Source: Trypanosoma brucei
Lineage: Eukaryota
Length of the DNA: 64,000 nt
Direction of reading: 5' to 3'
NCBI GenBank assembly: GCA_000002445.1
Contig: CH464491.1
Location: 160,001-224,000 of the forward strand
Shown: positions 1 through 64,000 of the stretch, one piece after another
How the letters are laid out: each line of letters starts with the position of its first letter
Position numbering within the stretch: position 1 is the stretch's first letter
Made by a program: the position numbers and the translations under genes
Notes under the pieces: generated by a model
The model's database searches: none
Seen by the model: the letters and a program-made list of their open reading frames with translations, nothing else
Told to the model about the DNA's origin: nothing

Positions 1-388
1 TGATTGTAGGCAGGTTTCACTGATAGCATACCTCCAATAAAACTCGGCGTCACAGGATAGCAGCCAACACCCATCCACGGTTTAACATCCATCCGACCAC
101 GGAACGTCATAGCACTGGCTCGCATCTCACCGTTTTAAACTGTAACAAGAGCGAAAGGAAAGGAAAACCGCAGTACAGAGTGAACACAATAGTAGTTGTT
201 CATTCGATCGCATTACTCAAGACCAGGTGGGAACTATAGTAACCACACCGGACCTCGGTCATTCCCCACACCCCCCACGCCCTTATTGTGCTCTTCACCT
301 CTTAAAACCAGATACCCACACATGCGGCAGTCAGCCACAATCGATTATCATCACTGCAAAAATAACAAAAAGAGACTTTACCCCAGCA

Positions 389-808
389 CTATATTGCAGG
401 AACTTTTCGTGTTTCAACTTCGGACTGCAACAACTCAGCCAATGCGTCCGCCTCATCGTATGTTTCGATCATTGCCTGTGCAAGAGACAAGGCCTCAGTG
501 TTCAACAGCTCAATGTCGCGATCTAACGATGCTACAGGATCATCGGGTAATGCCCTGATAGCACCCTCCAGTGCCGCGAAATGTCTTTCAAGCTCATCTG
601 CTATCCTGCCAACACGCTGCCTCTCCGCATTATGTTCCCGTTCTAACTGGTACACCTCCGTATCAACCAACTCAATGCTACTATTTTTCCCGGCCACATC
701 TGCCGTGAAACGCGGATGAGCGTCATCGACAGTTTCAAGTAACGCATTATACATCGCTCCAACGCAGTGCATCAACGCGGCCTCAGCCTCCACAACCGGG
801 CCTGACAT
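389..808 (-). CDS. Conserved hypothetical coiled-coil protein of about 140 aa. Its function is unknown.
   Basis: The frame of ORF 389..970 (-) is intact. The first ATG giving a plausible protein (MSGPVVEAEAALMHC...) is at 808. The upstream part of the track ORF is low-complexity and UTR-like. The protein is rich in heptad, acidic and leucine residues (coiled-coil). I recognise no domain. Confidence 0.45.
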   Translation of the reverse strand: MSGPVVEAEAALMHCVGAMYNALLETVDDAHPRFTADVAGKNSSIELVDTEVYQLEREHNAERQRVGRIADELERHFAALEGAIRALPDDPVASLDRDIELLNTEALSLAQAMIETYDEADALAELLQSEVETRKVPAI

Positions 809-1015
809 AACTGGACAGAAAAAGAAAAGAAGAATTATTAGAGACTGTGGGAAAAATCGAGGAGTCACGTAAAGCGCGGCGAAAACACATACTCGAGAAA
901 GAAACAGATGTAGGTAAGTGTATGCACACACGTACGCGTGCCTGTGAGTACAACACGAAAAAATTGTCAAGAGGGAAATGTGTGTTCGATAAACAATCGC
1001 GAAACTCTTTGCTCT

Positions 1016-2569
1016 CTACATGAGAGCACAGCTCTTCATCATCTTCATCTTGAGTGCCATGAGGGGTTTACCCTTCACTTCCCGCAACCTCACAACCTCG
1101 GCACGCAGTGCCTCCGAAAACACCTCACCGAAGAATAGGATATCGCGGTCCCGTAGGTCACTCCTGCTCGACAGAGGGGGAACAGTAAGAAGCTCACCTG
1201 TCGTTAGGTTAAAAAGGTTCCAACCCGGCCCTGGACGCGGTCCAGCAACTTCGTCAACAATTTCCCTAATGATATCAAGAGCACGCCCTATCGACAACTC
1301 TTTATTCAACGAAATACAAAAGGGTGCAACTTCACGTGACAACTGGCAATCGGCGACGAACACTGCCACAATGATACTTGCACTTGGAGGCTCTTTTGGG
1401 GCAGCGCGACGCGGGTTCATCCTCGTGTGAGAAAAAATGAACTCGTCGAGCGGTGGGGGGCGTAAAAAAGGCCACGGCGTTCCACCGATGTCGCATTGCT
1501 GGTGAGTGCCAATTCGCACAACCTCTCGGTCACTGACGCTCGATACCTTGACACGGTTGGTACATTCACAATGCGGCAACTGACCCGATTGAGACAATTC
1601 TTGGGACGGAGGGGAAGTGCCCCTTTTAGAAGCTTTTGTACCGAGTGAGCGGAGTCGAATACGTGAGGCAGCTGAGTGTAGACGACTCCCAGGTCGTAGA
1701 CCATCGGAGAGTGCCAAAGAGAGTAGCTGCGTTAACGCGTTCTCAAGGGCCTCCACAGATACAGTTACCTTTCCAACTTGGTCACTCACGCCACGCTCAC
1801 TTTCTTCAGTGGGGTCCCCTCGTTGCTGCACCACGAGAAGAACATCACGATTGGAGAGGTCAGCCTTGGAAGCACTTAATGATAGAGGAATTTGGTCCAC
1901 CACAGCTCGGTCCGAGAAACTAATGTGAAACATCGGCTGCTTCAAAAGGTGGGAGGGAGGCAGTACCAAGCTGACCGTACAACGGTCCAAGAGCTGCCCC
2001 ACCGACATCTCTGCCGCCACCGAAAGGGAAATAACAGCAACCGCTTTAATCGTCCCCCCTGTATCATCTACCTCACACATCAAAGCAGTCACAGGAAGCA
2101 TGGTACCGCGAAACGCTGGTGGCTGGAGGACAAGTGGTCTCCCTGGTGAGTACCTCCCACATATATGTGCGAAAGCCTCCTCGACATCCTTAGGAAAAGG
2201 GGTAGTGTCGTGTCCATTCGTCCCCTGAACTCTCCTCCTCTCGCCATGGTTGTCACTGTGTTCGTGGAACCGATGAATAGCACAAAAATCCCGCTGGCAC
2301 AGGTCACACGGAATAAGTACACACAGTGGGCTGCCACAAATAGCGCACGCGTGCCTCGGCTCGGTTGCACCTTCTTGCACCATACTAGTAACAGGCAACA
2401 CGCGGCCCAAGTAGGCGGCAGCGCATGCCTCCTCGGAACCAGGTATGTTGTGGTTTTTAATGTGCTCGCCACAAAACATGTTTCCGCAGTGGTTGCATTT
2501 CAGTGGTAGAAAGTCGAAATGACCACAAGTGTAACACACAGCGCCATCACCTTCGCATTGTAAGCTCAT
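1016..2569 (-). CDS. AN1-type zinc-finger protein (ZFAND1-like). It has two N-terminal AN1 fingers and a long C-terminal region.
   Basis: The 517-aa ORF starts at an ATG (cat at 2567-2569). Two consecutive Cys/His clusters, CYTCGHFDFLPLKCNHCGNMFCGEHIKNH and CAICGSPLCVLIPCDLCQRDFCAIHRFHEH, fit the AN1 finger consensus C-x2-C-x9-12-C-x2-C-x4-C-x2-H-x5-H. A pyrimidine-rich tract lies upstream on the minus strand. Confidence 0.75.
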   Translation of the reverse strand: MSLQCEGDGAVCYTCGHFDFLPLKCNHCGNMFCGEHIKNHNIPGSEEACAAAYLGRVLPVTSMVQEGATEPRHACAICGSPLCVLIPCDLCQRDFCAIHRFHEHSDNHGERRRVQGTNGHDTTPFPKDVEEAFAHICGRYSPGRPLVLQPPAFRGTMLPVTALMCEVDDTGGTIKAVAVISLSVAAEMSVGQLLDRCTVSLVLPPSHLLKQPMFHISFSDRAVVDQIPLSLSASKADLSNRDVLLVVQQRGDPTEESERGVSDQVGKVTVSVEALENALTQLLSLALSDGLRPGSRLHSAASRIRLRSLGTKASKRGTSPPSQELSQSGQLPHCECTNRVKVSSVSDREVVRIGTHQQCDIGGTPWPFLRPPPLDEFIFSHTRMNPRRAAPKEPPSASIIVAVFVADCQLSREVAPFCISLNKELSIGRALDIIREIVDEVAGPRPGPGWNLFNLTTGELLTVPPLSSRSDLRDRDILFFGEVFSEALRAEVVRLREVKGKPLMALKMKMMKSCALM

Positions 2570-3061
2570 TTTGCATTACTAACTTCTAACAAAAGGGCAA
2601 GTCGTCAGGTCTAAAAAACAAATGGTCAATAAACATAAACAGATAATAGCATTAATACAACAAGGGGTGAGGAATCCAGGCAACACCGCACGACTACAAG
2701 AGGACACGCCGCATCCGGAAGTAGTGGATCCATAAGGTGACGCATCGCCGAGCCAACAAAACAAACACGCATAAAAGATAAACAAGGGTGTGGAAAAAAT
2801 TAGGGCGCACTTTCACTACCTCCCGAGCATGAGTGAACCAAAATTACCATCCATATCCAACCCAGGTGCTCAGTAACCTCTACGCAAGTGCACCATTTGC
2901 AAAAAGTTCCGATGGGTCCCCCTGCGGTTCACCCACCTCCCTATCCGGTCCTTTGCCAATCGCTATTTGAAACGGTAACGTATAGGTGTACATCCGCATC
3001 AAGTCCCTACTGTCCGTATGAAAAGGAACGACATAACCGCGCAGTAAACCAAATCAAGTGA

Positions 3062-3349
3062 CTAATACCACCGCCACCGTTCTAGACGCTTGTATTTATG
3101 AATAAACTCCTTTGTGTACACCTGTGACGCGTAGTAGTTCTTGTCCTGGAAGTGCGAGTAGTGCGGCATGTATGCTGCATGATACAAATACACGATAATC
3201 GCCATTGGGGTAAACCCAATAAAGAAAAACGGCAGAAACGTGTCGGTCATTGTCCATTGATGTGGGGGATTAAACCAACGTCCGGAAAAGGGTGGTGCGA
3301 AGAGGTTTGACGTCGCATGTCCCCGCACGATGAGAGATCGACGCAGCAT
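3062..3349 (-). CDS. Small (95 aa) protein with a mitochondrial-presequence-like N-terminus and one hydrophobic helix. It may be a small respiratory-chain or membrane subunit.
   Basis: The ORF starts with ATG (MLRRSLIVRGHATSNLF...), an Arg-rich amphipathic N-terminus typical of mitochondrial targeting. It contains a TM-like segment FLPFFFIGFTPMAIIVYLY and a basic C-terminus. It lies in an otherwise ORF-free 1.3-kb gap and is co-oriented with the minus-strand gene cluster. Confidence 0.4.
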   Translation of the reverse strand: MLRRSLIVRGHATSNLFAPPFSGRWFNPPHQWTMTDTFLPFFFIGFTPMAIIVYLYHAAYMPHYSHFQDKNYYASQVYTKEFIHKYKRLERWRWY

Positions 3350-3878
3350 AAATAGGAGATACCTAGTCTAACTCAAAATGTTCCCTCCAATGGGAATGCT
3401 CCTACGTTAGTGATCAAGCGGCAAGAACAAGAAAGAAGAGAGATGCATACAACGAGGCAGCCGGAAGAGCAACAGGAATCAAAAGGATTTGTCGCGCGTG
3501 CTTATTCGCGTATCCGCCGGTGCTCATGTGCGCTAAAAAAATTTGACCGAATTAAGACACGCACCAGTGGCTAGAACGAACAAGGAAAAAAGAAAATATC
3601 CTTCGCTGCCTCCGTTGCATAACCTTCTTACCTGAAACGGAGGCACGCCTTGCACCCCAAAAAGTGGGAGAAAGAGACGTACACGCATTCATATTCTTTT
3701 CCATTTTTTTTTTTTTTGCAGACAGTAAGCCATTTCGTACTTTATGGCTGGACTTAAAGGTAAGCATGAACATGGTTTTTCTTTTACCACACGAATCAAG
3801 CATTAGGAGCATGTACTAGGCTAAACAAGCAGTGAAAGGGGGGGAGAAGAAAAGCAAAATTGAAGGTCTTGGCGTGCT

Positions 3879-5396
3879 CTACTGACCTAACCGGCGACCG
3901 GCCATTATACCGTCCAGTGAAGTGGACGAAGGTTGTGGAAAGCCACTGTTCTGACCAGCGAACTGTGCGATTTGTTGTTCCATCGTATTCAGTTGGGTCA
4001 CGCCGGTGCCCATATTGTCGAAAGGTGCATAACCCTGGGGAGCGCCCATTCCCATGCCCACAGCAGAGTGTGGAGCGCCACTGGACCACATGCCCGACTG
4101 TGCGGTCGGCATCGCTTGCGACAAAGGTGGTGATTGAGTCTGTTGAGCTGTTGGCGGCATATTGTACCATCCTCCACCGGAAGGGACACCGGCCGGTTGT
4201 TGCAAGGGTGCGGCTAAAGGCTGAGAATTAGCGTACGGGAATTGAGTCTGTGACGGCTGCTGGGGCCACTGCTGCTGTTGTTGCTGGGGCCACTGCTGCT
4301 GTTGTTGGGGCCACTGCTGCTGTTGTTGGGGCCACTGCTGGTGAGTTTGCAGCTGCTGGGCATTGTTGCTTGTAAAACCTCCAAATGGATCTACCGAGGC
4401 TGCCTGCTGTTGGGCAGGCATAGAGAACGCGCTAGGAGGCGCTGTGGCAGTTACTGGTACCGCGGGAGCTGACGCAAAAAGGTCATCCAGCATGTCGTGC
4501 CTAGGCTCTGCCTTTGGATGGGCCTCAACTGCATTGGAAGAAATATTATCTTCTGGTGGCGCCGTTGCCTTGATTTCAGAGGGCGCTGCACCCACGCCAC
4601 CAAACGCCCGACGTCTTTCCTCCTCCTCAAGTCGCTTCGCTAGCTCCATGTCGGCTTTTTCGGATGCCTCTTTTGCCGCGTTGCTGCGCCTTTCGAGTCC
4701 AAGCATACGCTGTGCCTCAGAAACAGTTATGCCGGCGCGGCGCTCCTCCTCACATTGCATGCGGGCGGCGAGCTCTCTATCCTCCTGTTCTTGCTGTTCC
4801 CGTGAAATTGTATAACTTGTAGTGGAGGCATGCTGAAATGTGTTTGAAGGTTGTGTGGCATTCGAACCCCCTTGGAATTGCGAAGAACCAAATCCACCAT
4901 ACATGTTGCTGCCAATGGACTCACCACTCAATTTGGCCCGTGTTGCTGCAGCTTTGTAACGCTCATCGCGCAACGTGGCAGGATCGCTGAGAAGGTCGAA
5001 GAGCTTCTTGGCACGCTCCCTCACAGAAAGACCGTGGTCCGCTCCTTGCTTTCCCGTATAGTAAAATGTCTGGGAGATGTGCTGCAAAGTGGGGAGTATC
5101 GAGCAAAGGGGAGGGAGTCCAACCTCAGGAACATTTCGCGCCAGGTGATCCAGAAGTAGAAGAGCTTTGTAGCAGGGTCTCCAAGACTTGTCGCGATTCT
5201 TCAAACGAAGCTTGATCTCCTCCATAATTTTTACAGTACCAGCTTGGAAGACACGACAAACATTGTCCATTTGCTCACCAGTCGGACCCCAAGGGTCCTC
5301 ATTTGTCGCTTCATGAACAAGTCGTGCATATTCGTTACCGCTGGTTTTCATACGAAGCATCTCTTTTGCCGCGTGGAGAGAAGTCGGAAATGACAT
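3879..5396 (-). CDS. Epsin-related ENTH-domain protein (EpsinR-like clathrin adaptor) with a Gln-rich C-terminal repeat region.
   Basis: The first ATG is at 5396 (MSFPTSLHAAKEM...); the track start at 5429 is a TTG. The N-terminus carries the ENTH signature: VHEATNEDPWGPTGEQMDNVCRVFQ resembles the epsin motif ATSNDPWGPS, and ...KALLLLDHLARNV follows. The C-terminus is low-complexity and Q/P-rich with a WPQQQQQ tandem repeat and NPF/DxF-like motifs. Confidence 0.8.
   Translation of the reverse strand: MSFPTSLHAAKEMLRMKTSGNEYARLVHEATNEDPWGPTGEQMDNVCRVFQAGTVKIMEEIKLRLKNRDKSWRPCYKALLLLDHLARNVPEVGLPPLCSILPTLQHISQTFYYTGKQGADHGLSVRERAKKLFDLLSDPATLRDERYKAAATRAKLSGESIGSNMYGGFGSSQFQGGSNATQPSNTFQHASTTSYTISREQQEQEDRELAARMQCEEERRAGITVSEAQRMLGLERRSNAAKEASEKADMELAKRLEEEERRRAFGGVGAAPSEIKATAPPEDNISSNAVEAHPKAEPRHDMLDDLFASAPAVPVTATAPPSAFSMPAQQQAASVDPFGGFTSNNAQQLQTHQQWPQQQQQWPQQQQQWPQQQQQQWPQQPSQTQFPYANSQPLAAPLQQPAGVPSGGGWYNMPPTAQQTQSPPLSQAMPTAQSGMWSSGAPHSAVGMGMGAPQGYAPFDNMGTGVTQLNTMEQQIAQFAGQNSGFPQPSSTSLDGIMAGRRLGQ
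4259..4345 (-). repeat. In-frame tandem repeat of about 21 nt (GGGGCCACTGCTGCTGTTGTT)x4. It encodes (Q)5-6WP repeats inside the epsin-like gene.
   Basis: Direct repetition of ggggccactgctgctgttgtt is visible at 4262-4340. The minus-strand translation shows QQWPQQQQQWPQQQQQWPQQQQQQWPQQ. Confidence 0.8.
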
Positions 5397-5709
5397 TAAC
5401 AACTGTGCACACTTTAAAGAAGATCGCAACTACTGGTGTTCGCTTTCACTAGCAAAGAAAGTAATGAAGAACTACCCTAGACTGTACGTGAAGCGGAAGC
5501 AGGGACAAAGAAAAAGGAAAAGAGGAGTAAACTAGCACATCTTTCCGTACTACCCGGTGTGCTCAACGGAACAGGGTGTGAGTGGGCACCCCACAAGAGT
5601 GCCAAGAATAAACACTGGCGGTTTAGGATCAACAAAGTAAAAGAGAAAAAGAACAAACAAGTGGGTCAGGTAACCTTAGTTGAAGACTCAATCCTCCCCT
5701 CTGCCCAGC

Positions 5710-6189
5710 TCAATATGGAATCATTGCCTCGTAGTCTGCCGTGCGGCGCGCCAGCACCTCCACTTTCTTGGGGCAAACAAATCCGCCGTTGCGGGTGCTC
5801 ACCTTTTTGGGTGGAAGTGGGGTTCCCGCCTTCTTAGCAGCCCGAAATGCTTCAAGGTCCTTTAGCTTCTGCTTGAATGCCTCCTGGCAGCGAGACTTAC
5901 GCACGTGCTCAAAACGCACGCAGATGCGCTTGCGAACTGTACGGTTCCTCACCGGTTTATTGATGATAACACCAACACCACGCGGCGTTACGTTCCATAC
6001 AATGCCGGTTCGGCCGTGGTAATACTTGTGGGGCATCCCAGCACGTACAGCAGCGTCCGCAACAACGTCAACGTAGTCACCGACCTTGAAGTTGGTCAAT
6101 ATCGTGCTGACGGAAGGAACCCCGTGCTTGCGGAATTTTTTGGCAAAGAGGTGGCGGGTGCCACATTTGTACCCGTGGGAGTGAACCAT
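5710..6189 (-). CDS. RPL21: 60S ribosomal protein L21e.
   Basis: The ATG at 6189 gives MVHSHGYKCGTRHLFAKKFRKHG..., the characteristic eL21 N-terminus, and the protein is 159 aa. A poly-pyrimidine tract lies upstream (plus-strand A-run at 6243-6252). Confidence 0.9.
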   Translation of the reverse strand: MVHSHGYKCGTRHLFAKKFRKHGVPSVSTILTNFKVGDYVDVVADAAVRAGMPHKYYHGRTGIVWNVTPRGVGVIINKPVRNRTVRKRICVRFEHVRKSRCQEAFKQKLKDLEAFRAAKKAGTPLPPKKVSTRNGGFVCPKKVEVLARRTADYEAMIPY

Positions 6190-6591
6190 CTCCAACTAGA
6201 GCTAGGGATAACAAGAGAAAGGTATGAAAAACATGATCAATGAAAAAAAAATGAGCAAAAGACACTCAGTAAAACCAGCCACGAATCCAATGACCTCGGT
6301 GTACGTCACCCAACTCCACCACTATCGGGGATAGCAGGACGTCTTCTGAAAACACACGCCAGCAAAAACACTCGAAGCATGTACATACGCCACGGAAACG
6401 TACAACAGGTATTCCCAGATACGACCGCCTAGTTCGAAACGGGCATGAATGGACTGCGAAAGAACGCAGCATTAGGCGAGCTGGTTGGTGGCGGCACGGG
6501 ACACGAACGCATGTTGGGAGCGTCACAATAGGCAAGGATGTACAGGTGTGAAATCAACTGGTTTGCTGGGAAAAACATGCTACACACAAGG

Positions 6592-8724
6592 TCAAACAAC
6601 AGAAGGGAAGAAAAAAAAATCGGACGCACCCTCAGAGTTCTTTCCCTCCCCTACGTTGGAACGTTTACCCACCACACCTGAAAGGCACAGCGTATCCAGG
6701 CACCTTCCGATGCAGATGTAAGCACTGGCAACCTCCACTCGTCCCTCCCACTCCCTGATATCAGCCAGTAAATGATTGGATTTTACGCTGACGCTCACGG
6801 GCCACGATGCCTCAAATGCACTAAACAGGGGAGGGGTGGGAATGGTAACTCTGTAAAGGGGACCAAAATGTGGCTCTTGGTGTCCCGGCACAACGGTCAC
6901 GCAGCAACCACGCACACTTTGATCCACCGATCCCCATTCTACATTTTGGAAGCGCTCTTGCGAGGCACCCAAATGTGCAATTGCATCATCCGCTGTCAGC
7001 CCTCCCGATTTCCTAAGGACACATTCCATGTAAGAATTAATTGCATCTCTTACTGCTTTAATAACAGCTATCTTAAAGGTGCCAAAAGAGGATCCATCAT
7101 CTTCGAAATTATCAGTGAGGTAGCTCAGGTAACTCACAGCAAGCCCCTCCGACGTACCACCCGCCGGGATCATAGCATTATGCGGAGTTGGTGCACAAAG
7201 TACATTAATCAAGTGATGCAGCTGCCGCTGAAAAAGGCACTCGACGAGCGCCGATTCGACCACGCAACGACCACCAAGAAAAACACTAATGATGTTGCGC
7301 ATCACTCTGCTGTCATTTCCGGACGCTTCTGTATATAAGGGGGCCAAGGACAAGAGAAATGATTGTGGTTCCACTCCACCACAGCGACGTCGGAGCCCGT
7401 CGCTGCTGCTAGAAAGTGCACACATCTTGAGCCGGCATTTGACAGGAGATAGTTTAAGGGACTCTAACGTCCTTGGGAGCGTACGAAATGTCAAGGCCAG
7501 TTGAGTCATAGTCGCACGACCAACGGCAGCCGCAACCAACACTGTTCTGCTGCAGTTTCCCAATGTTTCCATGTAGTACAACACCTCCCCACAGACCTTC
7601 CCCTCCACAGCAATGACCAGCAACTTCTCCTCCGCGCCTCTCACAACAGAAAGAAGATGCCGGATGCCAAGGTTATTTTCTCCCTCGTAAACAGTGGGGA
7701 AGCGAGAAACCAAAAGCAAAGCACCATCGTGCCGGTCTTCGCGCAGCAAAGTCCCTAAGGCATTGAACGGAGACAACGAGCAAGTCCCCAAGGTTGAATC
7801 TCGACCTGCACCACCGGCATGCAAAGTTGTGACGAACGCAACACCCGAAATAACGCATCCCACCCTTCCATGAGGCACACGTCTGTTACCAGCATCGTCC
7901 GACACCCTCCAAAGAAGACGGTCCACTAGGCCATGAAGGGATGTCACAACATCCTTCCCGGGTTCGCCGGCTCTCCGACTGGACAGCATAAGATGCGGGT
8001 AAACACGCACGAAACACTCAGCTGCCAGTGCAGCTACCTCAAAGCCACATGAAAAAGAGTCATACGCATAGGTTCGCCGAAGATATTCACGCAGCAAGAG
8101 ACTAGAGAGAAATCCAAACGGCGTGTCACAACCCCCGGAACTTTCCACTTCCACCAAGCCAGCGGACGACGCGACTTCAGCCAGCAGATCCTGTGGATCC
8201 ACGGGGTGGACGATGACGGAAAGCTTTTTAATAAAGTCTCCCAGAAGGTTTCGACACCAATGGGACTCGCGAACCTCAGTCGGGTTCACATTCCGCGTCC
8301 ACGGCAAATCATCACCCCAGCTCACGGAGGAGAAACTGTCCAGGAGTGAAGCACCCCGGGGAAGGAGAGGAACCCCACGCACTAGGGTGTGGAAAGCATG
8401 CAGCACGACATAGGCCACAAAGTCCACGCGACACATTACACCGATTGAAGCCTGATGCACCTCACAGTTCTTAATTATCACCTCACAAAGATACTTCTTC
8501 TCATCATAAAGGTATGGAAAAAGTTGTTGCAGAAGTTGCAAACCGCCCAACGCAACGCTACACTGCCCACTTTGCGGTGCTTCAACGAACTTGGCAACCG
8601 AATCACCGGGGTGGACTACATACGCCGAAACATGTTGCAGAAGCTCGTATACAGCGGCCTCCATCGCGGCAGCCGTCCAACAAACGCCTAGAGCGCGCAC
8701 TACTACCTTCTCCCCTTCTGCCAT
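6592..8724 (-). CDS. Large conserved hypothetical protein of about 710 aa.
   Basis: This is a long uninterrupted ORF. The first ATG is at 8724 (MAEGEKVVVRALGV...); the track start at 8787 is a TTG. I recognise no domain with confidence. Its coding-like composition matches the neighbouring genes. Confidence 0.6.
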   Translation of the reverse strand: MAEGEKVVVRALGVCWTAAAMEAAVYELLQHVSAYVVHPGDSVAKFVEAPQSGQCSVALGGLQLLQQLFPYLYDEKKYLCEVIIKNCEVHQASIGVMCRVDFVAYVVLHAFHTLVRGVPLLPRGASLLDSFSSVSWGDDLPWTRNVNPTEVRESHWCRNLLGDFIKKLSVIVHPVDPQDLLAEVASSAGLVEVESSGGCDTPFGFLSSLLLREYLRRTYAYDSFSCGFEVAALAAECFVRVYPHLMLSSRRAGEPGKDVVTSLHGLVDRLLWRVSDDAGNRRVPHGRVGCVISGVAFVTTLHAGGAGRDSTLGTCSLSPFNALGTLLREDRHDGALLLVSRFPTVYEGENNLGIRHLLSVVRGAEEKLLVIAVEGKVCGEVLYYMETLGNCSRTVLVAAAVGRATMTQLALTFRTLPRTLESLKLSPVKCRLKMCALSSSSDGLRRRCGGVEPQSFLLSLAPLYTEASGNDSRVMRNIISVFLGGRCVVESALVECLFQRQLHHLINVLCAPTPHNAMIPAGGTSEGLAVSYLSYLTDNFEDDGSSFGTFKIAVIKAVRDAINSYMECVLRKSGGLTADDAIAHLGASQERFQNVEWGSVDQSVRGCCVTVVPGHQEPHFGPLYRVTIPTPPLFSAFEASWPVSVSVKSNHLLADIREWEGRVEVASAYICIGRCLDTLCLSGVVGKRSNVGEGKNSEGASDFFFFPSVV

Positions 8725-8829
8725 CGAAGTTGACAAAGAAGAGAGTTGCGTAATCTTGTTTAGACGATCGATAACACTCCAAAACAACTCAACGCAAGTA
8801 AAACCGTCAATCTGACCACCATCACCGCT

Positions 8830-9897
8830 TCACTTAGCACCCTTAAACGGCGCCTCGAGAGAGGATACTCCGTAGCGTACCAGGTTCGCCATCAGCTCAG
8901 AAGAAACAAAGGCACAGACTTTCTTATCGCCGCTCGGAAAAAAGGACGGCTCACTACCTTTGGAGTCGTGGTCAAGGGCAGTTTCGTCGAAGGCGACCCC
9001 CACAGGATCACAATGACCAACACTGGATGAGGTCATGGACTCGCGTGCATGCCAAAGATTTAGCATTTCCGGCCCGGACGGGGCAGTGCAAATGTCAAAG
9101 GGTGTTATATTACTTCGTTTCCCTGGGGGATAATTACATACAGGGGGTCTACGAGTATTTTCATTTGAGGCGTGCTCTAAGATAATTCCCTGCACTCTTT
9201 GATTCAGAAGCGTCCACGGTTTTACCCACCGTGACAACATTGGAGGGCCTTTTGGCCTAGACTGTTTGTATCTTTGTTTCGGTTCGTCTCCATCAACGCC
9301 AAAAACCCGACCCGTTGCAGCCACGCCAGATTTATCATCGGTCGGTGCTCGGCCCATCTTACCGGCCACAGGCCGTGTGCGTTGTTTCTTACGCGCCACA
9401 CTTTGCACATGTCTTTCATCATTCATGCCGCTCTTTAAACGCTTCGGCGTTACTTCCGAACTTTCCTGTCCCGCGAATTTCGCCATCGCGGAACGTCCGA
9501 TGTGCTCAAGGTATTGGGCACCTACGTTCGTGTTACGCGATACTACATAACCGATAATCTCTCTCATAAAGATAGCTGGAGAAATTCCATCAAAGTCGTC
9601 CTGGTCATTCACCGCAGCGTTTGCACAGTTCTCCTGCACTCGTAAATCATCAACGGCATCCTCTAGGTCCGGTAGTCCCATCAAGGCTACGCCGCAGAAC
9701 TCAGCGAACTCCATGTTAAATCGCTTCTGAGAGTCAGTCCCCTTTACAAGACTTTGTGCTGATTTCACCACACCCTCAAGCAGTGAATTAATAGACACCA
9801 ATCTGGGGTCCGTCGATCCTTGCAGGGCCCTAACAAGGCGGCAGGTGTCCCCTAAGCTCTTCACAGTAGAGGTGCCATATTCAACTTTATCCCCCAT
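8830..9897 (-). CDS. Conserved hypothetical protein of 355 aa.
   Basis: The start at 9897 is an ATG (MGDKVEYGTSTVKSL...). The frame is uninterrupted and co-oriented with the cluster. It has a basic middle region, and I recognise no domain. Confidence 0.55.
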   Translation of the reverse strand: MGDKVEYGTSTVKSLGDTCRLVRALQGSTDPRLVSINSLLEGVVKSAQSLVKGTDSQKRFNMEFAEFCGVALMGLPDLEDAVDDLRVQENCANAAVNDQDDFDGISPAIFMREIIGYVVSRNTNVGAQYLEHIGRSAMAKFAGQESSEVTPKRLKSGMNDERHVQSVARKKQRTRPVAGKMGRAPTDDKSGVAATGRVFGVDGDEPKQRYKQSRPKGPPMLSRWVKPWTLLNQRVQGIILEHASNENTRRPPVCNYPPGKRSNITPFDICTAPSGPEMLNLWHARESMTSSSVGHCDPVGVAFDETALDHDSKGSEPSFFPSGDKKVCAFVSSELMANLVRYGVSSLEAPFKGAK

Positions 9898-11037
9898 TGC
9901 AGTATGTCACAAAACGGTTTTGGACAAATACACCGTTTTATAACCTCCAGTGAAAATTTGTTAGGGCCGGTTGGCGCAATGCCCTCGATCCTGTACGATG
10001 CGGTGACTACCTTGGTGTTTGTTAACACGGTGAAAAGCTGCGAACAAAAAGTAGACAAAGCAAGCAAAAAATAAATGGAAAACAACAAACACCGAAAACG
10101 AGGCAATGATATGTTGAAAAGTGATATTCCCCCATGGAAAACAAAAAGAAGTCGACGAGTCACTGCAAACCCCCCTGTAGTTGCCGTTCCACACCAACAC
10201 GAACGCGCGCAGCCGTAAAATCGCGACATCGGCCTAACAGCGAGAATCACACGAATAATTGCGACACTTCATCATTGCATCCAAACCCAAATTGGCTCGC
10301 TGCACAACAATTTCAAATCACCACCAACAACATATCGTACAAGTTATCCCCACAGCACAGCAGCTGTAAGGTAAAGCTAAACTGCCAAAACATATGTGCA
10401 CGAGAATGTAAAAGGATATTGTCCGAACGAACTAGGGTTCGCCAACATGGCTTCGTATAACTTCCAAGAACTACCCATCAATTCATCATCAACACCAGTC
10501 ACAAAAATCTCATAAGCGAAAATATTTATATACATATATCAAATGCTAACACTAAAAACAAGACATAAATCATCTCCTTTAATTAAGAGGTGGACCAAAT
10601 AAATAAATAGAAAAGCAAATCCTACTTCGCACTCCCCACTAACCACCCACATACTTCACAGCAACACCTATTGTTAACAGTATCTGGGTCGTTCGATCAA
10701 AAAAAAAACGCAAGAAAAAAAAATGACTTTCCACCTTAAGGACAATACGAATTACCCAATATCAATGAAGAAGTCAATAATAACAAAACGAGGAGGTTAA
10801 CAAAAAGCGCACAAACAACACAGTACTAATATTCCAAGAGGTCACAAGTTTTCGCAAGCGTGCATGATTACGGTAGCAAAGTCGGGTAATATCACAACCA
10901 CTGGGGAGGCCATCCGGTCAAAGTGACTTCGTATTAGCGCCCATCAGCATCACTCAGCAGTTTATCTGGTGACTGCAGGAATAATTAATCTCACGACCTA
11001 GGGAATGGGAAAATCTTAATTTGGCACTAACCACGCC

Positions 11038-12243
11038 CTACACACCAATTACATTATCAATATGACTACGGGCCTCGCGCTGCGCCATGATATCCAGACG
11101 GTAAAATTTCCACTGCACCACCATACAGTAGAAAAAATATGCTGTTTCAAAGCACCACAAAGAAATAACCACTCCAAGGGGTATGAGAAGGTAATTGGAT
11201 TTGCCTTCATACACCTCCATAGCAAGAATCGCGCCACAGGCACCCGTATCTGGCAGTCCAACCAGCATGAATATGGCAAACGCCAGTGCCACCAATAACC
11301 CGCACAAGCTAACCAGATGCCTCGTAGCAAGCCCAGTGATACACGCCTTGTAAATGGGCCAGTGCCATACAAAGAAACTTAGAGGCACACCCAACAAGTA
11401 GGCAATCGACAGAGCAGTTGCCTGTGCCTTGTTCGAGGCCTTTGGGCCCTCAAATTCATTTTCATACGGAGAAAACGCAACTGTGATAGCCACGGACGCG
11501 TTGGCAACAAGCAACACACAGTTCACCATCCAGATCACATAGTTGAACTTCACGTATTTCCTTCTTGGTTCGGGAACCATCCCTATGGTGTGATTAACAA
11601 GGGGTTTGATACACAAAAACTTGGGTGGAAAGTTTGCCTCCAGGTTCGCCCCCTCTGTTGCTTTTAACTGATACTCTACCTGGCGTTGTAGGATATTTAA
11701 CCGCTCTTCTTCTGCCATAGCATTTTTCCACCTCTCAACCAACAGCGCATGTTCTTTCCCATCAACGGTCATACCATTTGTGTTAGTATTGCTCCTTCCC
11801 GTAATCTCCTTCACAATATCGGTTTTGCTCACTTCGGGAAGCTGGGCCGCCACTCCACCGGCGGTCACGTTCAAACCATCGCCGTCACCACCGGACACGC
11901 CCTGGTTCGAGGCGACGGCCGACGGGGGTGGATGCGACGGTATCTCTGTTGTGCTCAAGGCAGACCCCTCAGGGTAAAATGATGACGAATGTGCGTCACG
12001 ATACCTCGAGGCTGCGGGCACATCTTCACTTCGCCTACTTCTATGAAGAGACTCGTCGCTTTCAGAAAATACGTTCATTTCCTCCATATTTGTCGGGGTG
12101 TCATGCGAACCCCGAGCTTCTTGCCGTTGGGATTGGTGCGTTCGCGAATCATGATTGCCTGAAGGTGCCTGATCATCCGCATTGCTAGGTCCAAAATTGT
12201 ACTCTTCACGGATTTCATTAGCACCAAATCCCCGACCAAACAT
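11038..12243 (-). CDS. Secretory carrier membrane protein (SCAMP)-like protein.
   Basis: The first ATG is at 12243 (MFGRGFGANE...); the track start is a TTG. The region EANFPPKFLCIKPLVNHTIGMVPEPRRKYVKFNYVIWMVNCVLLV parallels the SCAMP core NNWPPLPxxFPVGPCFYQD...QKTVKLMYYLWMFH. Four hydrophobic helices and a C-terminal tail follow. The N-terminal part is acidic/Ser-rich and cytoplasmic-like. Confidence 0.65.
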   Translation of the reverse strand: MFGRGFGANEIREEYNFGPSNADDQAPSGNHDSRTHQSQRQEARGSHDTPTNMEEMNVFSESDESLHRSRRSEDVPAASRYRDAHSSSFYPEGSALSTTEIPSHPPPSAVASNQGVSGGDGDGLNVTAGGVAAQLPEVSKTDIVKEITGRSNTNTNGMTVDGKEHALLVERWKNAMAEEERLNILQRQVEYQLKATEGANLEANFPPKFLCIKPLVNHTIGMVPEPRRKYVKFNYVIWMVNCVLLVANASVAITVAFSPYENEFEGPKASNKAQATALSIAYLLGVPLSFFVWHWPIYKACITGLATRHLVSLCGLLVALAFAIFMLVGLPDTGACGAILAMEVYEGKSNYLLIPLGVVISLWCFETAYFFYCMVVQWKFYRLDIMAQREARSHIDNVIGV

Positions 12244-13335
12244 TATGGAATCAACCAGCTCAACGTAATACAAGACAAAGCTCTTACGAGGCCGTCACGC
12301 AATTCATACCAAGATTAATGTCGTTCACTAAATAGGCACCTAGAGGTTTTTCCCCGTTACCCTGTTGTGTCCAAAGATTATATGGAGGAAGACAGTCAGA
12401 GTGTGTATGCACATATGCCATAATCCCTTTCCAGCACCTACAAATAACGAAAAATAAAGTCACCAAGCGCTGGTGCGCCTGATGCAGAGGTATCATTTAC
12501 ATCAAATAAAAAAGGCTGTATGGCCCTAATATTGTCAACGCCAAAAACAAAAACCGTAGAATGTAAAAAAAAAGAACGCTTTGGGGGAAGAAACTTCGTT
12601 GATGTCCTCTCCCTCCCCCTTTTCGTTCAACTCACCTGCCATAGGTAGCTCTGTTCTTGAGCAAAAACAATACTTTGCCTTTCCAGCCCTCTATTCTTTC
12701 CCTTCGTTAATGCTGTCTCTCTTGTCACCTCGTATGTGTATATACATAAGTGTATATTGTTCTGCTCCTCTATACCACATCCGATGCGTGTTTTTGGTCT
12801 GCCGACTCGTTTGTGCACGCACCACAGTCACACTAATAAAACCTGTTGCGCACCGTTTTCCAGTTTTCAGCATCCCAAGAGGCTTTCCAACAGCAATATT
12901 TTTCCCACCTCTTCAACCCTATTCTCTCAACTCGGACGTTTTTGTTACGCTAAAGTGAAATTTTAAAAAAGGAGTATATCACCTTTCTTTTCCTCACCAC
13001 AGCACCATCTTTGACTCATCCGTGCTGGAATCTACCTCCCGCAGTTATGCTGTCCGTGGACAAGTCAAGCAACACAAGAACACAAAAAGGAGTGGCAACG
13101 GACAACAGAAAGACACAAACCGGAAAACGTAGGGAGAAACATTGTAAGCAGCAGCAGGTTCTGCCTGTGTCAATTCATTTTCCTGTATCTTTTTTCCGCA
13201 GTCTGTCTAACGAGCAACAAAAGAAGGGGAAAGATTTACTCACTTCTCTTTTTAAAATAATAATAATAAAGAAAAGGGAATGGCTACCCATCAGAAAAAC
13301 GTCTATTCAAATAAATAATAAAAGAGAGAGCCTAC

Positions 13336-13608
13336 CTATCCTGACTTGAACAGAAGAATTGCAACCTGTCCAAAGTAAAAGTACAGGAAGCTGTGCGTTT
13401 CGTGCGTGACATAACTGCCAAAGTTACGGCCAACAATACAGTGCCACGTAGGTTGATATTTCTTGTCAAACTCTTTTTTTATGTACGCCGCAATATCCTT
13501 CTCAATGTTGAACTTCTCCAAGGCTTGAAGAGCGACCTCCACTGCATCAGACTGCATGTCCTCTGGCATGTCTGCATTCTTAATAATAGCTTTCCGATCA
13601 GTAGACAT
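13336..13608 (-). CDS. Dynein light chain LC8 (DYNLL).
   Basis: The ATG at 13608 gives [90 protein letters not shown]. This is near-identical to canonical LC8 across its length of 90 aa. Confidence 0.92.
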
Positions 13609-14145
13609 CGTAAACGAACAATATAGCGGAGTTAATAATACTTCGAAGACAGAAAGAACTATATGGAAAAGAAAGATATGGGAAAACAAAATTTGAAGAA
13701 GATTCGAGTGTTAAACTACAAAAAATATTGCTTTATGTATCAGTTGACCGTTTGACAATATATATTAAACTAATTCCCATCTACGCGCTGTGGGGTTTCA
13801 ACCTGAAAACATCACAATATCATACATAAAGTACAGCTTTCCTCTTTTCTTTCGTTTTATCTCCTTCTTTTCCGATATCAATAGCAAACGCAAGGCATCC
13901 TGGTAGAGCCCTCCAACCGCGTAGTCTAATTAGTCCCTTCATTTTTGTATCTCCCTCTATGCGCATGTAGTACCTTAATAGATTTTCTCCTCTCTTTACA
14001 TTTGCAGTTGCCTGGTCAAAACCTGCAGACAATTCCTCCCACGTTCACAAAAATAAAGTACCCTCGCAAAGAAAGAGAAATAGAAAGAAATACAAATTTC
14101 TCTCTTCTTTTAAGAAAAATGAGGAGACTTTTTTTAACCCCTTAC

Positions 14146-14940
14146 TTACCTGAATATAATAAGATTCCTTTCACTATCAACAGACTTCTTCAGCTGCAGC
14201 TTTTCTTGTTCAGCGCTGTGGTCAACCTCAGCACAAGCTGGAACAAAATCCTTCGGTACTTTTAAAACTTTACCTGTTTCGAGCTTTATTTCTTTTGCTG
14301 GGCGTTTCATTTTGTTTTCCCAGTAAAGCTTCTCTTTCCGACGCTTCTCAAGCTCTTTTCGTTTGTTGTTTTCCGGTGGCTGAAAAACGATGGCATCACG
14401 ATCTCCGAAGAATAATTCATGGTAATGGCCGTTCGTTTGCTTCTTGGGGTCAAGCGAGCCGAGTACCGGGTTGTGCGGCATGGGTAGGGGTGTATTCGGA
14501 TCTATTGTGAACCTGATTATTGTACCATGATCACGACGAGGCGAGTGCTCGGTAGAAACCTCCACTCCAGCATCACGCTTCCCATTGGCCTTTCTTTTAG
14601 AAAAGGTAACGACGGCCTTTTTCTTATCAAGAACTTCCCTCATGTCGTCTGGAATCTTAGAGAAAATATGGTCTTCTTCGCGGGAAATATTCTCCAGTAA
14701 AGCAAGAGCATCTGAATGGAGAGAGACACCTTCTTTATCAGAAAGTGTTTTAACAGCACGAGAGACGAATGAAGTTACGTCGTCAATTCTTCTAGCATTT
14801 TCCCTGAATGCGCGTGCAGAAAGGATCCTTCGCATGACGTGTGCAGGGATATCAGCACCTGACGCGACAGCAGGGTCCTCCCCATTTTCATCCGCACTCA
14901 CTGAGCGGTTCATCTCGGGGCGCTCCTCCATCAGTTCCAT
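14146..14940 (-). CDS. Hypothetical protein of about 264 aa, basic and Lys-rich at the C-terminus. It is the first gene of the minus-strand transcription unit downstream of the retroelement.
   Basis: The first ATG is at 14940 (MELMEERPEMNRSV...); the track start at 15042 is a GTG. The frame is uninterrupted to 14146. I recognise no domain. Confidence 0.5.
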   Translation of the reverse strand: MELMEERPEMNRSVSADENGEDPAVASGADIPAHVMRRILSARAFRENARRIDDVTSFVSRAVKTLSDKEGVSLHSDALALLENISREEDHIFSKIPDDMREVLDKKKAVVTFSKRKANGKRDAGVEVSTEHSPRRDHGTIIRFTIDPNTPLPMPHNPVLGSLDPKKQTNGHYHELFFGDRDAIVFQPPENNKRKELEKRRKEKLYWENKMKRPAKEIKLETGKVLKVPKDFVPACAEVDHSAEQEKLQLKKSVDSERNLIIFR

Positions 14941-16731
14941 ACGCAACGATCTTTTCGTTAACCTTTCTCGATTATATTTGAAGTATATCCTCAACCTAAC
15001 CCTAGAATAAATTGGTAAGGCACAAGAGCTGCTTAGGGCCACCGGTCACTCCCGTAACTGCAAGAACAATATACTAATATACACACGTACATGCACGAAC
15101 AAAAAGTTCTGTTGACACTTACAGTTGCTTAAAATACTAAAACCAAAGACTGGGCTCTAAACCCAAATGCACACCGCGCCTTCACATAGAAACGCAACAT
15201 TTTAAGCCGCTGAGCATGAACAAATGATTGTGTCGTCTCAACGACACATGACCGAAGAGGTGCGCAAGGACGTCCAATGACACAACAAAAGAGTGACCAC
15301 CACAATGACAATCGTTGGGCGGCGCGTTTAATTGCATTACAACTACGTCGGTACCTTCGCACTAACCATACATTTTAGTTCAAGCCAGAGAGATAACCGT
15401 GTAAAAGAAAATTTCCGTCCTTTTTCGTGACAAACGAGAGAAAACAGCCAAAGGCAACGACTTTACAGGGGAAAGGACAGGCGCTGACGAGACCAACAAC
15501 ACCTAGACATTATGCAGTACCACCGCTGGGTCCTGGTAGCACCCTGTAACCCAACCCTAGCCTCACATGAACTGTCTAAAGCACAAAAGAACGCGGACGT
15601 CACCAGTTCCAACATTAAAAGGCTATACAATAGGCTTTCAGTGATCTATTCCTATCACTTGTTTGTCTCTCTTGCTCATCCGTGGGGGAGGGGGGAACAG
15701 ACACCAATACACACCTTTCAGTCGCTATCGCGAGTCGGACTCAATTCTGCCGCTATCGTGCATGGTTAAAAGTCCCCCTGTTGTCCAAATCCCAATCGGG
15801 TTTCACGATTTCGTTGACACTGCGGCGCCGGAGGTGCAATATCTATTACACAAAGTAACGTCCCCTCCGCATCAGACTCATTCTGCGGTTATCTCATACC
15901 ACTTTTTCGCTCTAAGTCTTCGTTATTTTTTTTTATACTAGCTCTTCTTCTTTCCGTCTTTCTCCCTTTCGCGGGTGTGTGAGAGTAACTCACTGTACAT
16001 GGCCTTTCGTGTGCGATCGTTGCGGATAGTGCTCACGTTCCCAACCCCTTACACAGGGCTAAGAAAGCGCGATGCAAGTGGAGAGCGAGTGCGGGATTGG
16101 TGACACCCCTGTGCCGCGAGGAGAAGCTATGCAGGCTTTCGCGAAGTCGCATACATCGTACGATCGGCCCCTTTACAAAACATTGTACACGAGAGTGTTC
16201 GAACCAGCAGCGGTTCAGTAAGTGTTACAACGTTTCCTTCCATTCGTTGCGCCGGCTTATGCCTTCGAGTGTCGCGTGGAAGCGTTGGCCCCTTCACTAT
16301 CAAGTGCACGCTTGATCCGATTGCACGGTGTGGCGCGCACACCGGGCACACCGCCGCTGCCGCGGGCGCCCTCTCGGCACACGAAGTCCATCGGTGCCAG
16401 CTTCCTGCGCTGGAGCCTAAATCCCTTCCCACTGCCATATGCTCCGCAGCGCCCTCCGGAACAACCCCCTTGACTAAACACTCTCTGGCATATACTGAAT
16501 TATGCATCATGATCCACAAGTCTTTCCTCGACTTGACTATAACGCTTGATCACTCCGAGGGGCTGGATAATCACAACAGTTCCGCCCCCACCTTGTACAG
16601 TATCACGTTTCAGCTTCTTTTGTAAGGTGACTGGAGGGTGCACACCGAAGTTGGGCAGGCAGAGGTTGCGTTGGCACTGCCTCTGCTTACGGTTTTTTTC
16701 CAGGGGAAACAATTCACCGTTAGTCCGTATC

Positions 16732-17131
16732 TTTTTTTTTTAATTCCCATCACAACACCATGTCGAGCAGCGGGTGCCAGCGCCTACGCCGTGTATAGCC
16801 CGTACGTTTCGTGCTAATCTCTTTCCTTGAGATAGCCCGGCGCAGTTCCACTGAATCCCGCGCGACGACGGGCTGGGATTCTCTTCCACATCACCGGACA
16901 GCAGCATCTTAGTGCGGATGATACTGCTGATGACACGCTGGCACGTGCCCAGGAACCGATAAATGAAAAACGGTGTCCCAGCATAACGCTGCTGATCCCT
17001 GTGCTGTATGATGCCGTAGCCGGAGCACAGCAGTGTTCCCCATGAAAGGAATACTGCTGGCTCTTGGCTTCCCCCGATGATACGGGATACTGGACCCTGG
17101 CACCACGTTGAGGTGGCCGGCATCACCAGGG
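16732..17131 (-). mobile_element. RIME-like short non-autonomous ingi derivative of 400 bp. It has the Pr77 hallmark, about 320 nt shared with the ingi 5' end including a degenerate 2A-coding start, a 70-nt unique tail and an A10 tail.
   Basis: The minus-strand read from 17131 is CCCTGGTGATGCCGGCCACCTCAACGTGGTGCCAGGGTCCAGTATCCCGTATCATCGGGGGAAGCCAAGAGCCAGCAG, the ingi/L1Tc/RIME Pr77 signature. Its next roughly 240 nt are near-identical to 20743-20960 of the adjacent element. It ends ...GGGAATT(A)10 at 16732-16741. The track ORF 16740..17162 (-) carries MLLSGDVEENPSPSS. Confidence 0.7.
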
Positions 17132-20100
17132 CGTACGTTTCGTACGAGTCGACCCCGTACATTGAACCCTGTGATGTAGATGCGATATTGGAATACTCCT
17201 CGTTTTTGGCTGATCTACCTTGAGTGAGTCGGCACGCACACTGCCAGCTGTGAGTTCTCGGTTGGAAAAAGATCCTGGAAATGCATACGAAATTCGGGGA
17301 ATCGCCGCATACTGATGTTCATGGTGCATCCGCAGAAACAAATCCGTGCTTGCTCACCTTCCATATTTCCGGACTTGATTGACACCAGCCACGAGCTCTG
17401 CATTCACGCCATCTCGTTGTAATGCCAGCGTGTGTCAGAGTGTTTTTCACTGCCGTAATGTTCGTACTGATTGGTGGAGCTTGTGGCCATGTAAACCGAT
17501 CTTTGTTCGGGTTAGCCTCTCAGGCACAGCGGTGTTACTCGCGGGTTGATATTTCGCAGCAACCATTCACAATGCAAGGAGACGGCGATGCGCAAGCTCT
17601 CTTCCACCGTTCGCCAAGTGCCTCCTCTCGCGTCACGCCGCTGGAAGTGAATACGAACTGCAGCCCAATGCTCGCTTTCCTGCTTTCTATCTTTAGGACT
17701 GGTCGCCATAGCTCTCGTGCAGGCGGTTCGATAGCACTCAATGAGCCATTTGCTAGCGCAGTGGGGAGAGACGGCGAGTTGTTGAAAATCGACAGTTTCC
17801 TCATCGTTTTCTCCCGCATGGAGAGGTTCTTTAGTACACTCCGCGCACCAAGCTCCAGAACAATGCATTCCGCTCTGTAACTGCATGAGAGTTTCCCTGC
17901 TCCTGTCTTGGGTGCACAAATCAGCGTGTTGTTTCTATAGAGCAGGGCAGCTGCCCCGGACTTCTCACCGAGGGACACGGATCCATCAGTCCACAATTCG
18001 TAGTGCTCTCGTCGCGGTGGCTCCTTCCCCCTCCGTGCAAAATGCCGTGCAATCCACTTTTCGGAAGCCTCCCTTTTGACATCGTCAGGGTCATCAGCGC
18101 ACACAGGCTTTATCTGCGTGTGAAATATCGGTCGGCAGCTGTGGTGAAGCGTCGATGTCTCTAGTGGGTGCTCGCGTGGCTCAATGTGGAGGTGGGGGTA
18201 GAACCGCATGATGCGGGAATGTAAGACTCTGACTGGATGTTTGCTGTGGTATACTTCCTCAGCACTGCGCCGCAAACATCCGCCTCGTGACTCACACATC
18301 AGCATGAATTTCATGCTGCGCACAAGAGTGGCCGTCTTGAGTGGCAGGAGGTTTGCTTCCAGCAGAGAGTCCTCTTTGCGCGTCCCATGCTGTATGCCGG
18401 CTGTGATGCGACTGGCTTTGTGTTGTGCTGCTGCAAGGAGGTCGCGACTTCGTTTTGAAGCGTCCCAGTACCATACCTCAATGCCATGCATGGTGTGTGC
18501 CTGTACGAGTGCTAGATAAAAAGCTCTCAGCACTTGTCGTCTTGGCCCCCATGTAGAAGCTGAGATGGCTGCTATCTGCAGTAGTCGGAAGTCCATCTTG
18601 CGTCTCGTTTCGGCCGCATGTGTTGCCATCCCCTGCAGACTCTGGAATGTTACTCCAAGAAGCTTTAGTGTCCTGTCAGCTCCTATTCTTTTGCCGTCGA
18701 GTTGTAATGTAAGGGAGTGCCGCTCTATACACCCGAAGAGTGTGCACTTTGTTTTCGCTACGTTGACAGACATGAAGTACTCTTTTGACCACTGTAACAC
18801 CACGTTTAGACCGCATTGTAGTGTGTGGTTGATGACATCCCTCTCTGTGTGCCTCGCAAGTATCGTTAGGTCGTCTGCAAAGAATCCGTGCTGCAGTAAC
18901 GGCACTTCTGCAAGGCGTTGGCTCAACGAGTTCATGACAATAATGAACATGATTGGGCCAAGGACAGTTCCTTGTGGCACTCCTCGCTCAAATGTTCTGC
19001 TTCTGGAAAGCTTCTCCTTGAATCTCACTCTGCCAGTTCGGTTACTCAGAAATGATACGCACCACTTCACAATGTGGGGTGATACCTTCATTCTGTGCAT
19101 TTCCCTCGCAATTTTGTCGTGGTCTACTGTATCAAATGCCTTCTCGTAGTCAACGAATACAGCACCCGTACGAGATTGGTGCGTGGGGCGGCAGAGGGCA
19201 GCGCGGACGTGCAGGAGTTGTTCGAGCGTTGAGCATCCGGGGCGAAAGCCTGATTGCTGCGGCGTCAGCTGGGACTCAACAGTGTCTCTAAGTCTCGCGG
19301 CAATTATGCGCTCCATGACTTTGCAGAGACAGCTCGTGAGCGTCACAGGCCTGTAAGAATCGAGGTCCTCCGCCTTTTTTCCGGCCTTCAGGATGGGGAT
19401 GATAACACCAGTCTTCCATGCAGGCGGCACGACTCCCGTTCGTAGGCTCTCATTGAATAGCCTCAGAACAACATTCAGCGCTGTTCTACCGAGATGTTGC
19501 AGTGCCTCGTTGTATAAGCAATCAGGTCCGGCTGCGGATCCACTCGGTAGCAGTTTGATCGATCTCCGTAGTTCAGCCATCGTGATGGGACTGAACTCAC
19601 TCGCTATCGTCTTTATTGGTGCCGGTGGGTGTGAGTCGGTGTGCCTTCTTGCGCGGGACGAGTACAGTTTAATGAACCTCTCAGCTTGACGGTAGTCCGT
19701 GATGGCCGCGTTATCAACAAGTACAGCCGGTGTGGTTAGTGGTCGTGGCGCATATACCTTCTTGAAAATGTGCCAACTGCAGCGGTCTGACACCGCAAGT
19801 CTGGAGTATAGCGTGCTCCATCTCTTCTTTGTGATACGGTCCAGGATCTGCTTACGCGTGGCTACCAACTTTTCCCCTCGGTGGGAGGGTCCGCATCCAG
19901 CGATCTCTTCATCGAGTTTCGCGAGCTCAGGTGTCCAATGTGGTGACGTTGCTCTGCAGCCACGGGGGACGGAGACCTTCGTCGCAATGCGGATGGCGGA
20001 GCTCAATTTCTGTTCCAGGGTGTTGACGTTCTTCTTTCTACCAATTTTCCTGCAGTACTCGTCAACCTTCAGACGGAAATTCCTCCAGTCAGCTTTTAGC

Positions 20101-20965
20101 CATGCGTACATGGGCTTTCGAGGCCGCGGGCAGCTCAGCGCATCTGTGTCGTCTCCAACGATAACATCGAAAAATATGTGATGGTGATCGCTATTGGGAG
20201 AATGAAGCGATGTCCACGTGTACACTGTGCAATTCCTTGACAGTGTCACATCAGGGGTGGACTCCCCGTGGTGGCGCGCGTTCCTGGTGCACTCACCAGT
20301 GTTGCAGACCAGAAACTGGTTGTCAATGCGCCACTGTGTGAGGGTTTCACCCTTGGTATTTGGTGGGCTCGCGCGATCCGATGCCAACGCGTGTGCGTTA
20401 GCGTCTGCACCGATGAGCTGTGAACTTTCAGTCGTCAGAAGCGTATCTAGGTCAGTTGCCGTGAAGGTGTGTTTTGGTGGGATGTATGCCGACGTGACAG
20501 TCAGCGCCGTTCCACGTGCAAGGTGAATTGTTGCATGCACTTGTTCAATGCGACCAATAACATGCATACCGGTCTCGACTGGTAGGTCCTCCCTCACTAG
20601 TATTGATACACCACCTCCTTTGCAGTTACGAGCTATTCCGTGATGTTGGTAGCCAGCAACGCTAAAGCAAGCCGCCTCTCCAGGCGTCATCCTTGTCTCG
20701 CTCAACAGACAAAAGGCGATCCGCTCATCAACAAGGGTTTTGTGGAGTGCTAATCTCTTTCCTTGAGATAGCCCGGCGCAGTTACACTGAATCCCGCGCA
20801 ACGACGGGCCGGGATTCTCTTCCACATCACTGGACAGCAGCATCTTAGTGCGGATGATACTGCTGATGGCACGCTGGCACGTGCCCAGGGACCGACAAAT
20901 GAAAAACGGTGTCCCAGCAAGACGCTGCTGATCCCTGTGCTACATGACGCCGTTGCCGGAGCAAA
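17132..20965 (-). mobile_element. ingi/L1Tc-clade non-LTR retrotransposon copy of about 3.8 kb. It is 5'-truncated just inside Pr77 and has no poly(A) of its own before the next element.
   Basis: The single ORF encodes 2A, AP endonuclease, reverse transcriptase (FADD) and RNase H (WTDGS). Its 5' region is near-identical to the short element at 16812-17040. The conserved Pr77 block is not seen at its 5' end. The 3' boundary is assigned at the point where the Pr77 of the next element starts. Confidence 0.8.
17535..20843 (-). CDS. Retrotransposon polyprotein of 1102 aa. It comprises an N-terminal 2A peptide (DVEENPGP), an apurinic/apyrimidinic endonuclease, a reverse transcriptase and RNase H.
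   Basis: The ATG at 20843 gives MLLSSDVEENPGPSLRGIQCNCAGLSQGKRLAL... RT motifs are present: ...DYEKAFDTV..., GVPQGTVLGPIMF and FFADDLTIL. The RNase H motif is ELWTDGSVSLGEKSGAAALL. There are no internal stops. An overlapping frame at 17512..17919 (-) holds Cys/His-rich remnants, possibly the C-terminal zinc-finger region out of frame. Confidence 0.9.
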   Translation of the reverse strand: MLLSSDVEENPGPSLRGIQCNCAGLSQGKRLALHKTLVDERIAFCLLSETRMTPGEAACFSVAGYQHHGIARNCKGGGVSILVREDLPVETGMHVIGRIEQVHATIHLARGTALTVTSAYIPPKHTFTATDLDTLLTTESSQLIGADANAHALASDRASPPNTKGETLTQWRIDNQFLVCNTGECTRNARHHGESTPDVTLSRNCTVYTWTSLHSPNSDHHHIFFDVIVGDDTDALSCPRPRKPMYAWLKADWRNFRLKVDEYCRKIGRKKNVNTLEQKLSSAIRIATKVSVPRGCRATSPHWTPELAKLDEEIAGCGPSHRGEKLVATRKQILDRITKKRWSTLYSRLAVSDRCSWHIFKKVYAPRPLTTPAVLVDNAAITDYRQAERFIKLYSSRARRHTDSHPPAPIKTIASEFSPITMAELRRSIKLLPSGSAAGPDCLYNEALQHLGRTALNVVLRLFNESLRTGVVPPAWKTGVIIPILKAGKKAEDLDSYRPVTLTSCLCKVMERIIAARLRDTVESQLTPQQSGFRPGCSTLEQLLHVRAALCRPTHQSRTGAVFVDYEKAFDTVDHDKIAREMHRMKVSPHIVKWCVSFLSNRTGRVRFKEKLSRSRTFERGVPQGTVLGPIMFIIVMNSLSQRLAEVPLLQHGFFADDLTILARHTERDVINHTLQCGLNVVLQWSKEYFMSVNVAKTKCTLFGCIERHSLTLQLDGKRIGADRTLKLLGVTFQSLQGMATHAAETRRKMDFRLLQIAAISASTWGPRRQVLRAFYLALVQAHTMHGIEVWYWDASKRSRDLLAAAQHKASRITAGIQHGTRKEDSLLEANLLPLKTATLVRSMKFMLMCESRGGCLRRSAEEVYHSKHPVRVLHSRIMRFYPHLHIEPREHPLETSTLHHSCRPIFHTQIKPVCADDPDDVKREASEKWIARHFARRGKEPPRREHYELWTDGSVSLGEKSGAAALLYRNNTLICAPKTGAGKLSCSYRAECIVLELGARSVLKNLSMREKTMRKLSIFNNSPSLPTALANGSLSAIEPPARELWRPVLKIESRKASIGLQFVFTSSGVTREEALGERWKRACASPSPCIVNGCCEISTRE

Positions 20966-21380
20966 GCACTGCTCCAAACAAGAGGAACAATGACGTTCCG
21001 TCTGTGCAGAAAGCGAGTTTATGGGCCTTGGGGCCGCGGTGGTGTGGGTGATGTTTTCGTTGAATGAAAAGGCCCCGCCGCCTCATTCGCGTTGCGCGGG
21101 AGGAAGATCAAACCACCTCAGATGTGAATGTTTTTGCTTACTGAAATAAAGCTGTGCTGTGCCAGTCTCGGCGTGTCCGGTGTTTGCGCACCTGAAACTC
21201 CCCTTTGTGGTGCAATATCTTCTTTAGGGACTGTTCGAGTATGTCGGGGTTTTCAGGGACAGCGCGAACCTACTGCGCGCGGTGGATTGGGCTCATTTTC
21301 CAAGGCGGAGTGGTGCCGGTTCTTGGATGCACGGCCGGTCCGCAGCTGCGAGTTCGTCAGCGCCAGCCCTTCGGACCTCA

Positions 21381-21390
21381 GGGGGGGGGG
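21381..21390 (+). repeat. G10 homopolymer inside the strand-switch region.
   Basis: cctca gggggggggg aagtt is read directly. Confidence 0.9.
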
Positions 21391-22049
21391 AAGTTAGGGC
21401 CTGTTTCCCTTTCTAAATCCCCTCAACTACTGTTGGTTAAAAGAATGCAGGGAGTAGAACCGGAGGGGGGAAGCGTCGGGTCCGCCCCGCGTGAAAGCGG
21501 CTGGGGCGTACGACAGGCTTCGCGAGCTGGGGGCGGTTGTGTTTCGCGTGGGTCCGTTATATTTACCCCTTCCGTTTGTATCTCCACTAAAGAGAAAGTG
21601 GTGTCCCGATCCACACTGTATTGCTTCGCCGTGTGCAATTGCTGTGCCGCTGGGGAGTGCCTTACGGCGTCGTGGGACCGACGTGGCTCGGGGACTTAAG
21701 GTGCGCCCTTAAACACCGTGGCTGCTGCCTGGTCATGTGTTTATGCTTTGCGATGTGAGGCATTGTGGGGTCGGGCCTTTATGCGGACCCCTGAGGCGTT
21801 AGTATGCTTGTTTCTCTCGATCCTCTCTGTTTGTGCGCGTATGTTTTCCCCCTCCATGTTTTAGGGAGGGCGGTGGATGGGGAGATGTCACTGAACAACG
21901 TAGCTGTTGATTATTGCTGCTATGTTATTTTATTTTCCTAAGGCCACATTGTGGTGCCTAAATACCTGGGTTATCGTCACGCGCATTTATCATTTTTCTA
22001 TTTAGCCTTTATAGCTGATCCTTCTTTCAAATACATTTGCTTGTTCTAG

Positions 22050-22054
<5 letters not shown>

Positions 22055-22110
<56 letters not shown>
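22055..22110. repeat. (TA)n microsatellite of about 28 units.
   Basis: tatata... is read directly from about 22055 to 22110. Confidence 0.95.
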
Positions 22111-22113
<3 letters not shown>

Positions 22114-24484
22114 TGCAAATGGCATCTTGGTGCACTTGTTCCGTTGCCGGGGTGATTATTTTCAGAGCGTATATACACCGCTTGTGGGTGATCGCGGTTT
22201 CAAGCCGGTTTGCTTTTGTTTTTGAGGACATGTATTGGGGGTGTTACCACTTTTTTGTTAATTGATATTGTGCACTTTTTTGTTTCGGTAAAAAGAAAAA
22301 AAATGACAGTGATATTATTTTTTTTTTTCGCTTACCTTCTATACATATATATATACTTGTCGGTGATACGTGTTTGTGTTTGGTGCTGATAATGCTTGCG
22401 CTGGGAGTTTCTTTTGTTGGTGTTTGTTTTCTCTGTAAATAAGATCGGCTTTCATTTCACTAATAGTCCTTGTAATATATCTTTTTTTTCTTTTTTTTCT
22501 AGGGGGCCATTAGTGCATGTAAGGAGCACTCTTAAGGGAACTTTTGTCAGCAGAATAATCAATGGTAAGTGTTGTACTTTGGCCATTGCGAGTGCGCTGG
22601 ACTTTGGGAGCTGGTACTGATACTTCTGTCTTGACGGATTCAAAAAAAAGACAAAAAACTTCACAACTTTTTCCGAAAGAAAGTGAAGTTTATCCTCTCA
22701 AATCAAGTGCGGATCTGTCGCTTTGCACACGCGCTGGTTGACAATAGATCGATGAGTGACATGTCTGATCACCCTGTGGTGCGGGTCTTTATTAATTGTC
22801 TTGCTCTTTATTGATTCATCTGTGCTTTGGCGACGTAGGCGGAGTAGAGGATTGCCAATTCCGTCCTTTGGAATGGTTTACCGTCTTATTTTATTTTGTT
22901 AACCCAGTTGTCTTATGTGTAATCCTTTATCGGCCGGTGCGAGCTGTGGGTGGGATGCCGATCGTTTTTTCTTCTGCAACGGCAGAGAGTAGTGCTGATG
23001 GATATCGGTAAAGGGTGTTTGCTGCGTTGGTGAAGTGAGTATGTCGATGGAAGGGTACGCATATAATTAATATATCTGGTGCTTTTTCTTCTTATTGAGT
23101 AGCTTTTGAGAGCTCGGGACGGTAAAGTTAGTTGCCGCATTAGGTGTATGTTGTTCTGGTTAATTTCTGTTCAGATCCTTACGGTAAGCACGAAACCATT
23201 ACACCTGGTATGCTTTAATCCGTTAATTCAGGCGGTTCCACATTTGGTTCAATCACTGAAATACAGCTGAATTTTTAAATTCTTGTTTTAAAATTACCTC
23301 ACTTAATAAAAGGAAGGAAATGACACATCAAAGTAATGGAAATGCTGCATTGTACACCTGTGGGTGAGCTGATGAAGTAATAAAATATGGACCCGCGCGT
23401 TAAAGCCGTTTGTTTCCATCAGCAATGCCCTCGTGTCGGTTGTTTTCCCTTTTTGTCTTTCCATTATTCCACTGTAAGTAGTTTGCTTGAATTACGGTTT
23501 GATAAAAGGAACTGATTCACCTGGGTGTCTGCCGTAGTCGGAAGGGTGGGCGGAAACGTTGCTGTTTTCTGTGAGGTAGTTAACTCTTTGCTGCTATAAT
23601 CTTTACAATACCGTTTTAAGATGTGTATGTTATTTTTAGGTGTAGTTTCCTGGCATTTTTGTGGACAGATGATGTTTGTCTACGTTTATGGAACCAGTAA
23701 GTAGGAAAAGATGTATGAATTAACAAAAGGTATTTGTGCATCAGTGACTAGCGTTTTTTCCTCGTGTACAGTAATGTCTCTCTGGTACAGTTATTAATTG
23801 TTAGAGCGCGGTGCTGTGATCTCGGGTGTAACAACTGAATCTTTTTTTTGTTTCCTTGCTGAAGTGTATGGCTCTTTCTGGAATAACACATATGTAATTA
23901 TGCCATTGCTTACAGTGGAAGTAGGGGTGGCTAACATAATGATTTGTCCTTTTGATAACACTGTATTGAAGGAAGAATTATCGCTCTTTTAGTTTTCCTG
24001 TTCTTTGTCTGTGGTCTTGTAAGTTGGTGATATTGTGTATTAAGCTTTCAATTTTTCTTTATAATTTGCAGTAGGCAGTTGTCTCTTGCGGTCATTTGGC
24101 CTACGGTATAGGATGTGTTAAGGTGTAGCTCACGTAAGTAAAGTTCATGATCGAATTCTTTTTGATTTTCGTTTTCACACATTTGATCCTTAAAGACTTA
24201 CACATGCCCTCTTTTTCATTATTATTATCTTGTTCATGAGTTGATGCGACATTGGTGGGTAGGGTTAGATGACCTTTTCTCTTTGACGCAATATGTCGCG
24301 GTTGTTACGTTCGCTTAGACACCAACGTCTCTTGTTTGTTATTTATGTATATTTGGGTACAACCGTTTTTCATTCGTTTCCCTTTGTCTTATAGTAACTT
24401 CATATATATATATTAATTTTAACGAGTTTGTATTTTTGTTTTCCTTACAATTATTGTAACCTACCATTCGGTTTATCACCCATA

Positions 24485-24549
24485 CTATTATTACCCTTAT
24501 TTTTCTTTCTTGATATAGACCTTGAGTTCTTCTGCTTTAAATCTACACA
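24485..24549 (+). promoter_or_regulatory. Pyrimidine-rich tract with a downstream AG. It is the probable trans-splicing acceptor region for eIF5A.
   Basis: The sequence ttattacccttatttttctttcttgatatagaccttgagttcttctgctttaaatctacacaATG fits the kinetoplastid poly(Y) plus AG splice-acceptor architecture immediately 5' of the first ATG. Confidence 0.4.
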
Positions 24550-25050
24550 ATGTCTGACGATGAGGGACAGTTTGCCGAAGGCGGAGCGCAGGTGGGCTCT
24601 CTGACGTATCCGATGCAGGCAGGCGCTCTGAAAAAGGGCGGCTACATTTGCATTAATGGACGTCCGTGCAAGGTAATCGATCTTTCAGTGTCAAAAACTG
24701 GAAAACACGGTCATGCAAAGGTGAGCATCGTTGCCCTTGACATTTTCACCGGAAACAAGATGGAAGATCAGGCCCCCTCAACTCACAACGTTGAGGTGCC
24801 CTTCGTGAAAACTGCAACGTACAGCGTACTGGACATTCAGGAAGATCGTGAAGACCCCAGCAAGCCAGCTCACCTTTCGCTCATGGACGATGAGGGTGAG
24901 ACTCGGGATAACCTGGACATGCCTCCCAACGCGGAACTCGCAGGGCAAATCAAGGAACAGTTTGATGCAGGAAAGGACGTTTTGGTCGTTGTTGTTTCTG
25001 CTATGGGAATTGACCAGATTCTCAGTTTCAAGAATGCAGCTGAGCGATAA
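24550..25050 (+). CDS. EIF5A: Eukaryotic translation initiation factor 5A (eIF5A, hypusine-containing).
   Basis: The ORF starts at an ATG and encodes 166 aa. It carries the hypusination loop [12 protein letters not shown] ([13 protein letters not shown]) and the overall eIF5A fold signature (GRPCKVIDL..., C-terminal OB region). Confidence 0.95.
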
Positions 25051-25393
25051 GGCCGTAAGTTCTAGGTTAATATATTTTTTTCTTTATCTTTTTCTATACA
25101 ATGTCTTAAAAGAAGAGTATGAGACACCCATGTTCTAAATTGTTAGCTGATTTTGTCGAGAATAGGGGTTATGTAGCCCCGTGTCCGTGTTTGACGTTGT
25201 TGATGTAACTCTCGTGCTAAGAGGTCATGAAAATTTGCCTCTCCCAGCTTCTCTTTGTGCTTTACAAACACATACACACACAGAAAAAAAAGGAGCGCAT
25301 AACGAGCGGTTGTATATATGTATGTGTACGTACACAATAAGGATAGAGGAGAGACTAGGAATACTTTCTTCACGAGGATAAGGCCCTTTTAAT

Positions 25394-28348
25394 ATGACAA
25401 GCAAACATAGTGCTGTATTAACTATAACCGAAAAGGGTGATTGGAGAACTGCGAAAAATGGCGAGAAGGTATGGCGGTATATGGTGCAAACGGCACCGAC
25501 GATGAGAGCTCGCTGCAGAAAATGTTCACAACCTATTTTAAAAGGTGACCTGAAATGGGGAACTCCTATACGTCATTCCCATGGAGCGTATGGGTGGATT
25601 ACCGCCTGGCATCATGTGGGGTGTACGAGAATTGCTGAACGTAAGGGCTTTAGTGACATAGTACATGGAATAGACTTACTTCCACCTGAGAAACGGGCGC
25701 AGGTCGTTGCGGAGGTGACATCCGACTCGATGCCTGAGCATTTACTACCTTTGAATCCTGACGATTTAGTAAAAAAACCTCTTCTTCCCGAAACTGAAGC
25801 ACCAGCTGAGTTGCTAAGACCACTTCTTCGTTATCAAAAGGAGGGTCTTGGCTGGATGGTGTCACAGGAGTTGTCTCAAGTTAAGGGGGGAATATTGGCT
25901 GATGAAATGGGTATGGGTAAAACAATCCAGATGATCAGTCTTTTTCTCGCCCGTCGCCTCGTGGGACCTACACTGGTTGTTTGCCCAGTTAGTTCAATGC
26001 TCCAGTGGGAATCTGAGGTGAAAGACCATGTGGTGTCCGGTTCCCTTTCGGTGGTAGTGGTGAGCCGTACCAAAAATGTGAGAAGGGATGATATTCAAAA
26101 TGCTGATGTGGTTTTGACTACGTATCCGATGCTCGAACAGTCTTGGAGGGAGCTAGTCAACAAGAAAAGAGTTCCATGCCCTTACTGCCAACAGCTTTAT
26201 TTGCCGCGGCAGCTTGTTGTGCACAATCGGTATTTTTGCGGGCCTCATGCAAAGAAAACTTCTAAACAGGCGAAGCGTGAAAAACGACAAGGTGGCACTG
26301 GTTCTTCTCCCACTCGAAAAGTTCAAGCAAAAGAAACGATTATGAAGGGGCTTCGTACGTTGCGTGTCGATGTTGACGATAACGCGGAGGAAGGGGAGGA
26401 TTCTGTGTTCGAGGAAGGACCACGGGGTGTTGTTGGACCAATGGGCTTGTATCGTGAGCTCATGGTTGAGGCCGGGCGCAAAGTTAGGAGCCGTTGGGAC
26501 CCCGCGTACGTGGGAAGTGACAGCAGTGGGGATACCAACAATTCTACCACAGAAAGTTCCACCTCATCGGAACGGGATGACTCAGAGGAGGTGTTGTCGA
26601 AAGAGGAGGTGGCCGATGACAAGCTTAGCTCGTTCCGGTGCTTGCACTGCGGGTTTCAGTTGCTACGATACCCGTTTTGCCCTAAGATAGGGCAATGTCA
26701 CGTTCTCTCTGATTATATGAAACAAATAATTGAGACTGACGACGGTAGTGACGGCGTTGACCTATCTCAATCAGTTTTCCACTCGGTAACCTGGAGTCGG
26801 ATTGTTCTGGACGAAGCTCATAGAATAAAAGGTAGCAACACAAGTACGTCAAGGGCTGCCTTTGCCTTGGTAGGTGAGCACAGGTGGTGCCTCACGGGAA
26901 CCCCTCTACAAAATCGTGTAGGGGATGTGTACAGCCTGGTTCGTTTTCTACGGTTGGCGCCTTATGCAAGGTATTATTGTGGAACTGAGGGGTGCTCCTG
27001 CTCGTCCTTTTCTCATCCATTTTCTGGAAATGATTTACGACACTGTATATTTTGTGGTCATGGACCGGTCCAACATTATGCTTATTTTAATCGCCATATT
27101 TTAAATCCTATAATACGTTATGGTTACGTTGGCGACGGCAGGCGGGGAATGATGATGCTCTCTAATGAAATCCTCCAGAAGTGTATGCTGAGGAGGACGA
27201 AGGCCGAAAGAGCAAGCGACTTGCACTTGCCGCCAATGACCGTGGAAACGTTCCAAGTAAAGCTGACCGATGAGGAGAGAAGCTTCTATGAGTCGTTGTA
27301 CAAAAAAAGCACTGCCGCTTTTGATACCTTTGTTGAGAAAGGAACGGTGCTTCATAACTATGCCCACATCTTTCAACTTTTGAGTCGTTTGAGGCAGGCT
27401 TTGGATCACCCACTGATTGTCATTAATTCTATGAATGTCGGTGGCTCGTCGTGCTCGAAGGGGATGTGTGGAATTTGCACTGAGAGTTGTGGAGAGAACT
27501 CAGTACAGGTTGACCCTTGTAAGCATACCTTCCACCGGATTTGTCTTTCGCAATTTGTCGAAAGCCAACCTTTAAAGGAATATAATTGCCCTGTGTGTTA
27601 TGTGGCTATCAACATCGACCTGCGGAGTCTACACTCAGGGTGGGACGAAGACGGTGCCCAACCTGTTCTTCCTCCAGAGTTAGTTCACTCAGACAACGAA
27701 AGCGATGAAAACAACGTTGAGGAGGAAAGTAAAGGGAGGAAACTAGATGATTCTGCGGAGGGGAAATCCGCTCGAGCGAGATCGGTCAAGAAACGAGGCA
27801 TACTCTCCCGGATTGATTCATCAAAACCTCTTCGAGGGACGAAACTGGATGCCATAACAGAATACATTTGCAGCATTCCAGAGGAGGAAAAGGTAATTGT
27901 GTTTTCTCAATTTGGGGATACTCTGGACCTCATTCAGTTGTGGTTACAGAAGGTGAAAGTAAAGACGGTGAAACTTGTGGGGTCGCTCATGTTATCGCAG
28001 CGGCAAGCGGTTCTCAGGGCTTTCTTGCATGATAAGAGCGTTCGAGCCATCCTTATTTCTCTCAAGGCCGGTGGGGAGGGTTTAAATTTACAAATTGCTA
28101 ACCATGTTGTACTTGTTGATCCTTGGTGGAATCCCGCGGTTGAAATGCAGGCGGCGCAGCGAGCCCATCGTATTGGGCAGACGCGACCCGTTCGCGTGGT
28201 CCGTTTTGTCACTGAACGTTCTGTAGAGGAGCGCATGTTGGAGTTACAAGAAAAGAAGATGCTGGTTATTGAGGGGACTATCGATGGTAAGGTAAGTTCG
28301 CTGCAGAGTCTTAGCGAGGATGATCTTCAGTTTCTGTTCACGAGGTAG
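25394..28348 (+). CDS. SNF2-family DNA-dependent ATPase with an N-terminal PARP-type zinc finger and an embedded RING finger (RAD5/RAD16-like DNA repair protein).
   Basis: The ORF starts at an ATG and encodes 984 aa. The N-terminal zf-PARP-like module is WRYMVQTAPTMRARCRKCSQPILKGDLKWG...HSHGAYGWITAWHHVGC. The SNF2 N-terminal motifs are LLRYQKEGLGWMV, ILADEMGMGKTIQ and DEAH. The RING is CGICTESCGEN...PCKHTFHRICLSQ...CPVC. The helicase C-terminal motifs are LISLKAGGEGLNL and VDPWWNPAVEMQAAQRAHRIGQTRPV. Confidence 0.9.
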   Translation: MTSKHSAVLTITEKGDWRTAKNGEKVWRYMVQTAPTMRARCRKCSQPILKGDLKWGTPIRHSHGAYGWITAWHHVGCTRIAERKGFSDIVHGIDLLPPEKRAQVVAEVTSDSMPEHLLPLNPDDLVKKPLLPETEAPAELLRPLLRYQKEGLGWMVSQELSQVKGGILADEMGMGKTIQMISLFLARRLVGPTLVVCPVSSMLQWESEVKDHVVSGSLSVVVVSRTKNVRRDDIQNADVVLTTYPMLEQSWRELVNKKRVPCPYCQQLYLPRQLVVHNRYFCGPHAKKTSKQAKREKRQGGTGSSPTRKVQAKETIMKGLRTLRVDVDDNAEEGEDSVFEEGPRGVVGPMGLYRELMVEAGRKVRSRWDPAYVGSDSSGDTNNSTTESSTSSERDDSEEVLSKEEVADDKLSSFRCLHCGFQLLRYPFCPKIGQCHVLSDYMKQIIETDDGSDGVDLSQSVFHSVTWSRIVLDEAHRIKGSNTSTSRAAFALVGEHRWCLTGTPLQNRVGDVYSLVRFLRLAPYARYYCGTEGCSCSSFSHPFSGNDLRHCIFCGHGPVQHYAYFNRHILNPIIRYGYVGDGRRGMMMLSNEILQKCMLRRTKAERASDLHLPPMTVETFQVKLTDEERSFYESLYKKSTAAFDTFVEKGTVLHNYAHIFQLLSRLRQALDHPLIVINSMNVGGSSCSKGMCGICTESCGENSVQVDPCKHTFHRICLSQFVESQPLKEYNCPVCYVAINIDLRSLHSGWDEDGAQPVLPPELVHSDNESDENNVEEESKGRKLDDSAEGKSARARSVKKRGILSRIDSSKPLRGTKLDAITEYICSIPEEEKVIVFSQFGDTLDLIQLWLQKVKVKTVKLVGSLMLSQRQAVLRAFLHDKSVRAILISLKAGGEGLNLQIANHVVLVDPWWNPAVEMQAAQRAHRIGQTRPVRVVRFVTERSVEERMLELQEKKMLVIEGTIDGKVSSLQSLSEDDLQFLFTR

Positions 28349-28384
28349 GTCGTGGACTGCAGCCCGCCTTTCTGCCTTCTGTTC

Positions 28385-28410
28385 AAAACAAAACAAAACA
28401 AAACAATCCT
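28385..28410 (+). repeat. (AAAAC)5 pentanucleotide repeat just 3' of the SNF2 gene.
   Basis: caaaacaaaacaaaacaaaacaa is read directly. Confidence 0.85.
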
Positions 28411-28701
28411 ATTAATGTGTTTGTTATCTCTTTTCTAAAATTCAGTGTGAACGGCGACTTTGGTTGTGTGTGCTGCACTTGAAAAGGGTAAATACATGGT
28501 GTTCCACTAGGTCATCCAACATTAACTCGTTGACTGGTCAGTGTTAACTCTAAACGAAGAACTCTCCGTGCTTTGAATTAGTTTCTGTTTTCTTTTTTTT
28601 TTTCGTACTGGTATTAGTGGTGGAGGAAAAAATTTAAAAGGGTGATTTATAATCGCAACAACAGGATATATATACAAGCTTAAAGGACCCATACTGTCAG
28701 A

Positions 28702-29928
28702 ATGGGTGTTTCGCTACCAAAGCCTGTCATGACGCACCTGCGGGAGCGCTGCGGGAATGACATATTTCGTTGCGGCTCTAGTTGCGTTAACGGATACCGA
28801 GAAAGTATGGAAGATGCACATCTCGTCTACCTTCAACCTTCATGGGGGTTCTTCGGTGTTTTCGACGGTCATGTTAACGATAATTGTTCACAATTTTTGG
28901 AAGGTGCTTGGAGGTCTGCCCTTGAGAAGGAAAGCATGCCCATGTCGGATGACCGCATGAAGGAGCTTACTCTCGCCATTGACAAAGAATGGATGGACAA
29001 GGCCTGTGATGGTGGGAGTACGGGTACCTTTTTCGTTGGCATGAAAGAAAACAACACCGTTCATCTGCAGGTGGGGAACGTGGGTGACTCGCGTGTTTTG
29101 GTTTGCGTTGACGGTAAAGCCAGGGCTATGACGGAGGATCACAAGCCGAACAACGCAGATGAAAGACGCCGAATCGAGGAGTGCGGTGGTCGTGTGGAAA
29201 GCAACCGCGTGGATGGAAGTCTAGCTGTAAGTCGGGCCTTCGGAGATCGGGACTATAAGGCAAATCCAAGTGGTGGCCAGCTTTCGCAGAAGGTCATCGC
29301 TCTCCCAGATGTGACTCATGTGGACGTGACTTGGGATAGCAAAGACTTCGCCGTACTATGTTGTGATGGTGTTTTTGAAGGTCAATTTTCCAATGAAGAG
29401 GTTGTGGACTTTATTAAGGAACAGATGGAACAAACGGATGACCTCGGCCTCATAGCCGGAAGAGTTTGCGAAGAGGCTGTCAATCGCGGTAGTCGCGACA
29501 ATGTGTCCTGTGTCATCGTCCAGTTTAAGAGCGGCAAAGATTATGCAACAGCCGAGCACCTGGAGGTAGTTCCCGGACCGTTTTCCGTCCCCCGCAACGG
29601 TACTTTCCGCAAGGTGTACAGTCTCATGGCGGAGAAGGGGGGCATGACAACGCAAGAGGTGCTAGAAAAGCGTTACGACTATCTGGCATCCCTGGAGGAT
29701 AAGACAGCGCATATGGAAGAGTGGAAGGGCTTCAAGGATGGTCCACCGGCGAACCTGGAGGGAAAGGAGCGCACGGAATGGTTTTCTGAGCTCTTCGAGC
29801 AGTACGCAGCGGAAACTCCGTCAGACCCCAGGTCGGACAACATGGAGCGCATCCAAATGCTGCAGCAGCAGATAGGCATTCCGTTGCCCATGTTGCTTTC
29901 CATTATGTCGGGGCAGTCGGAAGAATGA
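28702..29928 (+). CDS. Protein phosphatase 2C (PPM family).
   Basis: The ORF starts at an ATG and encodes 408 aa. PP2C motifs are present: YRESMEDAH, FFGVFDGH, VGNVGDSRVLV, DHKPNNADERRRIEECGG, SLAVSRAFGD and CDGVFE. An N-terminal MGxS signal suggests possible myristoylation (MGVSLPK). Confidence 0.92.
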   Translation: MGVSLPKPVMTHLRERCGNDIFRCGSSCVNGYRESMEDAHLVYLQPSWGFFGVFDGHVNDNCSQFLEGAWRSALEKESMPMSDDRMKELTLAIDKEWMDKACDGGSTGTFFVGMKENNTVHLQVGNVGDSRVLVCVDGKARAMTEDHKPNNADERRRIEECGGRVESNRVDGSLAVSRAFGDRDYKANPSGGQLSQKVIALPDVTHVDVTWDSKDFAVLCCDGVFEGQFSNEEVVDFIKEQMEQTDDLGLIAGRVCEEAVNRGSRDNVSCVIVQFKSGKDYATAEHLEVVPGPFSVPRNGTFRKVYSLMAEKGGMTTQEVLEKRYDYLASLEDKTAHMEEWKGFKDGPPANLEGKERTEWFSELFEQYAAETPSDPRSDNMERIQMLQQQIGIPLPMLLSIMSGQSEE

Positions 29929-29938
29929 GTCCACATGT

Positions 29939-29978
29939 GTGTCTGTGCGTGTGCGTGTGCGTGTGCGTGTGCGTGTGT
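29939..29978. repeat. (GTGTGC)n/(GT)n-type microsatellite immediately after the PP2C stop.
   Basis: gtgtgtctgtgcgtgtgcgtgtgcgtgtgcgtgtgcgtgtgtg is read directly. Confidence 0.9.
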
Positions 29979-30336
29979 GCTTGTATTTCGTGCGACGAAG
30001 GGGGGACTTGGTGGAGGTTACCAGGGTTTATCTATGAAAATGGCACCCGTCGGGAAGTCGTCTAATCGCTGTTGGAGGTATGCAGAGGCAAACAACAAGA
30101 TGATTTCGTTTATATCCACAGGTGTTGCTAGTTGTTTGACCACACGAAGTACCCGGGGGTGTAGCAGCTCCAACTTAATCAACAGCCGAAAATGTGACTC
30201 GACATATTTGTGCGGCCAAGGCCAGTGTGCTTGTATGCTTGCCTTCTGCCATACTTGGTCGTCTCGGTATGCCCGGTTGTATGTATTTAGGCAAAGGTCA
30301 ACTTTATATATGTACGTTTCTCGTAAGGGCGCCTCT

Positions 30337-30390
30337 ATATATGTTATATATATATATATATGTATACATATACGCATATATATATATCAT
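30337..30390. repeat. (TA)n-rich microsatellite block.
   Basis: tatatatgttatatatatatatatatgtatacatatacgcatatatatatatc is read directly. Confidence 0.85.
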
Positions 30391-32838
30391 TTGTTTACTT
30401 TTAAAGAGGATTAAAGATGAGAGGCAAATGCTAAGGAAGGTTGGGGCGACGCTTAGTATTGAGTTTTGGATGACGTGGACAACGTGAATAGAGGAGGTAA
30501 TGTGATTCCCGCCGTGTGGCAACCTGGGATTGTGGCAATCCAAAACTGTGTTTCTACTCACGCAGGAGGAGGGAGGGGAACCGCAGATGGGAGATGAGGC
30601 AACCCGAGCAGTGGCGACATTTTTGATACACTGACCGACAAAACCTCTTGAACTGGAAGAGTAGCGCGAACCGGTGATCACACACTAATTGGAACTCAGT
30701 CATCATTGACCGCGCTTCCGAATGCCCTTTTTTATATGGGTCCGAATTCTGCACTTCCCTGGTTTAAGCTTGTGGTTGCATACAGGCGCATTTTCCCTTT
30801 TATTTCCCGCCCTATTTTTTCACTATTTCGCTGCTGTGTACAGTTTTATCATTCTGAACCGCGCGTTTGATCGCAACCTGTCGTAGTTCATTGTGCCGAC
30901 TATATTGTTGTAGGACCAATTTTTGGCAACAAAACGATGGGAGGAAAAGAGAACAGGTGGAGAAGGAATGCGCTCGACAGTGGGCGCATCAGAGGAGGAA
31001 CTACCACACAAGGTGGTTTGAATGTGGATGGAAACCGTCTCTGTTTGTGGTAGCGAAGGTGCTTCTCCAACGCTTCCTCTACCGTCTGTCACTCACCTTC
31101 TGATATGCAAAAGGGGCAAAAAAAAACACCAATCGGTAGCACATGCATTTTTTTCTTTTAAGGGGGGGGGGAGTCGTAGAGTGTGGCAATGACGTTCCAA
31201 TTTGCGTGATGCCATACCAACACTTCTTTTTTTTTTTTTGCCCTATTGACGCCTGTAAAACCTTTTCGAGGTCACTATGGTGGAAGAAAGGGTGCCGTTG
31301 GTTCTCTTTTCCATGCCACGGGCCATTCGTGATGGAATTGGAACTACCTCCCCTTGAGCGTGCTCCCCTGTCGACTTTGTTGTGACATGCGGTGCCAGAG
31401 TGTGTTAGTGGTTGTTGAACCAAAGAAATATGAAACTACGTGTTTGGACCTTTTAAGATTTTTGTTCCAGCTTAGCTTTTTCGGTCTTTGTTCTCCTGCT
31501 GCTTTTGGTGGCTGTACTGGGGTGCAGAAGTGCGTTCTTTTAGTGTGTTTCTAACCCCCAGAGACCTGTTGTCAGAGAGAGGAAAGAAAGAGCATACACA
31601 TATATCTATATATCTGCATTTATATGTATATGTATATATGTGTGATGACCTTTATGTGTTGTACACACTTAAGCACCGACGCGCAAACGCATGAGCACAC
31701 CCGCGAGGATGGGTGTGGGCTCATTTTACACATGTTGTCTAGGTTAGGTGGTGGGAGAATGGAGGAGGTGAAGGGAAGGGAGGAAGAAGAGGAATGGGAG
31801 AAGCGGTGAGAAAGAGTAAGTGAAGTGTGCTGGAGTAGTAACCTTCGAGAGCATGGTGTGCGACGTTGTGCCTCTTATGCAACATTTATAACTAAGGGCT
31901 TCGTAACTTCCTTTTTGTGTTGGTCCGGTTAGGCCGGTGAGCGGGTGAGAGAATTAACCATGAAAAGGAGAAAACAGGAAGAGGGGAAAAGGAAAAGGAA
32001 ACAGCAAAATATAAGAAGACTCGCTAATAGTGGTACAGAAGTGGAGTGGATTGAATTGTAAAAAGAAAGCAGAAAAGAAAGATGAGAGGTGCTTATTTAA
32101 AAATATGTAATAACGGGAAATGTGCACTCTCTCGTGCCAAAATACTTGTCCTCACCGATACGCACGATGGGCGAGAACGGAACATGAAGATCCTCGGAGG
32201 AAGTTAGGTAGATTAATAATGGGAAGGTTGATGCTCAATAAGAAACGTATGATATGAGAAGCGATGGGAGAAGAAGAAACAGGTAAAGGGGAAAATAATG
32301 GTAACTAAAGGGCTGACTGTCGCGAATGAATGACTGAAATTCAGCAGCTCTGTTTTCGGCTCGTGCGTGGGGGGGGAATGGAGGGAAGGGGTGACGTTGG
32401 CAGGAGGAGGTGTGGAGTCTGTGAGTGCGTGGACCTAACACTGCGCCGTCTGGAGGGTTCGGTATTTCGGTTCTCAATTCTTCGCGCCTTTTTCTTCCTT
32501 GCTTTTCTCCCGTATTTTCTCCCGAAACTTTTGGGGGGATGAGGAGGAGGAGAGTTGGAGTACAGCAGCCTCTTTTGTGCTTCCCTTGCAGTTGCTTATT
32601 GATGTTTTTTGTTTTTGCTGAAGGACAGCCTCCTGAATGTTACAGTTTCCCTTTTGCGTATCACGTCTATCTTGAGAGTGAAACAAATTGTATCTTTGAG
32701 CACCCAATAGTTTTGCGAGGGATATTCCCCAGAGCCTCGTCTTTTGCCTCGTTTTCTTTCCTCTGCATCCTTTTCCTCCACCTGTGTACTTTCCTTTACA
32801 GCAAGGTGTGCGGTGGTCATTTGTCGCTGAGTGTGTGC

Positions 32839-33576
32839 ATGGCGTCAGAGAAGTCACTACAACCTCTGGAACTCCAGTTCACCACGCGTTGCTCCAATGA
32901 CGACACTTCGGAAACGGACGCTCACTGTGTACGAGTATGCCTTGAAGGTGGCGTTGTCTTCCAGTGCCCTGCGTCGATGCTGCGTGAGGGTTGTTTGGCA
33001 ATGTCGGAATTATTTCCTCCGGGGAGCGCCACATCGGGGAATGCGACCGCCGGAGATAACGTGAAGCTACCCGCTCTTTCGATAGAGGGCAGGGCTTTTG
33101 AAAATGTGGCGCTGTATCTGGAGCACTTTTACAACGTACCAGCATCCGATTCCCCCGTGGACTGTGATGCTGCGACCGACCTGAAGGATATTCGTCCAAC
33201 GAGTTTGTCGTGCCCCCTCCAATTCCAGGAGTTGTACGAACTCACGGAGTGGGAACACCGGTTCGTTGTGCAGCGACTACTCATGCTCCCTAGAGAGAAG
33301 TGGTATCTATGTAAGGAGGGGAAATGGGTAGATTTAATTTCAGGAGCGGGGGTAGCACGGGGGATGATGATAGACGTTTCGCATCTCTTGCGTGTGTTAA
33401 ACGCTGCTGTTACATTAGACATTCCACCGCTGCGTTGCCTGTGTGGTGCGGTTTTCGCTAACTTGTTGTTGGATTTGGATGAGGTGGACATGTTGGAGTT
33501 GATGGGTGTCAAGGAACAGTTGGGGCCGGAGGAAGAACAGGCGCTTGTTAAAGCTTACCCGTGGCTAAGCCTGTAG
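32839..33576 (+). CDS. SKP1-family (BTB/POZ-fold) protein of about 246 aa.
   Basis: The first ATG after low-complexity leader sequence is at 32839 (MASEKSLQPLELQFTTRCSNDD...); the track start is a GTG. The N-terminal VRVCLEGGVVFQCPASMLREGCLAMSELF resembles the Skp1 POZ region. The C-terminal ...LLDLDEVDMLELMGVKEQLGPEEEQALVKAYPWL resembles the Skp1 dimerisation tail (FNIKNDFTPEEEE...W). Confidence 0.5.
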   Translation: MASEKSLQPLELQFTTRCSNDDTSETDAHCVRVCLEGGVVFQCPASMLREGCLAMSELFPPGSATSGNATAGDNVKLPALSIEGRAFENVALYLEHFYNVPASDSPVDCDAATDLKDIRPTSLSCPLQFQELYELTEWEHRFVVQRLLMLPREKWYLCKEGKWVDLISGAGVARGMMIDVSHLLRVLNAAVTLDIPPLRCLCGAVFANLLLDLDEVDMLELMGVKEQLGPEEEQALVKAYPWLSL

Positions 33577-34418
33577 CGGCTGTTTGTGTGGTGTACTGGG
33601 GCTCTTCAAAGTCTCCCTGCGGAGCGGGTTGGTGGCGGGAACATACCGTTGGCAACCTGTTTCGGTCACTGTACTTTTTTTTTTTGGGGGGGGGGAATGG
33701 GTGTTGACGAGGCTTCACACGTGTGGCAAAAGCCTACTTGCTCCCGCAGAGGGAGACCTGTGTAGTTCTTCACTTCTGCCTTACCGTACCCTCGCGTTCA
33801 AATGCGTCGTGGCCGCTTAACATGCCTTTTCCTCCGTCTAACCCGTCTCATTTTGAGTTGGGGTGCACTGGAATCCCACATACTGACGAACTTCGTTGTG
33901 GTTTATAGGCGTTTTGTCGAGGTTATTGCACCGCAAAGTCCTATTGCCCAGTCACGGACCGACATGATCGAGTCGGATGGACTTTGGGAAATGCGGGCTT
34001 CGTGTGCGGATCATCTTATGTGTGCCGTTTCAATCTTGTGTTATGTGCTGCTCCGCGGAAGTTCCGTAGGTGTACCAGAGGCATATCTACGTTCTTCCGT
34101 CCTCAGTCACTTCAACACTATATCGAGGGGAATCTCCTTCGTTTTCTTTTTTGCGGGGAACTCCCCGCCCGCTGATATTTCCAATGCTGCTTTTTTCCTC
34201 CCATCGTTTCGATGTGCGGTAGTCTGTGGAGAGATAGGCAATTTTCAAGACAAATAGGAAAGCAACGAGGAACCGATAAGGGATTTGCTTTCGAGGTTTA
34301 ATAGGGCAAATTCAAAAATTATTACTTTTGCGTCGAAGGTTAGTCGACGAGGGAGGTCCGTTTTTTTGTTTCCTTTCCCTATTTTGGTTGATTTCTTCCT
34401 TTTGGAGGGATCGTAATC

Positions 34419-36263
34419 ATGGGGTTTAGCGACGGAGCCGTTGTCAAACTGCTACACGAAATCGTAGGCGATCAAAGTGTTCCCCAAGTGGAACAATTCC
34501 CAAGTTTTGGTGGCCTTCGAAAGCATGATTTCCCCACTCCATTGGTTTTCGTGTTCTGTGGTGAGAGTTGGCCGACTTCTTTACAATCCTGTTCCTTACA
34601 AGAAATGGGAAGTTGCTCTTTCTCCATGGCGCCAGACGACTCACTCACATCACTGCAGCTTGAGCCGCTTTCGATTATTGATGAGGAGGGATCTGCATCC
34701 GGTGACTGCGGTTCGCGAGGGGCTCTGATGACTCGGTTCCAACTGGTGGGCACAGTGTTTGTCATAGAACGTTATCAACTCTTTTCCACGAAAGACTCGG
34801 CATCTAAATCATTTTCAGAAGAATGCAACGAGGTGACTAGGTCGACTGTCATTGTCCGCGTTACGATTGATGCAAGCAGATCTCTTGGTGACCAGAAGGT
34901 TGTGGCTCGCCCAGTGGTGCTCTCGGAGGATGAGGGATTGCACCATGCGTTTTTTAACACCCTCAAACCAGTGGTTCGGTTGAACATGTCGAATTGTGAT
35001 GAAGCTTCCGACAGTAGCGCCACATTTGGTAGTTCACCGAGCGATGCGGAGAGTGGTCAGGGCCTTTCAGGATCACAAAGTAGTGGAGACAGCAACAGTG
35101 ACTGGACTAATGGCCTATCCTATGGAAATTGTGCTGCGGAGCCCACGCCACTTCACCCGAATCCAGTTGATTCGCACCCGGCGCCTGGCACTGTTCATGG
35201 TGATGCCGTGGACAAGGCCTGTGAACCGTCCATTTTTCCAAGTGCATCACTTCCTACTGGTTTCGATCTCCGCCGCGCAACAATTTACAGCATGCTTGAT
35301 CAAGAAGCGTACCAGAACATTGATGTGTACAGGGGTTGGAATAATTTAACCGATGAGTGGAGTGACGTGAGCCGCCCCGCTGTTGTTAACCTCATCGACG
35401 TTATCGTCACCTGTTTGAAGTGTTCACGCGCTGCCGCACATGCTGCTATCTCGTACTTAGACGCCTACGTGGCCGGCGTGGACAACCTGCCGAGGGGGCG
35501 GACTTTCTTCAGCGGCATTGTTCATGCCTGCGCTGTTTTGGGTTGCAAACAGGTGGATCATTTCTTTTCTCCAACCAAGCAGTTTATGGAGTACCTTCGT
35601 TCCTCTTGCCGGATTACTGGGAAGGACTTTGTTCGCTTTGAGCTTGAGGTGCTGGTAAAACTGGACTTCCGCCTGCAGCAGCTTACATCTTTGGAGATTG
35701 TTGAAACCCTCCTGCACCTCTGTGGTGGCGCTGCTATCGAGGAGGCACTGGAGGCACGGTGCCGACGGCGGGAACTGGCTCGTTGGGACAAAGCTGCTGC
35801 GTGGGATGCAGAGAGCACAACAAAGGTTGACTGTGAGGGCACTTTACGGGGCTTGGACCAATGGTTGAAGCTTTGTGACTGTGCTCGCCTCCTTAACGAC
35901 GTTGTTGTGCGTGAGACAAGGTCGACGATGCTCCGTCCCGTCGTTTTAGGCGTTGCAATCGTGGTGGTTGCGGCAAGGTGGGTCGCGTACCGCCTTCCAC
36001 AACCACTGCTTGAATTAGTCCCCACGAGGTTCGCAAGCGCAGCGTGGGCTGATGAGGGGCCAGTGTTGGACGAAATGAGCTTCCAGCTTCTGGTCACCTT
36101 TGCCGAACGCGCGAGGTTGCGTGACGACGATCAAGCCCATTGTGGCATCGGTGAGGAATTGATTACAGGCCTTGAGTTTGTCGAAGAGTGCCTTCGGTTT
36201 TGTGACGGAGGGACTCTGGACGAGGTTCTTCGCCAGCGGTATCGTCACACATTAAAATCATAG
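34419..36263 (+). CDS. Cyclin-like protein of 614 aa with a cyclin-box fold in its C-terminal half and a long Ser-rich N-terminal extension.
   Basis: The ORF starts at an ATG. The cyclin-box-like segment is ATIYSMLDQEAYQNIDVYRGW...AVVNLIDVIVTCLKCSRAAAHAAISYLDAYVA...ACAVLGCKQVDHFFSPTKQFMEYL...KDFVRFELEVLVKLDFRL...SLEIVETLLHL. The MLDQE-type helix and EL-x-VL-xxL-xF-x-L motif are typical of cyclins. Confidence 0.55.
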   Translation: MGFSDGAVVKLLHEIVGDQSVPQVEQFPSFGGLRKHDFPTPLVFVFCGESWPTSLQSCSLQEMGSCSFSMAPDDSLTSLQLEPLSIIDEEGSASGDCGSRGALMTRFQLVGTVFVIERYQLFSTKDSASKSFSEECNEVTRSTVIVRVTIDASRSLGDQKVVARPVVLSEDEGLHHAFFNTLKPVVRLNMSNCDEASDSSATFGSSPSDAESGQGLSGSQSSGDSNSDWTNGLSYGNCAAEPTPLHPNPVDSHPAPGTVHGDAVDKACEPSIFPSASLPTGFDLRRATIYSMLDQEAYQNIDVYRGWNNLTDEWSDVSRPAVVNLIDVIVTCLKCSRAAAHAAISYLDAYVAGVDNLPRGRTFFSGIVHACAVLGCKQVDHFFSPTKQFMEYLRSSCRITGKDFVRFELEVLVKLDFRLQQLTSLEIVETLLHLCGGAAIEEALEARCRRRELARWDKAAAWDAESTTKVDCEGTLRGLDQWLKLCDCARLLNDVVVRETRSTMLRPVVLGVAIVVVAARWVAYRLPQPLLELVPTRFASAAWADEGPVLDEMSFQLLVTFAERARLRDDDQAHCGIGEELITGLEFVEECLRFCDGGTLDEVLRQRYRHTLKS

Positions 36264-39206
36264 GGATAAATTTTTAAGGGTCATCTTTAAGGGAAATGAG
36301 AACATTTTTTCCCTCTCTTTTTGCGTATGTGATGGATGGGGTGATCATTCATAGAAACTTTCAATTTGTTAATTACCAATGTGTGATTCTTCACATGCGG
36401 GTTTAATACTGCGTGCCGTTACACAATTCGTGCGGCCGTTTATATGAATTACTTTATGTTTGTTGGGATGGTAAAGGTACAGTTTTTTTAAAAAGGGAAA
36501 TTTGATATTCGTAATTGGATGAGGGAGGTGTTGAGAGCCGTTTTTAAAACGTGCGCACTCCCACAAATTCACATGCCAGAAAAAAATAATAATAACAGAA
36601 AAATAATGAGGTAAAAGTAGCATGAAGTGAATGAAGACGTCATATGGTAAATAATGGATGGTAAAACATAAACTGACATCATTGAATTTTGTTTTTATAG
36701 GAAGGTGAAAGAAAACATGGGTGTGTTAGAAGGCGAAGGACAGCGGCGTAGCGCTGCATGTTGTATGTGGCATGCAGTTGGTTTGTGGACTTTAGGTTCC
36801 TCCAACTGCTGCTCGCGTAGGGGACTAATGAAGGAGGTGAGATTTTCATTTGCTTTTTTTTTTTATTTTGCCGTGTTTATCTTCTTTTCTACTTTCACTC
36901 CTTTCCTTCTTTTTCTATCGTTTAGGAATGGGGGCCGTGCTATCAGAAAGGAGGCTTTTACCTCATTGAAAGGAATGCACTGACACGCCCCGTTGGTGTC
37001 GATTTTCGTGTTATGGGCCCATTTCCATTTCCATTTTGTTTCCGCTGTTATTATTATTATTTTTATGTTTTTCTTTTTATTTGGAGTGTGCAAGGGAGGG
37101 TAGTTTGTTTGTTTGTGTTATGTTTTGTTGTGTCGTGCTTTTTTTTTGTTTTCTGCTGGTGAGGAACATGGGACAATGTTGAAATATTTCTGTTTGGACC
37201 GCTCCGTAAGAGGCAGTCTCATGTGTGGAGCCCTTTTTTTTTTCCATTGTTTAGGTGAGAAGATGACGGAGAAGAAAAAGTGGTGCACTTCAAGTGGGCA
37301 TTTTAATTCTCCCCCATACTTTTTCCTTTTCCCATATGAAGAATTTTGGTTTTTATTCCCCTTCATTTATATCTTTATTTTTCGTCTTTGTAGTTCTTTT
37401 GAACAAAAGAAAACAGAAAACTTCGCCATTCTCTCGTTGGTTGTGTGCTACTTTTTACTCGAGGTGATTCTTCTTCTTGTACAAGTGCCCGCAACCGTGG
37501 GTGTTTATTTTTCGTACCGTTGACTTTCTTGAGGGGAGAAGCAGAAGAAGAAATGATCCCACTGAGGTGTGGCACTAACGATAATAAAGGCTATAAGAAA
37601 CATGGGAAATAGAACAAGTTTGTGAGACCTTGTTCTCGCTGTGTTTTCTATTCCCTATTTATGCCCTATTTCTATTGTTTCGCGTCACGTTATGATGGTG
37701 ATAGTCCCTTAGGAGTCGATTATGAGGTTGCTGGGCTACACCTCCAGTGTACCGACGGGGCCGGTTGTGTGAAGATGCGGTTATTACCGCTTTGTCAACA
37801 CGCGGCGGTCTTGTGCCTTTTTTTTTATTTCCGCCGGTGTGGTTCCCCTACACTGCATTTTCTGTTGTTTTTTTTCTTCTACCCTCCAGCATTTTTTTTT
37901 TGACATTTGTTTTGTTCTTGGTTTGCCGCGCCACCTTCCCTCCCCCCCTCCGCGTATGTTACAGTGTCTCAAGCCCATGTGCCGTCAAAAAGCCCATTTT
38001 TGTGGCGCCAACAACCAAAACAAGTAACAGAGTGGATGGAAACGTGAGAAACGTGGGAGGACGAAAATATTCAAAAAAGCAGCGCAGCTGCAGGTGTGGT
38101 GGCGCAAACGGGAATTACAGCAAGTTGACATGTGTTATCCCCCCCCTTTTGACTCTAGCATTTCTTTAGCATAAATTTTCATTCATTTTTTCCCCATCAT
38201 TTTTTTGTTCTTATTTTTCAGCCTTTCTTTCCCACGCGGCGCGGTGCCTCAGTGGCCTTTTGTGTGTATCTAGACGCGCAGGCTCTCATTTTGTTGAAGC
38301 GTTATGCGGGGTTGTGGTGAAGGTTCGTTGTTTACCGACGTTCACTTATTTTTCATTTTTCTACTCGCTTATTATTTTTCCTTTCTTTTTCCGTTTTATC
38401 TTTATGCTTTTGTTGTATTTATTTTTCGTTTTTTTCTTTGTTAAAATAATTGTGTGGGTAAAAAAAAATATTTTTTTGCCAGATCTTTCCTCCTTATTTT
38501 TAAAAAAAAAATATGAAACGTATATGTGTGTGTTATATCCGTTTCAGCTTAATGGAGGTGCGGCCGTGGTATGTGTTTTCTCCACCTTGTTCCGTTTCAT
38601 GTGCCGGCGTCATGGGGGTAGAGGTGTAAGGAGAATAGAGAAAAGTAAAGAAGTTACCCCCTAGCCATGAGAGCATTGTGTTAATTCACTTTGTGAATGA
38701 TGCCGCTACATAAAACAGAAAGTCATACGTTTTAAATAGAGAGGGGAGGAAAGTGTGCCACACAAAGGCAGAGTACGTACGCTGCTTTTGTGAGATTTGA
38801 GCGCCTCTACAACCCACTTCTGTTGTATTTCTCGTTACCGTGATGGTTAATGCTGTTAATTTATTGGGTTGCGGCAACGGTCGGCATTTCCTCCACTGTA
38901 ATTATTGAATGAGTGAAGAAACCGCAGGTTCTGTGAGAGTGTTTTTAATAGTAGGAGGTGTAGTGAGCAAAATATTTATGTAGAGTACAAGGAAACTAAT
39001 GTTAGTGAGTGCTGGGTAAGTATATGAATGAACAGGGGGGAGGGTACTGAAGAGTTTTGAGGAGTATCTTTGAAAGGTTATTGGGGATATAAAGGGGCTT
39101 CCTCGCACTTCAGGAAAAAGAGGATTGGAAGCAAAAATGAAGTGAGGATGACGTATGGCGAACTGCTCGCCGTATCTTATGGACACGTTCACGTGTTTGA
39201 CATATC

Positions 39207-39217
39207 GGGGGGGGGGG
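39207..39217 (+). repeat. G11 homopolymer within the long ORF-free interval.
   Basis: catatc ggggggggggg atgcag is read directly. Confidence 0.9.
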
Positions 39218-41195
39218 ATGCAGTATTTTTGTGATAATGGGAAATAAGAATATGAAACGAAGTGAGTGTGGGAGGAGGCATCAGGTCAAAATAGAGGGGA
39301 AGATAAGCTAAATAACTAATGATGAATGTGATTAGACAATGAGGATGGGACGATATCAATACATGTATATCAACTGGGAGACCCTTCTGTGTGATGTGAT
39401 CACTTGGTTGACTGTTTGCCCGTTTGGTGTGTTTTTGCTTTCTGCATGGACAAAGAGAAAAGATGGGGAAAAAAGAAGCCGCAACGCATCTGATATGTCG
39501 TGTGTCATGTTTTTAAGCCACCGCGTCTCTGCAGGGGATGACAGGGGTCAAAAGTACTTGGCGCCGGTGTCTCGGCTGGTCCCCACGGATTTTTCTTTTG
39601 TATCGATCACCTCCCCTCCCTCCCTCTACCTCGCGCTCCGTTTTTATCTGAACCCATTTTTTTTTTTTTTTGAGTTCCCTATTTTTGGGCATACCAGAGA
39701 GGTGAAGGAACGAAAACGAAAACGGCAAAAGCGAGTGATATGCCTGTTGATGAGGGGTCGCTCAGTTTACTGTTTCCTTTAGTTATTACTGGGGAAAGTT
39801 TTTTACTTTGTATTCCGGGGCTTTCGCCTTTTCAGTTTTCTGCTTCCAGTGACCCATTGCCCAGAAGCCGTTCTTAACATTATCAGTATTATCATTACCT
39901 TCTCTTTTCCCGAAGACTGTATTGGTATTAAGTACATTCTTGTGTTTTTTTTTCCTCCTTGCTTACCCCCTCCACTACAGTTACTTCTGCTATCATATAT
40001 ATTTATATATACATATATTGTTGTATTTCCATACATCTCTGCCCTGGCTCTTTCACCTCGAACTCCGTTTTTATCTACGCAAGAAACATTGTCGGTTCGT
40101 TGTCCATTTGTACCTTTTCGGCACGAGAGTCAAGGGGGACTGCCGTGGTTGAAACAGTTGAGTAAGAATGGAACGAAATGGAGAAGGTGATGCGAGAGTA
40201 TATCTTGAAGGGCTACGCGCGTATTGCCGGCAACTACAGAGTGCCAGACTTAAAGAGAAAAAAAACTGGTAGTGCAGACGTTTATACATGTATATGCACA
40301 AAAACACACGTATTTCCCTTCTTGTTTTAAAAAATGCTTGCGTTGTGTATATTTGTATATATATACGTATATACATTTTCCTGAGAGCGTTGTTCCACGC
40401 TAGCGTTCCAATGTCCCCACAATATCCCATGTTCCCCTTTGTTTTATTTGCTTCCTTTTTACTCCATTTTTTGTCAAAGAATTCTTATATATAAATATAT
40501 ATTTTTCAACCCCAGCTTTTTCTTTTGTAAAAGCTGTTATGTTTACCTCACAGCAACTCGTGCGCGGGCGGCCCCTTCTGCAGGCCCTAGTCGCCCGTGG
40601 TTACTTTTTTTTGTTTAACCTACCAACTGTTCCGTAGTTTTGCTTTCTCATTTGTTTCTCCACCTTTCCTTCTCTTTCGCGTGATGTTAACGTCTGTTCT
40701 CTAAGGATATGTATAGTAAGAACAATGGCCCAGGTAACAGCAGCAAAGGTATGAGCAGGAAATGCTCCTTTTGCCATAACCCAACCGCTCAGGAATATCG
40801 CGGCAGTATTAACAAAAAATAAAGCCCTCATTATTGTTCTGTCCAGAAGTTGGCTGTGATAAGTTGTGCAGAGGGGGAAGTGCTCTTGTGTTATATTACG
40901 CATATGTTTGTTTGTTTGTGTGTGTGTGTTTGTGCTAATCCGCTGGTTGTTGAGGTTCTGCTTGACTACATCGCCCCGTTGTTGCTGGTTGTGGATGGGA
41001 TTTGGCGAATTGACCACCTTAAAGGGTGAATATTAGTGAAACAAGATAGTGTTTGAATGTCACTCGTGCCAACTTTTCTTCCAGACCTCTTTGAATTCCC
41101 TTTTGTTTTTTTAAATCCTTCTATTCCCCCTTTTTTGTAAGAGACGAACATAGTAGTTTTGTTGCACTGGCCAAGTGCGGCAGCAAGCGTGACTT

Positions 41196-41212
41196 TTTTT
41201 TTTTTTTAAAAG
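41196..41212 (+). promoter_or_regulatory. Poly(T) tract (T15) that probably forms the poly-pyrimidine signal for trans-splicing of the kinase mRNA.
   Basis: gactttttttttttttttaaaagtttcggctgatttgtacag lies immediately upstream of the kinase ORF. Confidence 0.4.
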
Positions 41213-41277
41213 TTTCGGCTGATTTGTACAGAGGTGCTTGGGAAAGTGGACAGTTATACGGTACTAGAACCTGCCGC

Positions 41278-42951
41278 ATGCCCTTGAATTCATCTCACCG
41301 CGAGCGTGTTTCTGTCGGCGGCTTAACTCCATGTATCAAAAAAGCAACTGTCACGGCGCCTGAAACGGCCTTTACGAGCCACGGCGGAGGTCATCGGGTG
41401 CTGGATGTTGCGGCGTCGGGGAGTGAAGGATTGCACCCTGACTCTGGGGAGGGGCAGCGCCTGCATCCAATGAGTGATTTTGAGAGTCTTTACAAAGTGC
41501 GCAGACAACTTGGCAGTGGAGGATACAGCGTTGTATTTGAGGTTGTCGATTGCATTACTCACGAGCGAAAGGCAGCAAAATTTGTCGTTGGAAAGGTGGA
41601 GCGCCGGGCTGCGCGTGCCCGTCTTACTGGCCCAGTGGAGTTGAGGCTGCACGGTGATGGGAGAAACGGTGATAGACGGAAGGTAAGTAGTATCGGCGGG
41701 TTGGAGAAGGCACGGAGTGCCAACAGCCGGCCGACGGTCTCAGACTCGCTTGTCAAGGAGGTGGCGATGGGGTTAATGGCGCAACACGCAAACCTTGTGC
41801 ACACCAGTGACGTGTTTGTACACGACACGGAGGATCTTCGACGTCGCCTGCGGGAATATGCTCCACAGTTATCACTGGAAACGGTGCGGCGATCTGAGGG
41901 CGCTGGTCCGTATGACGTCGCACGGGGTGCTGCTTGCGGTGAATCACCGTCGAAATCGTGGCAACCTCACAGATTGCGCCAGCGGAGTGGTGGTAGTGGG
42001 AGCGATACCACTGCTTCGGTAAGAGGCGGGGATGCGCCAATTTTGCATGAGTGCAACACATCTTCGGCCGACCAGATCACACAAGGAGTGGAAACGGCTA
42101 AACGCTACCTGCAGGAAAGTCGGGTTCAATGCATTCTAGTGATGGAGTTGTTGACCGGAAATGATCTGTTTACACTGGTGTCCCGCGGTCCGCTGAACGA
42201 AAGAATGGCTGCATCGTACATGTTTGACCTCTTTCTTGCCCTCCGGTATCTGCATAATCGTAACATTGTTCACCGTGATGTCAAGGTCGAGAACATGGCG
42301 CTTGACAGTGAGAACAGGGTTCGACTTATTGACTACGGTTTCTGTGAAGTATTACGGAGGTCAGGGGATGCCAACCCGAATGGTGTTGAGGGTAAGAACC
42401 CTGAGGGTTTGCTCACACAGTTTTGTGGTTCACACCATTATGTAGCTCCAGAAGTTATCACTAGTGCGTGGCTCACCCGACACGGATCGAAGAATAGCGA
42501 AACAACCACTCACTCGGGTGTGAGCCTTCCGCCCATTGCACAACTATCTGCTACCGGAGCCCCGCCTCCGAAAGAGAGCGTGGAGGGTTGTGTCGTTGGC
42601 CGGCAGAATGTGGGATCTGCTGGGGCCCTTCGTACGCACCTAACCCGAAGGGGTGTAGGGTATGGCCTCTCTGCCGACATTTGGTCTGCGGGTATTGTAA
42701 TGTTCGTGTTGCTGCACTCAGCATTCCCATACCATGACGAGCGCCGCAGTAGGCTCCTTAAAATGATCGTATCCAACAAGCGGTCATTGGGGAGCGCGTC
42801 GCGTTTAAGCAGTGATGCAAGGGATCTGCTGCGAAAGTTGCTCACTCACGATGCCAGTCGGCGTCCGCCGGTAAATGAGGTATTGGAACACTGTTGGTTT
42901 AGAAAACAATTAGGAGAAAAGGTGGGAGGGAAACTATCGCTCGTGGCGTAA
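41278..42951 (+). CDS. Serine/threonine protein kinase (CAMK/AMPK-like catalytic domain) with large inserts.
   Basis: The first ATG (MPLNSSHRE...) lies shortly after a T15 tract; the track start at 41224 is a TTG. Kinase motifs are present: GSGGYSVVFEV, AAKFV, HRDVKVENMALD, DYGFCE, GSHHYVAPEV and DIWSAGIVMFVLL. Inserts lie between the beta3 lysine and hinge (about 140 aa) and in the activation segment/GHI region. Confidence 0.85.
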   Translation: MPLNSSHRERVSVGGLTPCIKKATVTAPETAFTSHGGGHRVLDVAASGSEGLHPDSGEGQRLHPMSDFESLYKVRRQLGSGGYSVVFEVVDCITHERKAAKFVVGKVERRAARARLTGPVELRLHGDGRNGDRRKVSSIGGLEKARSANSRPTVSDSLVKEVAMGLMAQHANLVHTSDVFVHDTEDLRRRLREYAPQLSLETVRRSEGAGPYDVARGAACGESPSKSWQPHRLRQRSGGSGSDTTASVRGGDAPILHECNTSSADQITQGVETAKRYLQESRVQCILVMELLTGNDLFTLVSRGPLNERMAASYMFDLFLALRYLHNRNIVHRDVKVENMALDSENRVRLIDYGFCEVLRRSGDANPNGVEGKNPEGLLTQFCGSHHYVAPEVITSAWLTRHGSKNSETTTHSGVSLPPIAQLSATGAPPPKESVEGCVVGRQNVGSAGALRTHLTRRGVGYGLSADIWSAGIVMFVLLHSAFPYHDERRSRLLKMIVSNKRSLGSASRLSSDARDLLRKLLTHDASRRPPVNEVLEHCWFRKQLGEKVGGKLSLVA

Positions 42952-44096
42952 AGCGATGAGGCAAGTGGGTTCGTTTGTGTATTTCCTTCACCGGCTGCTA
43001 AGGGCGGCCTTCTCTCAAGTTTTGTTGCCCTCTCCCCAGTTTTTGTGATTATAGTAATGTATAATGAAAAGAGTGGGGTAAGCTTGTGCTCGTGCATGCT
43101 GTTTATTTTTATATTAATGAGACGTCTTTTTTTTTTTTTGGCTGAGGAACGATTCCCCCCCTTTAAATGTCGCTGGTACCGTTACGTTTCTGGAGGAGTA
43201 CTGCAGATATTATTTAATACAGCGTTTTTTTTCTTTCTAAAAAGTGTTCTTTTTCCTTTGCTTTCCGCAGCCAAAAATTCCCCTCTATGATCGCCATTTG
43301 ATCCGTTTCATTTGTTCTACCCCCACTCGTTTCTTCTCCCTTTCCTCTCCCCTCTTCTTTTTTTTTTTGTGATACCTCCCGCTTGTTTTGCGGGCCAATC
43401 GCTTCCCAAAGCGCAGTTTTTGTAATGGAGAAAAGGGGGAGGGAGACAGTATAGTGATCGATTTGCGGCGGCGAAAGCTCCCCTGTGGTGGGGTTACAAC
43501 CACTTTTTCTGTTAATATAAGTTTTTTTTTTTTGTACCATGAAGCGTGGACGTTACTTCTCTCGTTCACTTCAGGTGAGAGTGCGTATGCGAGCTCGTTT
43601 TCACACACACACACACCCACGTGTGGGTGTTTGTGTATCCTAGTAATGACACTAATATGCGTTGTTTTCATTTCCTTTCTGATCCAGTGTATTATTGCGG
43701 TTTAATTTGCATTGGTGTGCATTATCCCTGAGTATATTTATACCTTTAGTTCTCCTCTGTTTCCGCATATGATTTTCTCTTCTTGTGTAACTTGTGGATG
43801 GGAAGTAAGGCGACTTCATCAGAGTATTGGTTGGCCGGTAAACACGCTGTGTGTAGAGATACATAAGTACACCAAATATACCGTGTGCAAATTGTGTCTG
43901 TTCATAATCGGCGACACTGCTCGGGGCAAGGGTTGGTGTTCGTTAGGCCAAGTCGCAACACAAACTGTCGCATAACCGGCAGCAGAACAACCAACAAGTA
44001 AGAGAGGGGAAATAGAAGGGTAAGGCGAGTGCGTAGCATCTGAGGGAGTAAAGTAACAGACTTCACACATACACCCCTAAAAAACCAGGACGAACT

Positions 44097-44471
44097 ATGT
44101 CGCTGCTGAAGGGAAAGGAGGTGGAAGTCACACAAGACGACCAGCGCCGCATCTGCATTTTTGCTCGCATGCACCGTCGACGGAAGGAGCTTACTGCCAC
44201 CATTACGAGGTTGAAGGAGCAGGCGGCTAAGTTGAGTGATGCCTCTGATGAACTTATGATAGCCGATGGGGCAATGTATTTGTTCGGTGAGACCTTCGTG
44301 GCCATCGATAACGATGAGGCGGGTGAATGGCTGGCGAAGGAACAGGCGCAACTTCAGCGGGATCAGGAAACAACAGAGGAAGAATTAAAGCTTGTTGAGA
44401 GTCAATTGAGCGACCTGAAAGCGAAACTGTACGCCTCACTTGGTAGTCAAGTGTATCTTGAAGACGAATAG
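44097..44471 (+). CDS. Prefoldin subunit 4 (beta-type prefoldin).
   Basis: The ORF starts at an ATG and encodes 124 aa. EVEVTQDDQRRICIFARMHRRRKEL matches the prefoldin-4 signature VTxEDQQKINKFARL. The fold is coiled-coil, beta hairpin, coiled-coil. Confidence 0.75.
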   Translation: MSLLKGKEVEVTQDDQRRICIFARMHRRRKELTATITRLKEQAAKLSDASDELMIADGAMYLFGETFVAIDNDEAGEWLAKEQAQLQRDQETTEEELKLVESQLSDLKAKLYASLGSQVYLEDE

Positions 44472-45096
44472 AGCAGCTGAACACATTACAGGGGGAATTA
44501 AAAAGAAGGGAGAGTTAACAGCGTACGTCTTGTACCCGCAGATGCCAGCCGCCCTTCAGCGGACATGCATGCAGAGCAAATAAACTAACAACCTTGTTGA
44601 TTTCTCTCCCGCCACTGCCGCTAATTCCCTTTCTAACGGGTTTACCGTATGGAGAGATTTAATTACTGTTGATACCGCCGTCAAACTCAGCGCGGTAGCA
44701 CAACAATTTTGGTGTACCTGTTTATTTTTTCCCTTCTTGGTGATGCTCATTAATTTCCATTTGTTGCCGCCGACTCTACTCTTTTTTTCTTTTTCTCGGT
44801 CCTCGAAGGTTTTGTGTTTATAATTATTGTTATTATTCTGTAGTGAACGCGCGAGGCGAACAGGATTACTCAACAGGAAAGATACAAGAAGCCAAGCAGG
44901 CCTAAAAGAGGGGAAGGGTAACACAGGTCCAGCGAGGAGCGATTTAGCGGCAGCGAATAAATAGCGAGTGGAAGCGAGGGTGCAAAAACGTCATTGTTGG
45001 CATAAAGTCTATACCTGAAGACAAGCGGCGGCTGTGGCTCTCAGCCGTTGAACGTGTGGCTTTAACTCGTCGTCGTCAACCCGCCTTCTTGCTTAG

Positions 45097-47487
45097 ATGG
45101 AGCCGATGGAGCAACCACCTGAGCAGATGCTTGATGTCATTCGCCGCGCTTATGACAGCGTATACTTGTATGGCAACTGCTATGCTGGCATCAAGGTGGC
45201 CACGTCAGCGCTTAATAGTGGTTGTGTAGATGAATGTGACTTGTCAGTCAGCGAAAATACCGCAGCGTCATCAACAGAGCACTCCGGTGGCCTTTCGGGG
45301 GTTCGGCTTAGCGACTCTTCAACACAAAGTTGCAAGACTAATAATTCTTCCCTTGCAGTTGCGTCAACGAAAGCTCAGAGGGGCTCCACGTCCATGTCCA
45401 ATAGCGTATTGGGGGCATTAGGGAGCGGAGCAAATGTAAAAGATGCAACCGTACCGATGACGCTCAACAGGTTACAGGAATTTCACTTACTGCTCCTCCG
45501 AGCTGAGGGGTACTCCGGAGTGCGGCAGCATGAAAAGGCACTGAAGGACGCGGAGGCGGCCATTAGGATTTCCGGCGGGCGCTCCGCTGAGGCTCACTTT
45601 ATTCTTGGTAGGGAGCTTCTCCGCCTTTACCGTCTGGAGGAATCCGTGGCGGCTTTTCAAACCGCGGAGTTACTTCTCCCAGCTTTGGCAGTGGACGGTG
45701 TTCCCTTTCCTAGGGAGACCGACGATGAGGAGTTTTGGGCGCAGCGCGGGTACAGGTTACAGGACGCTGAGGAACTAAAGTTGAAGCGGCTGGAGGTTGA
45801 GGCGGAGGAGCAGCAGGCACGGGCGTGGCGGGCCTTGGAGTGTAACTCTTCAGGTAACGCAGCCGGAACGAGGCAAAGGTTTCTGGAACCTCCTTTCTTA
45901 GCATTGAAGGATGTCAAATGTGGTTACCCTAACCTTATGAAATGGAGGCAGCTTTCCCGTGAGGCGGGCGCGCTTTTGTCAGCGCACACGTCCCATGTGT
46001 TTTCTGGAAGTTACCTTCAACCAACGATGGCTTTTATGGAGCGTAGGATCAGTTCGGTGCGGAATGGGTCCGTGGTTTGCATCCACAACACGACTTCATA
46101 CCCTTTGAAGTGGGTGGGCAGTTGGTTCCCCGACTGCGGCTTTCACGCGAATATGACTTTTCCTCAAGTCATTGAATCTGGAAATTGCGGCGTGGCGTTG
46201 CTCCAACCCAAGGGATGGGGTGGCTATGTCGGTTACGTTTGTTATCGGGTGGCGGAATGTGGTATATGTTGCTTTTTTTGCGTTGAGAGCACCTTCATGG
46301 GGTCTGTTCGATGTGGAGTTCGTTTTTCTTCACCATACAGGATTGAGGAGCTCGGTGATGGCGACCCCGACGACGCTGCGCTGAAGGAGTTTATGAACTT
46401 TAAACTACCCAACTCCAGCGTGTGGCTTCCCTCCCACACCACGGCGCCCCCAGTGAATCGCCGGCTGAAGGCATGGAGCGCCGTTTCCGAGGGCAATCGG
46501 TCGAGTGTGTTTACTGTTGCTGAGGTTCTTCCCATAGGCCTCCGTGCGGTGGAACTGCTAACTGCGCTTGAGTATGCTGGACCAATGGTGCTGAAAAAGT
46601 TAAGTGCCGTCAGTCAGCGTTACCGTTCGTTGGTCAACGGCCTACCACCACCGATGTTTCACAGTCCGGGTCGCATTCTCTACCCGGACTATTGCCTCCG
46701 AGGCGACCGTGTCAGGTCCCCATGGACTGTGCTGGACCAAGACACCGTGAGGTGGTTTTTTCTGAATGAGGGGATCGTGGGTAATAGAGAGAGGTGTGTT
46801 TTGGCTGATTCAACTCACATGACAAGTGGCATACTGCGCTTCACGAGAGAAAAGGGTGGATCTATGGATGCAAAGGTGTACTATGGCGATGGGTGTTCGC
46901 TTATCGCACAGGTTAAAGGTAGTTGGATACCTTTTAGCAGCACGCTGTCATTTATTAGCTCCACGGGTCGTACCTTTGCCACTTGTTACCTCAACCACAG
47001 CTCGCAGCTGACGCTTTCGTGGGGTAGTGCAGGTGCCAAGAGTAAACCGGAGGATGTGGAGTACGTTATGGAGCGCCGGGAGGCACGTGCAGAGACGGGG
47101 AATTGGCGCTCCGCTTCAGCAGTGGGTAAAGTAGCAGGTCCTATGGGTGTTACCGGTGGTGATGATACCTCTGGCACGAGGTCTCGTGTTGGCCGTTCAT
47201 CTGGTCAGGGTTCTACCAATTCTCATTCATCCAACACCGGTACAAGGTTTGGCGCTGTTGAGGCGTACACCGTTCGGCGTGTGTCACGACGAGGTGGTGA
47301 TTCGGCCATTGAGTTAAGTTCTTCCGGTGCTGGTGGTGGTGAGACGATGGGAGAAGTGATATTTAGTACCGCAAAGGGTGGAACACCGATGAAAGGTGCC
47401 TCGATTTGCGAGGTGCATCTTTACCCTGGGGTTGACGCATTGTTGCTGTCGTTGATGGCTTACTGCCGCTTTAATTGGGAGCAGTAG
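45097..47487 (+). CDS. Conserved hypothetical protein of 796 aa.
   Basis: The ORF starts at an ATG and is uninterrupted. It has a TPR-like helical region near 130-230 aa, a Cys-rich middle and a Gly/Ser-rich C-terminus. I make no confident domain call. Confidence 0.6.
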   Translation: MEPMEQPPEQMLDVIRRAYDSVYLYGNCYAGIKVATSALNSGCVDECDLSVSENTAASSTEHSGGLSGVRLSDSSTQSCKTNNSSLAVASTKAQRGSTSMSNSVLGALGSGANVKDATVPMTLNRLQEFHLLLLRAEGYSGVRQHEKALKDAEAAIRISGGRSAEAHFILGRELLRLYRLEESVAAFQTAELLLPALAVDGVPFPRETDDEEFWAQRGYRLQDAEELKLKRLEVEAEEQQARAWRALECNSSGNAAGTRQRFLEPPFLALKDVKCGYPNLMKWRQLSREAGALLSAHTSHVFSGSYLQPTMAFMERRISSVRNGSVVCIHNTTSYPLKWVGSWFPDCGFHANMTFPQVIESGNCGVALLQPKGWGGYVGYVCYRVAECGICCFFCVESTFMGSVRCGVRFSSPYRIEELGDGDPDDAALKEFMNFKLPNSSVWLPSHTTAPPVNRRLKAWSAVSEGNRSSVFTVAEVLPIGLRAVELLTALEYAGPMVLKKLSAVSQRYRSLVNGLPPPMFHSPGRILYPDYCLRGDRVRSPWTVLDQDTVRWFFLNEGIVGNRERCVLADSTHMTSGILRFTREKGGSMDAKVYYGDGCSLIAQVKGSWIPFSSTLSFISSTGRTFATCYLNHSSQLTLSWGSAGAKSKPEDVEYVMERREARAETGNWRSASAVGKVAGPMGVTGGDDTSGTRSRVGRSSGQGSTNSHSSNTGTRFGAVEAYTVRRVSRRGGDSAIELSSSGAGGGETMGEVIFSTAKGGTPMKGASICEVHLYPGVDALLLSLMAYCRFNWEQ

Positions 47488-49194
47488 TGCTGCAACAACA
47501 ATAATAGCTAATACTGCAGCGCTCCTGGTGTTGTGACTTTATCTATCTAGTTTCGTTCTACATGTCTGTGGTGTGAGAAGGACAGTATTCGCTTGCGCCG
47601 CCTCTTTATCGTTTTAAGAGGCAATAGCGGGTTCTGTAGTGGCGGAGCGGGGGAAAGGGAAAGATAAAGGAAAAGCGACCGCGTCTGCTCCCTTCGTAGA
47701 GTGGATCGAACTCTGAAAACGGGTGCTCTTCGTTTTATTAGCTTTTGCTGTGTTGAAAATGGTACAGGTTGCGACCGTTGTTTCTCCTTTTTTTTTTTCA
47801 ATCTCTTCCATTTGGTCGGTGCAATTACTTGTGTTCCTTTTTTTTTTTTAAAAAAAAAGGCTGCGGTTAGTTTGTTTGCTTCTTTAAGGGCCTGGAAATG
47901 GAGCTAGCGGGTGATACTCTACTGACTTCGTTATCTGTCTCTTTTCTGTTTTGCATTCCGCACAGGGATTTTTTCTGTTTTTTCTTCTGTTCTACCGTCC
48001 CCACGCGTTTTACGTGTTTACCCGACCTCGTGCACGACCTTTTTGCTGACGCTGCGTGTGCAATTGTATGTACGTATTTTCATATGCTGCTTTGTTTGAA
48101 GTTCGGTGTTCTTTTTTTTTTTCTATTATTTCTTTTTTTTTTTGGTGGTGGTGGCTTTTTTTTTCTTTTTCTCGTGCGTGGTTTCCACCGGTTGGGGTCC
48201 ATATGCCCCAGTTTTGGTGGAACTATCGGATATACGTTACTTAGTTTGGAAGGGGGAGGGCAATACATGTCCCGCAGTGCCCGCCTTTTAACAGTTTGCC
48301 AAAAAAAAAAGGAAAAGGGGAATCATTGTGCTAAACTCCAAGCTCAAGATGTTTGTGGTTGAGTGAAGTATATTGCCAGCTCTGTTATGTGGCAATTTTT
48401 CATCCAGTCGTACAATATGAAGAAGTGGGAAGGGCGAATGACATATAAAGGAGATGATAATTTTCGAATCTCCATTTGGTGTCGCCTCGGTTGGTCTCGA
48501 GTACTGAAGGGAGATGTGGTTTGATTCGCTCCATGTAGCTGCGGTTTCTCTTTTTTATTTTTGGTTGATTACGTGTTCTGATAAGTTGTTGCTCTTGATC
48601 CGTAATTTTCTTTTTTGAAACCAGTTTCTCGGTATCTTTGTGAGTGCGAGGAGTTCAGGAGCGACTCTCTTGACGGGTAAGGCAAGTTTAGTGTCGCCAC
48701 GTACGCAGTGCATATGGAGCCATTTTTCGACGGTTTCTTCTTTTTTTTCTTTTGTTTGTGCACTCGTCACGCGCATCTGCACATCTACAAAAATATGTAT
48801 GCATGTGTATGTGCATGCGCGTGTGCGTGATGCTGTCAATGACGATGGTTGTGTGGGCACTTTTACCACGTGTTGACCCCGTTTCTGCCTCATTCATCGT
48901 AGTTTGGCATGCCGAACAAATGTGTAGATGGGAGGGAAAACCTAAGAACAAAACGAAACCGAAGGGGAAACCGCAAACCTCCTTGGTCGTTTTTTATTTG
49001 TTTATTTTTATATCGTGACGTCAATGTCGTTAGTGAATTTTTGAAATTGCTTTTTATTGTGCGCGCATTACCCCTTTCTCGTTTTTTCTCGTTAATTGAT
49101 TCTCTGACTCCAGCGCAACCGCTGACTAGGGATAATTAAGCGGTTGCTCTTAGCGCTTCACCTGCGCCTCGCTTTCGTTTGAGTGCGACAGGTT

Positions 49195-51702
49195 ATGGGC
49201 CACGCTTTTTGCCTTCCTGAAAAGCGCGGAAATGATGCACGACCATATTTTGGTGCGCCGATTAGTGACTTGATTGTGTGTGAGCAGAATGAGGTACAGA
49301 AGTCCACAAACTGCATTTTAGGTGTTCCACTGATACTACAGGACGTGGTCTTTTACTGGAACGCACAGTCTAATACTAAGGGTGAGAATGGAAAGGCTGA
49401 CGTGTCGCCCAACAGCAGTTGGGTGGATGAGGTGGAGCAGACGTTTAACAATTTTGTGAGGAAGCGAAAACTCCTGACTAGTAGTGCGTCTGCTGTAAAG
49501 GCACCAAAGAAGAACGCTAAAAAGACGAATAAGCACGAGAAGCGACTGTTTCAGAAACCATTTGAAGCACTTACCAGTAAGACGACATTGCATGCTCAGC
49601 ACTTTATGGCAATCATCACCCTTTTTTTACGGAAACTACCAGAACCCTTGCTACCAGTTCCCGTCGCACGGAAGATGGAAGATATACTGACAAGTGGACC
49701 TTTGACTCCGACTGCGAAACTGCGGGCGATTGGAAAGGTGTTTCGAGAAACGTATAGTCTCGCAAACCCCAGAGAATACGCTTCCTTTCAGTACTTGCGC
49801 CAGGTTTTGCACCAACACCACGCAGAACTGAAAACAAACGAAGTCGAAGCGTTGGTTCGGGCGATGTTGCGTGACCACCGTGCGCCAGTGGAGGAATATT
49901 TAATAGAACTGCTATGGCCGACCGCTGATGGTGAGGGCAAAATGAAAGCCGGAACAGCGGAGGCGGACAGCACAACCCCGGCAGACGAGCGGGACAATGC
50001 TGTAGATGGCGAAGCCAAGGCTTTACCTCAACATCTCCACGACTCAAATAGTGAAACGGATTCATCTCCTCCTAAAGTGGTCGATAGACCAACTGATGTG
50101 GTTAAAGCGGGAAAGCAAAAAAAAGAGGATGTTGCGAATGATGAATGTGTGCGGAAGAATGCAGCGCCACCTCCTGCGGAGAAGGATTGTAAAGTTGAGG
50201 AGGACGCTGCAGGTGCTCAGTCGCAGCGGGAGGACATGAGTCCGCATTCTTCCCGCACCTCCGACACTCATATTCTGGAAGTGGAAGAACATGGTGATGA
50301 GGTTGAGGCTTTTCACCACGTTAATGGCGAACACTGCGGGGATGTTGACGGGCTTGACCATGACAAATCGGTGGAATGTAGGGTAACGCAAGTGGGGTCA
50401 GAAAGTTGTGCGGGTCCCGGTGAGGGAACAGTGGATGAAGAGGGACCGCTGCAGGACGTCGTGGAGAGTCCCACCGTAAGTGATGGGGCCTCGTGCGTCG
50501 ATAGGAGGGGAGGGTTAGCTCACGCGATTACCGATGCCAGCGAAACTGAAGTGTGCGATGTTGTTCAGAGAGGCAGTAGGGAGGATCGTGGATGTGTGGA
50601 GTTGGATAATGTGGTTGACACACCCGACGGGGGCCATTACTCTACCGCGGCGGCCAAAGGCAAACTGAGGCAAGCCAACAGGCCAGTACATCGAGACGAG
50701 CGATTGTCTGCCAGTGGTGATGCAGCAAGTCAAATCGGGGGTCCACTGACGGCAACGACAGCATCTCTTACAAACAATCAATTTGCACCACGCAAACCTA
50801 GAGACAAGCCGAGGACCGGTCGATCGCGAAAAAATTTGAGGGTCCTCACTGAACGGCACCCACAACAAGTGGCACTTCTTCGGGCAAAGCAGCTTTTTCT
50901 TGCTGGCGGCGCCGGTGCAACGGAGCTTCCTTCGTTGCCCAATCAGCCAGCCTCCTCACCACCAGGTGGTGAGTTAGATGATGGCGATTGCTGCGTTAGT
51001 AGTGTTGATCCATCCTCAACGCGGATCGCTGGCGGTCACACCGGGGTACAATACACCGCTGCTGAAGAACAGCCCCTCTCTCCCGAAGGGCATTTGCAAA
51101 GCGCGGCAGTTTTTTCAAATACCGATGATAATCAAGACACTCGCAAATGTGGGCCCGATAATGAATGGATGGCAGCGCAGCATTTGCAATTGGCGTTTGT
51201 TCAGCCACTCATGGAACAGATGGCGCAGCTGCGCATGCAATGTGATGCTCTTTCGCAGCAGCAGTTACGCTCGGCTACCGAGGGAGAGACATTGCAACTC
51301 GTTTCGAATGACATTAAGCTTGTAAAGGAAGCACTGTGCCAGCTGACACAAAGCCATGCTGAGACGGTAGGGGACCTCCTGAAACTTCATGGGGAGTTGA
51401 AAAAATTGGCAAAGCGAGAGACCTTTGAACTGGAGAAGCGCCACTACTGCGAGGAAGATCTGGAAGCGAGGAAAACCGCCTTGGAGGTGCTGCAGCGCTG
51501 CACCAAGCTAGAAACACAGCAATATGAAGATCAACAGAAGGTGAAGAGCTTAACCACGAAGGTAAGAGAATTGACCGCAAAGGTGGACCGTAGCGAAAAG
51601 GAGAACCTTGACCTTAAAATGAAGCTTGCGACAGCTCAACGTCAAACCACGTTAATGAGGGAAAAACTGATGTCTTCGGGTCGTGAAGGCAGGAGTGTGT
51701 GA
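49195..51702 (+). CDS. RhoGAP-domain-like protein with an acidic central region and a C-terminal coiled coil.
   Basis: The first ATG is at about 49195 (MGHAFCLPEKRG...); the track start is a GTG. PYFGAPISDL...ILGVPLILQDVVFY and QHFMAIITLFLRKLPEPLLP match the RhoGAP consensus (FGVPL...; ...LK.FLRELPEPL.). The C-terminal about 200 aa have heptad repeats (LKKLAKRETFELEKRHY...TAKVDRSEKENLDLKMKL). Confidence 0.55.
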   Translation: MGHAFCLPEKRGNDARPYFGAPISDLIVCEQNEVQKSTNCILGVPLILQDVVFYWNAQSNTKGENGKADVSPNSSWVDEVEQTFNNFVRKRKLLTSSASAVKAPKKNAKKTNKHEKRLFQKPFEALTSKTTLHAQHFMAIITLFLRKLPEPLLPVPVARKMEDILTSGPLTPTAKLRAIGKVFRETYSLANPREYASFQYLRQVLHQHHAELKTNEVEALVRAMLRDHRAPVEEYLIELLWPTADGEGKMKAGTAEADSTTPADERDNAVDGEAKALPQHLHDSNSETDSSPPKVVDRPTDVVKAGKQKKEDVANDECVRKNAAPPPAEKDCKVEEDAAGAQSQREDMSPHSSRTSDTHILEVEEHGDEVEAFHHVNGEHCGDVDGLDHDKSVECRVTQVGSESCAGPGEGTVDEEGPLQDVVESPTVSDGASCVDRRGGLAHAITDASETEVCDVVQRGSREDRGCVELDNVVDTPDGGHYSTAAAKGKLRQANRPVHRDERLSASGDAASQIGGPLTATTASLTNNQFAPRKPRDKPRTGRSRKNLRVLTERHPQQVALLRAKQLFLAGGAGATELPSLPNQPASSPPGGELDDGDCCVSSVDPSSTRIAGGHTGVQYTAAEEQPLSPEGHLQSAAVFSNTDDNQDTRKCGPDNEWMAAQHLQLAFVQPLMEQMAQLRMQCDALSQQQLRSATEGETLQLVSNDIKLVKEALCQLTQSHAETVGDLLKLHGELKKLAKRETFELEKRHYCEEDLEARKTALEVLQRCTKLETQQYEDQQKVKSLTTKVRELTAKVDRSEKENLDLKMKLATAQRQTTLMREKLMSSGREGRSV

Positions 51703-53597
51703 AATATGCGACTCGTTATATCATATCAAATCCCTTATCCACTGCCTTTACACAGTTGTGCGTGAAGTTGAGACCGTCCTTTTCCTTTGGTTTTGTTACA
51801 GACATTGAGATTTACTTACCATACGGATGCTCTTTCCCGTTACGTGGGCAGCTATGTTTTTTTTTCCTCGTTTTCCTCAGTACCACATAGATCGTGCTCC
51901 GGTCGATTTCCGGTCGACCATACATTCATTTATATACATATATATGTCTAGGTGAGTGAGTGTGTGTAGTGTATACATTACTGCGTTATTGTACATGAAT
52001 TGTGTACCTTGTGTTTGCGTTCTACTTACTTCACATGATGGCGCGCTAAGAGTTTTTCTTCCCTTCACTTTTGTTCTTTGAATATCGCATTGCCGTCGGT
52101 TTCCCCTTCATCTTCCCAACCCGGGCATAACCTTGCATACCCTTTGTACCAACAGTGGTGTGCAACGGTGGTTGCTTATCAGAGTAGGGAGAGTTGGGGC
52201 GATGTTTATTTTTGGGTGTTTGTGTACTCTTTTTTTTTTTTCATTCTGCTTTTTCGTTGTGACCTAGTAGACTAATACGGAGGGCACAGTAATGAATGGG
52301 AGTTCTTGACCTTTCCGTTTTCTATACTTAACACAATGTACCCAAAACAACAACAGCAACATAAATATGTTCTGTGTTTACATTGTCTGGTAGCGGGCGG
52401 AGCAACATCGAGTGATGACAGCAAATTTGAAGGGAATGAAGGCCCTGAGAAAAAAAAACAAATGGATGCAAGATGCGTTTTCCAACTGTATTTTCATGCT
52501 TTGTCCTTTTCTATGTTGCTACTGCTTCATTAAAATCTTCTTATAGTAATGTAGTACTTCGTATGCGGTTTCGTCGGGTGGTATCCCGGTGTTCCAGTGA
52601 CAGCGGTTCCCCTTCCGTGTTTTTTTTTTTTCGGGGTTCCTAAGGAGAAGTAAATCAAGCAACGAAAGGCAGCTCAGGTGGCGGAAGTTCAGTATATTAA
52701 CGTTATTTGTGCGCGTATATGTAGGTTACATTTAGCTTTACCACTAGACAAAACCTCTCTCCCATCCCTGGAAGGCAGTGTGTCTGTGTGCCTTGTTTTC
52801 TTCTTTTGCTGTGCCAACTGTACTACCGGTGATGACTAAAGCGGGAATATTTCGCATGTGTGTACGAATACACATCGCCGCTGCACCTGAACAAAAGAGG
52901 CATAAAAAACACGCTTTGGATGGCAATACCGGCTCTGCAAGGCCCGCCGTATGTTGTGATGAACTCCGCGTGCTGTATTTCCCAACGCTGCGAGCTCGCA
53001 TGTGCACATTTTCTCCCGTTCACCGTTTAGCGTTTTCGGTTTCTTTCAACTGTGGAAATTTGTCGTAAGTGTTGCAGTGGTTCCGCGAAGTTTGACGGTG
53101 AGCTATACGCAGATATGCGCAGTATGTTGCATGACGGCGCGCCTGGCTGAGAATCACCCTCTCGTGGGTGTTTTCTTGGCTATACGATCCCTAACCCTAC
53201 TAGCTTTCACGTAGTGCTGTTGGTGTGCAATACACCAGCTGCAGCCCAGTCCGGTGCCTCTTGCGGCTGATGCTACGCAGAAAAGTGTATATGCTCCTCC
53301 TCTTCACGTCATCATTGTTCCTGCACTGCGACGGCGGAACCAGTTCTGTTGCTTTCCTCTCTAGCCGGTTTGTTTATTTGACAATCTTGTTAGACAGTTG
53401 AGGCGCCGATTTCACGAAAATGAGGCGGTGGTTTGTGTGCTGGCTGAGTACAACGGGGGAGGGTGATGGTACAGTTCCTGCGGTTGGCATTTCGGCGCCA
53501 CACTTTCTCTTCCGTTCCTTCTTCAAACATTGCTTCCGGCGTCGCTTTTCTTCATCCTTGGCGGTGAATGGTGCACCATGTCTTCTTTCGAGCTGTA

Positions 53598-53612
53598 CCC
53601 CCCCCCCCCCCC
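53598..53612 (+). repeat. C15 homopolymer, the longest homopolymeric C or G run in the window. It is intergenic.
   Basis: agctgtaccc cccccccccc ccgcattc is read directly. Confidence 0.9.
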
Positions 53613-54243
53613 GCATTCAGCAACTCTTCTTTCCTCTTCTTTTCCCGGCCACATTGCTACAGCCACCTTAGGAGGGGGGAGACGGATGTTGCGTTGCGGT
53701 GGGGAATTGTCGAACTGATGACAGAGTGGAACTTGTTTGAAACGTGTTGTGGGGGTGGAAAGCTGTTGGATTCTTGCAGAACGTGTTGCTTTCTTCCGAT
53801 CTGAGGTAGTACCTGTTATCACCTTTCCGAAGTGGATTCCCCTTCTCTTCCTGTTGCTTCAGCTTACATCATTTATTCCCTTCATTGTCTTGTTCCCTTG
53901 ACGAAAGTGTGTCCAGACGAAATTCGTTTTAGCTTTTTTCTTGTGGAAGGAAGAGGTAAAGGTAGATATCGGGGAAGACACCCTGACGCATTACCGCGCG
54001 TAGCCGTTTCCCCTAAATTACAAGCTGCACTTCTCTCTTCATTGTGACTTGACAGTAGAAATGTGAGTGTACGTGTTCGACAGATGTATTCAGTGGGATC
54101 GCATTTACCACTCCTTTATGGTTGATCACATATCCCTGTGTGTGCTTTTTGCGTCACCTCTTTCTTTCCCTCTTTCAAATTTGTTTTTGTTCATTTTCGC
54201 GTTCTACAGTAGGGAATTATCGTCGTGGAAGCGTCGAAGGGTA

Positions 54244-56523
54244 ATGGCAAAACATCCCGGTGAGGGGGAGGGCGAACAGCAAAGGCTGTCAATGGGGGCA
54301 AAGCGGAGCACTCATGCCCAGTCGCCGTCACAGCCACCGGACGCGACGGCGGCACCAATCGAAATTCTGGATGCGTCGAAGCCCTTACCCGGCGATAGCA
54401 GTGACTGCAGACCTGGAAGTTCTGAGACCATTATAGTTTTCCCACCTCCAAGTATTTTTAAGCGTGTGGGCAGCACGCAACGCCCATTGCGGGGCGACAC
54501 AAAACCTCATGCCTCTGGGACTGCTGTGTCTTTCGACGAAAAGACCACCTCCCGGGAACCCATAAGCCACCAAACAAAAGTCAATCCTCCTCCATCCATA
54601 AATGTGCACCGTGTGCCCACCGGTGGGCAACCAGTACCGGCTGGCCCAAGGCAAGTGAATGAGGTGCCACCGAAAATGGATGATGACGCGGCGGACACCG
54701 CGTCGACGCCTGAACCTGACGACGAACATCTAAGAAGTCTTACAGTGGACGTGATGTCTCCCATAATTTCGGAGGAGGGAGAAGCTAAGGGCACTGTCAC
54801 CTGTCCGGTGGACGCTATTTGTGAGCAAGTTGACAATTTGTCCTCAGACGGTGACAAAGCTGATATAGCATTTGTATTGTATTCTCAGTACCTTAAAGAT
54901 TATGAACGAAAGCCATCGTTTACCGCAGATACATGGGATGAAATCAAGTACGTGGGCGATAGCGGAAGGCGGTTTGGTGTCCTGTACGATGAGGAGCGGG
55001 GCGCTGTTCAACTTATTTTATTCGGGAAATGTTATCGAATCTTCATCCTCTCTTTCCTGTTGAGGTTTATATGTCTAATACTTTTCTGGGCGGTTATGTA
55101 CATGTTGGCGTCTCGTAGCAAATTTTCGCCTGGTGGCTTGTACTTTGACACGTTATGCACTATTTTATTTGCCGGTGTGGTTGGTTCGATCATATCTAGA
55201 GTGACGCGTGTCCCCTCAGTTGCTTGCGCAGTCCTAGCGGCTGCTTTATACAACAACATTCCTCCCACAGGCAGCCTTACGGCAGGCACATCTTTGGATA
55301 TGAGGGGCGTAATTAGTTTGTTTGGGCTCACCGTCGGTATGATTAGGGGCGGGTTGGCATTAAATCTCAGGGCTTTAAAAGCCAACTTTTTCCGGTATTT
55401 GTGCTTCAGCGTTGTGCCAATGGTGGCCGAGGCTTTTGCGCACGGTTTTCTCGCAAAGATCCTGTTTCGTTACCCGACTACTACTTGGGCGTTGTTGCAC
55501 GGGTTTATTGTCACGGCTAATGCTCCAGGTATCATTATACCCGCCTTGATTGAACTTCAAAGAAAGGGATATGGTACCCGAGGCGGTCCCGGTGTGATGA
55601 TACTCATCTCTGTTTCTGTTGAGGCCACCTTCTGTGTTTGGACCATCCAGCTGTTGTTGGCAATCCAGTTCAACACCATGGGTCTTCTTCTTGCGGGGTT
55701 GCTTGGACCTATACAGATAATAGTGGGACTTGTGGTTGGGGTTGGGCTGGGGTACGCATTTTACTTCGTTGTATTTGATATTCTGTATAAGGAGGGACAG
55801 CGTGTGCCGCTCCGGGAGTCAACCATCCTTTACGCAACGCAGCGTCACCTGTCACACGTTAGACTCACATCATGCTTCATTGTCATGCTCGTTTCCATGG
55901 TTTGCACTTCCGTTGGCCGCATGGTGTCTTGTATTGGTGGGGCTGCTGTGATTATTGTAACAATGCTGGCCTTGTTTAGTCATTGGTGCGACGTCGCTAG
56001 CAAAATGGAGCACCTTACCGCTAAGGGTGACGTATTGGTATTCTTCCGTGTGCTGTGGGATTACGTTGCCATGCCTGCTCTGTTTGCAATGGCCGGTGCC
56101 AGTGTTAATTTCTCAGAGGTTTTCAGTGGGGATTTCTTTGCTCCTGGAATTGCGTGTGTGCTTGCTGGGCTCGTGGTGCGCTGCCTCTCTTCAATGATCA
56201 CACCGCTGCTTCTTCGCATGCCCTTCACATGGCGGGAGCTCGTTTTCTGTGGCATTGGATCCCTTGGTAAGGGGCCCATGCAGGCAGCTTTTGGCGCGGT
56301 CCCACTCATGTTTTTGCAAACTATGGGCGCAAATAGCGGGAACAGCACTGGCACAGCAGATGATTTCTCAGCCGATGATGATATTAAACACGCCCAAACT
56401 CTCAAAAATAGTGCCGTGCTTTCGATGCTTGTGGCTTGCCCTCTCTGCTCTATCCTGCTGGGGGTACTGGCTCAGAAGCTGTTGCGGCGTGACGCCCCCA
56501 GTGTTCCAGCTGCTGCAAAGTAA
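54244..56523 (+). CDS. Polytopic membrane protein with at least 10 predicted TM helices. It is a transporter-like, possibly cation/proton antiporter-like, fold with a hydrophilic N-terminal domain of about 270 aa.
   Basis: The first ATG is at 54244 (MAKHPGEGEGEQQ...); the track ORF starts upstream at a GTG in low-complexity sequence. The C-terminal two-thirds has many hydrophobic stretches of 20-25 residues, for example ICLILFWAVMYML, LCTILFAGVVGSIISRV, ISLFGLTVGMIRGGLALNL, ILISVSVEATFCVWTIQLLLAI, LAGLLGPIQIIVGLVVGVGLGYAFYFVVF, CIGGAAVIIVTMLALF and AVLSMLVACPLCSILLGVLA. Confidence 0.6.
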   Translation: MAKHPGEGEGEQQRLSMGAKRSTHAQSPSQPPDATAAPIEILDASKPLPGDSSDCRPGSSETIIVFPPPSIFKRVGSTQRPLRGDTKPHASGTAVSFDEKTTSREPISHQTKVNPPPSINVHRVPTGGQPVPAGPRQVNEVPPKMDDDAADTASTPEPDDEHLRSLTVDVMSPIISEEGEAKGTVTCPVDAICEQVDNLSSDGDKADIAFVLYSQYLKDYERKPSFTADTWDEIKYVGDSGRRFGVLYDEERGAVQLILFGKCYRIFILSFLLRFICLILFWAVMYMLASRSKFSPGGLYFDTLCTILFAGVVGSIISRVTRVPSVACAVLAAALYNNIPPTGSLTAGTSLDMRGVISLFGLTVGMIRGGLALNLRALKANFFRYLCFSVVPMVAEAFAHGFLAKILFRYPTTTWALLHGFIVTANAPGIIIPALIELQRKGYGTRGGPGVMILISVSVEATFCVWTIQLLLAIQFNTMGLLLAGLLGPIQIIVGLVVGVGLGYAFYFVVFDILYKEGQRVPLRESTILYATQRHLSHVRLTSCFIVMLVSMVCTSVGRMVSCIGGAAVIIVTMLALFSHWCDVASKMEHLTAKGDVLVFFRVLWDYVAMPALFAMAGASVNFSEVFSGDFFAPGIACVLAGLVVRCLSSMITPLLLRMPFTWRELVFCGIGSLGKGPMQAAFGAVPLMFLQTMGANSGNSTGTADDFSADDDIKHAQTLKNSAVLSMLVACPLCSILLGVLAQKLLRRDAPSVPAAAK

Positions 56524-57048
56524 AGGGCAGCGGAAATAAATTTGCAAGCAAACGCAAAGAAGGTTATTTTTGACTTTGGATGGCTGAGGCTGTTTGGGGA
56601 GGTCGGCGTGCGAATGCGGAGGAGCGAAAACTCGTGACTCCGCGGCAGCCGGCATGTATGAATACCGATTTGCAGGCTTGCAGACGCGCGTATGCAATAG
56701 CTCGCGGATCTCATCAGTATGTGTGTGTACGAACAGGGCTTAACGGTTGGACTTGTCATACATAATAATCTGTCTTTCTCTTTGCTATCCATAAATTTGG
56801 ATATGCTTGTGGTTTATTAACACCGTGAGGAATGAGGAAGATGCGGCTACACTTTGGTGAATGGGGAAGAGGTTCCCATCTCCTTCTCCTCCTTTTTCTT
56901 TTCTCCCTTCTCCCCCTCCCAACTTCCAACTCCGGATGGGCAGTGCCTTCATAAAGGCACACGTGTACGTATGTACGAGGTTCCCCCTCCCCTGTGAGGA
57001 GCAACGTCACTTGGGCTTAAACGATGTATGCCCATGTGATGTGGTACT

Positions 57049-57069
57049 TATATATATATATATATATAT
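57049..57069. repeat. (TA)n microsatellite.
   Basis: This is read directly. It is the first of three (TA)n blocks within 450 bp; the others are at about 57284-57302 and 57475-57498. Confidence 0.85.
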
Positions 57070-58104
57070 GATGGCGTGTTTTCCTTTTCACTCAGCTCTT
57101 GTTGGTGTTGTTATTATTATTACTAATATTAATATTTTTGTAAAACTAATTACTCAGTTTCACTTGTTAATGAGGACGGTGTGGTTTCGTAATAATACTT
57201 GTAATGTTTCGCTCCGACATCGATGGGACGAACTTTACGTGTCTGTGTGCACAAATACACGTATAAATAAGAAGTTGTAGTAATATATATATATATATAT
57301 ATGTGGATGGAGCGGGCATTGCCGCCTTGCGGGAGGTAATGAGCAGAAACGTGAAGGGGGTGCATGTGCCATTTAACATTAGAGGTGTTTATGTTTTTTT
57401 TTTTTAGTAGAGAGGAATCAATCCCCAAGGGGATATGGTATGCTGAAAGGGTTTAAAGGAAGATATTTAACTAATATATATATATATATATATATATAGA
57501 TCATAAGAGTATGTAAGTGTGCCTAAATGGAGGGGATGTATAGCATCGATAATACGCGTTTACATTTGTGCTAAGGGGGAAGGGGGCGAAAAGGCGGGAA
57601 TGATACCATAAAAATTACGGACCGGTGCGTGTTCGGTTTCTCGGGTTCATCGGCTTCCTTCTAGGAAAATGATTGAAAACAGACGAATTCGGCTTGTGCG
57701 TGTCGTGCCTACAGCCATTTTGTGCCGTCGCTGTTTTTCGCCTTTTTTTTTTTGTGCCATACCGCTCTACTCCGGTCTGCCTTCGTTTTTTTGTCGAAAA
57801 TAAGTAGTATTTTAGCGGATTTGATTATTATTTTTGCTGCTTTCTTTTTTTTTTCCACTTCAACACATGGCGTCCCTTATGCCCGTTATTAATATTATTT
57901 CCCTTTTTTTTTCAGCACTATTACTTCTTACGGCTGTCACCATGTGGTTTGATGATCGCTGTGGTACGTTTCAATCGCATTGGGTCTCAGCTTTCCTTTT
58001 CTTCCATTTTTATTTACTTCTCTTCCCCGCCTTCTCACCTTCCTCTCAAATAGTTTTGGCTTTGCTGTTGAAGTGGGGAGTCACGGGTAAGCCGGTGGTG
58101 GTTG

Positions 58105-58845
58105 ATGAATACGCACGCGGCCGCTGTTACGGTTGGGTCGGTGCTGTTTCAATGCGCCGAGTCACGTGTGTATGAATGCGATTTCTACAGTCACCCTGCC
58201 GTATGCAAATATCGGCTTCCAAAGCCTTACAGGCACCCTACATTGGATAAAAGGCTTCGTGAGCAGCGCTCTGTGCGTGAGGCAAGGGCATTGGTGAGAT
58301 GTCAAAAGCAAGGGATCGCGGTGCCAGCGGTGTATGCCATCGACCGTGAGAGTTGCGCCATCGTAATGGAACGAATTATTGGGATGAGTGTACGGGACGT
58401 GCTTAATGAGGCGCAGCGGCCGTTGGAGGGCGCAGTGTCACCGGTGGCCGCCCGCCTGTTGGAAGGGATGGGTGAAGTGGTGGGGCTTCTGCACAATGCT
58501 CATATAATCCACGGGGATCTTACAACCTCAAACTTCATGTACCGAACAGCAACTGTGGCGGAGGGGAAGGCTGATAGTGCAGCATGTGGAGCCGCTCCAC
58601 GTGATCGTCTCGTCGTGTTGGACTTTGGTTTAGTGATGGACAAAAATAGTGCGGAAGAGCGTGCAGTCGACTTGTATGTTCTTGAGCGGGCCATTAAATC
58701 GTCGCACCCGTCGCTCGAAGGCGTGGCTTCAGCGTTTATCTTAAACGGCTACCGTCGTACTGCAGATCCACATCAAGTGGAAGCGACTATCACACGTCTT
58801 GGGGCTGTGCGGGCGCGTGGTCGCAAGCGTAGTATGGTGGGATAG
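58105..58845 (+). CDS. BUD32: Bud32/PRPK (TP53RK) atypical kinase, a KEOPS/EKC complex subunit.
   Basis: The first ATG is at 58105 (MNTHAAAVTVGSVLFQCAESRVYECDF...); the track start is a TTG. The Bud32 signatures are the glycine-loop-like ...QCAESRVY..., the catalytic IIHGDLTTSNFM, LVVLDFGL and the short 246-aa size. Confidence 0.8.
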   Translation: MNTHAAAVTVGSVLFQCAESRVYECDFYSHPAVCKYRLPKPYRHPTLDKRLREQRSVREARALVRCQKQGIAVPAVYAIDRESCAIVMERIIGMSVRDVLNEAQRPLEGAVSPVAARLLEGMGEVVGLLHNAHIIHGDLTTSNFMYRTATVAEGKADSAACGAAPRDRLVVLDFGLVMDKNSAEERAVDLYVLERAIKSSHPSLEGVASAFILNGYRRTADPHQVEATITRLGAVRARGRKRSMVG

Positions 58846-59297
58846 GCAATAATAGCATTTACTTGTCGTTGGCGGTGACACTCCCCTTTTTTCTCTTCAC
58901 TATTTTTGCGTTTCGTTTTTCCCACTTGGTTTACTTGTCAGGACCGATGGTGCCGTATGGGTCGCCCTTTTTACTTGGGCGGCGTTCGCATCGATGTGTG
59001 CTTCCGTATTTGCACGATGTTGAAGGGACGTGTCCGCTTCATATCTCTGCTTAATATTTGATTTACCTCTTCGACGCGGTTCCGCAGGCGGCACTACGCT
59101 CTACTTCCTGAGCTTGTTGATTATCTTCTTTTTTTACCCTTCGTAAACTTGGTGTAGGCGCTGCGGCACCCCGCAACCGCAGTTAACATTGGATTCGAAG
59201 ACGTCCCAAATACAATAGGGAGGCTTGGCAGAAAAGAAGAAAAGGGAGTTAAGGAGGATAGGCTTCTTCACTTCGATATAGAACACCATAGAAGCAA

Positions 59298-62144
59298 ATG
59301 CACGCTGGCACTCCAACGACGCGAGCCGCAACCCCCGTGCATTCGAAACATCAGCCACTGTTGATGCCAGCTAGAAAGAGAGCCTTGTCGCCCATACCTC
59401 AAAGGCTGCAGCAACGCCCCTCATTCGGTGTCGCCTCACCGAAACGAAACATGTTGTTTCAACGAGTTAAAGCACAAGATGAGGCGAGCGTATCGCTTCC
59501 TGATGAAACTATTCGAGAGCTTCGCAATACCCGAAGCCTATTTCTATGCTGCCGGAACCTTTTATCGTTCGGTCACATACAGTATCTGGAGCACATGACA
59601 AACCTTTCCTCACTGAATGTTCACATGAATGCCATCTCACGTTTGGAGTGTCTGTTTAATCTGCGAAACCTCGCTGAGCTCGACGTTAGTGCGAATGAAT
59701 TGCGTGACGTTGATGAAGGTGCGTTTGTGGGCCTTTGTAAACTCAGGCGTCTCAATCTTTCCAGCAACTTTCTCACTTCGCTGAGCGGTTTCAAGCACCT
59801 TCCCGCCCTAGAATGGTTGTCCGTCAGCTTCAATGAATTGGAAGATCTTGGAGAAGTGCAGCAGCTTCCGTGCCCACAGAAGTTAGTCTACCTCGACGTC
59901 TGCGGGAACAAAATCCCCTCCGTTGCCAACCTAGTGAAACCACTGGGAAAGTGTTGCGACCTGGCGGAACTCCGTGTAGAGGTTCCACGAGCCGCTCTTC
60001 TTCTTCCCACGACGCCACCCCAACTGCAGCTACGGGAGAATCCATTCTGTGCAACTGAGTCAAATTATGTGGAGCGCATTCTTGCAAAATTCAAGAGACT
60101 GAAAGTACTAAACGGCGTGCCATGCGGCTGTGATCTCACTGAGGATTTGCATGTATCATCCTATAGCGCTGCTGCGAGTGAAGGACCGTTAACCAAAGAC
60201 AATGGAATTAGTGTACGCGAGTGCAAGTTACACCCAATAACCGCTGCAGATTCTCGCGATACAGCGTCGAGGGGTGAGTTGCGCGATGCAGGACACTGTC
60301 GGAAGGAGGTGGTAGGGGCTGCAGATACCAGCGGTGTTGCTGGTAACGAAGTGAGAAACAGCAACGACTGCGATGGTTCTGGAAGTTTTCTCAACGTCGT
60401 AGAGATTACCTCTTCATCAGAGGGCCTAACCTCCCCGGTGTGTGTCTCTCGGGGTGTTACCACCGACTTGTCGGTGCCCCCCCATAGGGTTATGCACCTT
60501 TCAAGTACGGATGACGTTGCCGCGCAAAAGGTTCTGGAAGATGATAACGCACACCTCAAGTTGAGTCTTAGGAGGTTGCAGGAACAATTGTCATTGCGCA
60601 TGGCACTTGAGGAGGATCTGCGTCGTAGTCTCGAGGAGGCTCGTCGCAACCATGCGTCCCTAGTTGAATCTTCCGAAGTTGAGTCCAAGCGGTTCGGTCG
60701 GCAAATCGATGCACTGAAGGATGAATTGTCGCGGCGTGCTCAAGAATCCGGTGTGCTGGAGCGGCAGCACCGTGCCAACCTTGAGAAGCAAATGAAGAAC
60801 CACAAAGCCGCTATGCGGGAGTTACGCCAACGAGAAGCTGTTCGGGCTGCCCAAGATCTGGAGGAAAAGCTTTCGCAGGTCCACAAAGAGGCTGATAAGC
60901 GGTCGGCTGAATTACAGGAGAGAGTTGATAGCACTCTCAAACAGAATGAGTGGCTGCAAAAAATGAACGTGCAGATCGAGGAGCGTGTGAAACAGCTTCA
61001 GGCCGAGTTTCTGTTGTGTGAGCAATCTGCCAAGCTTTGCGAAAAGCGTTACCTACTAATGTTGGAAGAATGTTCCTCTCGTCATGCGGTTGAAGTGGCT
61101 GCGCTTAACGCACTTGTGTCTAGTGGTGCGGCATACCTGCATCTGTGGCAACACCACGGGCGAATGCTGTTGGTGTCCCACAGCAACAACCAGCAGGAGT
61201 GGAAAGAATATACGAGTAAGCTGAAGAAGCACTACGAAGGGATAGTCACGCAGCTTCATGCCGCGCAGGCCGCACGAGGCACACGTTTCGACGTTGCTTG
61301 TGACCCTATCGTAGTCAGCAACGAGAACCTTCGCATGGACGAAGAAGTGCCCAAGCTACAGGAGGCCCTGTCCCTTGCACGTGAATCTGAACAATTGGTG
61401 TCCCGTGAGAATGTACGGTTGCTTTCGTGTGTGGCGGCGATGGAAAAAGAGTTGGCTGATTCGGTAAAGTTGCTGCAGGAGCATCAAGCGGCTGCCCGTT
61501 CCGCGCAAGATGAGTTTACCCGGGAGCGTGATAACCTTCTTCGCACACTACACAATCTACGGGACACAATTCGTAAGAAAGATACAGCATACGACGAGCT
61601 GGAAGCTGAAGCGGAAGCCAAGATCGATGAAAAGAGGGCCATCATCGCCAAACTGGAGGCTCGGCTTGAAGAAGCCAGGGAGTCGGCGGAATGTCAGCGG
61701 GAGGAGGCGGCGAAACTTCTTCGTGTGGAGGAGGAGCTGCGGCGTGTCAAAGCTGAGTTCAGTGCAATCGAAAAGGATGCTTCACTACAAACTACTACCC
61801 AGCAGCCTCAGCTCAAGGAGTTGATGGATGCGCTCGACGACAGCAAGCGGAAACTGGCCACTTTGACTGCTCGTGAACATCAACAGTCTGTGAAGCTCGC
61901 GCGTGCAGCGGAAGCCCTAATGCTCGTTCGTAGGCAACTCGTACGGTTGGATGAGGTAAACACTTCTTTAACCAATGAACTTAGTGAACGTGAGGCTGCT
62001 TTGCGCGCAGCAACAACTGAAAATAGACACCTTCAACAGCAGTTGCAAGAGATACAGGAGACTGAGCGAGCCCGGCACCGAGCAGCTTTGCAAACCCTAT
62101 CCCAATTGATGGTGGGGGGTATTGAAGGTGCAACAAGGGCCTAG
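59298..62144 (+). CDS. Leucine-rich-repeat protein with a long C-terminal coiled coil. It has an LRRCC1/centrosomal-type or flagellar-type architecture.
   Basis: The ORF starts at an ATG and encodes 948 aa. SDS22-like LRRs are visible (LxxLxxLxxLxLxxNxIxxLxxL pattern, e.g. LSSLNVHMNAISRLECLFNLRNLAELDVSANELRDV, LRRLNLSSNFLTSLSGFKHLPALEWLSVSFNELEDL). From about residue 400 onward there is continuous heptad coiled coil, Glu/Arg/Leu/Gln-rich. Confidence 0.7.
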   Translation: MHAGTPTTRAATPVHSKHQPLLMPARKRALSPIPQRLQQRPSFGVASPKRNMLFQRVKAQDEASVSLPDETIRELRNTRSLFLCCRNLLSFGHIQYLEHMTNLSSLNVHMNAISRLECLFNLRNLAELDVSANELRDVDEGAFVGLCKLRRLNLSSNFLTSLSGFKHLPALEWLSVSFNELEDLGEVQQLPCPQKLVYLDVCGNKIPSVANLVKPLGKCCDLAELRVEVPRAALLLPTTPPQLQLRENPFCATESNYVERILAKFKRLKVLNGVPCGCDLTEDLHVSSYSAAASEGPLTKDNGISVRECKLHPITAADSRDTASRGELRDAGHCRKEVVGAADTSGVAGNEVRNSNDCDGSGSFLNVVEITSSSEGLTSPVCVSRGVTTDLSVPPHRVMHLSSTDDVAAQKVLEDDNAHLKLSLRRLQEQLSLRMALEEDLRRSLEEARRNHASLVESSEVESKRFGRQIDALKDELSRRAQESGVLERQHRANLEKQMKNHKAAMRELRQREAVRAAQDLEEKLSQVHKEADKRSAELQERVDSTLKQNEWLQKMNVQIEERVKQLQAEFLLCEQSAKLCEKRYLLMLEECSSRHAVEVAALNALVSSGAAYLHLWQHHGRMLLVSHSNNQQEWKEYTSKLKKHYEGIVTQLHAAQAARGTRFDVACDPIVVSNENLRMDEEVPKLQEALSLARESEQLVSRENVRLLSCVAAMEKELADSVKLLQEHQAAARSAQDEFTRERDNLLRTLHNLRDTIRKKDTAYDELEAEAEAKIDEKRAIIAKLEARLEEARESAECQREEAAKLLRVEEELRRVKAEFSAIEKDASLQTTTQQPQLKELMDALDDSKRKLATLTAREHQQSVKLARAAEALMLVRRQLVRLDEVNTSLTNELSEREAALRAATTENRHLQQQLQEIQETERARHRAALQTLSQLMVGGIEGATRA

Positions 62145-62726
62145 TCGTCATCTTTTTTTTTTTTTTTGGGAGGGGAGCACGGCACGCTTGAACATGAATT
62201 ACCTCTAGTGCGTTGCGGGACAAGTGGGCGCGCTTATGAGAATCGCATTCCTCCATCCGGCCATATAAGCGCCCTAACGCAACCGTAACCAACGACAAAC
62301 GGGTATGTTGGGGAACTGTTTTCACGAGGCGACCGGCTACATGGTTCTGCGGTAATGGAGTTTGGGGGGAGGGGATTGCACATTGTATGTTGAAGTAGCT
62401 TTTCTTTTGGGCCCTGTTGCAGACAGCGCCAGAAAAGTGAAGGGATGGGCATGTTTTTTGCAGGATTATTTTACAAAACAAAGAGAGACAGGAAGTGGTG
62501 TGCGAAGGTTAGCGTCAATTGGGTAAGTTTCCTGTATTTGCTTTCCATTGTTATTGTAACTCAGCACCCTTTGAATTTTTTTTGTTTTAGTCTTTGTGGT
62601 CTGCAGGTTCAAGGAGCGAAGGAAGGAAGGAAGGAAGTTCGCTGTGAGGAGTTGGTAACCCTATAGGCCAACCACGAGGGAAAGAAGGGGAAGGAATTGT
62701 TAAGTGTGTGGCTTTGTAGGGGGTAG

Positions 62727-63467
62727 ATGGTGGTTAGTCTGAGGAGGTTTCACTCATATGCCAATAGCAGTAGGGGCGGTGCCACCACGTGCTTGATTAC
62801 GGGAGGGGGGAAGGGGCATTTTGCTCTAACTGTGTCAACCCGTGGTCGCTTTTATCGTCCGTTGGTGGACGACGGAATTAATTTGTGGCGTCGGCGCATG
62901 GGTCGAATCCACAAGGGTTGGAGGACATGGGAATACCAGCACACACGACCTGATCCACGGCCTTTCCCAGATCCACCGGTGAATGATTACTTTGGTCGGA
63001 GCCGCATTTGGAACCCGATTGCATGCAAGTTAGGCTACGTAAGGAAGAAGGCTGATGAATGGGGTTGGCCCAACAAGCCACCGCCGCCGACTGGGTTGAG
63101 GCACTCGCAAGAGTTTTTCCCTTTCTTTTTTGAGAGGTATTTTCCGGATGCGGAGGTCCGTTTGTTGCTTGATAGTGTCCTAAACAACGAAACAAAGCGG
63201 CCTGTTTTTCAGATTCCGTGCAGCATGTCCAAGGTAGAACTTGTCAACTACCTCAAAAACATTTACGGTATAGACAACGTTGTTCGCGTAGAGGTGCGGA
63301 ATCGACGTGGTCGCCGATACAAGAACGAAGTGGGTGAGATCAAGATGATGGACGACTACAAAGTCGCCGTCGTGGAGCTTGACACACCGGTTTCTGTTGA
63401 GCTGAAGCAAATAAAGGGAACGGAGGACACGTCCGATAATAGGCCCCAGGAACGAATCACTCAATGA
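62727..63467 (+). CDS. Mitochondrial ribosomal protein uL23m-like (L23/L25 family) with an N-terminal presequence.
   Basis: The ORF starts at an ATG (MVVSLRRFHSYANSS...), a basic presequence. The C-terminal PVFQIPCSMSKVELVNYLKNIYGIDNVVRVEVRN...DYKVAVVEL resembles the uL23 fold motif (...K.EIK.A.E.LF.V.V..V.T........KKA.V.L). Confidence 0.45.
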   Translation: MVVSLRRFHSYANSSRGGATTCLITGGGKGHFALTVSTRGRFYRPLVDDGINLWRRRMGRIHKGWRTWEYQHTRPDPRPFPDPPVNDYFGRSRIWNPIACKLGYVRKKADEWGWPNKPPPPTGLRHSQEFFPFFFERYFPDAEVRLLLDSVLNNETKRPVFQIPCSMSKVELVNYLKNIYGIDNVVRVEVRNRRGRRYKNEVGEIKMMDDYKVAVVELDTPVSVELKQIKGTEDTSDNRPQERITQ

Positions 63468-64000
63468 GGGGGGTTTCTGGAGGCAGCGTGAAGTGAGAAG
63501 GAAGGGAGGGAGCTGGGGTAGCTGACGTTTATTTATTGGTTGCACGTGAGTTTGATGCCAAGCAGCGTGCATCTTTTTTTTTTCTTTCTTGTATTAGTTG
63601 CGAGCAGAAGGAGTGGGCCGCGACAGCACTAACCCATTTGGTTCAACTCCTTGTTTTTCAAATACTGCAGTCATTTCCATTTTTTCTCTTGTCGCACGTC
63701 GATGGGATCACATTTCAATCGGCACTACTATTCACCCGTCCCACAATGTTCTTTTGGTAGTGTTTCGCAACCATATATGCGGGTTGTAACTCTAAGTTGG
63801 TGAGGTCTTGCAGAGGGATGTGGAGTACTGCTATTGATAAAGGTTACGGGGTGTGGCGAATAACAAGGCTTACTGATATGATATTTTCTCTTCGTACTTC
63901 GGGTCCTCCGTCGGGTGTGTCCGTGTGACAGGAACCCATATGCGTCGCGTGTCGTATTTTTCTTCTGCATCCTTTGTTGTCGATGGGCGTCAACTCGTGG

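What the first reader, a model, noticed from the sequence alone, without database searches (positions are those of the whole stretch)
14941..24549. Retroelements sit between the divergent transcription start region and the first gene of the minus-strand unit
The first supported minus-strand gene begins at 14940, yet the strand-switch region begins at about 20.97 kb. RNA polymerase II leaving the strand-switch region leftward must therefore transcribe the ingi pair in sense before reaching any gene. In T. brucei such read-through produces retroposon transcripts that feed the RNAi/siRNA pathway. A retroelement here could also influence local chromatin at the transcription start.
Basis: inference. 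Interest (0 to 1): 0.5.

Follow-up and report, generated by a model that had tools for sequence, protein, structure and literature searches.

The report
Dead ingi composite splitting a divergent promoter
A dead, nested ingi retrotransposon of about 5 kb sits in sense orientation between the first leftward gene and the start region shared with eIF5A on Trypanosoma brucei chromosome 11; this is a known kind of arrangement, and the sequence evidence does not show that the polymerase must cross it.

Summary
The window is T. brucei TREU927 chromosome 11 (v4 coordinate = window + 160000). Between Tb11.50.0001 (ATG 14940, minus) and eIF5A (ATG 24550, plus) lies minus-strand ingi-derived DNA from about 15.65-15.93 kb to 20992.

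It is not a pair of ingi elements. Element A is a chimera: ingi nt ~81-3200 at 92-99% identity, fused in register to a degenerate ingi-related tail, with no Pr77 promoter. Element B is a 319-bp ingi 5' fragment nested in that tail. B has an intact Pr77 and is flanked by an exact 12-bp repeat.

T. cruzi and T. theileri have the same divergent gene pair only 1350 and 955 bp apart, with no retroelement. The insertion is therefore lineage-specific.

The claim that Pol II must read through the element is not established. All of 21.0-24.5 kb has rightward-type GT-rich composition, and published plus-strand transcripts start at 22444. Leftward-type composition occurs only at 14.85-15.75 kb, left of the element.

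I favour initiation left of the composite (about 0.45) over obligatory read-through (about 0.3). Retroelements at strand-switch regions and ingi-derived siRNAs are already published. Interest is low.

The parts
14146..14940 (-). Tb11.50.0001, a conserved hypothetical protein of 264 aa. It is the first gene of the leftward polycistronic unit.
   Evidence: ORF. It is 98% identical to the T. b. gambiense protein. Orthologues are the first leftward gene in T. cruzi and T. theileri. Kolev 2010 Table S14 lists it as the first ORF of the unit, with a poly(A) site at v4 173777 and a detectable transcript.
14941..15650 (-). Left flank of unique sequence. It contains the 5' UTR and splice-signal region of the first gene and is the only stretch with leftward GT-rich (promoter-type) composition. 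Its right-hand limit is uncertain, between 15650 and 15925.
   Evidence: Plus-strand G+T is 0.38-0.43 at 14850-15750. Minus-oriented 6-mers of the Wedel GT_416 synthetic promoter number 34-47 per 300 bp here, against 10-28 to the right of the element.
15651..17865 (-). Degenerate ingi-related (DIRE-like) 3' tail of element A, interrupted by element B. The 3' end is predicted between 15.65 and 15.93 kb; an A9 run lies at 15926-15934.
   Evidence: Weak tblastn/tblastx hits are collinear with the ingi C-terminal region. After removing B, one HSP (P0001 aa 722-946, E=2e-7) spans the junction. The tail is 41% identical in protein to Tbingi, against 92% just upstream of the break. DNA homology of ingi 4639-4783 to window 16257-16114 has z of about 6 against shuffles.
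16801..16812 (.). One copy of the exact 12-bp direct repeat CGTACGTTTCGT flanking element B (a putative target-site duplication).
   Evidence: There are only two exact matches in the 64 kb window, at 16801-16812 and 17132-17143, and 0 are expected by chance.
16813..17131 (-). Element B, a 319-bp fragment equal to ingi nt 1 to about 322. It is nested in the tail of A and has no poly(A) and no RIME 3' half.
   Evidence: It is 93% identical to canonical ingi nt 1-324. A direct repeat links it to 20747-20992. The sequence was read directly.
17055..17131 (-). Intact Pr77 hallmark (the first 77 nt) of element B, including CCACC and the CGTG downstream promoter element at +25 to +28. It points toward the first leftward gene, 2.19 kb away.
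   Evidence: It contains the only match in the window to CCACCTCAACGTGGTGCCAGGGTCCAGT. It has 5 mismatches in 79 nt against the canonical ingi, and by my own reading of the two sequences 2 mismatches in 77 nt against a recently inserted RIME. The DPE definition comes from PMC4748587.
17132..17143 (.). Second copy of the 12-bp direct repeat flanking element B.
17732..17743 (.). Empty target site (TAGCACTCAATG). In T. b. gambiense and T. equiperdum this site holds a 502-bp RIME in the opposite orientation.
17866..20992 (-). Young ingi part of element A, ingi nt ~77/81 to ~3200. It lacks the Pr77 promoter. A sharp identity break lies at about 17865-17930.
   Evidence: Identity is 92-99% per 150-bp block and then falls to 68%, 56% and about 50%. 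blastn results are. No Pr77-like sequence is found upstream of 20988; the alignment score is below the shuffle mean.
17535..20843 (-). Open reading frame of 1102 aa in element A, with a 2A-like DVEENPGP motif, an AP-endonuclease domain and a reverse-transcriptase domain. It is truncated relative to the 1657-aa ingi protein, and no RNase H or zinc-finger domain is detected.
   Evidence: The 1657-aa reference length is from PMC3447711.
20993..21900 (+). GC-rich block (54-60% GC) directly abutting the ingi 5' end. It is GT-rich on the plus strand throughout and contains a G10 run at 21381-21390. It is the likely rightward (eIF5A-side) promoter region.
   Evidence: The annotated ORF Tb11.03.0420 (21241-21699) gives no detectable transcript. 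The first processed plus-strand transcript starts at 22444. GC-rich cores occupy the centre of the orthologous T. cruzi and T. theileri regions.
22444..23192 (+). Published novel transcript Tb11.NT.12 (v4 182444-183192).
   Evidence: Kolev 2010 Table S7. An AG acceptor at 22442-22443 is preceded by a T-rich tract.
23313..24460 (+). Published novel transcript Tb11.NT.13 (v4 183313-184460).
   Evidence: Kolev 2010 Table S7. An AG lies at 23311-23312.
24550..25050 (+). eIF5A (Tb11.03.0410 / Tb927.11.740), the first gene of the rightward unit.

Best explanation
The interval is the divergent strand-switch region between Tb11.50.0001 and eIF5A on T. brucei chromosome 11. It has been enlarged from an ancestral ~1 kb to 9.6 kb.

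About 5 kb of the increase is a dead, nested retroposon composite on the minus strand. Element A is a Pr77-less chimera of a young ingi 5' part (3.1 kb) fused in register to an old degenerate ingi-related tail. Element B is a 319-bp ingi 5' fragment with an intact Pr77, inserted into that tail. These points are shown.

The following is inferred. The composite landed at the point where strand composition flips, between the two oppositely oriented promoter halves of an ancient compact divergent promoter. The rightward half (GC-rich block at 21.0-21.9 kb) stayed with eIF5A. The leftward half stayed in the ~0.7-1 kb left flank next to Tb11.50.0001.

On this reading most productive leftward transcription starts left of the composite, possibly supplemented by B's Pr77. 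The composite acts mainly as a spacer in the gap between the two start regions. It would be transcribed in sense only at low level, by the minority upstream-antisense initiation from the eIF5A-side promoter. It would contribute only marginally to the genome-wide ingi RNA pool that RNAi degrades.
For: Anatomy:
- Identity to canonical ingi and the sharp break are.
- Nesting is shown by the single HSP across the junction after excision and by the exact 12-bp flanking repeat.
- Pr77 is present only in B.

Lineage-specific insertion into an old, compact divergent region:
- T. cruzi has 1350 bp and T. theileri 955 bp between the orthologous divergent genes, with no ingi hits.
- In both species G+T polarity flips inside a GC-rich core 350-400 bp from the leftward gene.

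Position of the composite at the polarity flip:
- Plus-strand G+T is 0.38-0.43 at 14850-15750 and 0.57-0.67 from 21000 to 24600.
- 6-mers of the experimentally active GT_416 promoter are oriented leftward only at 14.85-15.75 kb and rightward from 20.85 kb on.

The right flank is rightward-transcribed: Tb11.NT.12 and NT.13 lie on the plus strand from 22444.

Published framework:
- GT-rich elements on the coding strand drive directional initiation. The region between divergent start regions is non-transcribed. Sense:antisense initiation is about 4:1 (PMC5579346).
- Divergent regions of 5-10 kb contain two oppositely oriented directional core promoters (PMC11796357).

No minus-strand novel transcript is listed between the first gene and 22444 in Kolev Table S7.
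Against: - No transcription-start, nascent-RNA or chromatin data for this locus could be read with these tools, so the start site is inferred from composition and synteny only.
- Sense-strand G+T richness is a property of whole transcription units, not only of promoters, so the left flank could simply be a 5' leader.
- The left-flank signal is modest: 34-47 hits against a unit background of about 29 per 300 bp.
- The strongly GC-rich block, which in T. cruzi and T. theileri sits at the centre of the region, lies entirely to the right of the composite in T. brucei. This would fit a single bidirectional core there.
- Kolev 2010 reports bidirectional initiation at all start regions.
- Multi-kb leaders before the first gene are normal in T. 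brucei; the leader is at least 2.1 kb on the eIF5A side.
- Absence of listed minus-strand transcripts is weak evidence. Repeats map poorly, and entry Tb11.NT.11, which by its number should lie between 163 and 182 kb, is missing from the table.
Confidence: 0.45

Rival explanations
1. Both units start from one bidirectional region to the right of the composite (21.0-22.4 kb). Every leftward polymerase therefore transcribes element A and then B in sense, about 5 kb, as a long leader before reaching Tb11.50.0001. The retroposon RNA is removed by RNAi or RNA surveillance.
For: - The only strongly GC-rich block, which is the central feature of the orthologous T. cruzi and T. theileri regions, lies at 21.0-21.9 kb.
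- Kolev 2010 finds sense and antisense 5'-triphosphate reads at all divergent start regions.
- A lacks its own promoter, so any A transcript must come from outside the element.
- Both elements are sense to the unit.
- Long leaders with processed non-coding transcripts exist on the other side of the region.
- ingi RNA is a major RNAi substrate.
Against: - No part of 21.0-24.5 kb has leftward GT-rich polarity.
- Published work favours two directional promoters with a non-transcribed gap between them.
- ingi loci are reported as enriched in H3.V, a termination-associated mark. This would be an odd obligatory leader for a normally expressed gene, scored at 15 abundance units.
- No minus-strand processed transcript is listed over the uniquely mappable 15.0-17.9 kb.
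Confidence: 0.3
2. The Pr77 of element B (+1 at 17131) acts as an internal Pol II promoter and supplies a substantial part of leftward transcription. On this model the retroposon fragment has been co-opted as the promoter of the unit, and element A upstream of it is not part of the unit.
For: - B's Pr77 is intact, with CCACC and the CGTG element at +25 to +28. By my reading of the sequences it differs at only 2 of 77 positions from a RIME that inserted recently in sister strains.
- It points at the first gene, 2.19 kb away.
- L1Tc Pr77 is a proven Pol II promoter, and published models propose that Pr77 copies in strand-switch regions fire polycistronic units (PMC4748587; PMC3383444).
Against: - Promoter activity has not been shown for ingi or RIME Pr77.
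- Pr77 transcripts in T. cruzi are described as unit-length, unspliced element RNAs, not as unit precursors.
- T. cruzi and T. theileri express the orthologous unit without any retroelement, so Pr77 is not needed ancestrally.
- B is 93% identical to canonical ingi and shows no sign of special conservation.
Confidence: 0.12
3. The composite is packaged as silent, H3.V- or base-J-marked chromatin and acts as an insulator or terminator between the two start regions. It is essentially untranscribed, and its presence sharpens the directionality of the two promoters.
For: - ingi loci are reported as H3.V-enriched siRNA loci.
- The region between divergent start regions is described as non-transcribed.
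- The composite sits at the polarity flip.
Against: - There are no locus-specific chromatin data.
- T. cruzi and T. theileri manage with about 1 kb and no element.
- The ingi TALE pull-down found no specific chromatin proteins.
Confidence: 0.08

Closest known systems
Tbingi, RIME and DIRE non-LTR retroposons of T. brucei (ingi/L1Tc clade)
   Same: - Element A has the ingi endonuclease and reverse-transcriptase ORF with the 2A-like N-terminus, and is 92-99% identical in DNA to a canonical 5256-bp ingi over 3.1 kb.
- Element B has the Pr77 hallmark and a 12-bp flanking repeat of the size typical of the clade.
- The tail of A is degenerate and non-coding, like a DIRE.
   Different: - A lacks nt 1-80 (Pr77), a recognisable RNase H domain, the zinc-finger region and the RIME 3' half. 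It is a young/old chimera with a sharp in-register break.
- B is a 5' fragment only, with no 3' half and no poly(A), so it is not a RIME.
Accumulation of L1Tc/NARTc/ingi-type elements in strand-switch regions, and the model that Pr77 fires the polycistronic units (Macias 2016; Sanchez-Luque 2012)
   Same: A Pr77-bearing retroposon fragment lies in a divergent strand-switch region in the same orientation as the adjacent unit. This is the arrangement those papers describe and speculate about.
   Different: Those statements are genome-wide and mostly concern T. cruzi, and promoter activity of ingi Pr77 is untested. Here the large element has lost Pr77 and only the small nested fragment retains it. 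The orthologous region in T. cruzi has no element at all.
Divergent Pol II transcription start regions of T. brucei with GT-rich directional promoters (Wedel 2017; Kolev 2010)
   Same: - There are two divergent units, listed as 'Divergent' in Kolev Table S14.
- The size of 9.6 kb is within the usual 5-10 kb.
- Both flanks are GT-rich on the coding strand.
- Non-coding processed transcripts lie upstream of the first gene on the plus side.
   Different: Half of the region is retroposon DNA lying between the two polarity domains. The histone marks that define a start region could not be examined.
siRNA-producing inverted repeats and retroposons of T. brucei (Tschudi 2012)
   Same: The sequence is ingi-derived. 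In T. b. gambiense and T. equiperdum the locus also carries an inverted repeat of about 250 bp (95% complementary, about 610-725 bp apart) that would fold into a hairpin if transcribed.
   Different: The window strain (TREU927) lacks the inverted RIME, so it has no in-cis hairpin. The published inverted-repeat loci are 422 bp to 10 kb long, and this locus is not among those I could check.

Membership tests
ingi (Tbingi) autonomous non-LTR retrotransposon | A single long ORF of about 1657 aa with AP-endonuclease, reverse transcriptase, RNase H and a C-terminal zinc-finger region | tested here: not met
   Element A has a 1102-aa ORF with Exo_endo_phos and RVT_1 domains only. The RNase H and C-terminal part is recognisable only as about 22-41% identical degenerate sequence.
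ingi (Tbingi) autonomous non-LTR retrotransposon | High nucleotide identity to canonical ingi over the element body | tested here: met
   Identity is 92-99% over ingi nt ~144-3200 (window 20925-17928). It is not met beyond the break at about 17865-17930.
ingi (Tbingi) autonomous non-LTR retrotransposon | The 77-79-nt Pr77 signature at the 5' end | tested here: not met
   Homology of A starts at ingi nt 77-81 (20988-20992). Upstream sequence aligns to Pr77 no better than shuffled sequence. Element B does have it.
ingi (Tbingi) autonomous non-LTR retrotransposon | A 3' poly(A) tail and a 12-bp target-site duplication | tested here: inconclusive
   For A, only an A9 run at 15926-15934 was found. 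By collinearity this is probably the internal A-rich stretch of the 3' region. No flanking duplication was found by eye.
RIME (non-autonomous, about 500 bp) | About 250 bp of the ingi 5' end joined to about 250 bp of the ingi 3' end, with poly(A) and a 12-bp duplication | tested here: not met
   Element B is ingi nt 1 to about 322 only and has no 3' half and no poly(A), although it does have a 12-bp exact flanking repeat. By contrast, the insertion in L002 (2712-3213) meets all of these features.
[quoted passage not shown] | Long ingi-related sequence with many stops and frameshifts and no coding capacity | tested here: met
   This applies to the tail of A (about 15.65-17.87 kb). It shows collinear weak protein similarity (E=2e-7) and 41% identity to Tbingi where alignable, with no long ORF. 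No DIRE reference sequence was available for direct comparison.
Divergent Pol II transcription start region of T. brucei | Two units diverging from the interval, supported by transcript data | tested here: met
   ORF orientation is shown. Kolev 2010 Table S14 lists both units as 'Divergent'. Plus-strand transcripts start from 22444.
Divergent Pol II transcription start region of T. brucei | Enrichment of H2A.Z, H2B.V and H4K10ac, with Pol II and 5'-triphosphate RNA peaks marking each start | not testable with these tools
   No ChIP-seq or nascent-RNA tracks are available here. Only gene-level tables from Kolev 2010 could be read.
Divergent Pol II transcription start region of T. brucei | GT-rich sequence on the coding strand of each unit | tested here: met
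   Minus-strand GT richness is found at 14.85-15.75 kb and plus-strand GT richness at 20.85-24.6 kb. The same flip occurs in the T. cruzi and T. theileri orthologous regions.
Pr77 internal promoter / L1TcRz HDV-like ribozyme | Conserved first 77 nt with CCACC and the CGTG downstream promoter element at +25 to +28 | tested here: met
   Element B reads CCCTGGTGATGCCGGCCACCTCAACGTGG..., with CGTG at +25 to +28.
Pr77 internal promoter / L1TcRz HDV-like ribozyme | Demonstrated promoter or self-cleavage activity | not testable with these tools
   No data exist for ingi or RIME according to PMC3383444. The Rfam scan of 13-26 kb found no ribozyme family.

The most novel reading that the evidence does not exclude
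The ingi insertion physically split an ancient compact bidirectional promoter. The intact Pr77 of the nested 319-bp fragment B (+1 at 17131) has since been co-opted as a working Pol II start for the leftward polycistronic unit. This would be a concrete, testable case of the long-proposed domestication of Pr77 at a strand-switch region. In strains carrying the inverted RIME, the same leader would fold into a ~250-bp hairpin that seeds ingi siRNAs in cis.
Probability: 0.1. Interest if true: 0.55.

Novelty: already known. Interest (0 to 1): 0.2.

Why it matters
This changes little in general understanding. Retroposons piling up in trypanosomatid strand-switch regions, ingi RNA feeding RNAi, and the idea that Pr77 might launch polycistronic units are all published. 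The locus is part of the T. brucei reference genome.

The modest value is local.

First, the region has a clean outgroup comparison. The same gene pair is 1.0-1.35 kb apart and free of retroelements in T. cruzi and T. theileri. A Pr77-less ingi, a Pr77-bearing fragment and a strain-polymorphic inverted RIME all sit within 5 kb of a start region.

Second, much of the composite (15.0-17.9 kb) is a degenerate tail that no longer matches canonical ingi. This makes it a convenient natural test bed. Existing nascent-RNA and ChIP data could show where a leftward promoter ends up after a 5-kb insertion, and whether ingi Pr77 fires in vivo.

Tried and rejected
- **Two tandem ingi copies (the 'ingi pair').** Rejected. 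After excising B plus one repeat copy, a single tblastn HSP crosses the junction in one frame, and the hits are collinear in ingi coordinates.
- **A degenerate Pr77 upstream of element A.** Rejected. A local alignment of 20989-21200 to Pr77 scores below the shuffle mean.
- **Element B as a RIME.** Rejected. It has no 3' half and no poly(A). A true RIME from L002 was used for comparison.
- **tRNA, snRNA or other RNA genes in the region.** None found by ARAGORN or by Rfam at E<=1. The one hit is the (TA)n repeat scoring as a microRNA, which is chance.
- **T. congolense orthologous locus, the closest outgroup.** The protein was found (P0156) but no contig is on record.
- **Locus-specific start-site or splice-site data.**
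  - Kolev 2010 tables gave gene-level and novel-transcript coordinates only.
  - The Nilsson 2010 supplements had no entry for these genes.
  - The Siegel 2010 supplements are not held.
  - Siegel 2009 and Cordon-Obras 2022 are not held.
- **Literature mentions of the neighbouring gene IDs.** Nothing relevant was found.
- **A target-site duplication for element A.** None was seen by eye. The 3' end of A could only be bracketed to 15.65-15.93 kb.
- **Bacterial-type promoter/terminator scan.** Not run, because it does not apply to trypanosomes.

Full report
**Identity of the window.** Coordinates in the supplementary tables of Kolev et al. 2010 (PMC2936537) match the window exactly if v4 coordinate = window + 160000.
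- The dynein light chain Tb11.50.0007 is at v4 173336-173608 and at window 13336-13608.
- Tb11.50.0002 is at v4 171038-172243 and at window 11038-12243.
- The poly(A) site of Tb11.50.0001 is at v4 173777.
- The two novel transcripts Tb11.NT.12 and NT.13 start at v4 182444 and 183313. In the window, AG splice acceptors sit exactly at 22442-22443 and 23311-23312.

The window is therefore T. brucei TREU927 chromosome 11_01_v4, 160001-224000. eIF5A (24550-25050) is Tb11.03.0410 = Tb927.11.740.

**Check of the observation.** The last leftward gene before the switch is the 264-aa ORF with its ATG at 14940. Kolev Table S14 lists it (Tb11.50.0001) as the first ORF of a 'Divergent' minus-strand unit, and lists eIF5A as the first ORF of the plus-strand unit. 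Between them are 9609 bp with no tRNA and no Rfam RNA gene. A minus-strand ORF of 1102 aa (17535-20843) has AP-endonuclease and reverse-transcriptase domains. Its closest relatives are T. brucei-group, T. congolense and T. vivax ingi proteins. A 246-nt direct repeat (16811-17056 and 20747-20992, 91%) marks two ingi 5' regions, both on the minus strand.

**Anatomy: element A.** I extracted a canonical 5256-bp ingi from a T. equiperdum locus (L004:4513-9768) and aligned it to the window.
- Element A matches ingi nt ~81-3200 at 92-99% per 150-bp block (window 20988 to about 17930).
- Identity then falls abruptly to 68%, 56% and about 50%.
- Protein identity to Tbingi is 92% in the 150 aa before the break and 41% after it.
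- Further left there are only weak hits, collinear in ingi coordinates, down to 16566. A weak DNA match of ingi 4639-4783 to 16257-16114 has z of about 6 against shuffles.
- By collinearity the 3' end should lie between about 15.65 and 15.93 kb. An A9 run is at 15926-15934.
- A has no Pr77. Its homology starts at ingi nt 77-81, and the upstream 200 bp align to Pr77 no better than shuffled sequence.

**Anatomy: element B.** Element B (16813-17131) equals ingi nt 1 to about 322 at 93% identity.
- It carries the only Pr77 in the 64 kb, with CCACC and the CGTG downstream promoter element at +25 to +28 (motif from PMC4748587).
- It is flanked by the exact 12-mer CGTACGTTTCGT at 16801-16812 and 17132-17143. 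These are the only two copies in the window, and none is expected by chance.
- Removing B plus one repeat copy restores a single tblastn HSP (ingi protein aa 722-946, E=2e-7) across the junction.
- The 'pair' is therefore one chimeric ingi/DIRE-like element with a short 5' fragment nested inside its tail.
- How a 5' fragment without poly(A) acquired a clade-typical 12-bp duplication is unexplained.

**Comparison with other genomes.**
- T. b. gambiense (L001) and T. equiperdum (L002) share the composite. They also carry a 502-bp RIME in the opposite orientation, with a perfect 12-bp duplication (TAACACTCAATG), at the site that is empty in the window (17732-17743).
- That RIME forms an inverted repeat of about 250 bp, 95% complementary, with element B.
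- T. cruzi (L008, L010) and T. theileri (L005) have the same divergent pair: the orthologue of Tb11.50.0001 on one strand and eIF5A on the other. Only 1350 and 955 bp separate the coding sequences, and there are no ingi-like hits.
- The switch region is therefore old within Trypanosoma, and the retroposon composite is a later insertion in the T. brucei lineage.
- In T. vivax the left-hand synteny is lost and a Tvingi 3' part lies 8.5 kb upstream of eIF5A.
- In Leptomonas the strand switch lies on the other side of eIF5A.

Four lines of evidence bear on it.

1. **Composition.** In the compact T. cruzi and T. theileri regions, plus-strand G+T flips from 0.31-0.37 to 0.57-0.75 inside a GC-rich core 350-400 bp from the leftward gene. 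In the window the leftward polarity (0.38-0.43) is confined to 14850-15750. From 21000 to 24600 the polarity is rightward throughout (0.53-0.67), including the GC-rich block at 21.0-21.9 kb that abuts the ingi 5' end.
2. **Promoter 6-mers.** 6-mers from the synthetic GT_416 promoter drive directional Pol II initiation in vivo (PMC5579346). In leftward orientation they are enriched only at 14.85-15.75 kb (34-47 per 300 bp). In rightward orientation they are enriched from 20.85 kb on (36-81 per 300 bp).
3. **Published transcripts.** Processed plus-strand transcripts occupy 22444-23192 and 23313-24460, so rightward initiation lies left of 22444. The annotated ORF at 21241-21699 gives no transcript. 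No minus-strand novel transcript is listed between the first gene and 22444.
4. **Current model.** Published work describes two oppositely oriented, directional core promoters per divergent region, a non-transcribed gap between them, and about 4:1 sense to antisense initiation.

Together these favour the view that the composite lies at the polarity flip, between the two promoter halves. The leftward start would then lie in the ~0.7-1 kb left flank.

**Counter-arguments.**
- G+T skew marks whole units, not only promoters.
- The left-flank signal is modest.
- The strongest GC-rich block is entirely right of the element.
- Kolev 2010 reports bidirectional initiation.
- Long leaders before the first gene are normal in T. 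brucei.

I put initiation left of the composite at about 0.45, obligatory read-through at about 0.3, a substantial role for B's Pr77 at about 0.12, and a silent insulator-like state at about 0.08. Some low-level sense transcription of A from upstream-antisense initiation at the eIF5A-side promoter is likely under any model.

**The RNAi and chromatin parts of the interpretation.** It is published that ingi/RHS sequences give 52% of Argonaute-bound small RNAs, with equal sense and antisense reads (PMC3447711). ingi transcripts rise when RNAi or RBP33 is lost. ingi loci are among the H3.V-enriched siRNA loci. None of this is specific to this copy. In TREU927 this locus offers only sense RNA, so any double-stranded RNA would need antisense RNA from other copies. 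In the strains with the inverted RIME a hairpin could form in cis if the region is transcribed.

**Comparison with what is known, and novelty.** Accumulation of ingi/L1Tc-type elements in strand-switch regions has been stated repeatedly, as has the proposal that their Pr77 could fire the adjacent units (PMC4748587, PMC3383444). The same papers note that promoter and ribozyme activity have not been shown for ingi. The finding is therefore an instance of a known pattern in a reference genome. The locus-specific details are new but ordinary:
- the chimeric, Pr77-less element A;
- the nested Pr77-bearing fragment B;
- the insertion into an ancestrally ~1-kb divergent region;
- the polymorphic inverted RIME.

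Interest is 0.2. The most novel reading not excluded is that B's Pr77 has been co-opted as a start site for the leftward unit (probability about 0.1).

Noticed in passing
window 17732-17743; L002:2700-3225; L001:~4142-4660: A 502-bp RIME with a perfect 12-bp target-site duplication (TAACACTCAATG) is present in T. equiperdum and T. b. gambiense but absent from the window strain, where the site is empty (TAGCACTCAATG). It is in the opposite orientation to elements A and B. It forms an inverted repeat with B of about 250 bp, 95% complementary, about 610-725 bp apart. This would be a potential hairpin if transcribed.
   Followed up: partly
window 16801-17143: Element B is a 319-bp ingi 5' fragment flanked by an exact 12-bp direct repeat, but it has no poly(A) and no 3' half. 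Target-primed reverse transcription normally preserves 3' ends, so the origin of B is unexplained. Possible origins are an internal deletion, a template switch or priming without a tail.
   Followed up: partly
window ~17865-17930: There is a sharp, in-register break in element A, from 92-99% identity to canonical ingi down to about 50-68%. Protein identity drops from 92% to 41%. This suggests gene conversion or recombination between an active ingi and an older resident ingi-related element.
   Followed up: partly
window 20805-20828 and 16886-16909 (minus strand): The N-terminus of the ingi ORF carries a 2A-like motif, DVEENPGP, in element A. The copy in element B reads DVEENPSP, so the motif is altered there.
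   Followed up: no
window 22054-22113; L008:~9812-9868: A (TA)n microsatellite of about 30 units lies upstream of eIF5A in T. brucei. T. cruzi also has a long (TA)n run upstream of its eIF5A, and T. theileri has (AAT)n runs. Rfam scores the T. brucei repeat weakly as a microRNA (E=0.52), which is a chance match.
   Followed up: no
window 21381-21390: A run of ten G on the plus strand lies inside the GC-rich block next to the ingi 5' end, upstream of the first plus-strand transcript.
   Followed up: no
window 22444-23192 and 23313-24460: Two published processed transcripts (Tb11.NT.12 and Tb11.NT.13) fill the leader between the GC-rich block and eIF5A. Entry Tb11.NT.11, which by its number should lie between v4 163 and 182 kb, is missing from the published table.
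   Followed up: partly
L006:3-1483 and L006:2842-5427: In T. vivax the orthologue of Tb11.50.0001 is not within 10 kb upstream of eIF5A. Instead there is the 3' part of a Tvingi on the same strand as eIF5A, followed by two unannotated plus-strand ORFs. This is an independent retroposon-associated rearrangement at the same boundary.
   Followed up: partly
L011:3705-9596: In Leptomonas pyrrhocoris, eIF5A (two copies) is co-directional with the SCAMP-side genes and diverges from the SNF2/PP2C genes. The strand switch is therefore on the other side of eIF5A than in Trypanosoma.
   Followed up: no
L005:10001-12750; L010:10001-11234: eIF5A is tandemly duplicated in T. theileri (four copies) and in one T. 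cruzi assembly (two copies), but is single-copy in the window.
   Followed up: no
L003 (T. equiperdum OVI contig) and L001 (T. b. gambiense): The OVI contig ends 1979 bp upstream of eIF5A, at about window 22575. The gambiense assembly has a 100-N gap and lacks about 1.5 kb inside the ingi. The retroposon composite breaks short-read assemblies, so its structure in those records should not be trusted.
   Followed up: no

What the first reader, a model, noticed from the sequence alone, without database searches (positions are those of the whole stretch)
16732..17131. A 400-bp RIME-like derivative sits head-to-tail with the ingi copy, and GAAACGTACG occurs at both junctions
The short element has the Pr77 hallmark, about 240 nt near-identical to the ingi 5' end, a 70-nt tail and A10. 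That makes 400 bp, whereas textbook RIME is about 500 bp (250 + 250) and NARTc is about 260 bp. The last 10 nt before its Pr77 (GAAACGTACG, which is the 3' terminus of the upstream ingi copy) are identical to the first 10 nt of its own 3' tail. The ingi copy also lacks its own poly(A) at this junction. Together these observations suggest either insertion of the short element exactly at the ingi 3' end (site-specific APE cleavage), or a template-switch or recombination event that generated the short element from the ingi copy in situ.
Basis: seen in the sequence. Interest (0 to 1): 0.6.

Follow-up and report, generated by a model that had tools for sequence, protein, structure and literature searches.

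The report
Tailless ingi fragment inside degenerate retroposon
The supposed 400-bp RIME-like element is really the first ~320 bases of a trypanosome ingi retroposon, inserted without its tail into an older decayed ingi-like element and flanked by the family's usual 12-bp duplication, which is an unusual but minor variant of normal retroposon insertion.

Summary
The sequence features are real, but the unit is drawn wrongly. On the minus strand, a perfect Pr77 start (17131) is followed by 319-321 nt that are 93-96% identical to the Tbingi 5' end. The repeat is 12 nt, ACGAAACGTACG, at 17143-17132 and 16812-16801. The "70-nt tail + A10" is not a retroposon tail. It is the continuation of the upstream host element, a degenerate ingi-like (DIRE-like) copy. 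Deleting the 331 nt restores one reading frame that aligns with the Tbingi zinc-finger region straight through the A10, which encodes KKK (E=7e-12). The canonical Tbingi/RIME 3' end does not match the tail. The upstream "ingi" does not end at the decamer. It is a mosaic: about 3.1 kb is 95% Tbingi, and the flanks are 50-60% identical.

The best reading is a 5'-complete, 3'-truncated, poly(A)-less ingi insertion with the clade's hallmark 12-bp target-site duplication. The same arrangement is present in T. b. gambiense and T. b. equiperdum assemblies. A second locus (L008) holds ingi nt 1-423 with a 12/13 flanking repeat and no tail. The closest analogue is the L1 "tailless retropseudogene", made by internal priming. 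The finding has modest interest.

The parts
16813..17131 (-). Tailless ingi 5' fragment (ingi nt 1 to about 319; 321 if the ambiguous AC at 16812-16811 is counted). It includes Pr77, the 5' UTR and the first ~24 codons of the ingi ORF (MLLSGDVEENPSPS...GKRLA).
   Evidence: It is 93.2% identical to the L001 full-length Tbingi 5' end over 324 nt and 299-305/319 to other ingi copies. Homology to ingi stops at TTAGCAC, where ingi continues TCCACAAAA. It extends about 70 nt past the RIME breakpoint at nt 251.
17055..17131 (-). Pr77 hallmark (the first 77 nt of the fragment), beginning exactly at CCCTGG.
   Evidence: It is the only match to the Pr77 core in the window. It aligns with the L001, L007, L008 and L006-RIME starts.
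17132..17143 (-). Left copy of the 12-bp target-site duplication, ACGAAACGTACG.
   Evidence: It is intact in L004 and L006.
16801..16812 (-). Right copy of the 12-bp target-site duplication, ACGAAACGTACG. Its first two bases (AC) could equally be ingi nt 320-321.
   Evidence: The same junction is present in L003, L004, L005 and L006.
16732..16800 (-). It is host-element sequence, the degenerate zinc-finger-coding remnant. The A10 (16732-16741) encodes KKK in that frame and is not a poly(A) tail.
   Evidence: A tblastn alignment with the Tbingi protein runs through it in one frame into the next C2H2 finger. It has no match to the canonical ingi/RIME 3' end.
15925..16731 (-). Further 3' part of the degenerate host element. 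The end is approximate; a possible A9 tail lies at 15934-15926.
   Evidence: There are collinear weak matches to Tbingi nt 4212-4285 and 4639-4783 and to protein aa 862-1001. The 3' end is not firmly defined.
17144..17870 (-). Diverged host-element segment, equivalent to ingi nt ~3200-4130 (RNase H C-terminus to the first zinc finger). It is 50-60% identical to Tbingi and has one ~175-nt deletion.
17870..20990 (-). Tbingi-like block (ingi nt ~85-3200, 95% identical) embedded in register in the host element. It carries an intact 1102-aa ORF (20843-17535: 2A-like peptide, APE, RT, RNase H).
20990..21064 (-). Degenerate 5' end of the host element, a diverged Pr77-like region of about 60% identity. 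The start is approximate.
17732..17743 (-). Empty target site (CATTGAGTGCTA) for a canonical inverted RIME that is present at this position in T. b. gambiense DAL972 and T. b. equiperdum. It serves as an internal positive control for a normal insertion.

Best explanation
The window is from the Trypanosoma brucei group and is syntenic with T. b. gambiense DAL972 record FN554974. At a divergent strand-switch region it carries an old, degenerate ingi-related element, DIRE-like, at about 21064 to 15925 on the minus strand.

An RNA-derived copy of only the first ~320 nt of an active-type Tbingi was integrated into the zinc-finger-coding remnant of that element. It begins exactly at the RNA 5' end, which is Pr77 nt 1. 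It stops at an internal position with no 3' region and no poly(A). It is bracketed by a perfect 12-bp duplication of the target, which is the fixed target-site duplication length of the ingi clade.

The mechanism is inferred, not shown. The ingi endonuclease made its usual nicks staggered by 12 bp. Reverse transcription then started either inside an ingi RNA (internal priming; only the dinucleotide AC can pair with the primer) or at the 3' end of a truncated ingi RNA. It ran to the 5' end. The apparent 400-bp RIME-like element results from joining this fragment to 59 nt of host sequence and a host A10 run.
For: 1. Host continuity. Removing window 17131-16801 and keeping one 12-mer gives a single tblastn alignment to Tbingi protein aa 833-1001 in one frame across the junction. 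FNVRGRLVRNVRAIHGVGAGT aligns with FAVPGRLLHHLRTIHGIGSGS, and the alignment runs on through KKK (the A10) into CQRNLCLPNFGV...KKLKRDTV against CDLCETSFGT...KKFKHKSIV. E=7e-12, compared with 4e-9 for the uninterrupted genomic sequence, where the alignment starts only at the junction.

2. The repeat is exactly 12 nt, perfect, and found only at the two junctions. A 12-bp target-site duplication is the stated hallmark of Tbingi/RIME and the whole ingi clade (PMC3820030).

3. The insert starts at nt 1 of ingi, as do the canonical ingi in L001 and the canonical RIME in L006.

4. There is no poly(A) or ingi 3' sequence. The canonical 3' end is known from L001 and from the L006 RIME (ingi 1-251 + 5004-5254) and is absent here.

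5. Internal control. In L004 and L006 a canonical RIME with a poly(A) (T8 as read) and the 12-bp duplication CATTGAGTGTTA sits 600 nt away, and the window is its empty site.

6. The arrangement, including both 12-mers, is present in independent assemblies of T. b. gambiense (L004) and T. b. equiperdum (L006). The downstream junction is also present in GCA_001457755.2 (L003, L005). It is therefore not an assembly artefact.

7. A second locus has the same architecture with a different breakpoint. L008 holds ingi nt 1-423 only, flanked by TGGCTACTCTACA / TGGCTAGTCTACA (12/13), with no poly(A). Its target matches the published ingi4 upstream motif at 7/10 positions. Canonical copies here score 7-8/10, and the background frequency of 7 or more is 0.005.
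Against: - The window's own target site matches the ingi4 motif at only 4/10 positions (background P=0.24).
- Primer-template complementarity at the 3' junction is only 2 nt.
- No empty-site allele and no second copy of the host element could be retrieved, so the single-12-mer ancestral state rests on protein-level alignment.
- The third solo fragment (L007, nt 1 to ~310) shows no clear target-site duplication.
- Only two clean cases are in hand, so generality is unproven.
Confidence: 0.72

Rival explanations
1. A canonical ingi (or other tailed derivative) first inserted here with a normal 12-bp target-site duplication. A later deletion removed everything from ingi nt ~322 to the end of the poly(A). 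The deletion could have been microhomology-mediated, between the AC at ingi nt 320-321 and the AC that starts the right duplication copy.
For: It explains the 12-bp duplication and the exact 5' end without invoking unusual priming. The shared AC at the breakpoint is compatible with end joining through 2-nt microhomology.
Against: The deletion would have to end exactly at the poly(A)/duplication boundary. The same precise outcome would have to have occurred independently in L008 at a different ingi position (nt 423). All three orthologous assemblies show the same short form and no intermediate.
Confidence: 0.12
2. The cause was template switching or a replication-repair copy event, not endonuclease-driven insertion. 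One version has a polymerase or reverse transcriptase leaving the host template, copying ingi nt 321 to 1, and re-entering 12 nt back. This could have happened during the host element's own retrotransposition or during break repair (an MMBIR-like event or cDNA capture).
For: The target site is a poor match to the endonuclease motif (4/10). There is only 2-nt microhomology at the 3' junction.
Against: The duplication is exactly the clade's 12 bp, and the insert begins exactly at RNA nt 1. The insert is 93-96% identical to active Tbingi, whereas the surrounding host segment is 50-60% identical and carries stops and frameshifts. The fragment is therefore much younger than the host. L008 sits at a good endonuclease motif.
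Confidence: 0.1
3. The 400-bp unit is a bona fide RIME-like non-autonomous retroposon (5' part, 70-nt 3' tail and poly(A)) that inserted at the 3' end of an ingi or arose from it in situ.
For: The superficial anatomy fits: Pr77, an ingi 5' region, a short non-ingi tail and A10.
Against: - The tail and A10 are an in-frame continuation of the host element's zinc-finger remnant.
- The tail has no similarity to the ingi/RIME 3' end.
- The unit has no target-site duplication of its own (1/12 match).
- The upstream element does not end at the junction.
- The neighbouring copy has no canonical Pr77 to donate.
Confidence: 0.03

Closest known systems
L1-mediated 'tailless retropseudogenes' and internal-priming insertions in mammals (Noll et al. 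2015, PMC5322556)
   Same: These are 5'-complete, 3'-truncated copies of an RNA. They lack an oligo(A) tail and are flanked by target-site duplications typical of the driving LINE. They are attributed to reverse transcription that starts internally on the template.
   Different: The driver here would be the ingi APE/RT of trypanosomes, with its fixed 12-bp duplication. The template is the LINE's own RNA. No A-rich primer complementarity is seen; only a 2-nt overlap is present. Only two clean cases were found here, against thousands in mammals.
TbRIME (canonical 500-bp non-autonomous partner of Tbingi)
   Same: It shares the Pr77 start, the first ~250 nt of ingi and the 12-bp target-site duplication.
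   Different: RIME joins ingi nt 1-251 to nt 5004-5254 and ends in poly(A). The fragment here runs to nt ~320, has no ingi 3' part and has no poly(A).
DIRE (degenerate ingi/L1Tc-related elements), for the host element
   Same: The host is of ingi length (about 5 kb). It is collinear with the ingi ORF, and its 3' third has stops, frameshifts and deletions. It lies in a strand-switch region, where T. brucei retroposons are enriched (PMC2323293).
   Different: Its central 3.1 kb is 95% identical to active Tbingi and carries an intact 1102-aa ORF. It is therefore a mosaic rather than a uniformly decayed element.
Orphan '79-bp signatures' in the T. brucei genome (Bringaud et al. 2007, PMC2323293)
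   Same: That study found 29 signature-bearing sequences whose downstream DNA was unique and apparently unrelated to retroposons. Tailless 5' fragments like this one would look like that.
   Different: Whether those 29 include 5' fragments flanked by target-site duplications was not reported and could not be checked here.

Membership tests
TbRIME | 5' half equals ingi nt 1 to ~250, including Pr77 | tested here: met
   Present and extended to nt ~320.
TbRIME | 3' half equals the last ~250 nt of ingi | tested here: not met
   No similarity between the tail and ingi nt 5004-5254 or the L006 RIME 3' half.
TbRIME | Terminal poly(A) belonging to the element | tested here: not met
   The A10 lies inside the host's degenerate reading frame (KKK), and host homology continues beyond it.
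TbRIME | 12-bp target-site duplication flanking the whole unit | tested here: not met
   ACGAAACGTACG upstream against GATACGGACTAA after the A10 matches at 1/12 positions.
ingi-clade retroposition product (target-primed reverse transcription by ingi APE/RT) | 12-bp target-site duplication | tested here: met
   A perfect 12/12 repeat at the two junctions of the 319-nt fragment. The 12-bp rule is stated in PMC3820030.
ingi-clade retroposition product (target-primed reverse transcription by ingi APE/RT) | Element begins at nt 1 (CCCTGG...) | tested here: met
ingi-clade retroposition product (target-primed reverse transcription by ingi APE/RT) | 3' end with poly(A) | tested here: not met
   The fragment ends ...GAGATTAGC directly against the right duplication copy.
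ingi-clade retroposition product (target-primed reverse transcription by ingi APE/RT) | Conserved ingi4 motif upstream of the insertion (AxxxxxxxTxxxGTxGGxTxxx^xTxTxxTxxxxx) | tested here: inconclusive
   4/10 positions match (background P=0.24). The canonical ingi scores 8/10, the RIME 7/10 and the L008 solo fragment 7/10.
Tailless / internally primed LINE-mediated insertion | 5'-complete and 3'-truncated, without oligo(A), flanked by the driver's target-site duplication | tested here: met
   A second case is L008.
Tailless / internally primed LINE-mediated insertion | Complementarity between the nicked target (primer) and the internal RNA site | tested here: inconclusive
   Only AC is shared in the window. 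In L008 a 7-nt TGGCTAC similarity lies next to the junction rather than across it.
Tailless / internally primed LINE-mediated insertion | Recurrent class in the genome | not testable with these tools
   No searchable T. brucei genome was available. Only 2 clean cases and 1 ambiguous case were recovered through protein look-ups.
DIRE (host element) | ingi-related, about 5 kb, with a degenerate ORF | tested here: met
   The host is collinear with ingi, and the 3' third has stops and frameshifts. The central block, however, is intact and Tbingi-like, so the element is a mosaic.

The most novel reading that the evidence does not exclude
The ingi machinery may regularly integrate 5'-complete, tail-less copies of its own RNA. 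That would scatter stand-alone Pr77 promoter/ribozyme modules, here at a transcription strand-switch region. Fusing them to whatever host sequence and A-run lie downstream would provide raw material for new non-autonomous elements of the RIME, NARTc or SIDER type.
Probability: 0.1. Interest if true: 0.55.

Novelty: new member of a known kind. Interest (0 to 1): 0.3.

Why it matters
The result corrects a tempting mis-annotation: a "short RIME-like family" that does not exist.

It also documents, with a built-in canonical control 600 bp away, that an ingi-clade insertion can carry the 12-bp target-site duplication and an exact 5' end while lacking the whole 3' region and the poly(A). If this is general, three things follow. 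The ingi reverse transcriptase would not strictly need the element's 3' end or tail to start. It could account for orphan Pr77 signatures in trypanosome genomes. It would also suggest a route by which promoter-bearing 5' modules are seeded at strand-switch regions.

As a single locus plus one parallel case, it remains a modest curiosity rather than a new system.

Tried and rejected
- Exact-protein look-ups of the 1102-aa ORF and the 140-aa ORF found nothing on record.
- A look-up through the downstream SNF2/RING gene reached a contig that breaks before the retroposons (L002).
- L003/L005 (GCA_001457755.2) have an N10 scaffold gap inside Pr77, joined to unrelated DNA. They are therefore uninformative for the upstream junction.
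- An Rfam scan of 15500-22500 gave only chance microRNA-like hits on the (AT)n tract and no ribozyme family.
- Bringaud et al. 2009 (PMC2756862) is not held in the library.
- A search for a target-site duplication around the whole host element gave only chance-level 10/12 matches.
- L009, P0023, P0033, P0035 and P0037 turned out to be ordinary ingi copies with stop or frameshift mutations, not further tailless fragments.
- P0024 (BES15S03c) looks like another fragment truncated near nt 430, but it has no contig on record.
- An RNA fold of ingi nt 1-500 puts the purine-rich stretch just before the breakpoint in an unpaired region. The minimum-free-energy structure has a frequency of only 0.0001, so this was given no weight.
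- Gene conversion as the source of the fragment was rejected, because the host zinc-finger region has no homology to the ingi 5' end.

Full report
**Where the feature lies.** The feature is on the minus strand. Read 5'->3', the sequence runs ...GGGGTCGACTCGT ACGAAACGTACG | CCCTGGTGATGCCGGCCACC... (17131 downward) ...GGAAAGAGATTAGC | ACGAAACGTACG GGCTATACACGG...GGGAATT A10 GATACGG.

**What is confirmed.**
- The Pr77 core occurs once in the window.
- The decamer GAAACGTACG occurs exactly twice, at the two junctions, against 0.05 expected by chance.
- BLAST shows that the identity extends to 12 nt, ACGAAACGTACG, at 17143-17132 and 16812-16801.

**Source organism.**
- The large ORF upstream (20843-17535, 1102 aa) begins with the 2A-like MLLSSDVEENPGP and has APE and RT domains.
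- Its best relative is a T. brucei equiperdum reverse transcriptase.
- Flanking genes place the window at a divergent strand-switch region that is syntenic with T. b. gambiense DAL972 record FN554974 and with T. b. equiperdum CM010682.

**The upstream copy is not a complete ingi.**
- I compared it with a full-length Tbingi fetched from T. b. equiperdum (L001 4513 to ~9767).
- Window 20971-17865 is 95% identical to ingi nt ~98-3200. Identity then drops abruptly to 50-60%.
- The switch is in frame and in register, at the RNase H SCSYRAEC motif.
- The 5'-most ~80 nt are likewise only about 60% identical.
- The canonical Tbingi 3' end (...GGGGGGAAACTCTCACGAAGGCACGAAGAAAATTTC-A9) is absent from the region.
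- So the decamer is not an ingi 3' terminus. The lack of poly(A) at that junction is expected, because nothing ends there.

**The "tail + A10" is host sequence.**
- Translating the diverged segment shows that its last codons before the left 12-mer and the first codons after the right 12-mer form one degenerate C2H2 finger. ...FQYRIYITGFNVRGRLVRNVRAIHGVGAGT aligns with Tbingi ...LHCTLCASKFAVPGRLLHHLRTIHGIGSGS.
- The same frame runs on through the A10 (read as KKK) into the next finger. CQRNLCLPNFGVHPPVTLQKKLKRDTVQGGGGTVVII aligns with CDLCETSFGTRSSLSIHKKFKHKSIVTEDGTVVVV.
- When window 17131-16801 is removed in silico, so that one 12-mer remains, a single alignment covers Tbingi aa 833-1001 across the junction (48.1 bits, E=7e-12). 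With the genomic sequence the alignment begins only at the junction (42.0 bits, E=4e-9).
- Weak collinear nucleotide matches to ingi nt 4212-4285 and 4639-4783 continue downstream to about 16110.
- The host is therefore a roughly 5-kb degenerate ingi-related (DIRE-like) element running from about 21064 to about 15925. The A10 is an internal A-run, not a tail.

**What was actually inserted.**
- The inserted piece is 319 nt, or 321 if the ambiguous AC is counted.
- It starts at ingi nt 1 and is 93-96% identical to various Tbingi 5' ends.
- It ends at ...TTAGC(AC), where ingi continues TCCACAAAA.
- A canonical RIME recovered from L006 equals ingi 1-251 + 5004-5254. The fragment therefore extends about 70 nt beyond the RIME breakpoint, so it derives from ingi and not from RIME.
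- It is no closer to the adjacent Tbingi-like block than to unlinked copies, and that block lacks a canonical Pr77. In situ derivation from the neighbour is therefore rejected.

**The 12-bp repeat is the clade's insertion signature.**
- The literature states that the target-site duplication is 12 bp for Tbingi/TbRIME, Tvingi/TvRIME, Tcoingi/L1Tco and L1Tc/NARTc (PMC3820030).
- The data contain a control. In T. b. gambiense (L004) and T. b. equiperdum (L006) a canonical inverted RIME, with a T8 run (its poly(A) read on the opposite strand) and the 12-bp duplication CATTGAGTGTTA, sits at the position of window 17743-17732. The window has the single, empty site.
- Against the published ingi4 upstream motif, canonical copies score 7-8 of 10. 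The site under study scores 4 of 10, which is not distinguishable from background (P=0.24).

**Conservation.** Both 12-mers and both junctions are intact in L004 and L006. The downstream junction is also present in GCA_001457755.2 (L003, L005), whose upstream side is lost in an N10 scaffold gap. The structure is therefore real and predates the divergence of these T. brucei-group genomes. No empty allele was found.

**A parallel case.**
- A protein search with the ORF that spans the fragment led to two further solo ingi 5' fragments.
- L008 (T. b. gambiense FN554973) holds ingi nt 1-423 only. It is flanked by TGGCTACTCTACA and TGGCTAGTCTACA (12/13), has no poly(A), and sits at a target scoring 7/10 on the ingi4 motif (background P=0.005).
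- L007 (T. b. equiperdum) holds nt 1 to ~310 and has no convincing duplication.
- Other candidates were ordinary ingi copies with stop or frameshift mutations.
- Two independent tail-less fragments flanked by duplications, with different breakpoints, make a precise secondary deletion unlikely. They favour direct integration of 3'-truncated copies.

**Mechanism.**
- Shown: a 12-bp target duplication, an exact RNA 5' end, and no 3' region or poly(A).
- Inferred: the ingi APE made its staggered nicks. Reverse transcription then began internally on an ingi RNA, or at the end of a truncated ingi RNA, and ran to the 5' end.
- Only AC can pair between primer and template here.
- In L008 a 7-nt similarity (TGGCTAC) lies beside the junction rather than across it. 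I cannot explain this.

**Closest known analogue.** The closest described phenomenon is the L1 "tailless retropseudogene" or internal-priming class: 5'-complete, 3'-truncated, flanked by target-site duplications and without oligo(A) (PMC5322556). The papers I could read did not describe this for ingi. A 2007 survey did note 29 orphan 79-bp signatures followed by unique sequence in T. brucei (PMC2323293), which may include such fragments.

**Verdict.** There is no 400-bp RIME-like family member here. There is a tail-less ingi 5' fragment nested in a mosaic, degenerate ingi-like element. It is a new example of a known kind of aberrant LINE insertion, in a clade where I found no description of it in the papers I could read. 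Its interest is modest.

Noticed in passing
window 17870-20990 (minus strand) within about 15925-21064: The host retroposon is a mosaic. A 3.1-kb central block is 95% identical to active Tbingi and has an intact 1102-aa ORF (2A-like peptide, APE, RT, RNase H). It is embedded in register and in frame in flanks that are only 50-60% identical. The 3' switch falls at the conserved RNase H motif SCSYRAEC. This suggests gene conversion of an old DIRE by a Tbingi, or a template switch between two RNAs.
   Followed up: partly
window 17732-17743; L004 5365-5866; L006 5370-5871: There is a presence/absence polymorphism of a canonical inverted RIME (502 bp, poly(A), 12-bp duplication CATTGAGTGTTA). It is present in T. 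b. gambiense DAL972 and T. b. equiperdum and absent in the window.
   Followed up: yes
window 16813-17131 compared with L004 6479-6796 and L006 6484-6801: The orthologous copies of the tailless fragment differ at 18/318 positions (5.7%) between the window and L004. That is as much as between unlinked ingi copies, whereas the whole 3.7-kb alignment that includes the fragment and its flanks differs by ~2.6%. This may reflect ectopic gene conversion with other ingi/RIME copies.
   Followed up: partly
L008 3133-3570 (T. b. gambiense FN554973): This is a second tailless ingi fragment (nt 1-423) with a 12/13 flanking repeat. The last ingi bases (TGGCTACC) nearly repeat the start of the duplication (TGGCTAG/C) next to the junction rather than across it. 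Simple primer annealing does not explain this.
   Followed up: partly
L007 2993-3300 (T. b. equiperdum CM010675): This is a third solo ingi 5' fragment (nt 1 to ~310), followed by unrelated sequence. It has no recognisable target-site duplication and a poor target motif (4/10).
   Followed up: partly
window about 14940-24550: The retroposon cluster fills a divergent strand-switch region. Minus-strand genes end with the 264-aa gene at 14146-14940. Plus-strand genes begin with eIF5A at about 24550 and an SNF2/RING helicase at 25394. The sign of the GC skew changes here, and an (AT)n tract lies at about 22020-22112. The intact Pr77 of the fragment points toward the minus-strand gene cluster.
   Followed up: no
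L003 7885-7924 / L005 (GCA_001457755.2, CZPT02000171.1): An N10 scaffold gap inside a Pr77 joins the orthologous locus to DNA that has no counterpart in the window. This is probably a repeat-induced scaffolding join in that assembly.
   Followed up: partly
P0024 (BES15S03c, T. brucei): An annotated small ORF follows the ingi 5' reading frame to about nt 430 and then diverges. It may be another tailless fragment, but no contig was available to check.
   Followed up: no

What the first reader, a model, noticed from the sequence alone, without database searches (positions are those of the whole stretch)
17132..20965. ingi-type non-LTR retrotransposon with an uninterrupted 1102-aa 2A-APE-RT-RNaseH ORF
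Most genomic ingi/L1Tc copies carry frameshifts. This copy has a single clean 3.3-kb ORF spanning the 2A peptide, AP endonuclease, reverse transcriptase (FADD) and RNase H, so it may be a recently active or still coding-competent copy. The element is also compact at about 3.8 kb, against about 5 kb for canonical ingi/L1Tc. The C-terminal Cys/His region appears only out of frame (17512-17919). The element could therefore be a deletion variant or a distinct subfamily.
Basis: partly seen in the sequence, partly recalled or inferred. Interest (0 to 1): 0.7.

Follow-up and report, generated by a model that had tools for sequence, protein, structure and literature searches.

The report
Mosaic, decaying ingi retroposon copy
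The 1102-codon reading frame is real, but it belongs to a patchwork, non-autonomous copy of the well-known Trypanosoma brucei ingi retroposon: a modern ingi middle joined to an ancient dead relative. It lacks the element's promoter end, a working RNase H and the zinc-finger tail, so it is an ordinary decaying copy and not a live compact subfamily.

Summary
The window is T. brucei brucei TREU927 chromosome 11. The element lies on the minus strand in a divergent strand-switch region.

Confirmed: the ORF 17535-20843 (1102 aa) exists, with a 2A motif, an AP endonuclease and a reverse transcriptase (FADD). All residues invariant across homologues are kept.

Not confirmed: this is not a compact intact element.
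- Only 17865-20973 is modern ingi (nt 96-3204 of 5255, about 95% identical).
- The ingi 5' hallmark (Pr77) and the canonical start codon are missing. An in-frame TAG at 20940-20942 cuts off the 72-aa leader.
- At 17865 identity to ingi falls abruptly to about 50%. The rest (17864-16410) is a frameshifted, deleted relic of an extinct sister lineage (DIRE-like).
- RNase H has lost catalytic residues and gives no Pfam hit. The C2H2 fingers are only degenerate remnants.
- No poly(A) tail or target-site duplication was found.

The same mosaic, with identical breakpoints, is present in T. b. gambiense and T. b. equiperdum. In T. b. equiperdum the ORF carries a stop at codon 75. In both strains a RIME interrupts the ORF region near codon 1034.

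A genuinely intact 1656-aa ingi ORF exists elsewhere. Verdict: ordinary pseudogene-like copy.

The parts
17865..20973 (-). Modern Tbingi-type segment, equal to ingi nt 96-3204. About 95% identical to a canonical 5255-bp ingi, with no frame-breaking indels.
   Evidence: blastn and MAFFT against L001:4513-9767. The same breakpoints occur in T. b. equiperdum, and the 5' one in DAL972.
17535..20843 (-). 1102-aa ORF. Residues 1-992 match the intact ingi protein P0072 residues 73-1063. Residues 993-1102 read on into the degenerate relic.
20940..20942 (-). In-frame TAG in the ingi leader (canonical CAG, Gln). It separates the ORF from the position of the canonical start codon.
   Evidence: Translation, compared with the P0072 N-terminus.
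20805..20828 (-). 2A-type motif DVEENPGP, ORF aa 6-13.
20175..20789 (-). AP endonuclease domain, aa 19-223. Residues invariant across homologues are kept, but there are private changes such as W20C next to the conserved Asn.
18645..19373 (-). Reverse transcriptase domain, aa 491-733. FADD lies at 18870-18881.
17583..18008 (-). RNase H region. Its first part is ingi-type (TDGS and RAEC kept). From 17864 onward it is relic sequence in which the third Asp, the His and the last Asp are lost.
17132..17864 (-). Relic of an extinct ingi-related lineage (DIRE-like), part 1. It holds the RNase H C-terminal half, a deletion of about 175 nt with a frameshift, a linker remnant (17595-17524) and a first zinc-finger remnant (17480-17325).
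16813..17131 (-). Nested insertion: ingi nt 1 to about 322 (complete Pr77 5' end, 93% identical to ingi, no poly(A)). Its 2A motif is mutated to NPSP.
17132..17143 (-). Upstream copy of the 12-bp direct repeat ACGAAACGTACG, the target-site duplication of the nested insertion.
   Evidence: this 12-mer occurs only twice in the window, against a chance expectation of 0.008.
16801..16812 (-). Downstream copy of the 12-bp direct repeat ACGAAACGTACG.
16410..16800 (-). Relic, part 2: degenerate remnants of the 2nd to 4th C2H2 fingers. The A10 run at 16731-16740 is internal and is not a poly(A) tail.
17732..17743 (+). Empty site in TREU927. In T. b. equiperdum and T. b. gambiense a canonical 501-bp RIME sits here in the opposite orientation, with a 12-bp TSD (TAACACTCAATG). 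In those strains it interrupts the ORF at about codon 1034.

Best explanation
This is a non-autonomous, neutrally decaying mosaic copy of the T. brucei ingi retroposon. It sits in the divergent strand-switch region between the minus-strand gene cluster (last gene 14146-15042) and eIF5A (24550-25050).

A 3.1-kb stretch of modern ingi (nt 96-3204: part of the leader, 2A, APE, RT and the start of RNase H) is joined in frame, at the homologous position, to the 3' part of a much older, extinct ingi-related element of the DIRE type. That relic carries frameshifts, deletions and degenerate zinc fingers. It later received a nested ingi 5' fragment.

The long ORF exists because the ingi segment was copied from a coding-competent donor and has not yet acquired a stop in TREU927.

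The join was most likely made by a homology-dependent exchange. Candidates are gene conversion of a resident relic, a crossover between neighbouring elements, or a reverse-transcriptase template switch. This step is inferred.

The copy lacks Pr77 (internal promoter and ribozyme), the canonical start codon, a catalytic RNase H, the C2H2 nucleic-acid chaperone domain and a poly(A) 3' end. It therefore cannot retrotranspose on its own.
For: - Source identity: eight flanking proteins are exact matches to TREU927 chromosome 11 proteins.
- Sharp mosaic: 93-100% identity per 100 nt across ingi nt 163-3160, then 47-60% from 17864 on.
- In-frame collinear continuation into the relic: ORF aa 993-1082 match P0072 1064-1153 at about 40%.
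- The relic is closest to Tbingi (40% aa, against 26% to the T. vivax and T. congolense elements).
- Relic differences from ingi fall 39/29/67 on codon positions 1/2/3. It therefore diverged as a separate, once-functional lineage.
- The reading frame runs across the excised nested insert (FNVRGRLV|RNVRAIHGVGAGT, against ingi FAVPGRLLHHLRTIHGIGSGS).
- Relic homology reaches 16410.
- The leader has an in-frame stop and Pr77 is missing.
- RNase H is dead.
- Identical breakpoints occur in independent assemblies of T. b. equiperdum and T. b. gambiense.
- In T. b. equiperdum the orthologous ORF has AAA->TAA at codon 75. In both strains a RIME interrupts the ORF region near codon 1034.
- Between orthologues the ingi segment differs by about 3.6%, similar to adjacent non-coding DNA (2.3-3.0%) and above coding flanks (about 1.3%).
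- 38 amino-acid changes are private to TREU927, and 34 of them were seen in no other ingi protein. Several hit residues conserved in all sampled copies, for example W20C and W155S.
- The copy is 4.2% from the family consensus, against 1.3% for the intact 1656-aa P0072.
Against: - dN/dS between orthologous copies is 0.56, and 0.46 against a canonical ingi, rather than about 1. Weak constraint, or import of variants from other copies, is therefore not excluded.
- Having no stop among about 60 private substitutions is somewhat unlikely under neutrality. My rough estimate is about 0.06.
- Relic sequence on the 5' side could not be shown. The alignment of 21120-20972 to Pr77 scores no better than random windows. 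Gene conversion of a resident full-length relic is thus not distinguished from a crossover or a template switch.
- Only one full canonical ingi DNA (L001) and 15 ingi proteins were available as references.
Confidence: 0.8

Rival explanations
1. One reading: a compact (about 3.8 kb), recently active or still coding-competent ingi variant or subfamily.
For: The 1102-aa ORF is clean, with intact 2A, APE and RT motifs. The ingi segment is about 95% identical to a canonical ingi, within the range of ordinary copies.
Against: - No Pr77, no canonical ATG, and an in-frame stop in the leader.
- RNase H catalytic residues are lost, the C2H2 domain is degenerate and frameshifted, and no poly(A) tail or TSD was found.
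- Only one copy is present in the window.
- The locus is shared by three subspecies or strains, so it is not a recent insertion.
- The copy is more diverged from the consensus than the truly intact copy.
- The ORF is broken in T. b. equiperdum.
Confidence: 0.03
2. A domesticated or trans-acting APE-RT gene. On this view the truncated protein is expressed from the strand-switch region and supplies endonuclease/RT activity, for example for RIME or ingi mobilisation, or for a host function.
For: APE and RT invariant residues are intact. dN/dS is 0.46-0.56. The element has the same orientation as the adjacent minus-strand polycistron, so read-through transcription is plausible (inference).
Against: - There is a nonsense codon at position 75 in T. 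b. equiperdum, and a RIME disrupts the 3' end in two strains.
- Divergence between strains equals that of the neighbouring non-coding DNA.
- Private substitutions hit residues conserved in all other copies.
- The exact protein is absent from a 15-billion-sequence collection, so it is annotated nowhere.
- dN/dS against DAL972 is 0.97 over codons 1-488.
Confidence: 0.05
3. An assembly artefact: reads from an ingi and from a DIRE were wrongly joined in the TREU927 assembly.
For: Repeats of this kind often break assemblies. The T. equiperdum OVI contig ends at window 22575, and DAL972 has a 100-N gap inside the element.
Against: The same order and the same breakpoints (ingi nt 96 and 3204) are present in the gap-free T. 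b. equiperdum assembly. The 5' junction and the left part are also present in DAL972.
Confidence: 0.02
4. Same mosaic, but made during retrotransposition. The reverse transcriptase began on RNA of the old lineage and switched to ingi RNA at the homologous position (nt 3204). Reverse transcription then stopped early, at nt 96.
For: This explains both junctions with one event. It also explains why no relic or Pr77-like sequence is detectable upstream of 20973. 5' truncation is typical of target-primed reverse transcription (general knowledge).
Against: No poly(A) tail and no TSD were found for the composite. The 3' part is already frameshifted and deleted, which would require a degenerate RNA to have been used as template. 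This cannot be separated from later decay.
Confidence: 0.15

Closest known systems
Tbingi (T. brucei ingi, ingi4 subclade; 5.25 kb, single ORF of about 1656 aa)
   Same: Window 17865-20973 is about 95% identical to ingi nt 96-3204. It has the same 2A-APE-RT order and motifs.
   Different: It lacks nt 1-95 (Pr77 and the start codon) and everything after nt 3204 in ingi form. The ORF is 1102 aa rather than 1656 aa, RNase H is inactive, there is no C2H2 domain, and no poly(A) tail or TSD was found.
TbDIRE (degenerate ingi/L1Tc-related elements; extinct long retroposons, some of the ingi4 subclade; PMC3820030, PMC2323293)
   Same: The 3' part (17864-16410) is ingi-related but only 47-60% identical at nucleotide level and about 40% at amino-acid level. 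It has frameshifts, stops and deletions. Its location in a strand-switch region is typical of such relics (PMC4748587).
   Different: The 5' two-thirds is not degenerate and carries a long ORF. No other member of this relic lineage could be retrieved. The 5' hallmark was not detected.
TbRIME (500-bp non-autonomous partner: ingi nt 1-251 plus nt 5004-5254)
   Same: A canonical RIME with a 12-bp TSD is inserted in this element in T. b. equiperdum and T. b. gambiense. The nested fragment at 17131-16813 shares the RIME/ingi 5' end.
   Different: The nested fragment runs to ingi nt about 322, past the RIME junction at nt 251. It has no 3' half and no poly(A). It was therefore copied from ingi RNA and not from RIME.
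L1Tc
   Same: Same clade and the same domain plan. This is established knowledge; see PMC4035085.
   Different: It is not the family here. The best matches are T. brucei ingi proteins (90% identity to P0072), and the window is T. brucei DNA.

Membership tests
Autonomous Tbingi | 5' terminal 77-79-bp signature (Pr77), beginning CCCTGG | tested here: not met
   Homology to ingi starts at nt 96. The upstream 149 nt align to Pr77 no better than random windows. An Rfam scan found nothing there.
Autonomous Tbingi | Single long ORF of about 1656 aa starting inside Pr77 | tested here: not met
   The ORF is 1102 aa. It corresponds to P0072 residues 73-1063 plus 110 degenerate codons, and there is an in-frame TAG at 20940-20942.
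Autonomous Tbingi | AP endonuclease and reverse transcriptase domains with catalytic residues | tested here: met
   Pfam Exo_endo_phos_2 and RVT_1 hits. All 60 columns invariant in 8 homologues are kept.
Autonomous Tbingi | RNase H domain | tested here: not met
   No Pfam RNase_H hit at E<=10, against 5e-11 for canonical ingi. Three catalytic positions are replaced.
Autonomous Tbingi | C-terminal C2H2 zinc-finger region | tested here: not met
   Only 26-42% identical remnants survive, in other frames and with stops. P0072 has a below-cut-off zf-C2H2_4 match near residue 1402.
Autonomous Tbingi | 3' poly(A) tail and a 12-bp target-site duplication | tested here: not met
   The A10 run at 16731-16740 lies inside the relic coding remnant. 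No homology was detected beyond 16410, and no flanking repeat was found.
TbDIRE (degenerate ingi-related element) | ingi-related coding remnants with frameshifts, stops and deletions, and high divergence | tested here: met
   Met for 17864-16410 only. Not met for 17865-20973.
TbDIRE (degenerate ingi-related element) | Degenerate Pr77-like 5' signature | tested here: inconclusive
   An 18/26 match lies at roughly the collinear position, but its score is no better than random windows.
Target-primed insertion of the ingi/RIME type (nested fragment) | 12-bp TSD flanking an element that starts at CCCTGG | tested here: met
   An exact 12-mer lies at 17143-17132 and at 16812-16801. The host reading frame is restored when the insert is removed. 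The 12-bp TSD size is from PMC3820030.
Target-primed insertion of the ingi/RIME type (nested fragment) | 3' poly(A) end | tested here: not met
   The fragment ends at ingi nt about 322 and directly abuts the TSD.

The most novel reading that the evidence does not exclude
Dead DIRE relics at Pol II transcription start regions might be re-supplied with intact APE-RT coding sequence from live ingi copies by homology-driven exchange. The resulting RNase H-less, finger-less APE-RT protein might then be expressed by read-through transcription and contribute endonuclease/RT activity in trans, for example for RIME mobilisation.
Probability: 0.04. Interest if true: 0.5.

Novelty: already known. Interest (0 to 1): 0.15.

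Why it matters
It matters little for discovery. ingi, RIME and DIRE elements of the T. brucei reference genome have been catalogued for two decades, and this is one rearranged copy.

It is useful as a caution: a long clean ORF in a retroposon copy does not mean competence. Here the promoter and ribozyme end, RNase H, the chaperone domain and the 3' end are all missing.

Minor value:
- The locus documents a homology-dependent exchange between a live and an extinct retroposon lineage.
- It documents a strain-polymorphic RIME insertion.
- It documents an unusual 3'-truncated ingi insertion with a perfect TSD.

Tried and rejected
- An Rfam scan of 15000-25500 for a Pr77/HDV-like ribozyme found only sub-threshold miRNA-like hits on the (AT)n tract.
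- The test for a diverged Pr77 upstream of 20973 was not significant. I therefore dropped the claim that relic sequence flanks the ingi segment on the 5' side.
- I first read the A10 run at 16740 as the poly(A) tail of a short RIME-like element, and the tail after the nested fragment as an ingi 3' end. I rejected this when translation across the excised insert proved continuous with the ingi zinc-finger region and homology continued to 16410.
- A protein search with the stitched relic translation found no relatives.
- I tested whether differences between orthologous copies fall in tracts, which would indicate recent gene conversion. Private sites of the two strains are interleaved, and 34 of 38 TREU927-private residues are seen in no other ingi protein. 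Ordinary point mutation fits better.
- The key paper on ingi subfamilies (Bringaud et al. 2009) is not held.
- No tRNA genes and no repeat arrays lie in the strand-switch region, so there is no sign of a centromere.
Full report
**Source and setting.** Eight flanking ORFs are exact matches to annotated proteins of Trypanosoma brucei brucei TREU927 chromosome 11, EAN79046 to EAN79067. Large ORFs lie on the minus strand up to 15042 and on the plus strand from 24550 (eIF5A) and 25394 (a SNF2/RING DNA-repair protein). The GC skew changes sign in between. The finding therefore sits in a divergent strand-switch region. This is a location where trypanosomatid retroposons are known to accumulate (PMC4748587, abstract seen).

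**The observation.**
- The ORF 17535-20843 on the minus strand, 1102 aa, is real.
- It starts MLLSSDVEENPGP, a 2A-type motif.
- It carries Exo_endo_phos_2 (aa 115-223, E=3.6e-9) and RVT_1 (aa 491-733, E=8e-46).
- It matches the RT cores of solved R2 and LINE-1 ORF2 proteins.
- In an alignment with eight ingi-clade homologues, all 60 columns invariant in those homologues are retained, apart from four conservative differences. The retained columns include the APE catalytic set and the RT Asp, FADD and Lys positions.
- The RNase H claim fails. No Pfam RNase_H hit is obtained even at E<=10, whereas the equivalent canonical ingi segment scores 5e-11. The alignment shows FSDS->FNNS, GHCG->TSSG and NEVCD->EEALG.

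**Comparison with canonical ingi.** A canonical element was recovered from T. b. equiperdum at L001:4513-9767. It is 5255 bp and runs from CCCTGG to a poly(A) tail. A truly intact ingi protein of 1656 aa (P0072) was recovered from the same protein cluster. It has APE, RVT_1 and RNase_H hits and a below-cut-off C2H2 match.
- Window 20973-17865 equals ingi nt 96-3204 at about 95% identity, with no frame-breaking indels.
- Identity then drops within a few bases to 47-60%.
- At protein level, ORF residues 1-992 equal P0072 residues 73-1063. ORF residues 993-1082 align collinearly and in frame with P0072 1064-1153 at only about 40%.
- The canonical ORF starts inside Pr77 (MPATSTWCQG...). In the window, Pr77 is absent and the leader carries an in-frame TAG at 20940-20942.

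- Downstream of 17865 the sequence is closest to Tbingi (40% aa in the RNase H half, against 26% to the T. vivax and T. congolense elements).
- Relative to ingi it has a deletion of about 175 nt with a frameshift.
- It has a linker remnant in another frame at 17595-17524, and a first-finger remnant at 17480-17325.
- Differences from ingi in the ungapped RNase H stretch fall 39/29/67 on codon positions 1/2/3. Much of the divergence therefore arose while this lineage was still under protein-level selection. It is an extinct sister lineage and not simply a decayed Tbingi copy. This fits the published category TbDIRE of the ingi4 subclade (PMC3820030).

**The nested insertion.**
- Window 17131-16813 is ingi nt 1 to about 322, with a complete CCCTGG/Pr77 5' end and 93% identity to ingi.
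- It is flanked by the exact 12-mer ACGAAACGTACG at 17143-17132 and 16812-16801. These are the only two occurrences in the window, against a chance expectation of 0.008.
- 12 bp is the characteristic TSD length of ingi/RIME (PMC3820030).
- When the insert and one repeat copy are removed, the relic frame reads FNVRGRLV|RNVRAIHGVGAGT, against ingi FAVPGRLLHHLRTIHGIGSGS.
- Homology continues through the third and fourth finger remnants to 16410.
- The A10 run at 16731-16740 is therefore internal.
- No poly(A) tail or TSD for the composite was found.

**Age and evolution.**
- The same composite is present at the orthologous locus in T. b. equiperdum (L003, no gaps) with identical breakpoints at ingi nt 96 and 3204. 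It is also present in T. b. gambiense DAL972 (L002), where the 5' junction and the left part are seen and a 100-N gap lies inside the element. This rules out misassembly and a recent insertion.
- In both other strains a canonical 501-bp RIME (ingi nt 1-251 plus 5004-5254) lies in the opposite orientation at window 17732-17743, with a 12-bp TSD. TREU927 has the empty site.
- In T. b. equiperdum the orthologous ORF has AAA->TAA at codon 75.
- Between TREU927 and T. b. equiperdum the ingi segment differs by about 3.6%. This is close to adjacent non-coding DNA (2.3-3.0%) and well above coding flanks (about 1.3%).
- dN/dS is 0.56 against the T. b. equiperdum orthologue, 0.97 against the available half of DAL972, and 0.46 against the canonical ingi.
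- Relative to a consensus of 15 ingi proteins, TREU927 has 38 private amino-acid changes, T. b. equiperdum has 24, and only 4 are shared. The private sites are interleaved along the ORF.
- 34 of the 38 TREU927 changes occur in no other sampled ingi protein. Several replace residues identical in all sampled copies, for example W20C next to the conserved Asn, W155S and C172R.
- The ORF is 4.2% from the consensus, against 1.3% for the intact P0072.
- Together this indicates neutral decay. The absence of a stop in TREU927 is luck. My rough estimate is about 0.06 given about 60 private substitutions. This is an inference, not a computed result.

**Mechanism.**
- Shown: a mosaic with sharp, strain-conserved junctions. 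The 3' junction is at a homologous, in-frame position.
- Inferred: a homology-dependent exchange between a live ingi and an extinct relative.
- Gene conversion of a resident relic, a crossover between a 5'-truncated ingi and a downstream relic, and an RT template switch followed by 5' truncation would all give this structure.
- I could not separate these three, because the 149 nt upstream of 20973 align to Pr77 no better than random sequence.
- The nested fragment has a complete 5' end, no poly(A) and a perfect 12-bp TSD. The dinucleotide AC is shared between the fragment's end and the TSD. It is best read as target-primed reverse transcription primed internally on ingi RNA. That reading is inference.

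**Comparison with known families.** The locus combines three known kinds: Tbingi, DIRE and, in other strains, RIME. It fails most defining features of an autonomous ingi (Pr77, full ORF, RNase H, C2H2, poly(A), TSD) and meets only the APE and RT features. [quoted passage not shown] I found no description of this particular mosaic, but it is a copy-level rearrangement and not a new kind of element.

**Verdict.** The ORF is confirmed. The interpretation as a compact, possibly active element is not supported. The finding is an ordinary, decaying, chimeric ingi/DIRE copy and is of low interest.

Noticed in passing
window 17732-17743 (+); L003:1869-2369; L002:3312-3813: A canonical 501-bp RIME with a 12-bp TSD (TAACACTCAATG) is present in T. 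b. equiperdum and T. b. gambiense. TREU927 has the empty site. This is a strain-polymorphic retroposon insertion inside another retroposon.
   Followed up: yes
window 16801-17143 (-): An ingi fragment with a complete 5' end (nt 1 to about 322) but no 3' half and no poly(A). It is flanked by a perfect 12-bp duplication. This is unusual for target-primed reverse transcription, which normally gives 5'-truncated copies. Internal priming on ingi RNA with 2-nt microhomology (AC) is a possible explanation.
   Followed up: partly
window 16740-17162 (-): A 140-aa ORF reads from relic sequence through Pr77 and the leader of the nested fragment into a mutated 2A motif (DVEENPSP), then into the relic zinc-finger remnant. 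It is almost certainly meaningless, but it could be mistaken for a gene.
   Followed up: no
window 16127-16519 (-); L002:1694-2077: A 127-aa gene is called in the DAL972 assembly at the position of this 130-aa window ORF, which overlaps the last detectable relic remnant (16410). It has no Pfam hit and is probably a spurious gene model.
   Followed up: no
window 22054-22110: An (AT)28 microsatellite in the strand-switch region. Its length differs between strains, with 36-42-bp gaps in the alignments to DAL972 and T. b. equiperdum.
   Followed up: partly
window 15875-23026: The whole non-coding strand-switch region is about 2-4% diverged between TREU927 and the other T. brucei assemblies, against about 1.3% in the adjacent coding DNA. 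This suggests either deep haplotypes or simply a lack of constraint.
   Followed up: partly
L004 (T. equiperdum OVI contig CZPT02001254), ends at window 22575: The short-read T. equiperdum OVI assembly breaks about 1.6 kb before the composite element. Left and right flanking genes lie on different contigs, which illustrates how this repeat cluster fragments assemblies.
   Followed up: no
L001:4513-9767: The canonical ingi used as reference is itself broken. It has a 2-nt deletion near ingi nt 1045 and an in-frame stop at nt 4390-4392. A different T. b. equiperdum copy encodes the full 1656-aa protein (P0072).
   Followed up: partly

What the first reader, a model, noticed from the sequence alone, without database searches (positions are those of the whole stretch)
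20805..20843. A canonical 2A self-cleaving peptide (DVEENPGP) sits at the very N-terminus of the retrotransposon ORF
MLLSSDVEENPGP lies directly after the start codon and fits the D(V/I)ExNPGP ribosome-skipping consensus. The flanking context (..SSIIRTKMLLSxDVEENPGP in the sister copy) matches the ingi/TSR1-type 2A rather than the T. cruzi L1Tc type (..LLLSGDIEQNPGP). That supports an African-trypanosome origin. It also means translation would release a very short N-terminal peptide.
Basis: partly seen in the sequence, partly recalled or inferred. Interest (0 to 1): 0.5.

Follow-up and report, generated by a model that had tools for sequence, protein, structure and literature searches.

The report
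Known ingi 2A peptide, dead copy
The motif is real, but it is the already described ribosome-skipping "2A" peptide of the Trypanosoma brucei ingi retrotransposon; it seems to sit right at the start of the protein only because this copy has lost its true 5' end and picked up a stop codon upstream.

Summary
MLLSSDVEENPGP is encoded at 20843..20805 on the minus strand. It follows the first ATG of a 1102-aa APE/RT ORF. It is the only NPGP in the six frames, where about 7.5e-5 D[VI]ExNPGP matches are expected. It is the known 2A-like peptide of T. brucei ingi, reported active by Heras 2006 and Odon 2013.

"At the very N-terminus" is an artefact of a defective copy. In two intact T. brucei-group ingi 5' ends the ORF starts at an ATG inside the Pr77 hallmark, 72 codons upstream. 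The finding's Met is therefore residue 73, and the Gly/Pro skip site is residue 84/85.

Copy A lacks the first ~80 nt of the element, so it has no Pr77 and no canonical ATG. It also has an in-frame TAG at 20942..20940. Its 2A has Ser instead of the Gly found before the Asp in all 12 relatives aligned; every tested substitution there inactivated FMDV 2A.

The "sister copy" (16907..16869) reads NPSP, not NPGP. Copy A is a chimera: about 3.1 kb of young ingi sequence flanked by unrelated or degenerate ingi-like sequence.

A T. brucei-group origin is supported, but by DNA identity rather than by the 2A flank. Verdict: an ordinary relic of a known element.

The parts
20805..20843 (-). ATG (ingi residue 73) followed by the 2A core: MLLSSDVEENPG|P. 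The Gly codon is 20810..20808 and the Pro codon is 20807..20805. Ser replaces the family's Gly at 2A position 11.
   Evidence: sequence and translation; alignment with 12 ingi-clade N-termini.
20805..20864 (-). The 20-residue 2A-equivalent stretch SSIIRTKMLLSSDVEENPGP. Its first 7 residues lie upstream of the only usable ATG.
20940..20945 (-). ATG-TAG. The in-frame stop (20942..20940) replaces the CAG (Gln) of intact ingi and cuts the leader reading frame 32 codons before the Met. The ATG (20945..20943) replaces ATA (Ile).
   Evidence: No other ATG lies between it and 20843 in any frame.
17535..20843 (-). ORF of 1102 aa with APE endonuclease and reverse transcriptase domains and a degenerate RNase H-like tail. 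A full-length ingi/L1 protein is 1500-1760 aa.
   Evidence: ORF; Pfam RVT_1 8e-46 and Exo_endo_phos_2 3.6e-9, no RNase H hit; homology; PMC3820030 for full-length size.
17865..20988 (-). Young ingi segment, corresponding to element positions ~80-3205. It is 95-96% identical to four individual ingi copies and 97-98% identical to their majority consensus.
17144..17864 (-). Degenerate ingi-related (DIRE-like) continuation. It is collinear and at first in frame with the ingi protein, but identity falls well below that of the young segment (27-46% in the more distal pieces) and DNA similarity is lost.
16813..17131 (-). Copy B, the 'sister copy': the first ~320 nt of an ingi/RIME. It has the Pr77 hallmark (17131..~17053), the canonical ATG at 17123, an open leader frame, and a 2A relic at 16907..16869 reading MLLSGDVEENPSP.
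   Evidence: The orthologous copy in L006 also reads NPSP.
17132..17143 (-). ACGAAACGTACG, the upstream copy of a 12-bp direct repeat flanking copy B. The downstream copy is at 16812..16801.

Best explanation
The motif is the 2A-like ribosome-skipping peptide of the Trypanosoma brucei ingi non-LTR retrotransposon, preserved as a relic in a defective copy.

In an intact ingi, translation starts at an ATG about 9 nt into the element, inside the Pr77 hallmark. An ~84-residue leader ending in ...SSIIRTKMLLSGDVEENPG is made. The nascent 2A in the ribosome exit tunnel blocks formation of the Gly84-Pro85 bond and the leader is released. Translation then continues, or does not, into the APE-RT-RNase H-zinc finger protein. 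The mechanism and activity are taken from the literature; the position is shown here.

This copy cannot do that. It begins at element position ~80, so it has no Pr77 and no canonical ATG. It carries a CAG>TAG nonsense codon in the leader. Its 3' half is replaced by degenerate ingi-like sequence. The internal Met73 therefore becomes the first ATG of the open frame, which makes the 2A look N-terminal.

Inferred: even if Met73 were used, skipping would probably be poor. The pre-skip peptide would be only 12 residues long and would carry a Gly>Ser change at 2A position 11.
For: - Identity of the element: the best protein hits are T. brucei-group ingi proteins at 86-96%. Over 20988..17865 the DNA is 95-96% identical to ingi copies in L002-L005.
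- Canonical start: P0030 and P0032 (T. brucei group), P0031 and P0039 (T. grayi, T. theileri), and window copy B all open with MP(A/V)..W.QGP inside Pr77. In P0029 (T. grayi) the same Met is internal, because its annotated ORF starts 27 residues further upstream. The frame runs open into the 2A.
- In four copies that have Pr77, CCCTGG lies 239 nt before the Asp codon.
- Copy A homology to all four references starts only at element position ~80-98. Its upstream flank has no significant similarity to Pr77 (score 8 against a shuffle mean of 8.6).
- There is a TAG at 20942..20940 where the others have CAG.
- Gly at 2A position 11 is present in 12 of 12 other sequences; copy A has Ser.
- Sharma 2012: Gly at position 11 in 41 of 52 2As, and all tested substitutions there inactivated FMDV 2A (PMC3326317).
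- Upstream context matters. N-terminally truncated 2A-like sequences had very low activity (PMC3708506). A P2A shortened by 5 residues gave about 8% skipping (PMC12338488).
- Other copies carry decayed versions: NPSP (copy B and L006), NPRP (L005), DVEKNTGP (P0028).
Against: - No expression data were available. I cannot show that Met73 is never used, or that this copy is untranslated.
- The effect of Gly11>Ser is extrapolated from FMDV 2A. Three of the 52 catalogued 2As have neither Gly nor His at that position, so Ser might be tolerated in the ingi context.
- The Met is present in all nine T. brucei-group sequences examined, so an alternative-start role is not formally excluded.
- A pyrimidine-rich tract followed by AG (TTGTTCCTCTTGTTTGGAG, ~20995..20977 on the minus strand) could in principle accept a spliced leader. 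The ATG-TAG would then be a one-codon uORF and Met73 the first long-ORF start.
- Heras 2006, the primary paper, was not readable here.
Confidence: 0.9

Rival explanations
1. This is a working 2A placed directly after the start codon. Translation starts at the ATG at 20843, releases the 12-residue peptide MLLSSDVEENPG, and continues with a Pro-initiated endonuclease/RT.
For: - The ATG at 20843 is the first ATG of a long (1102 aa) open frame.
- The D[VI]ExNPGP motif is intact.
- No other ATG lies between the upstream TAG and this ATG.
- N-terminal 2A-like sequences do exist in nature: 26-aa examples in sea urchin NLR proteins (PMC4981915), and P0008 starts MAGDVEENPGP.
Against: - In intact family members this Met is residue 73.
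- Copy A lacks Pr77, which the literature gives as the internal promoter and a possible site for translation initiation (PMC1874656 abstract; PMC3820030).
- It has the Gly11>Ser change.
- A 12-residue leader is shorter than the 18-23 residues that define 2A peptides (PMC13405545), and truncated forms are weak.
- The ORF lacks a recognisable RNase H domain and the zinc-finger C-terminus, so the product could not act as an autonomous retrotransposition protein.
Confidence: 0.05
2. Met73 is a conserved alternative initiation codon in T. brucei-group ingi. It would let 5'-truncated or Pr77-less copies express the enzyme with a mini-2A leader.
For: - Met is present at this position in all nine T. 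brucei-group sequences seen.
- Two database proteins, P0028 and P0035, are annotated as starting there.
Against: - T. grayi, T. theileri, T. congolense and T. vivax have Leu at the equivalent position.
- P0035 starts there only because its locus has ATA instead of the Pr77 ATG.
- P0028 has a destroyed motif, DVEKNTGP.
Confidence: 0.04
3. The motif is a chance match with no relation to 2A peptides.
For: About 0.85 NPGP tetrapeptides are expected by chance in six frames of 64 kb, and one is seen.
Against: - About 7.5e-5 matches to the full D[VI]ExNPGP motif are expected, and none occurred in 100 resamples.
- The motif sits at the homologous position of a documented 2A, upstream of the APE domain of an ingi element.
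Confidence: 0.01

Closest known systems
Ingi (Tbingi, also called TSR1) 2A-like sequence of Trypanosoma brucei (Heras et al. 2006; Odon et al. 2013)
   Same: - Same element family: about 95% DNA identity over 3.1 kb.
[quoted passage not shown]
- Same sequence apart from one residue: ..SSIIRTKMLLS(G>S)DVEENPGP.
- Same D(V/I)ExNPGP motif.
- The published TSR1 string SSIIRTKMLVSGDVEENPGP is recalled from memory. It could not be found in the held library.
   Different: - This copy has Ser for Gly at 2A position 11.
- It lacks the 72-codon upstream leader as translatable sequence, because of the missing Pr77 ATG and the TAG at 20942..20940.
- It sits in a non-autonomous chimeric element.
L1Tc2A of Trypanosoma cruzi L1Tc
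   Same: - Same clade (ingi/L1Tc).
- Same location at the 5' end, in frame with and upstream of the endonuclease.
- Individual genomic copies carry motif mutations that change activity (PMC3894237; PMC5814959).
   Different: - The upstream context differs and the motif is DIEQNPGP (from memory).
- No T. cruzi sequence appeared among the hits here.
N-terminal 2A-like sequences of sea urchin NLR proteins (Roulston et al. 2016)
   Different: - Those are 26 aa long and double as signal sequences (PMC4981915).
- Here only 12 residues would precede the skip site, and the N-terminal position arises from truncation and mutation rather than being a family feature.
DIRE (degenerate ingi/L1Tc-related elements) of T. 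brucei
   Same: The 3' flank of the young ingi segment (17864..~17144, and possibly beyond copy B) keeps collinear protein similarity to ingi that is much lower than in the young segment, with catalytic motifs lost. This matches how DIREs are described.
   Different: - No 76-79-bp signature, poly(A) tail or target-site duplication could be assigned to it.
- The central 3.1 kb is young ingi sequence, so the whole is a chimera rather than a plain DIRE.

Membership tests
2A / 2A-like ribosome-skipping peptide (class A, GD(V/I)ExNPGP type) | C-terminal motif D(V/I)ExNPG|P | tested here: met
   DVEENPGP at 20828..20805(-). Copy B fails this feature with DVEENPSP.
2A / 2A-like ribosome-skipping peptide (class A, GD(V/I)ExNPGP type) | Gly (or, in cardiovirus-type contexts, His) at position 11, immediately before the Asp | tested here: not met
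   Ser in copy A; Gly in all 12 other aligned ingi-clade sequences. Gly occurs in 41 of 52 2As, and all tested substitutions inactivated FMDV 2A (PMC3326317).
2A / 2A-like ribosome-skipping peptide (class A, GD(V/I)ExNPGP type) | An appropriate translated upstream tract, giving a total of about 18-23 residues or more in the nascent chain | tested here: not met
   Only 12 residues lie between the sole usable ATG and the skip site, with a TAG 32 codons further upstream. For the length requirement. Intact ingi copies meet this feature with about 84 residues.
2A / 2A-like ribosome-skipping peptide (class A, GD(V/I)ExNPGP type) | Demonstrated skipping of the Gly-Pro bond during translation | not testable with these tools
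   This needs an in vitro translation or cell reporter assay. Activity of the canonical ingi 2A is reported in the literature (PMC3708506).
Ingi (Tbingi) autonomous non-LTR retrotransposon | 76-79-bp 5' signature (Pr77 hallmark) | tested here: not met
   Copy A homology starts at element position ~80-98. Its upstream flank scores no better than shuffles against Pr77. Copy B has the signature.
Ingi (Tbingi) autonomous non-LTR retrotransposon | High nucleotide identity to ingi copies | tested here: met
   95-96% identity to four copies and 97-98% to their majority, but only over 20988..17865.
Ingi (Tbingi) autonomous non-LTR retrotransposon | A single ORF of about 1500-1760 aa with APE, RT, RNase H and C-terminal zinc-finger domains | tested here: not met
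   The ORF is 1102 aa. Pfam finds RVT_1 and Exo_endo_phos_2 only. The RNase H and zinc-finger regions are degenerate, at 27-46% identity with stops and frameshifts. The size range is from PMC3820030.
Ingi (Tbingi) autonomous non-LTR retrotransposon | 3' poly(A) tail and a ~12-bp target-site duplication | tested here: inconclusive
   No poly(A) tail or duplication could be assigned to copy A. A 12-mer, AGATATTGCACC, occurs at 21220..21209 and 15844..15833, but it is not adjacent to a Pr77 or an A-run.

The most novel reading that the evidence does not exclude
The internal Met73, which is conserved within the T. brucei group, could act as a back-up start codon. Pr77-less ingi fragments embedded in polycistronic transcripts would then be translated from it. 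In that case a 12-residue 'mini-2A' at the extreme N-terminus, even with Ser at position 11, would still skip. It would release a dodecapeptide and a Pro-initiated endonuclease/RT. That would lower the minimal length known for a working 2A and would mean that truncated ingi copies contribute enzyme in trans.
Probability: 0.03. Interest if true: 0.55.

Novelty: already known. Interest (0 to 1): 0.1.

Why it matters
It matters little beyond annotation. The 2A-like peptide of ingi/L1Tc elements has been published and tested since 2006.

There are two practical lessons. First, ORF callers, and readers of raw sequence, will place the 2A "at the N-terminus" in any ingi copy that has lost the Pr77 ATG. 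Two database proteins, P0028 and P0035, are annotated that way. Second, single-residue changes (Gly11Ser here; NPSP, NPRP and NTGP in other copies) mark individual copies as decayed.

Had the N-terminal reading been true, it would have redefined the minimal length of a 2A peptide. The evidence does not support that reading.

Tried and rejected
- Plus-strand reading of the coordinates gives RAGILFHITGQQH, which is irrelevant.
- A second NPGP in the window does not exist. The sister copy is NPSP.
- A degenerate Pr77 upstream of copy A was rejected. Local alignment scores 8, against a shuffle mean of 8.6.
- Rfam at gathering thresholds found nothing in the whole window, so no curated HDV-like ribozyme family reports the Pr77 of copy B.
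- Published strings of the trypanosome 2A sequences (SSIIRTK, IIRTKML, LLLSGDIEQNPGP) are not in the text of the searchable library. Neither Luke 2008 nor the 2021 review mentions trypanosomes. Heras 2006 is not held. A search on 'TSR1' returned an unrelated T. brucei splicing protein.
- An exact-protein look-up of the 1102-aa ORF found no record, so the source assembly of the window was not identified.
- The GCA_001457755.2 contigs break or carry N-gaps at this locus, so they cannot show whether copy A is orthologously present there.
- A target-site duplication for the whole composite was sought. Only one 12-mer pair was found and it is not convincingly placed.
- None of them would change the verdict.

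Full report
**Observation**

The coordinates 20805..20843 make sense only on the minus strand. The plus strand reads RAGILFHITGQQH. The minus strand reads ATG CTG CTG TCC AGT GAT GTG GAA GAG AAT CCC GGC CCG, which is MLLSSDVEENPGP. The ATG at 20843..20841 is the first ATG of a 1102-aa ORF, 20843..17535(-).

This is the only NPGP in the six-frame translation of the window. From the window's own amino-acid frequencies, about 0.85 NPGP but only about 7.5e-5 D[VI]ExNPGP matches are expected. One hundred first-order Markov resamples gave none. The motif is therefore real and not a chance match.

**What the element is**

Pfam finds a reverse transcriptase domain (RVT_1, 8e-46) and an endonuclease-reverse transcriptase domain (Exo_endo_phos_2) in the ORF, but no RNase H. 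The closest proteins are ingi fragments from the Trypanosoma brucei group, at 86-96% identity. Next come T. grayi and T. theileri 'Tbingi' proteins at about 46-65%, then T. congolense and T. vivax elements at about 40%.

Window 22575..38354 is 99.8% identical to a contig of NCBI assembly GCA_001457755.2. Window 1..17017 is 98.1-99.7% identical, block by block, to another contig of the same assembly. To my knowledge, from the contig prefix CZPT, this assembly is the T. equiperdum OVI draft. Ingi copies fetched from T. b. gambiense DAL972 (L002) and T. b. equiperdum (L003-L005) match window 20988..17865 at 95-96%. A T. brucei-group origin is therefore supported by direct DNA identity.

**Where the ingi ORF really starts**

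Two T. brucei-group proteins (P0030, P0032), T. grayi P0031 and T. theileri P0039 all begin MP(A/V)..W.QGP... In T. grayi P0029 the same Met is internal, because its annotated ORF starts 27 residues further upstream. All five run without interruption into ...SSIIRTK(M/L)LLSG(D/N)VEENPGP. At the DNA level this ATG lies about 9 nt into the element, inside the CCCTGG... Pr77 hallmark. In the four copies that have Pr77, CCCTGG lies exactly 239 nt before the Asp codon of the motif.

The Met of the finding is therefore residue 73 of the canonical ORF, and the Gly|Pro skip site is residue 84/85. This agrees with Odon et al. [quoted passage not shown] They also state that the ingi and L1Tc sequences had been tested and were active (PMC3708506; see also PMC5814959, and PMC3894237).

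**Why the 2A looks N-terminal here**

Copy A aligns to all four reference ingi copies only from element position ~80-98, which is window 20988 or 20971. The flank upstream of that point has no significant similarity to Pr77: the local alignment score is 8, against a shuffle mean of 8.6. The canonical ATG is therefore absent.

Within the retained leader, the codon that is CAG (Gln) in every other copy is TAG at 20942..20940. It is preceded by an ATG that replaces ATA. The 32 codons between that TAG and the ATG at 20843 (HRDQQRLAGTPFFICRSLGTCQRAISSIIRTK) are homologous to ingi coding sequence and contain no other ATG in any frame. An ORF finder therefore has to start at Met73.

The same thing has happened in databases. 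P0035 is annotated as starting MLLSGDVEENPGP because its locus (L003) has ATA in place of the Pr77 ATG.

**State of the 2A itself**

The D[VI]ExNPGP motif is intact. However, the residue before the Asp (2A position 11) is Ser (AGT), whereas all 12 other aligned ingi-clade sequences have Gly. Sharma et al. 2012 found Gly at this position in 41 of 52 2A peptides. They also report that all mutations at position 11, including His, inactivated FMDV 2A (PMC3326317).

Starting at Met73 would leave only 12 residues before the skip site. 2A peptides are defined as 18-23 residues long (PMC13405545). N-terminally truncated non-LTR 2A-like sequences had very low activity (PMC3708506). A P2A shortened by five residues gave about 8% skipping (PMC12338488). 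The inference that this copy's 2A would work poorly or not at all is reasonable, but it has not been tested.

**The 'sister copy'**

The only other homologous stretch in the window is 17131..16811(-), which is 92-93% identical to the first ~320 nt of ingi. It has Pr77, the canonical ATG at 17123 and an open leader frame. Its motif, however, reads DVEENPSP, because GGC has become AGC at 16907..16869. The same NPSP allele is present in the orthologous GCA_001457755.2 contig.

Other copies show similar decay: NPRP plus a stop and frameshifts in L005, and DVEKNTGP in P0028. Of the six T. brucei-group 5' ends examined as DNA, only L002 and L004 combine the Pr77 ATG, an open leader and an intact GDVEENPGP.

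**Architecture of copy A**

Identity to the majority of the four references is 97-98% from about 20966 to 17865. It then falls abruptly to 37-53% on both sides. On the 3' side the sequence stays collinear, and at first in frame, with the ingi protein. Identity drops sharply after ...SCSYRAEC (27-46% in the more distal pieces), RNase H motifs are lost, and frameshifts and stops follow. This is what the literature calls a degenerate ingi-related element, or DIRE (PMC3820030).

Copy A is thus a chimera: about 3.1 kb of young ingi sequence set in older or unrelated flanks. Gene conversion or recombination with an old element is the most economical reading, but that is inference. Copy B interrupts the degenerate 3' part and is flanked by a perfect 12-bp direct repeat, ACGAAACGTACG.

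The whole composite lies between a minus-strand gene array (up to 15042) and a plus-strand array (from 24550). That layout is a divergent strand-switch region, which is where such elements are reported to accumulate (PMC4748587 abstract).

**Mechanism**

For the family, taken from the literature: the nascent 2A in the exit tunnel prevents formation of the Gly-Pro bond, the ~84-residue leader is released, and translation of the enzyme may or may not resume. This has been proposed to down-tune the amount of enzyme made (PMC3894237; PMC5814959).

For this copy: it is a non-functional relic. The chain of evidence is as follows.
- Shown here: loss of Pr77 and the ATG, the nonsense codon, and the truncated or degenerate ORF.
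- Shown here as sequence, with the effect inferred: the Gly11Ser change.
- Inferred: a leader too short for skipping.

**Rival readings**

Three rivals were considered.
- Met73 as a conserved back-up start codon: about 4%. It is Met in all T. brucei-group copies but Leu in the other species.
- A chance match: refuted.

**Verdict**

The motif and ATG are real, but on the minus strand; 'canonical' and the sister-copy reading are wrong.
The ingi-type 2A and T. brucei-group origin hold; the N-terminal position and 12-residue leader do not apply to the family.
- The feature is already known, and interest is low.

Noticed in passing
window 17865..20988 (-) and its flanks: Copy A is a chimera. It is 97-98% identical to the ingi majority consensus across about 3.1 kb, with abrupt falls to 37-53% at ~20970 and 17865. 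The 3' flank remains collinear with the ingi protein but at much lower identity (DIRE-like). This suggests gene conversion or recombination between a young ingi and an old degenerate element.
   Followed up: yes
window 16801..17143 (-): Copy B consists of only the first ~320 nt of an ingi/RIME (Pr77, ATG, leader, dead 2A). It has no 3' part or poly(A) tail, yet it is flanked by a perfect 12-bp direct repeat, ACGAAACGTACG (17143..17132 and 16812..16801). That is odd for target-primed reverse transcription. One possibility is a full insertion followed by a microhomology-mediated deletion. The structure is conserved in the GCA_001457755.2 contig (L006).
   Followed up: partly
window 21209..21220 and 15833..15844: An exact 12-mer, AGATATTGCACC (minus-strand reading), occurs on both sides of the whole ingi/DIRE composite, about 5.4 kb apart. 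The chance expectation for such a pair is roughly 0.03. It is not adjacent to a Pr77-like start or an A-run, so its meaning as a target-site duplication is unclear.
   Followed up: no
window ~15042..24550: The retroelement composite occupies a divergent strand-switch region. All large ORFs and called genes below ~15 kb are on the minus strand. All those from 24550 onward are on the plus strand: eIF5A, a SNF2/RING/zf-PARP helicase, PP2C, a cyclin and others.
   Followed up: partly
L001 (contig end at window 22575); L006 2778..2787, 6156..6165, 8650..8661, 9021..9030: The draft assembly GCA_001457755.2 breaks at this locus. One contig ends 1.6 kb from copy A. The other has an N-gap inside the Pr77 of copy B, and a 360-bp block (window 13315..13674) is placed out of order between the short unaligned stretches listed above. 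This looks like mis-scaffolding in that draft and not a feature of the window.
   Followed up: partly
window ~20977..20995 (-): A pyrimidine-rich tract followed by AG (TTGTTCCTCTTGTTTGGAG) lies at the 5' boundary of the ingi homology. It could in principle act as a spliced-leader acceptor. The ATG-TAG at 20945..20940 would then be a one-codon uORF ahead of the ATG at 20843. This is pure speculation and was not tested.
   Followed up: no
P0008 (metagenome protein): A distant non-LTR homologue from an ENA assembly begins MAGDVEENPGP. The motif therefore sits only three residues after its annotated start, followed by a Cys-rich region before the endonuclease. This may be another truncated annotation or a genuine N-terminal 2A.
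   Followed up: no
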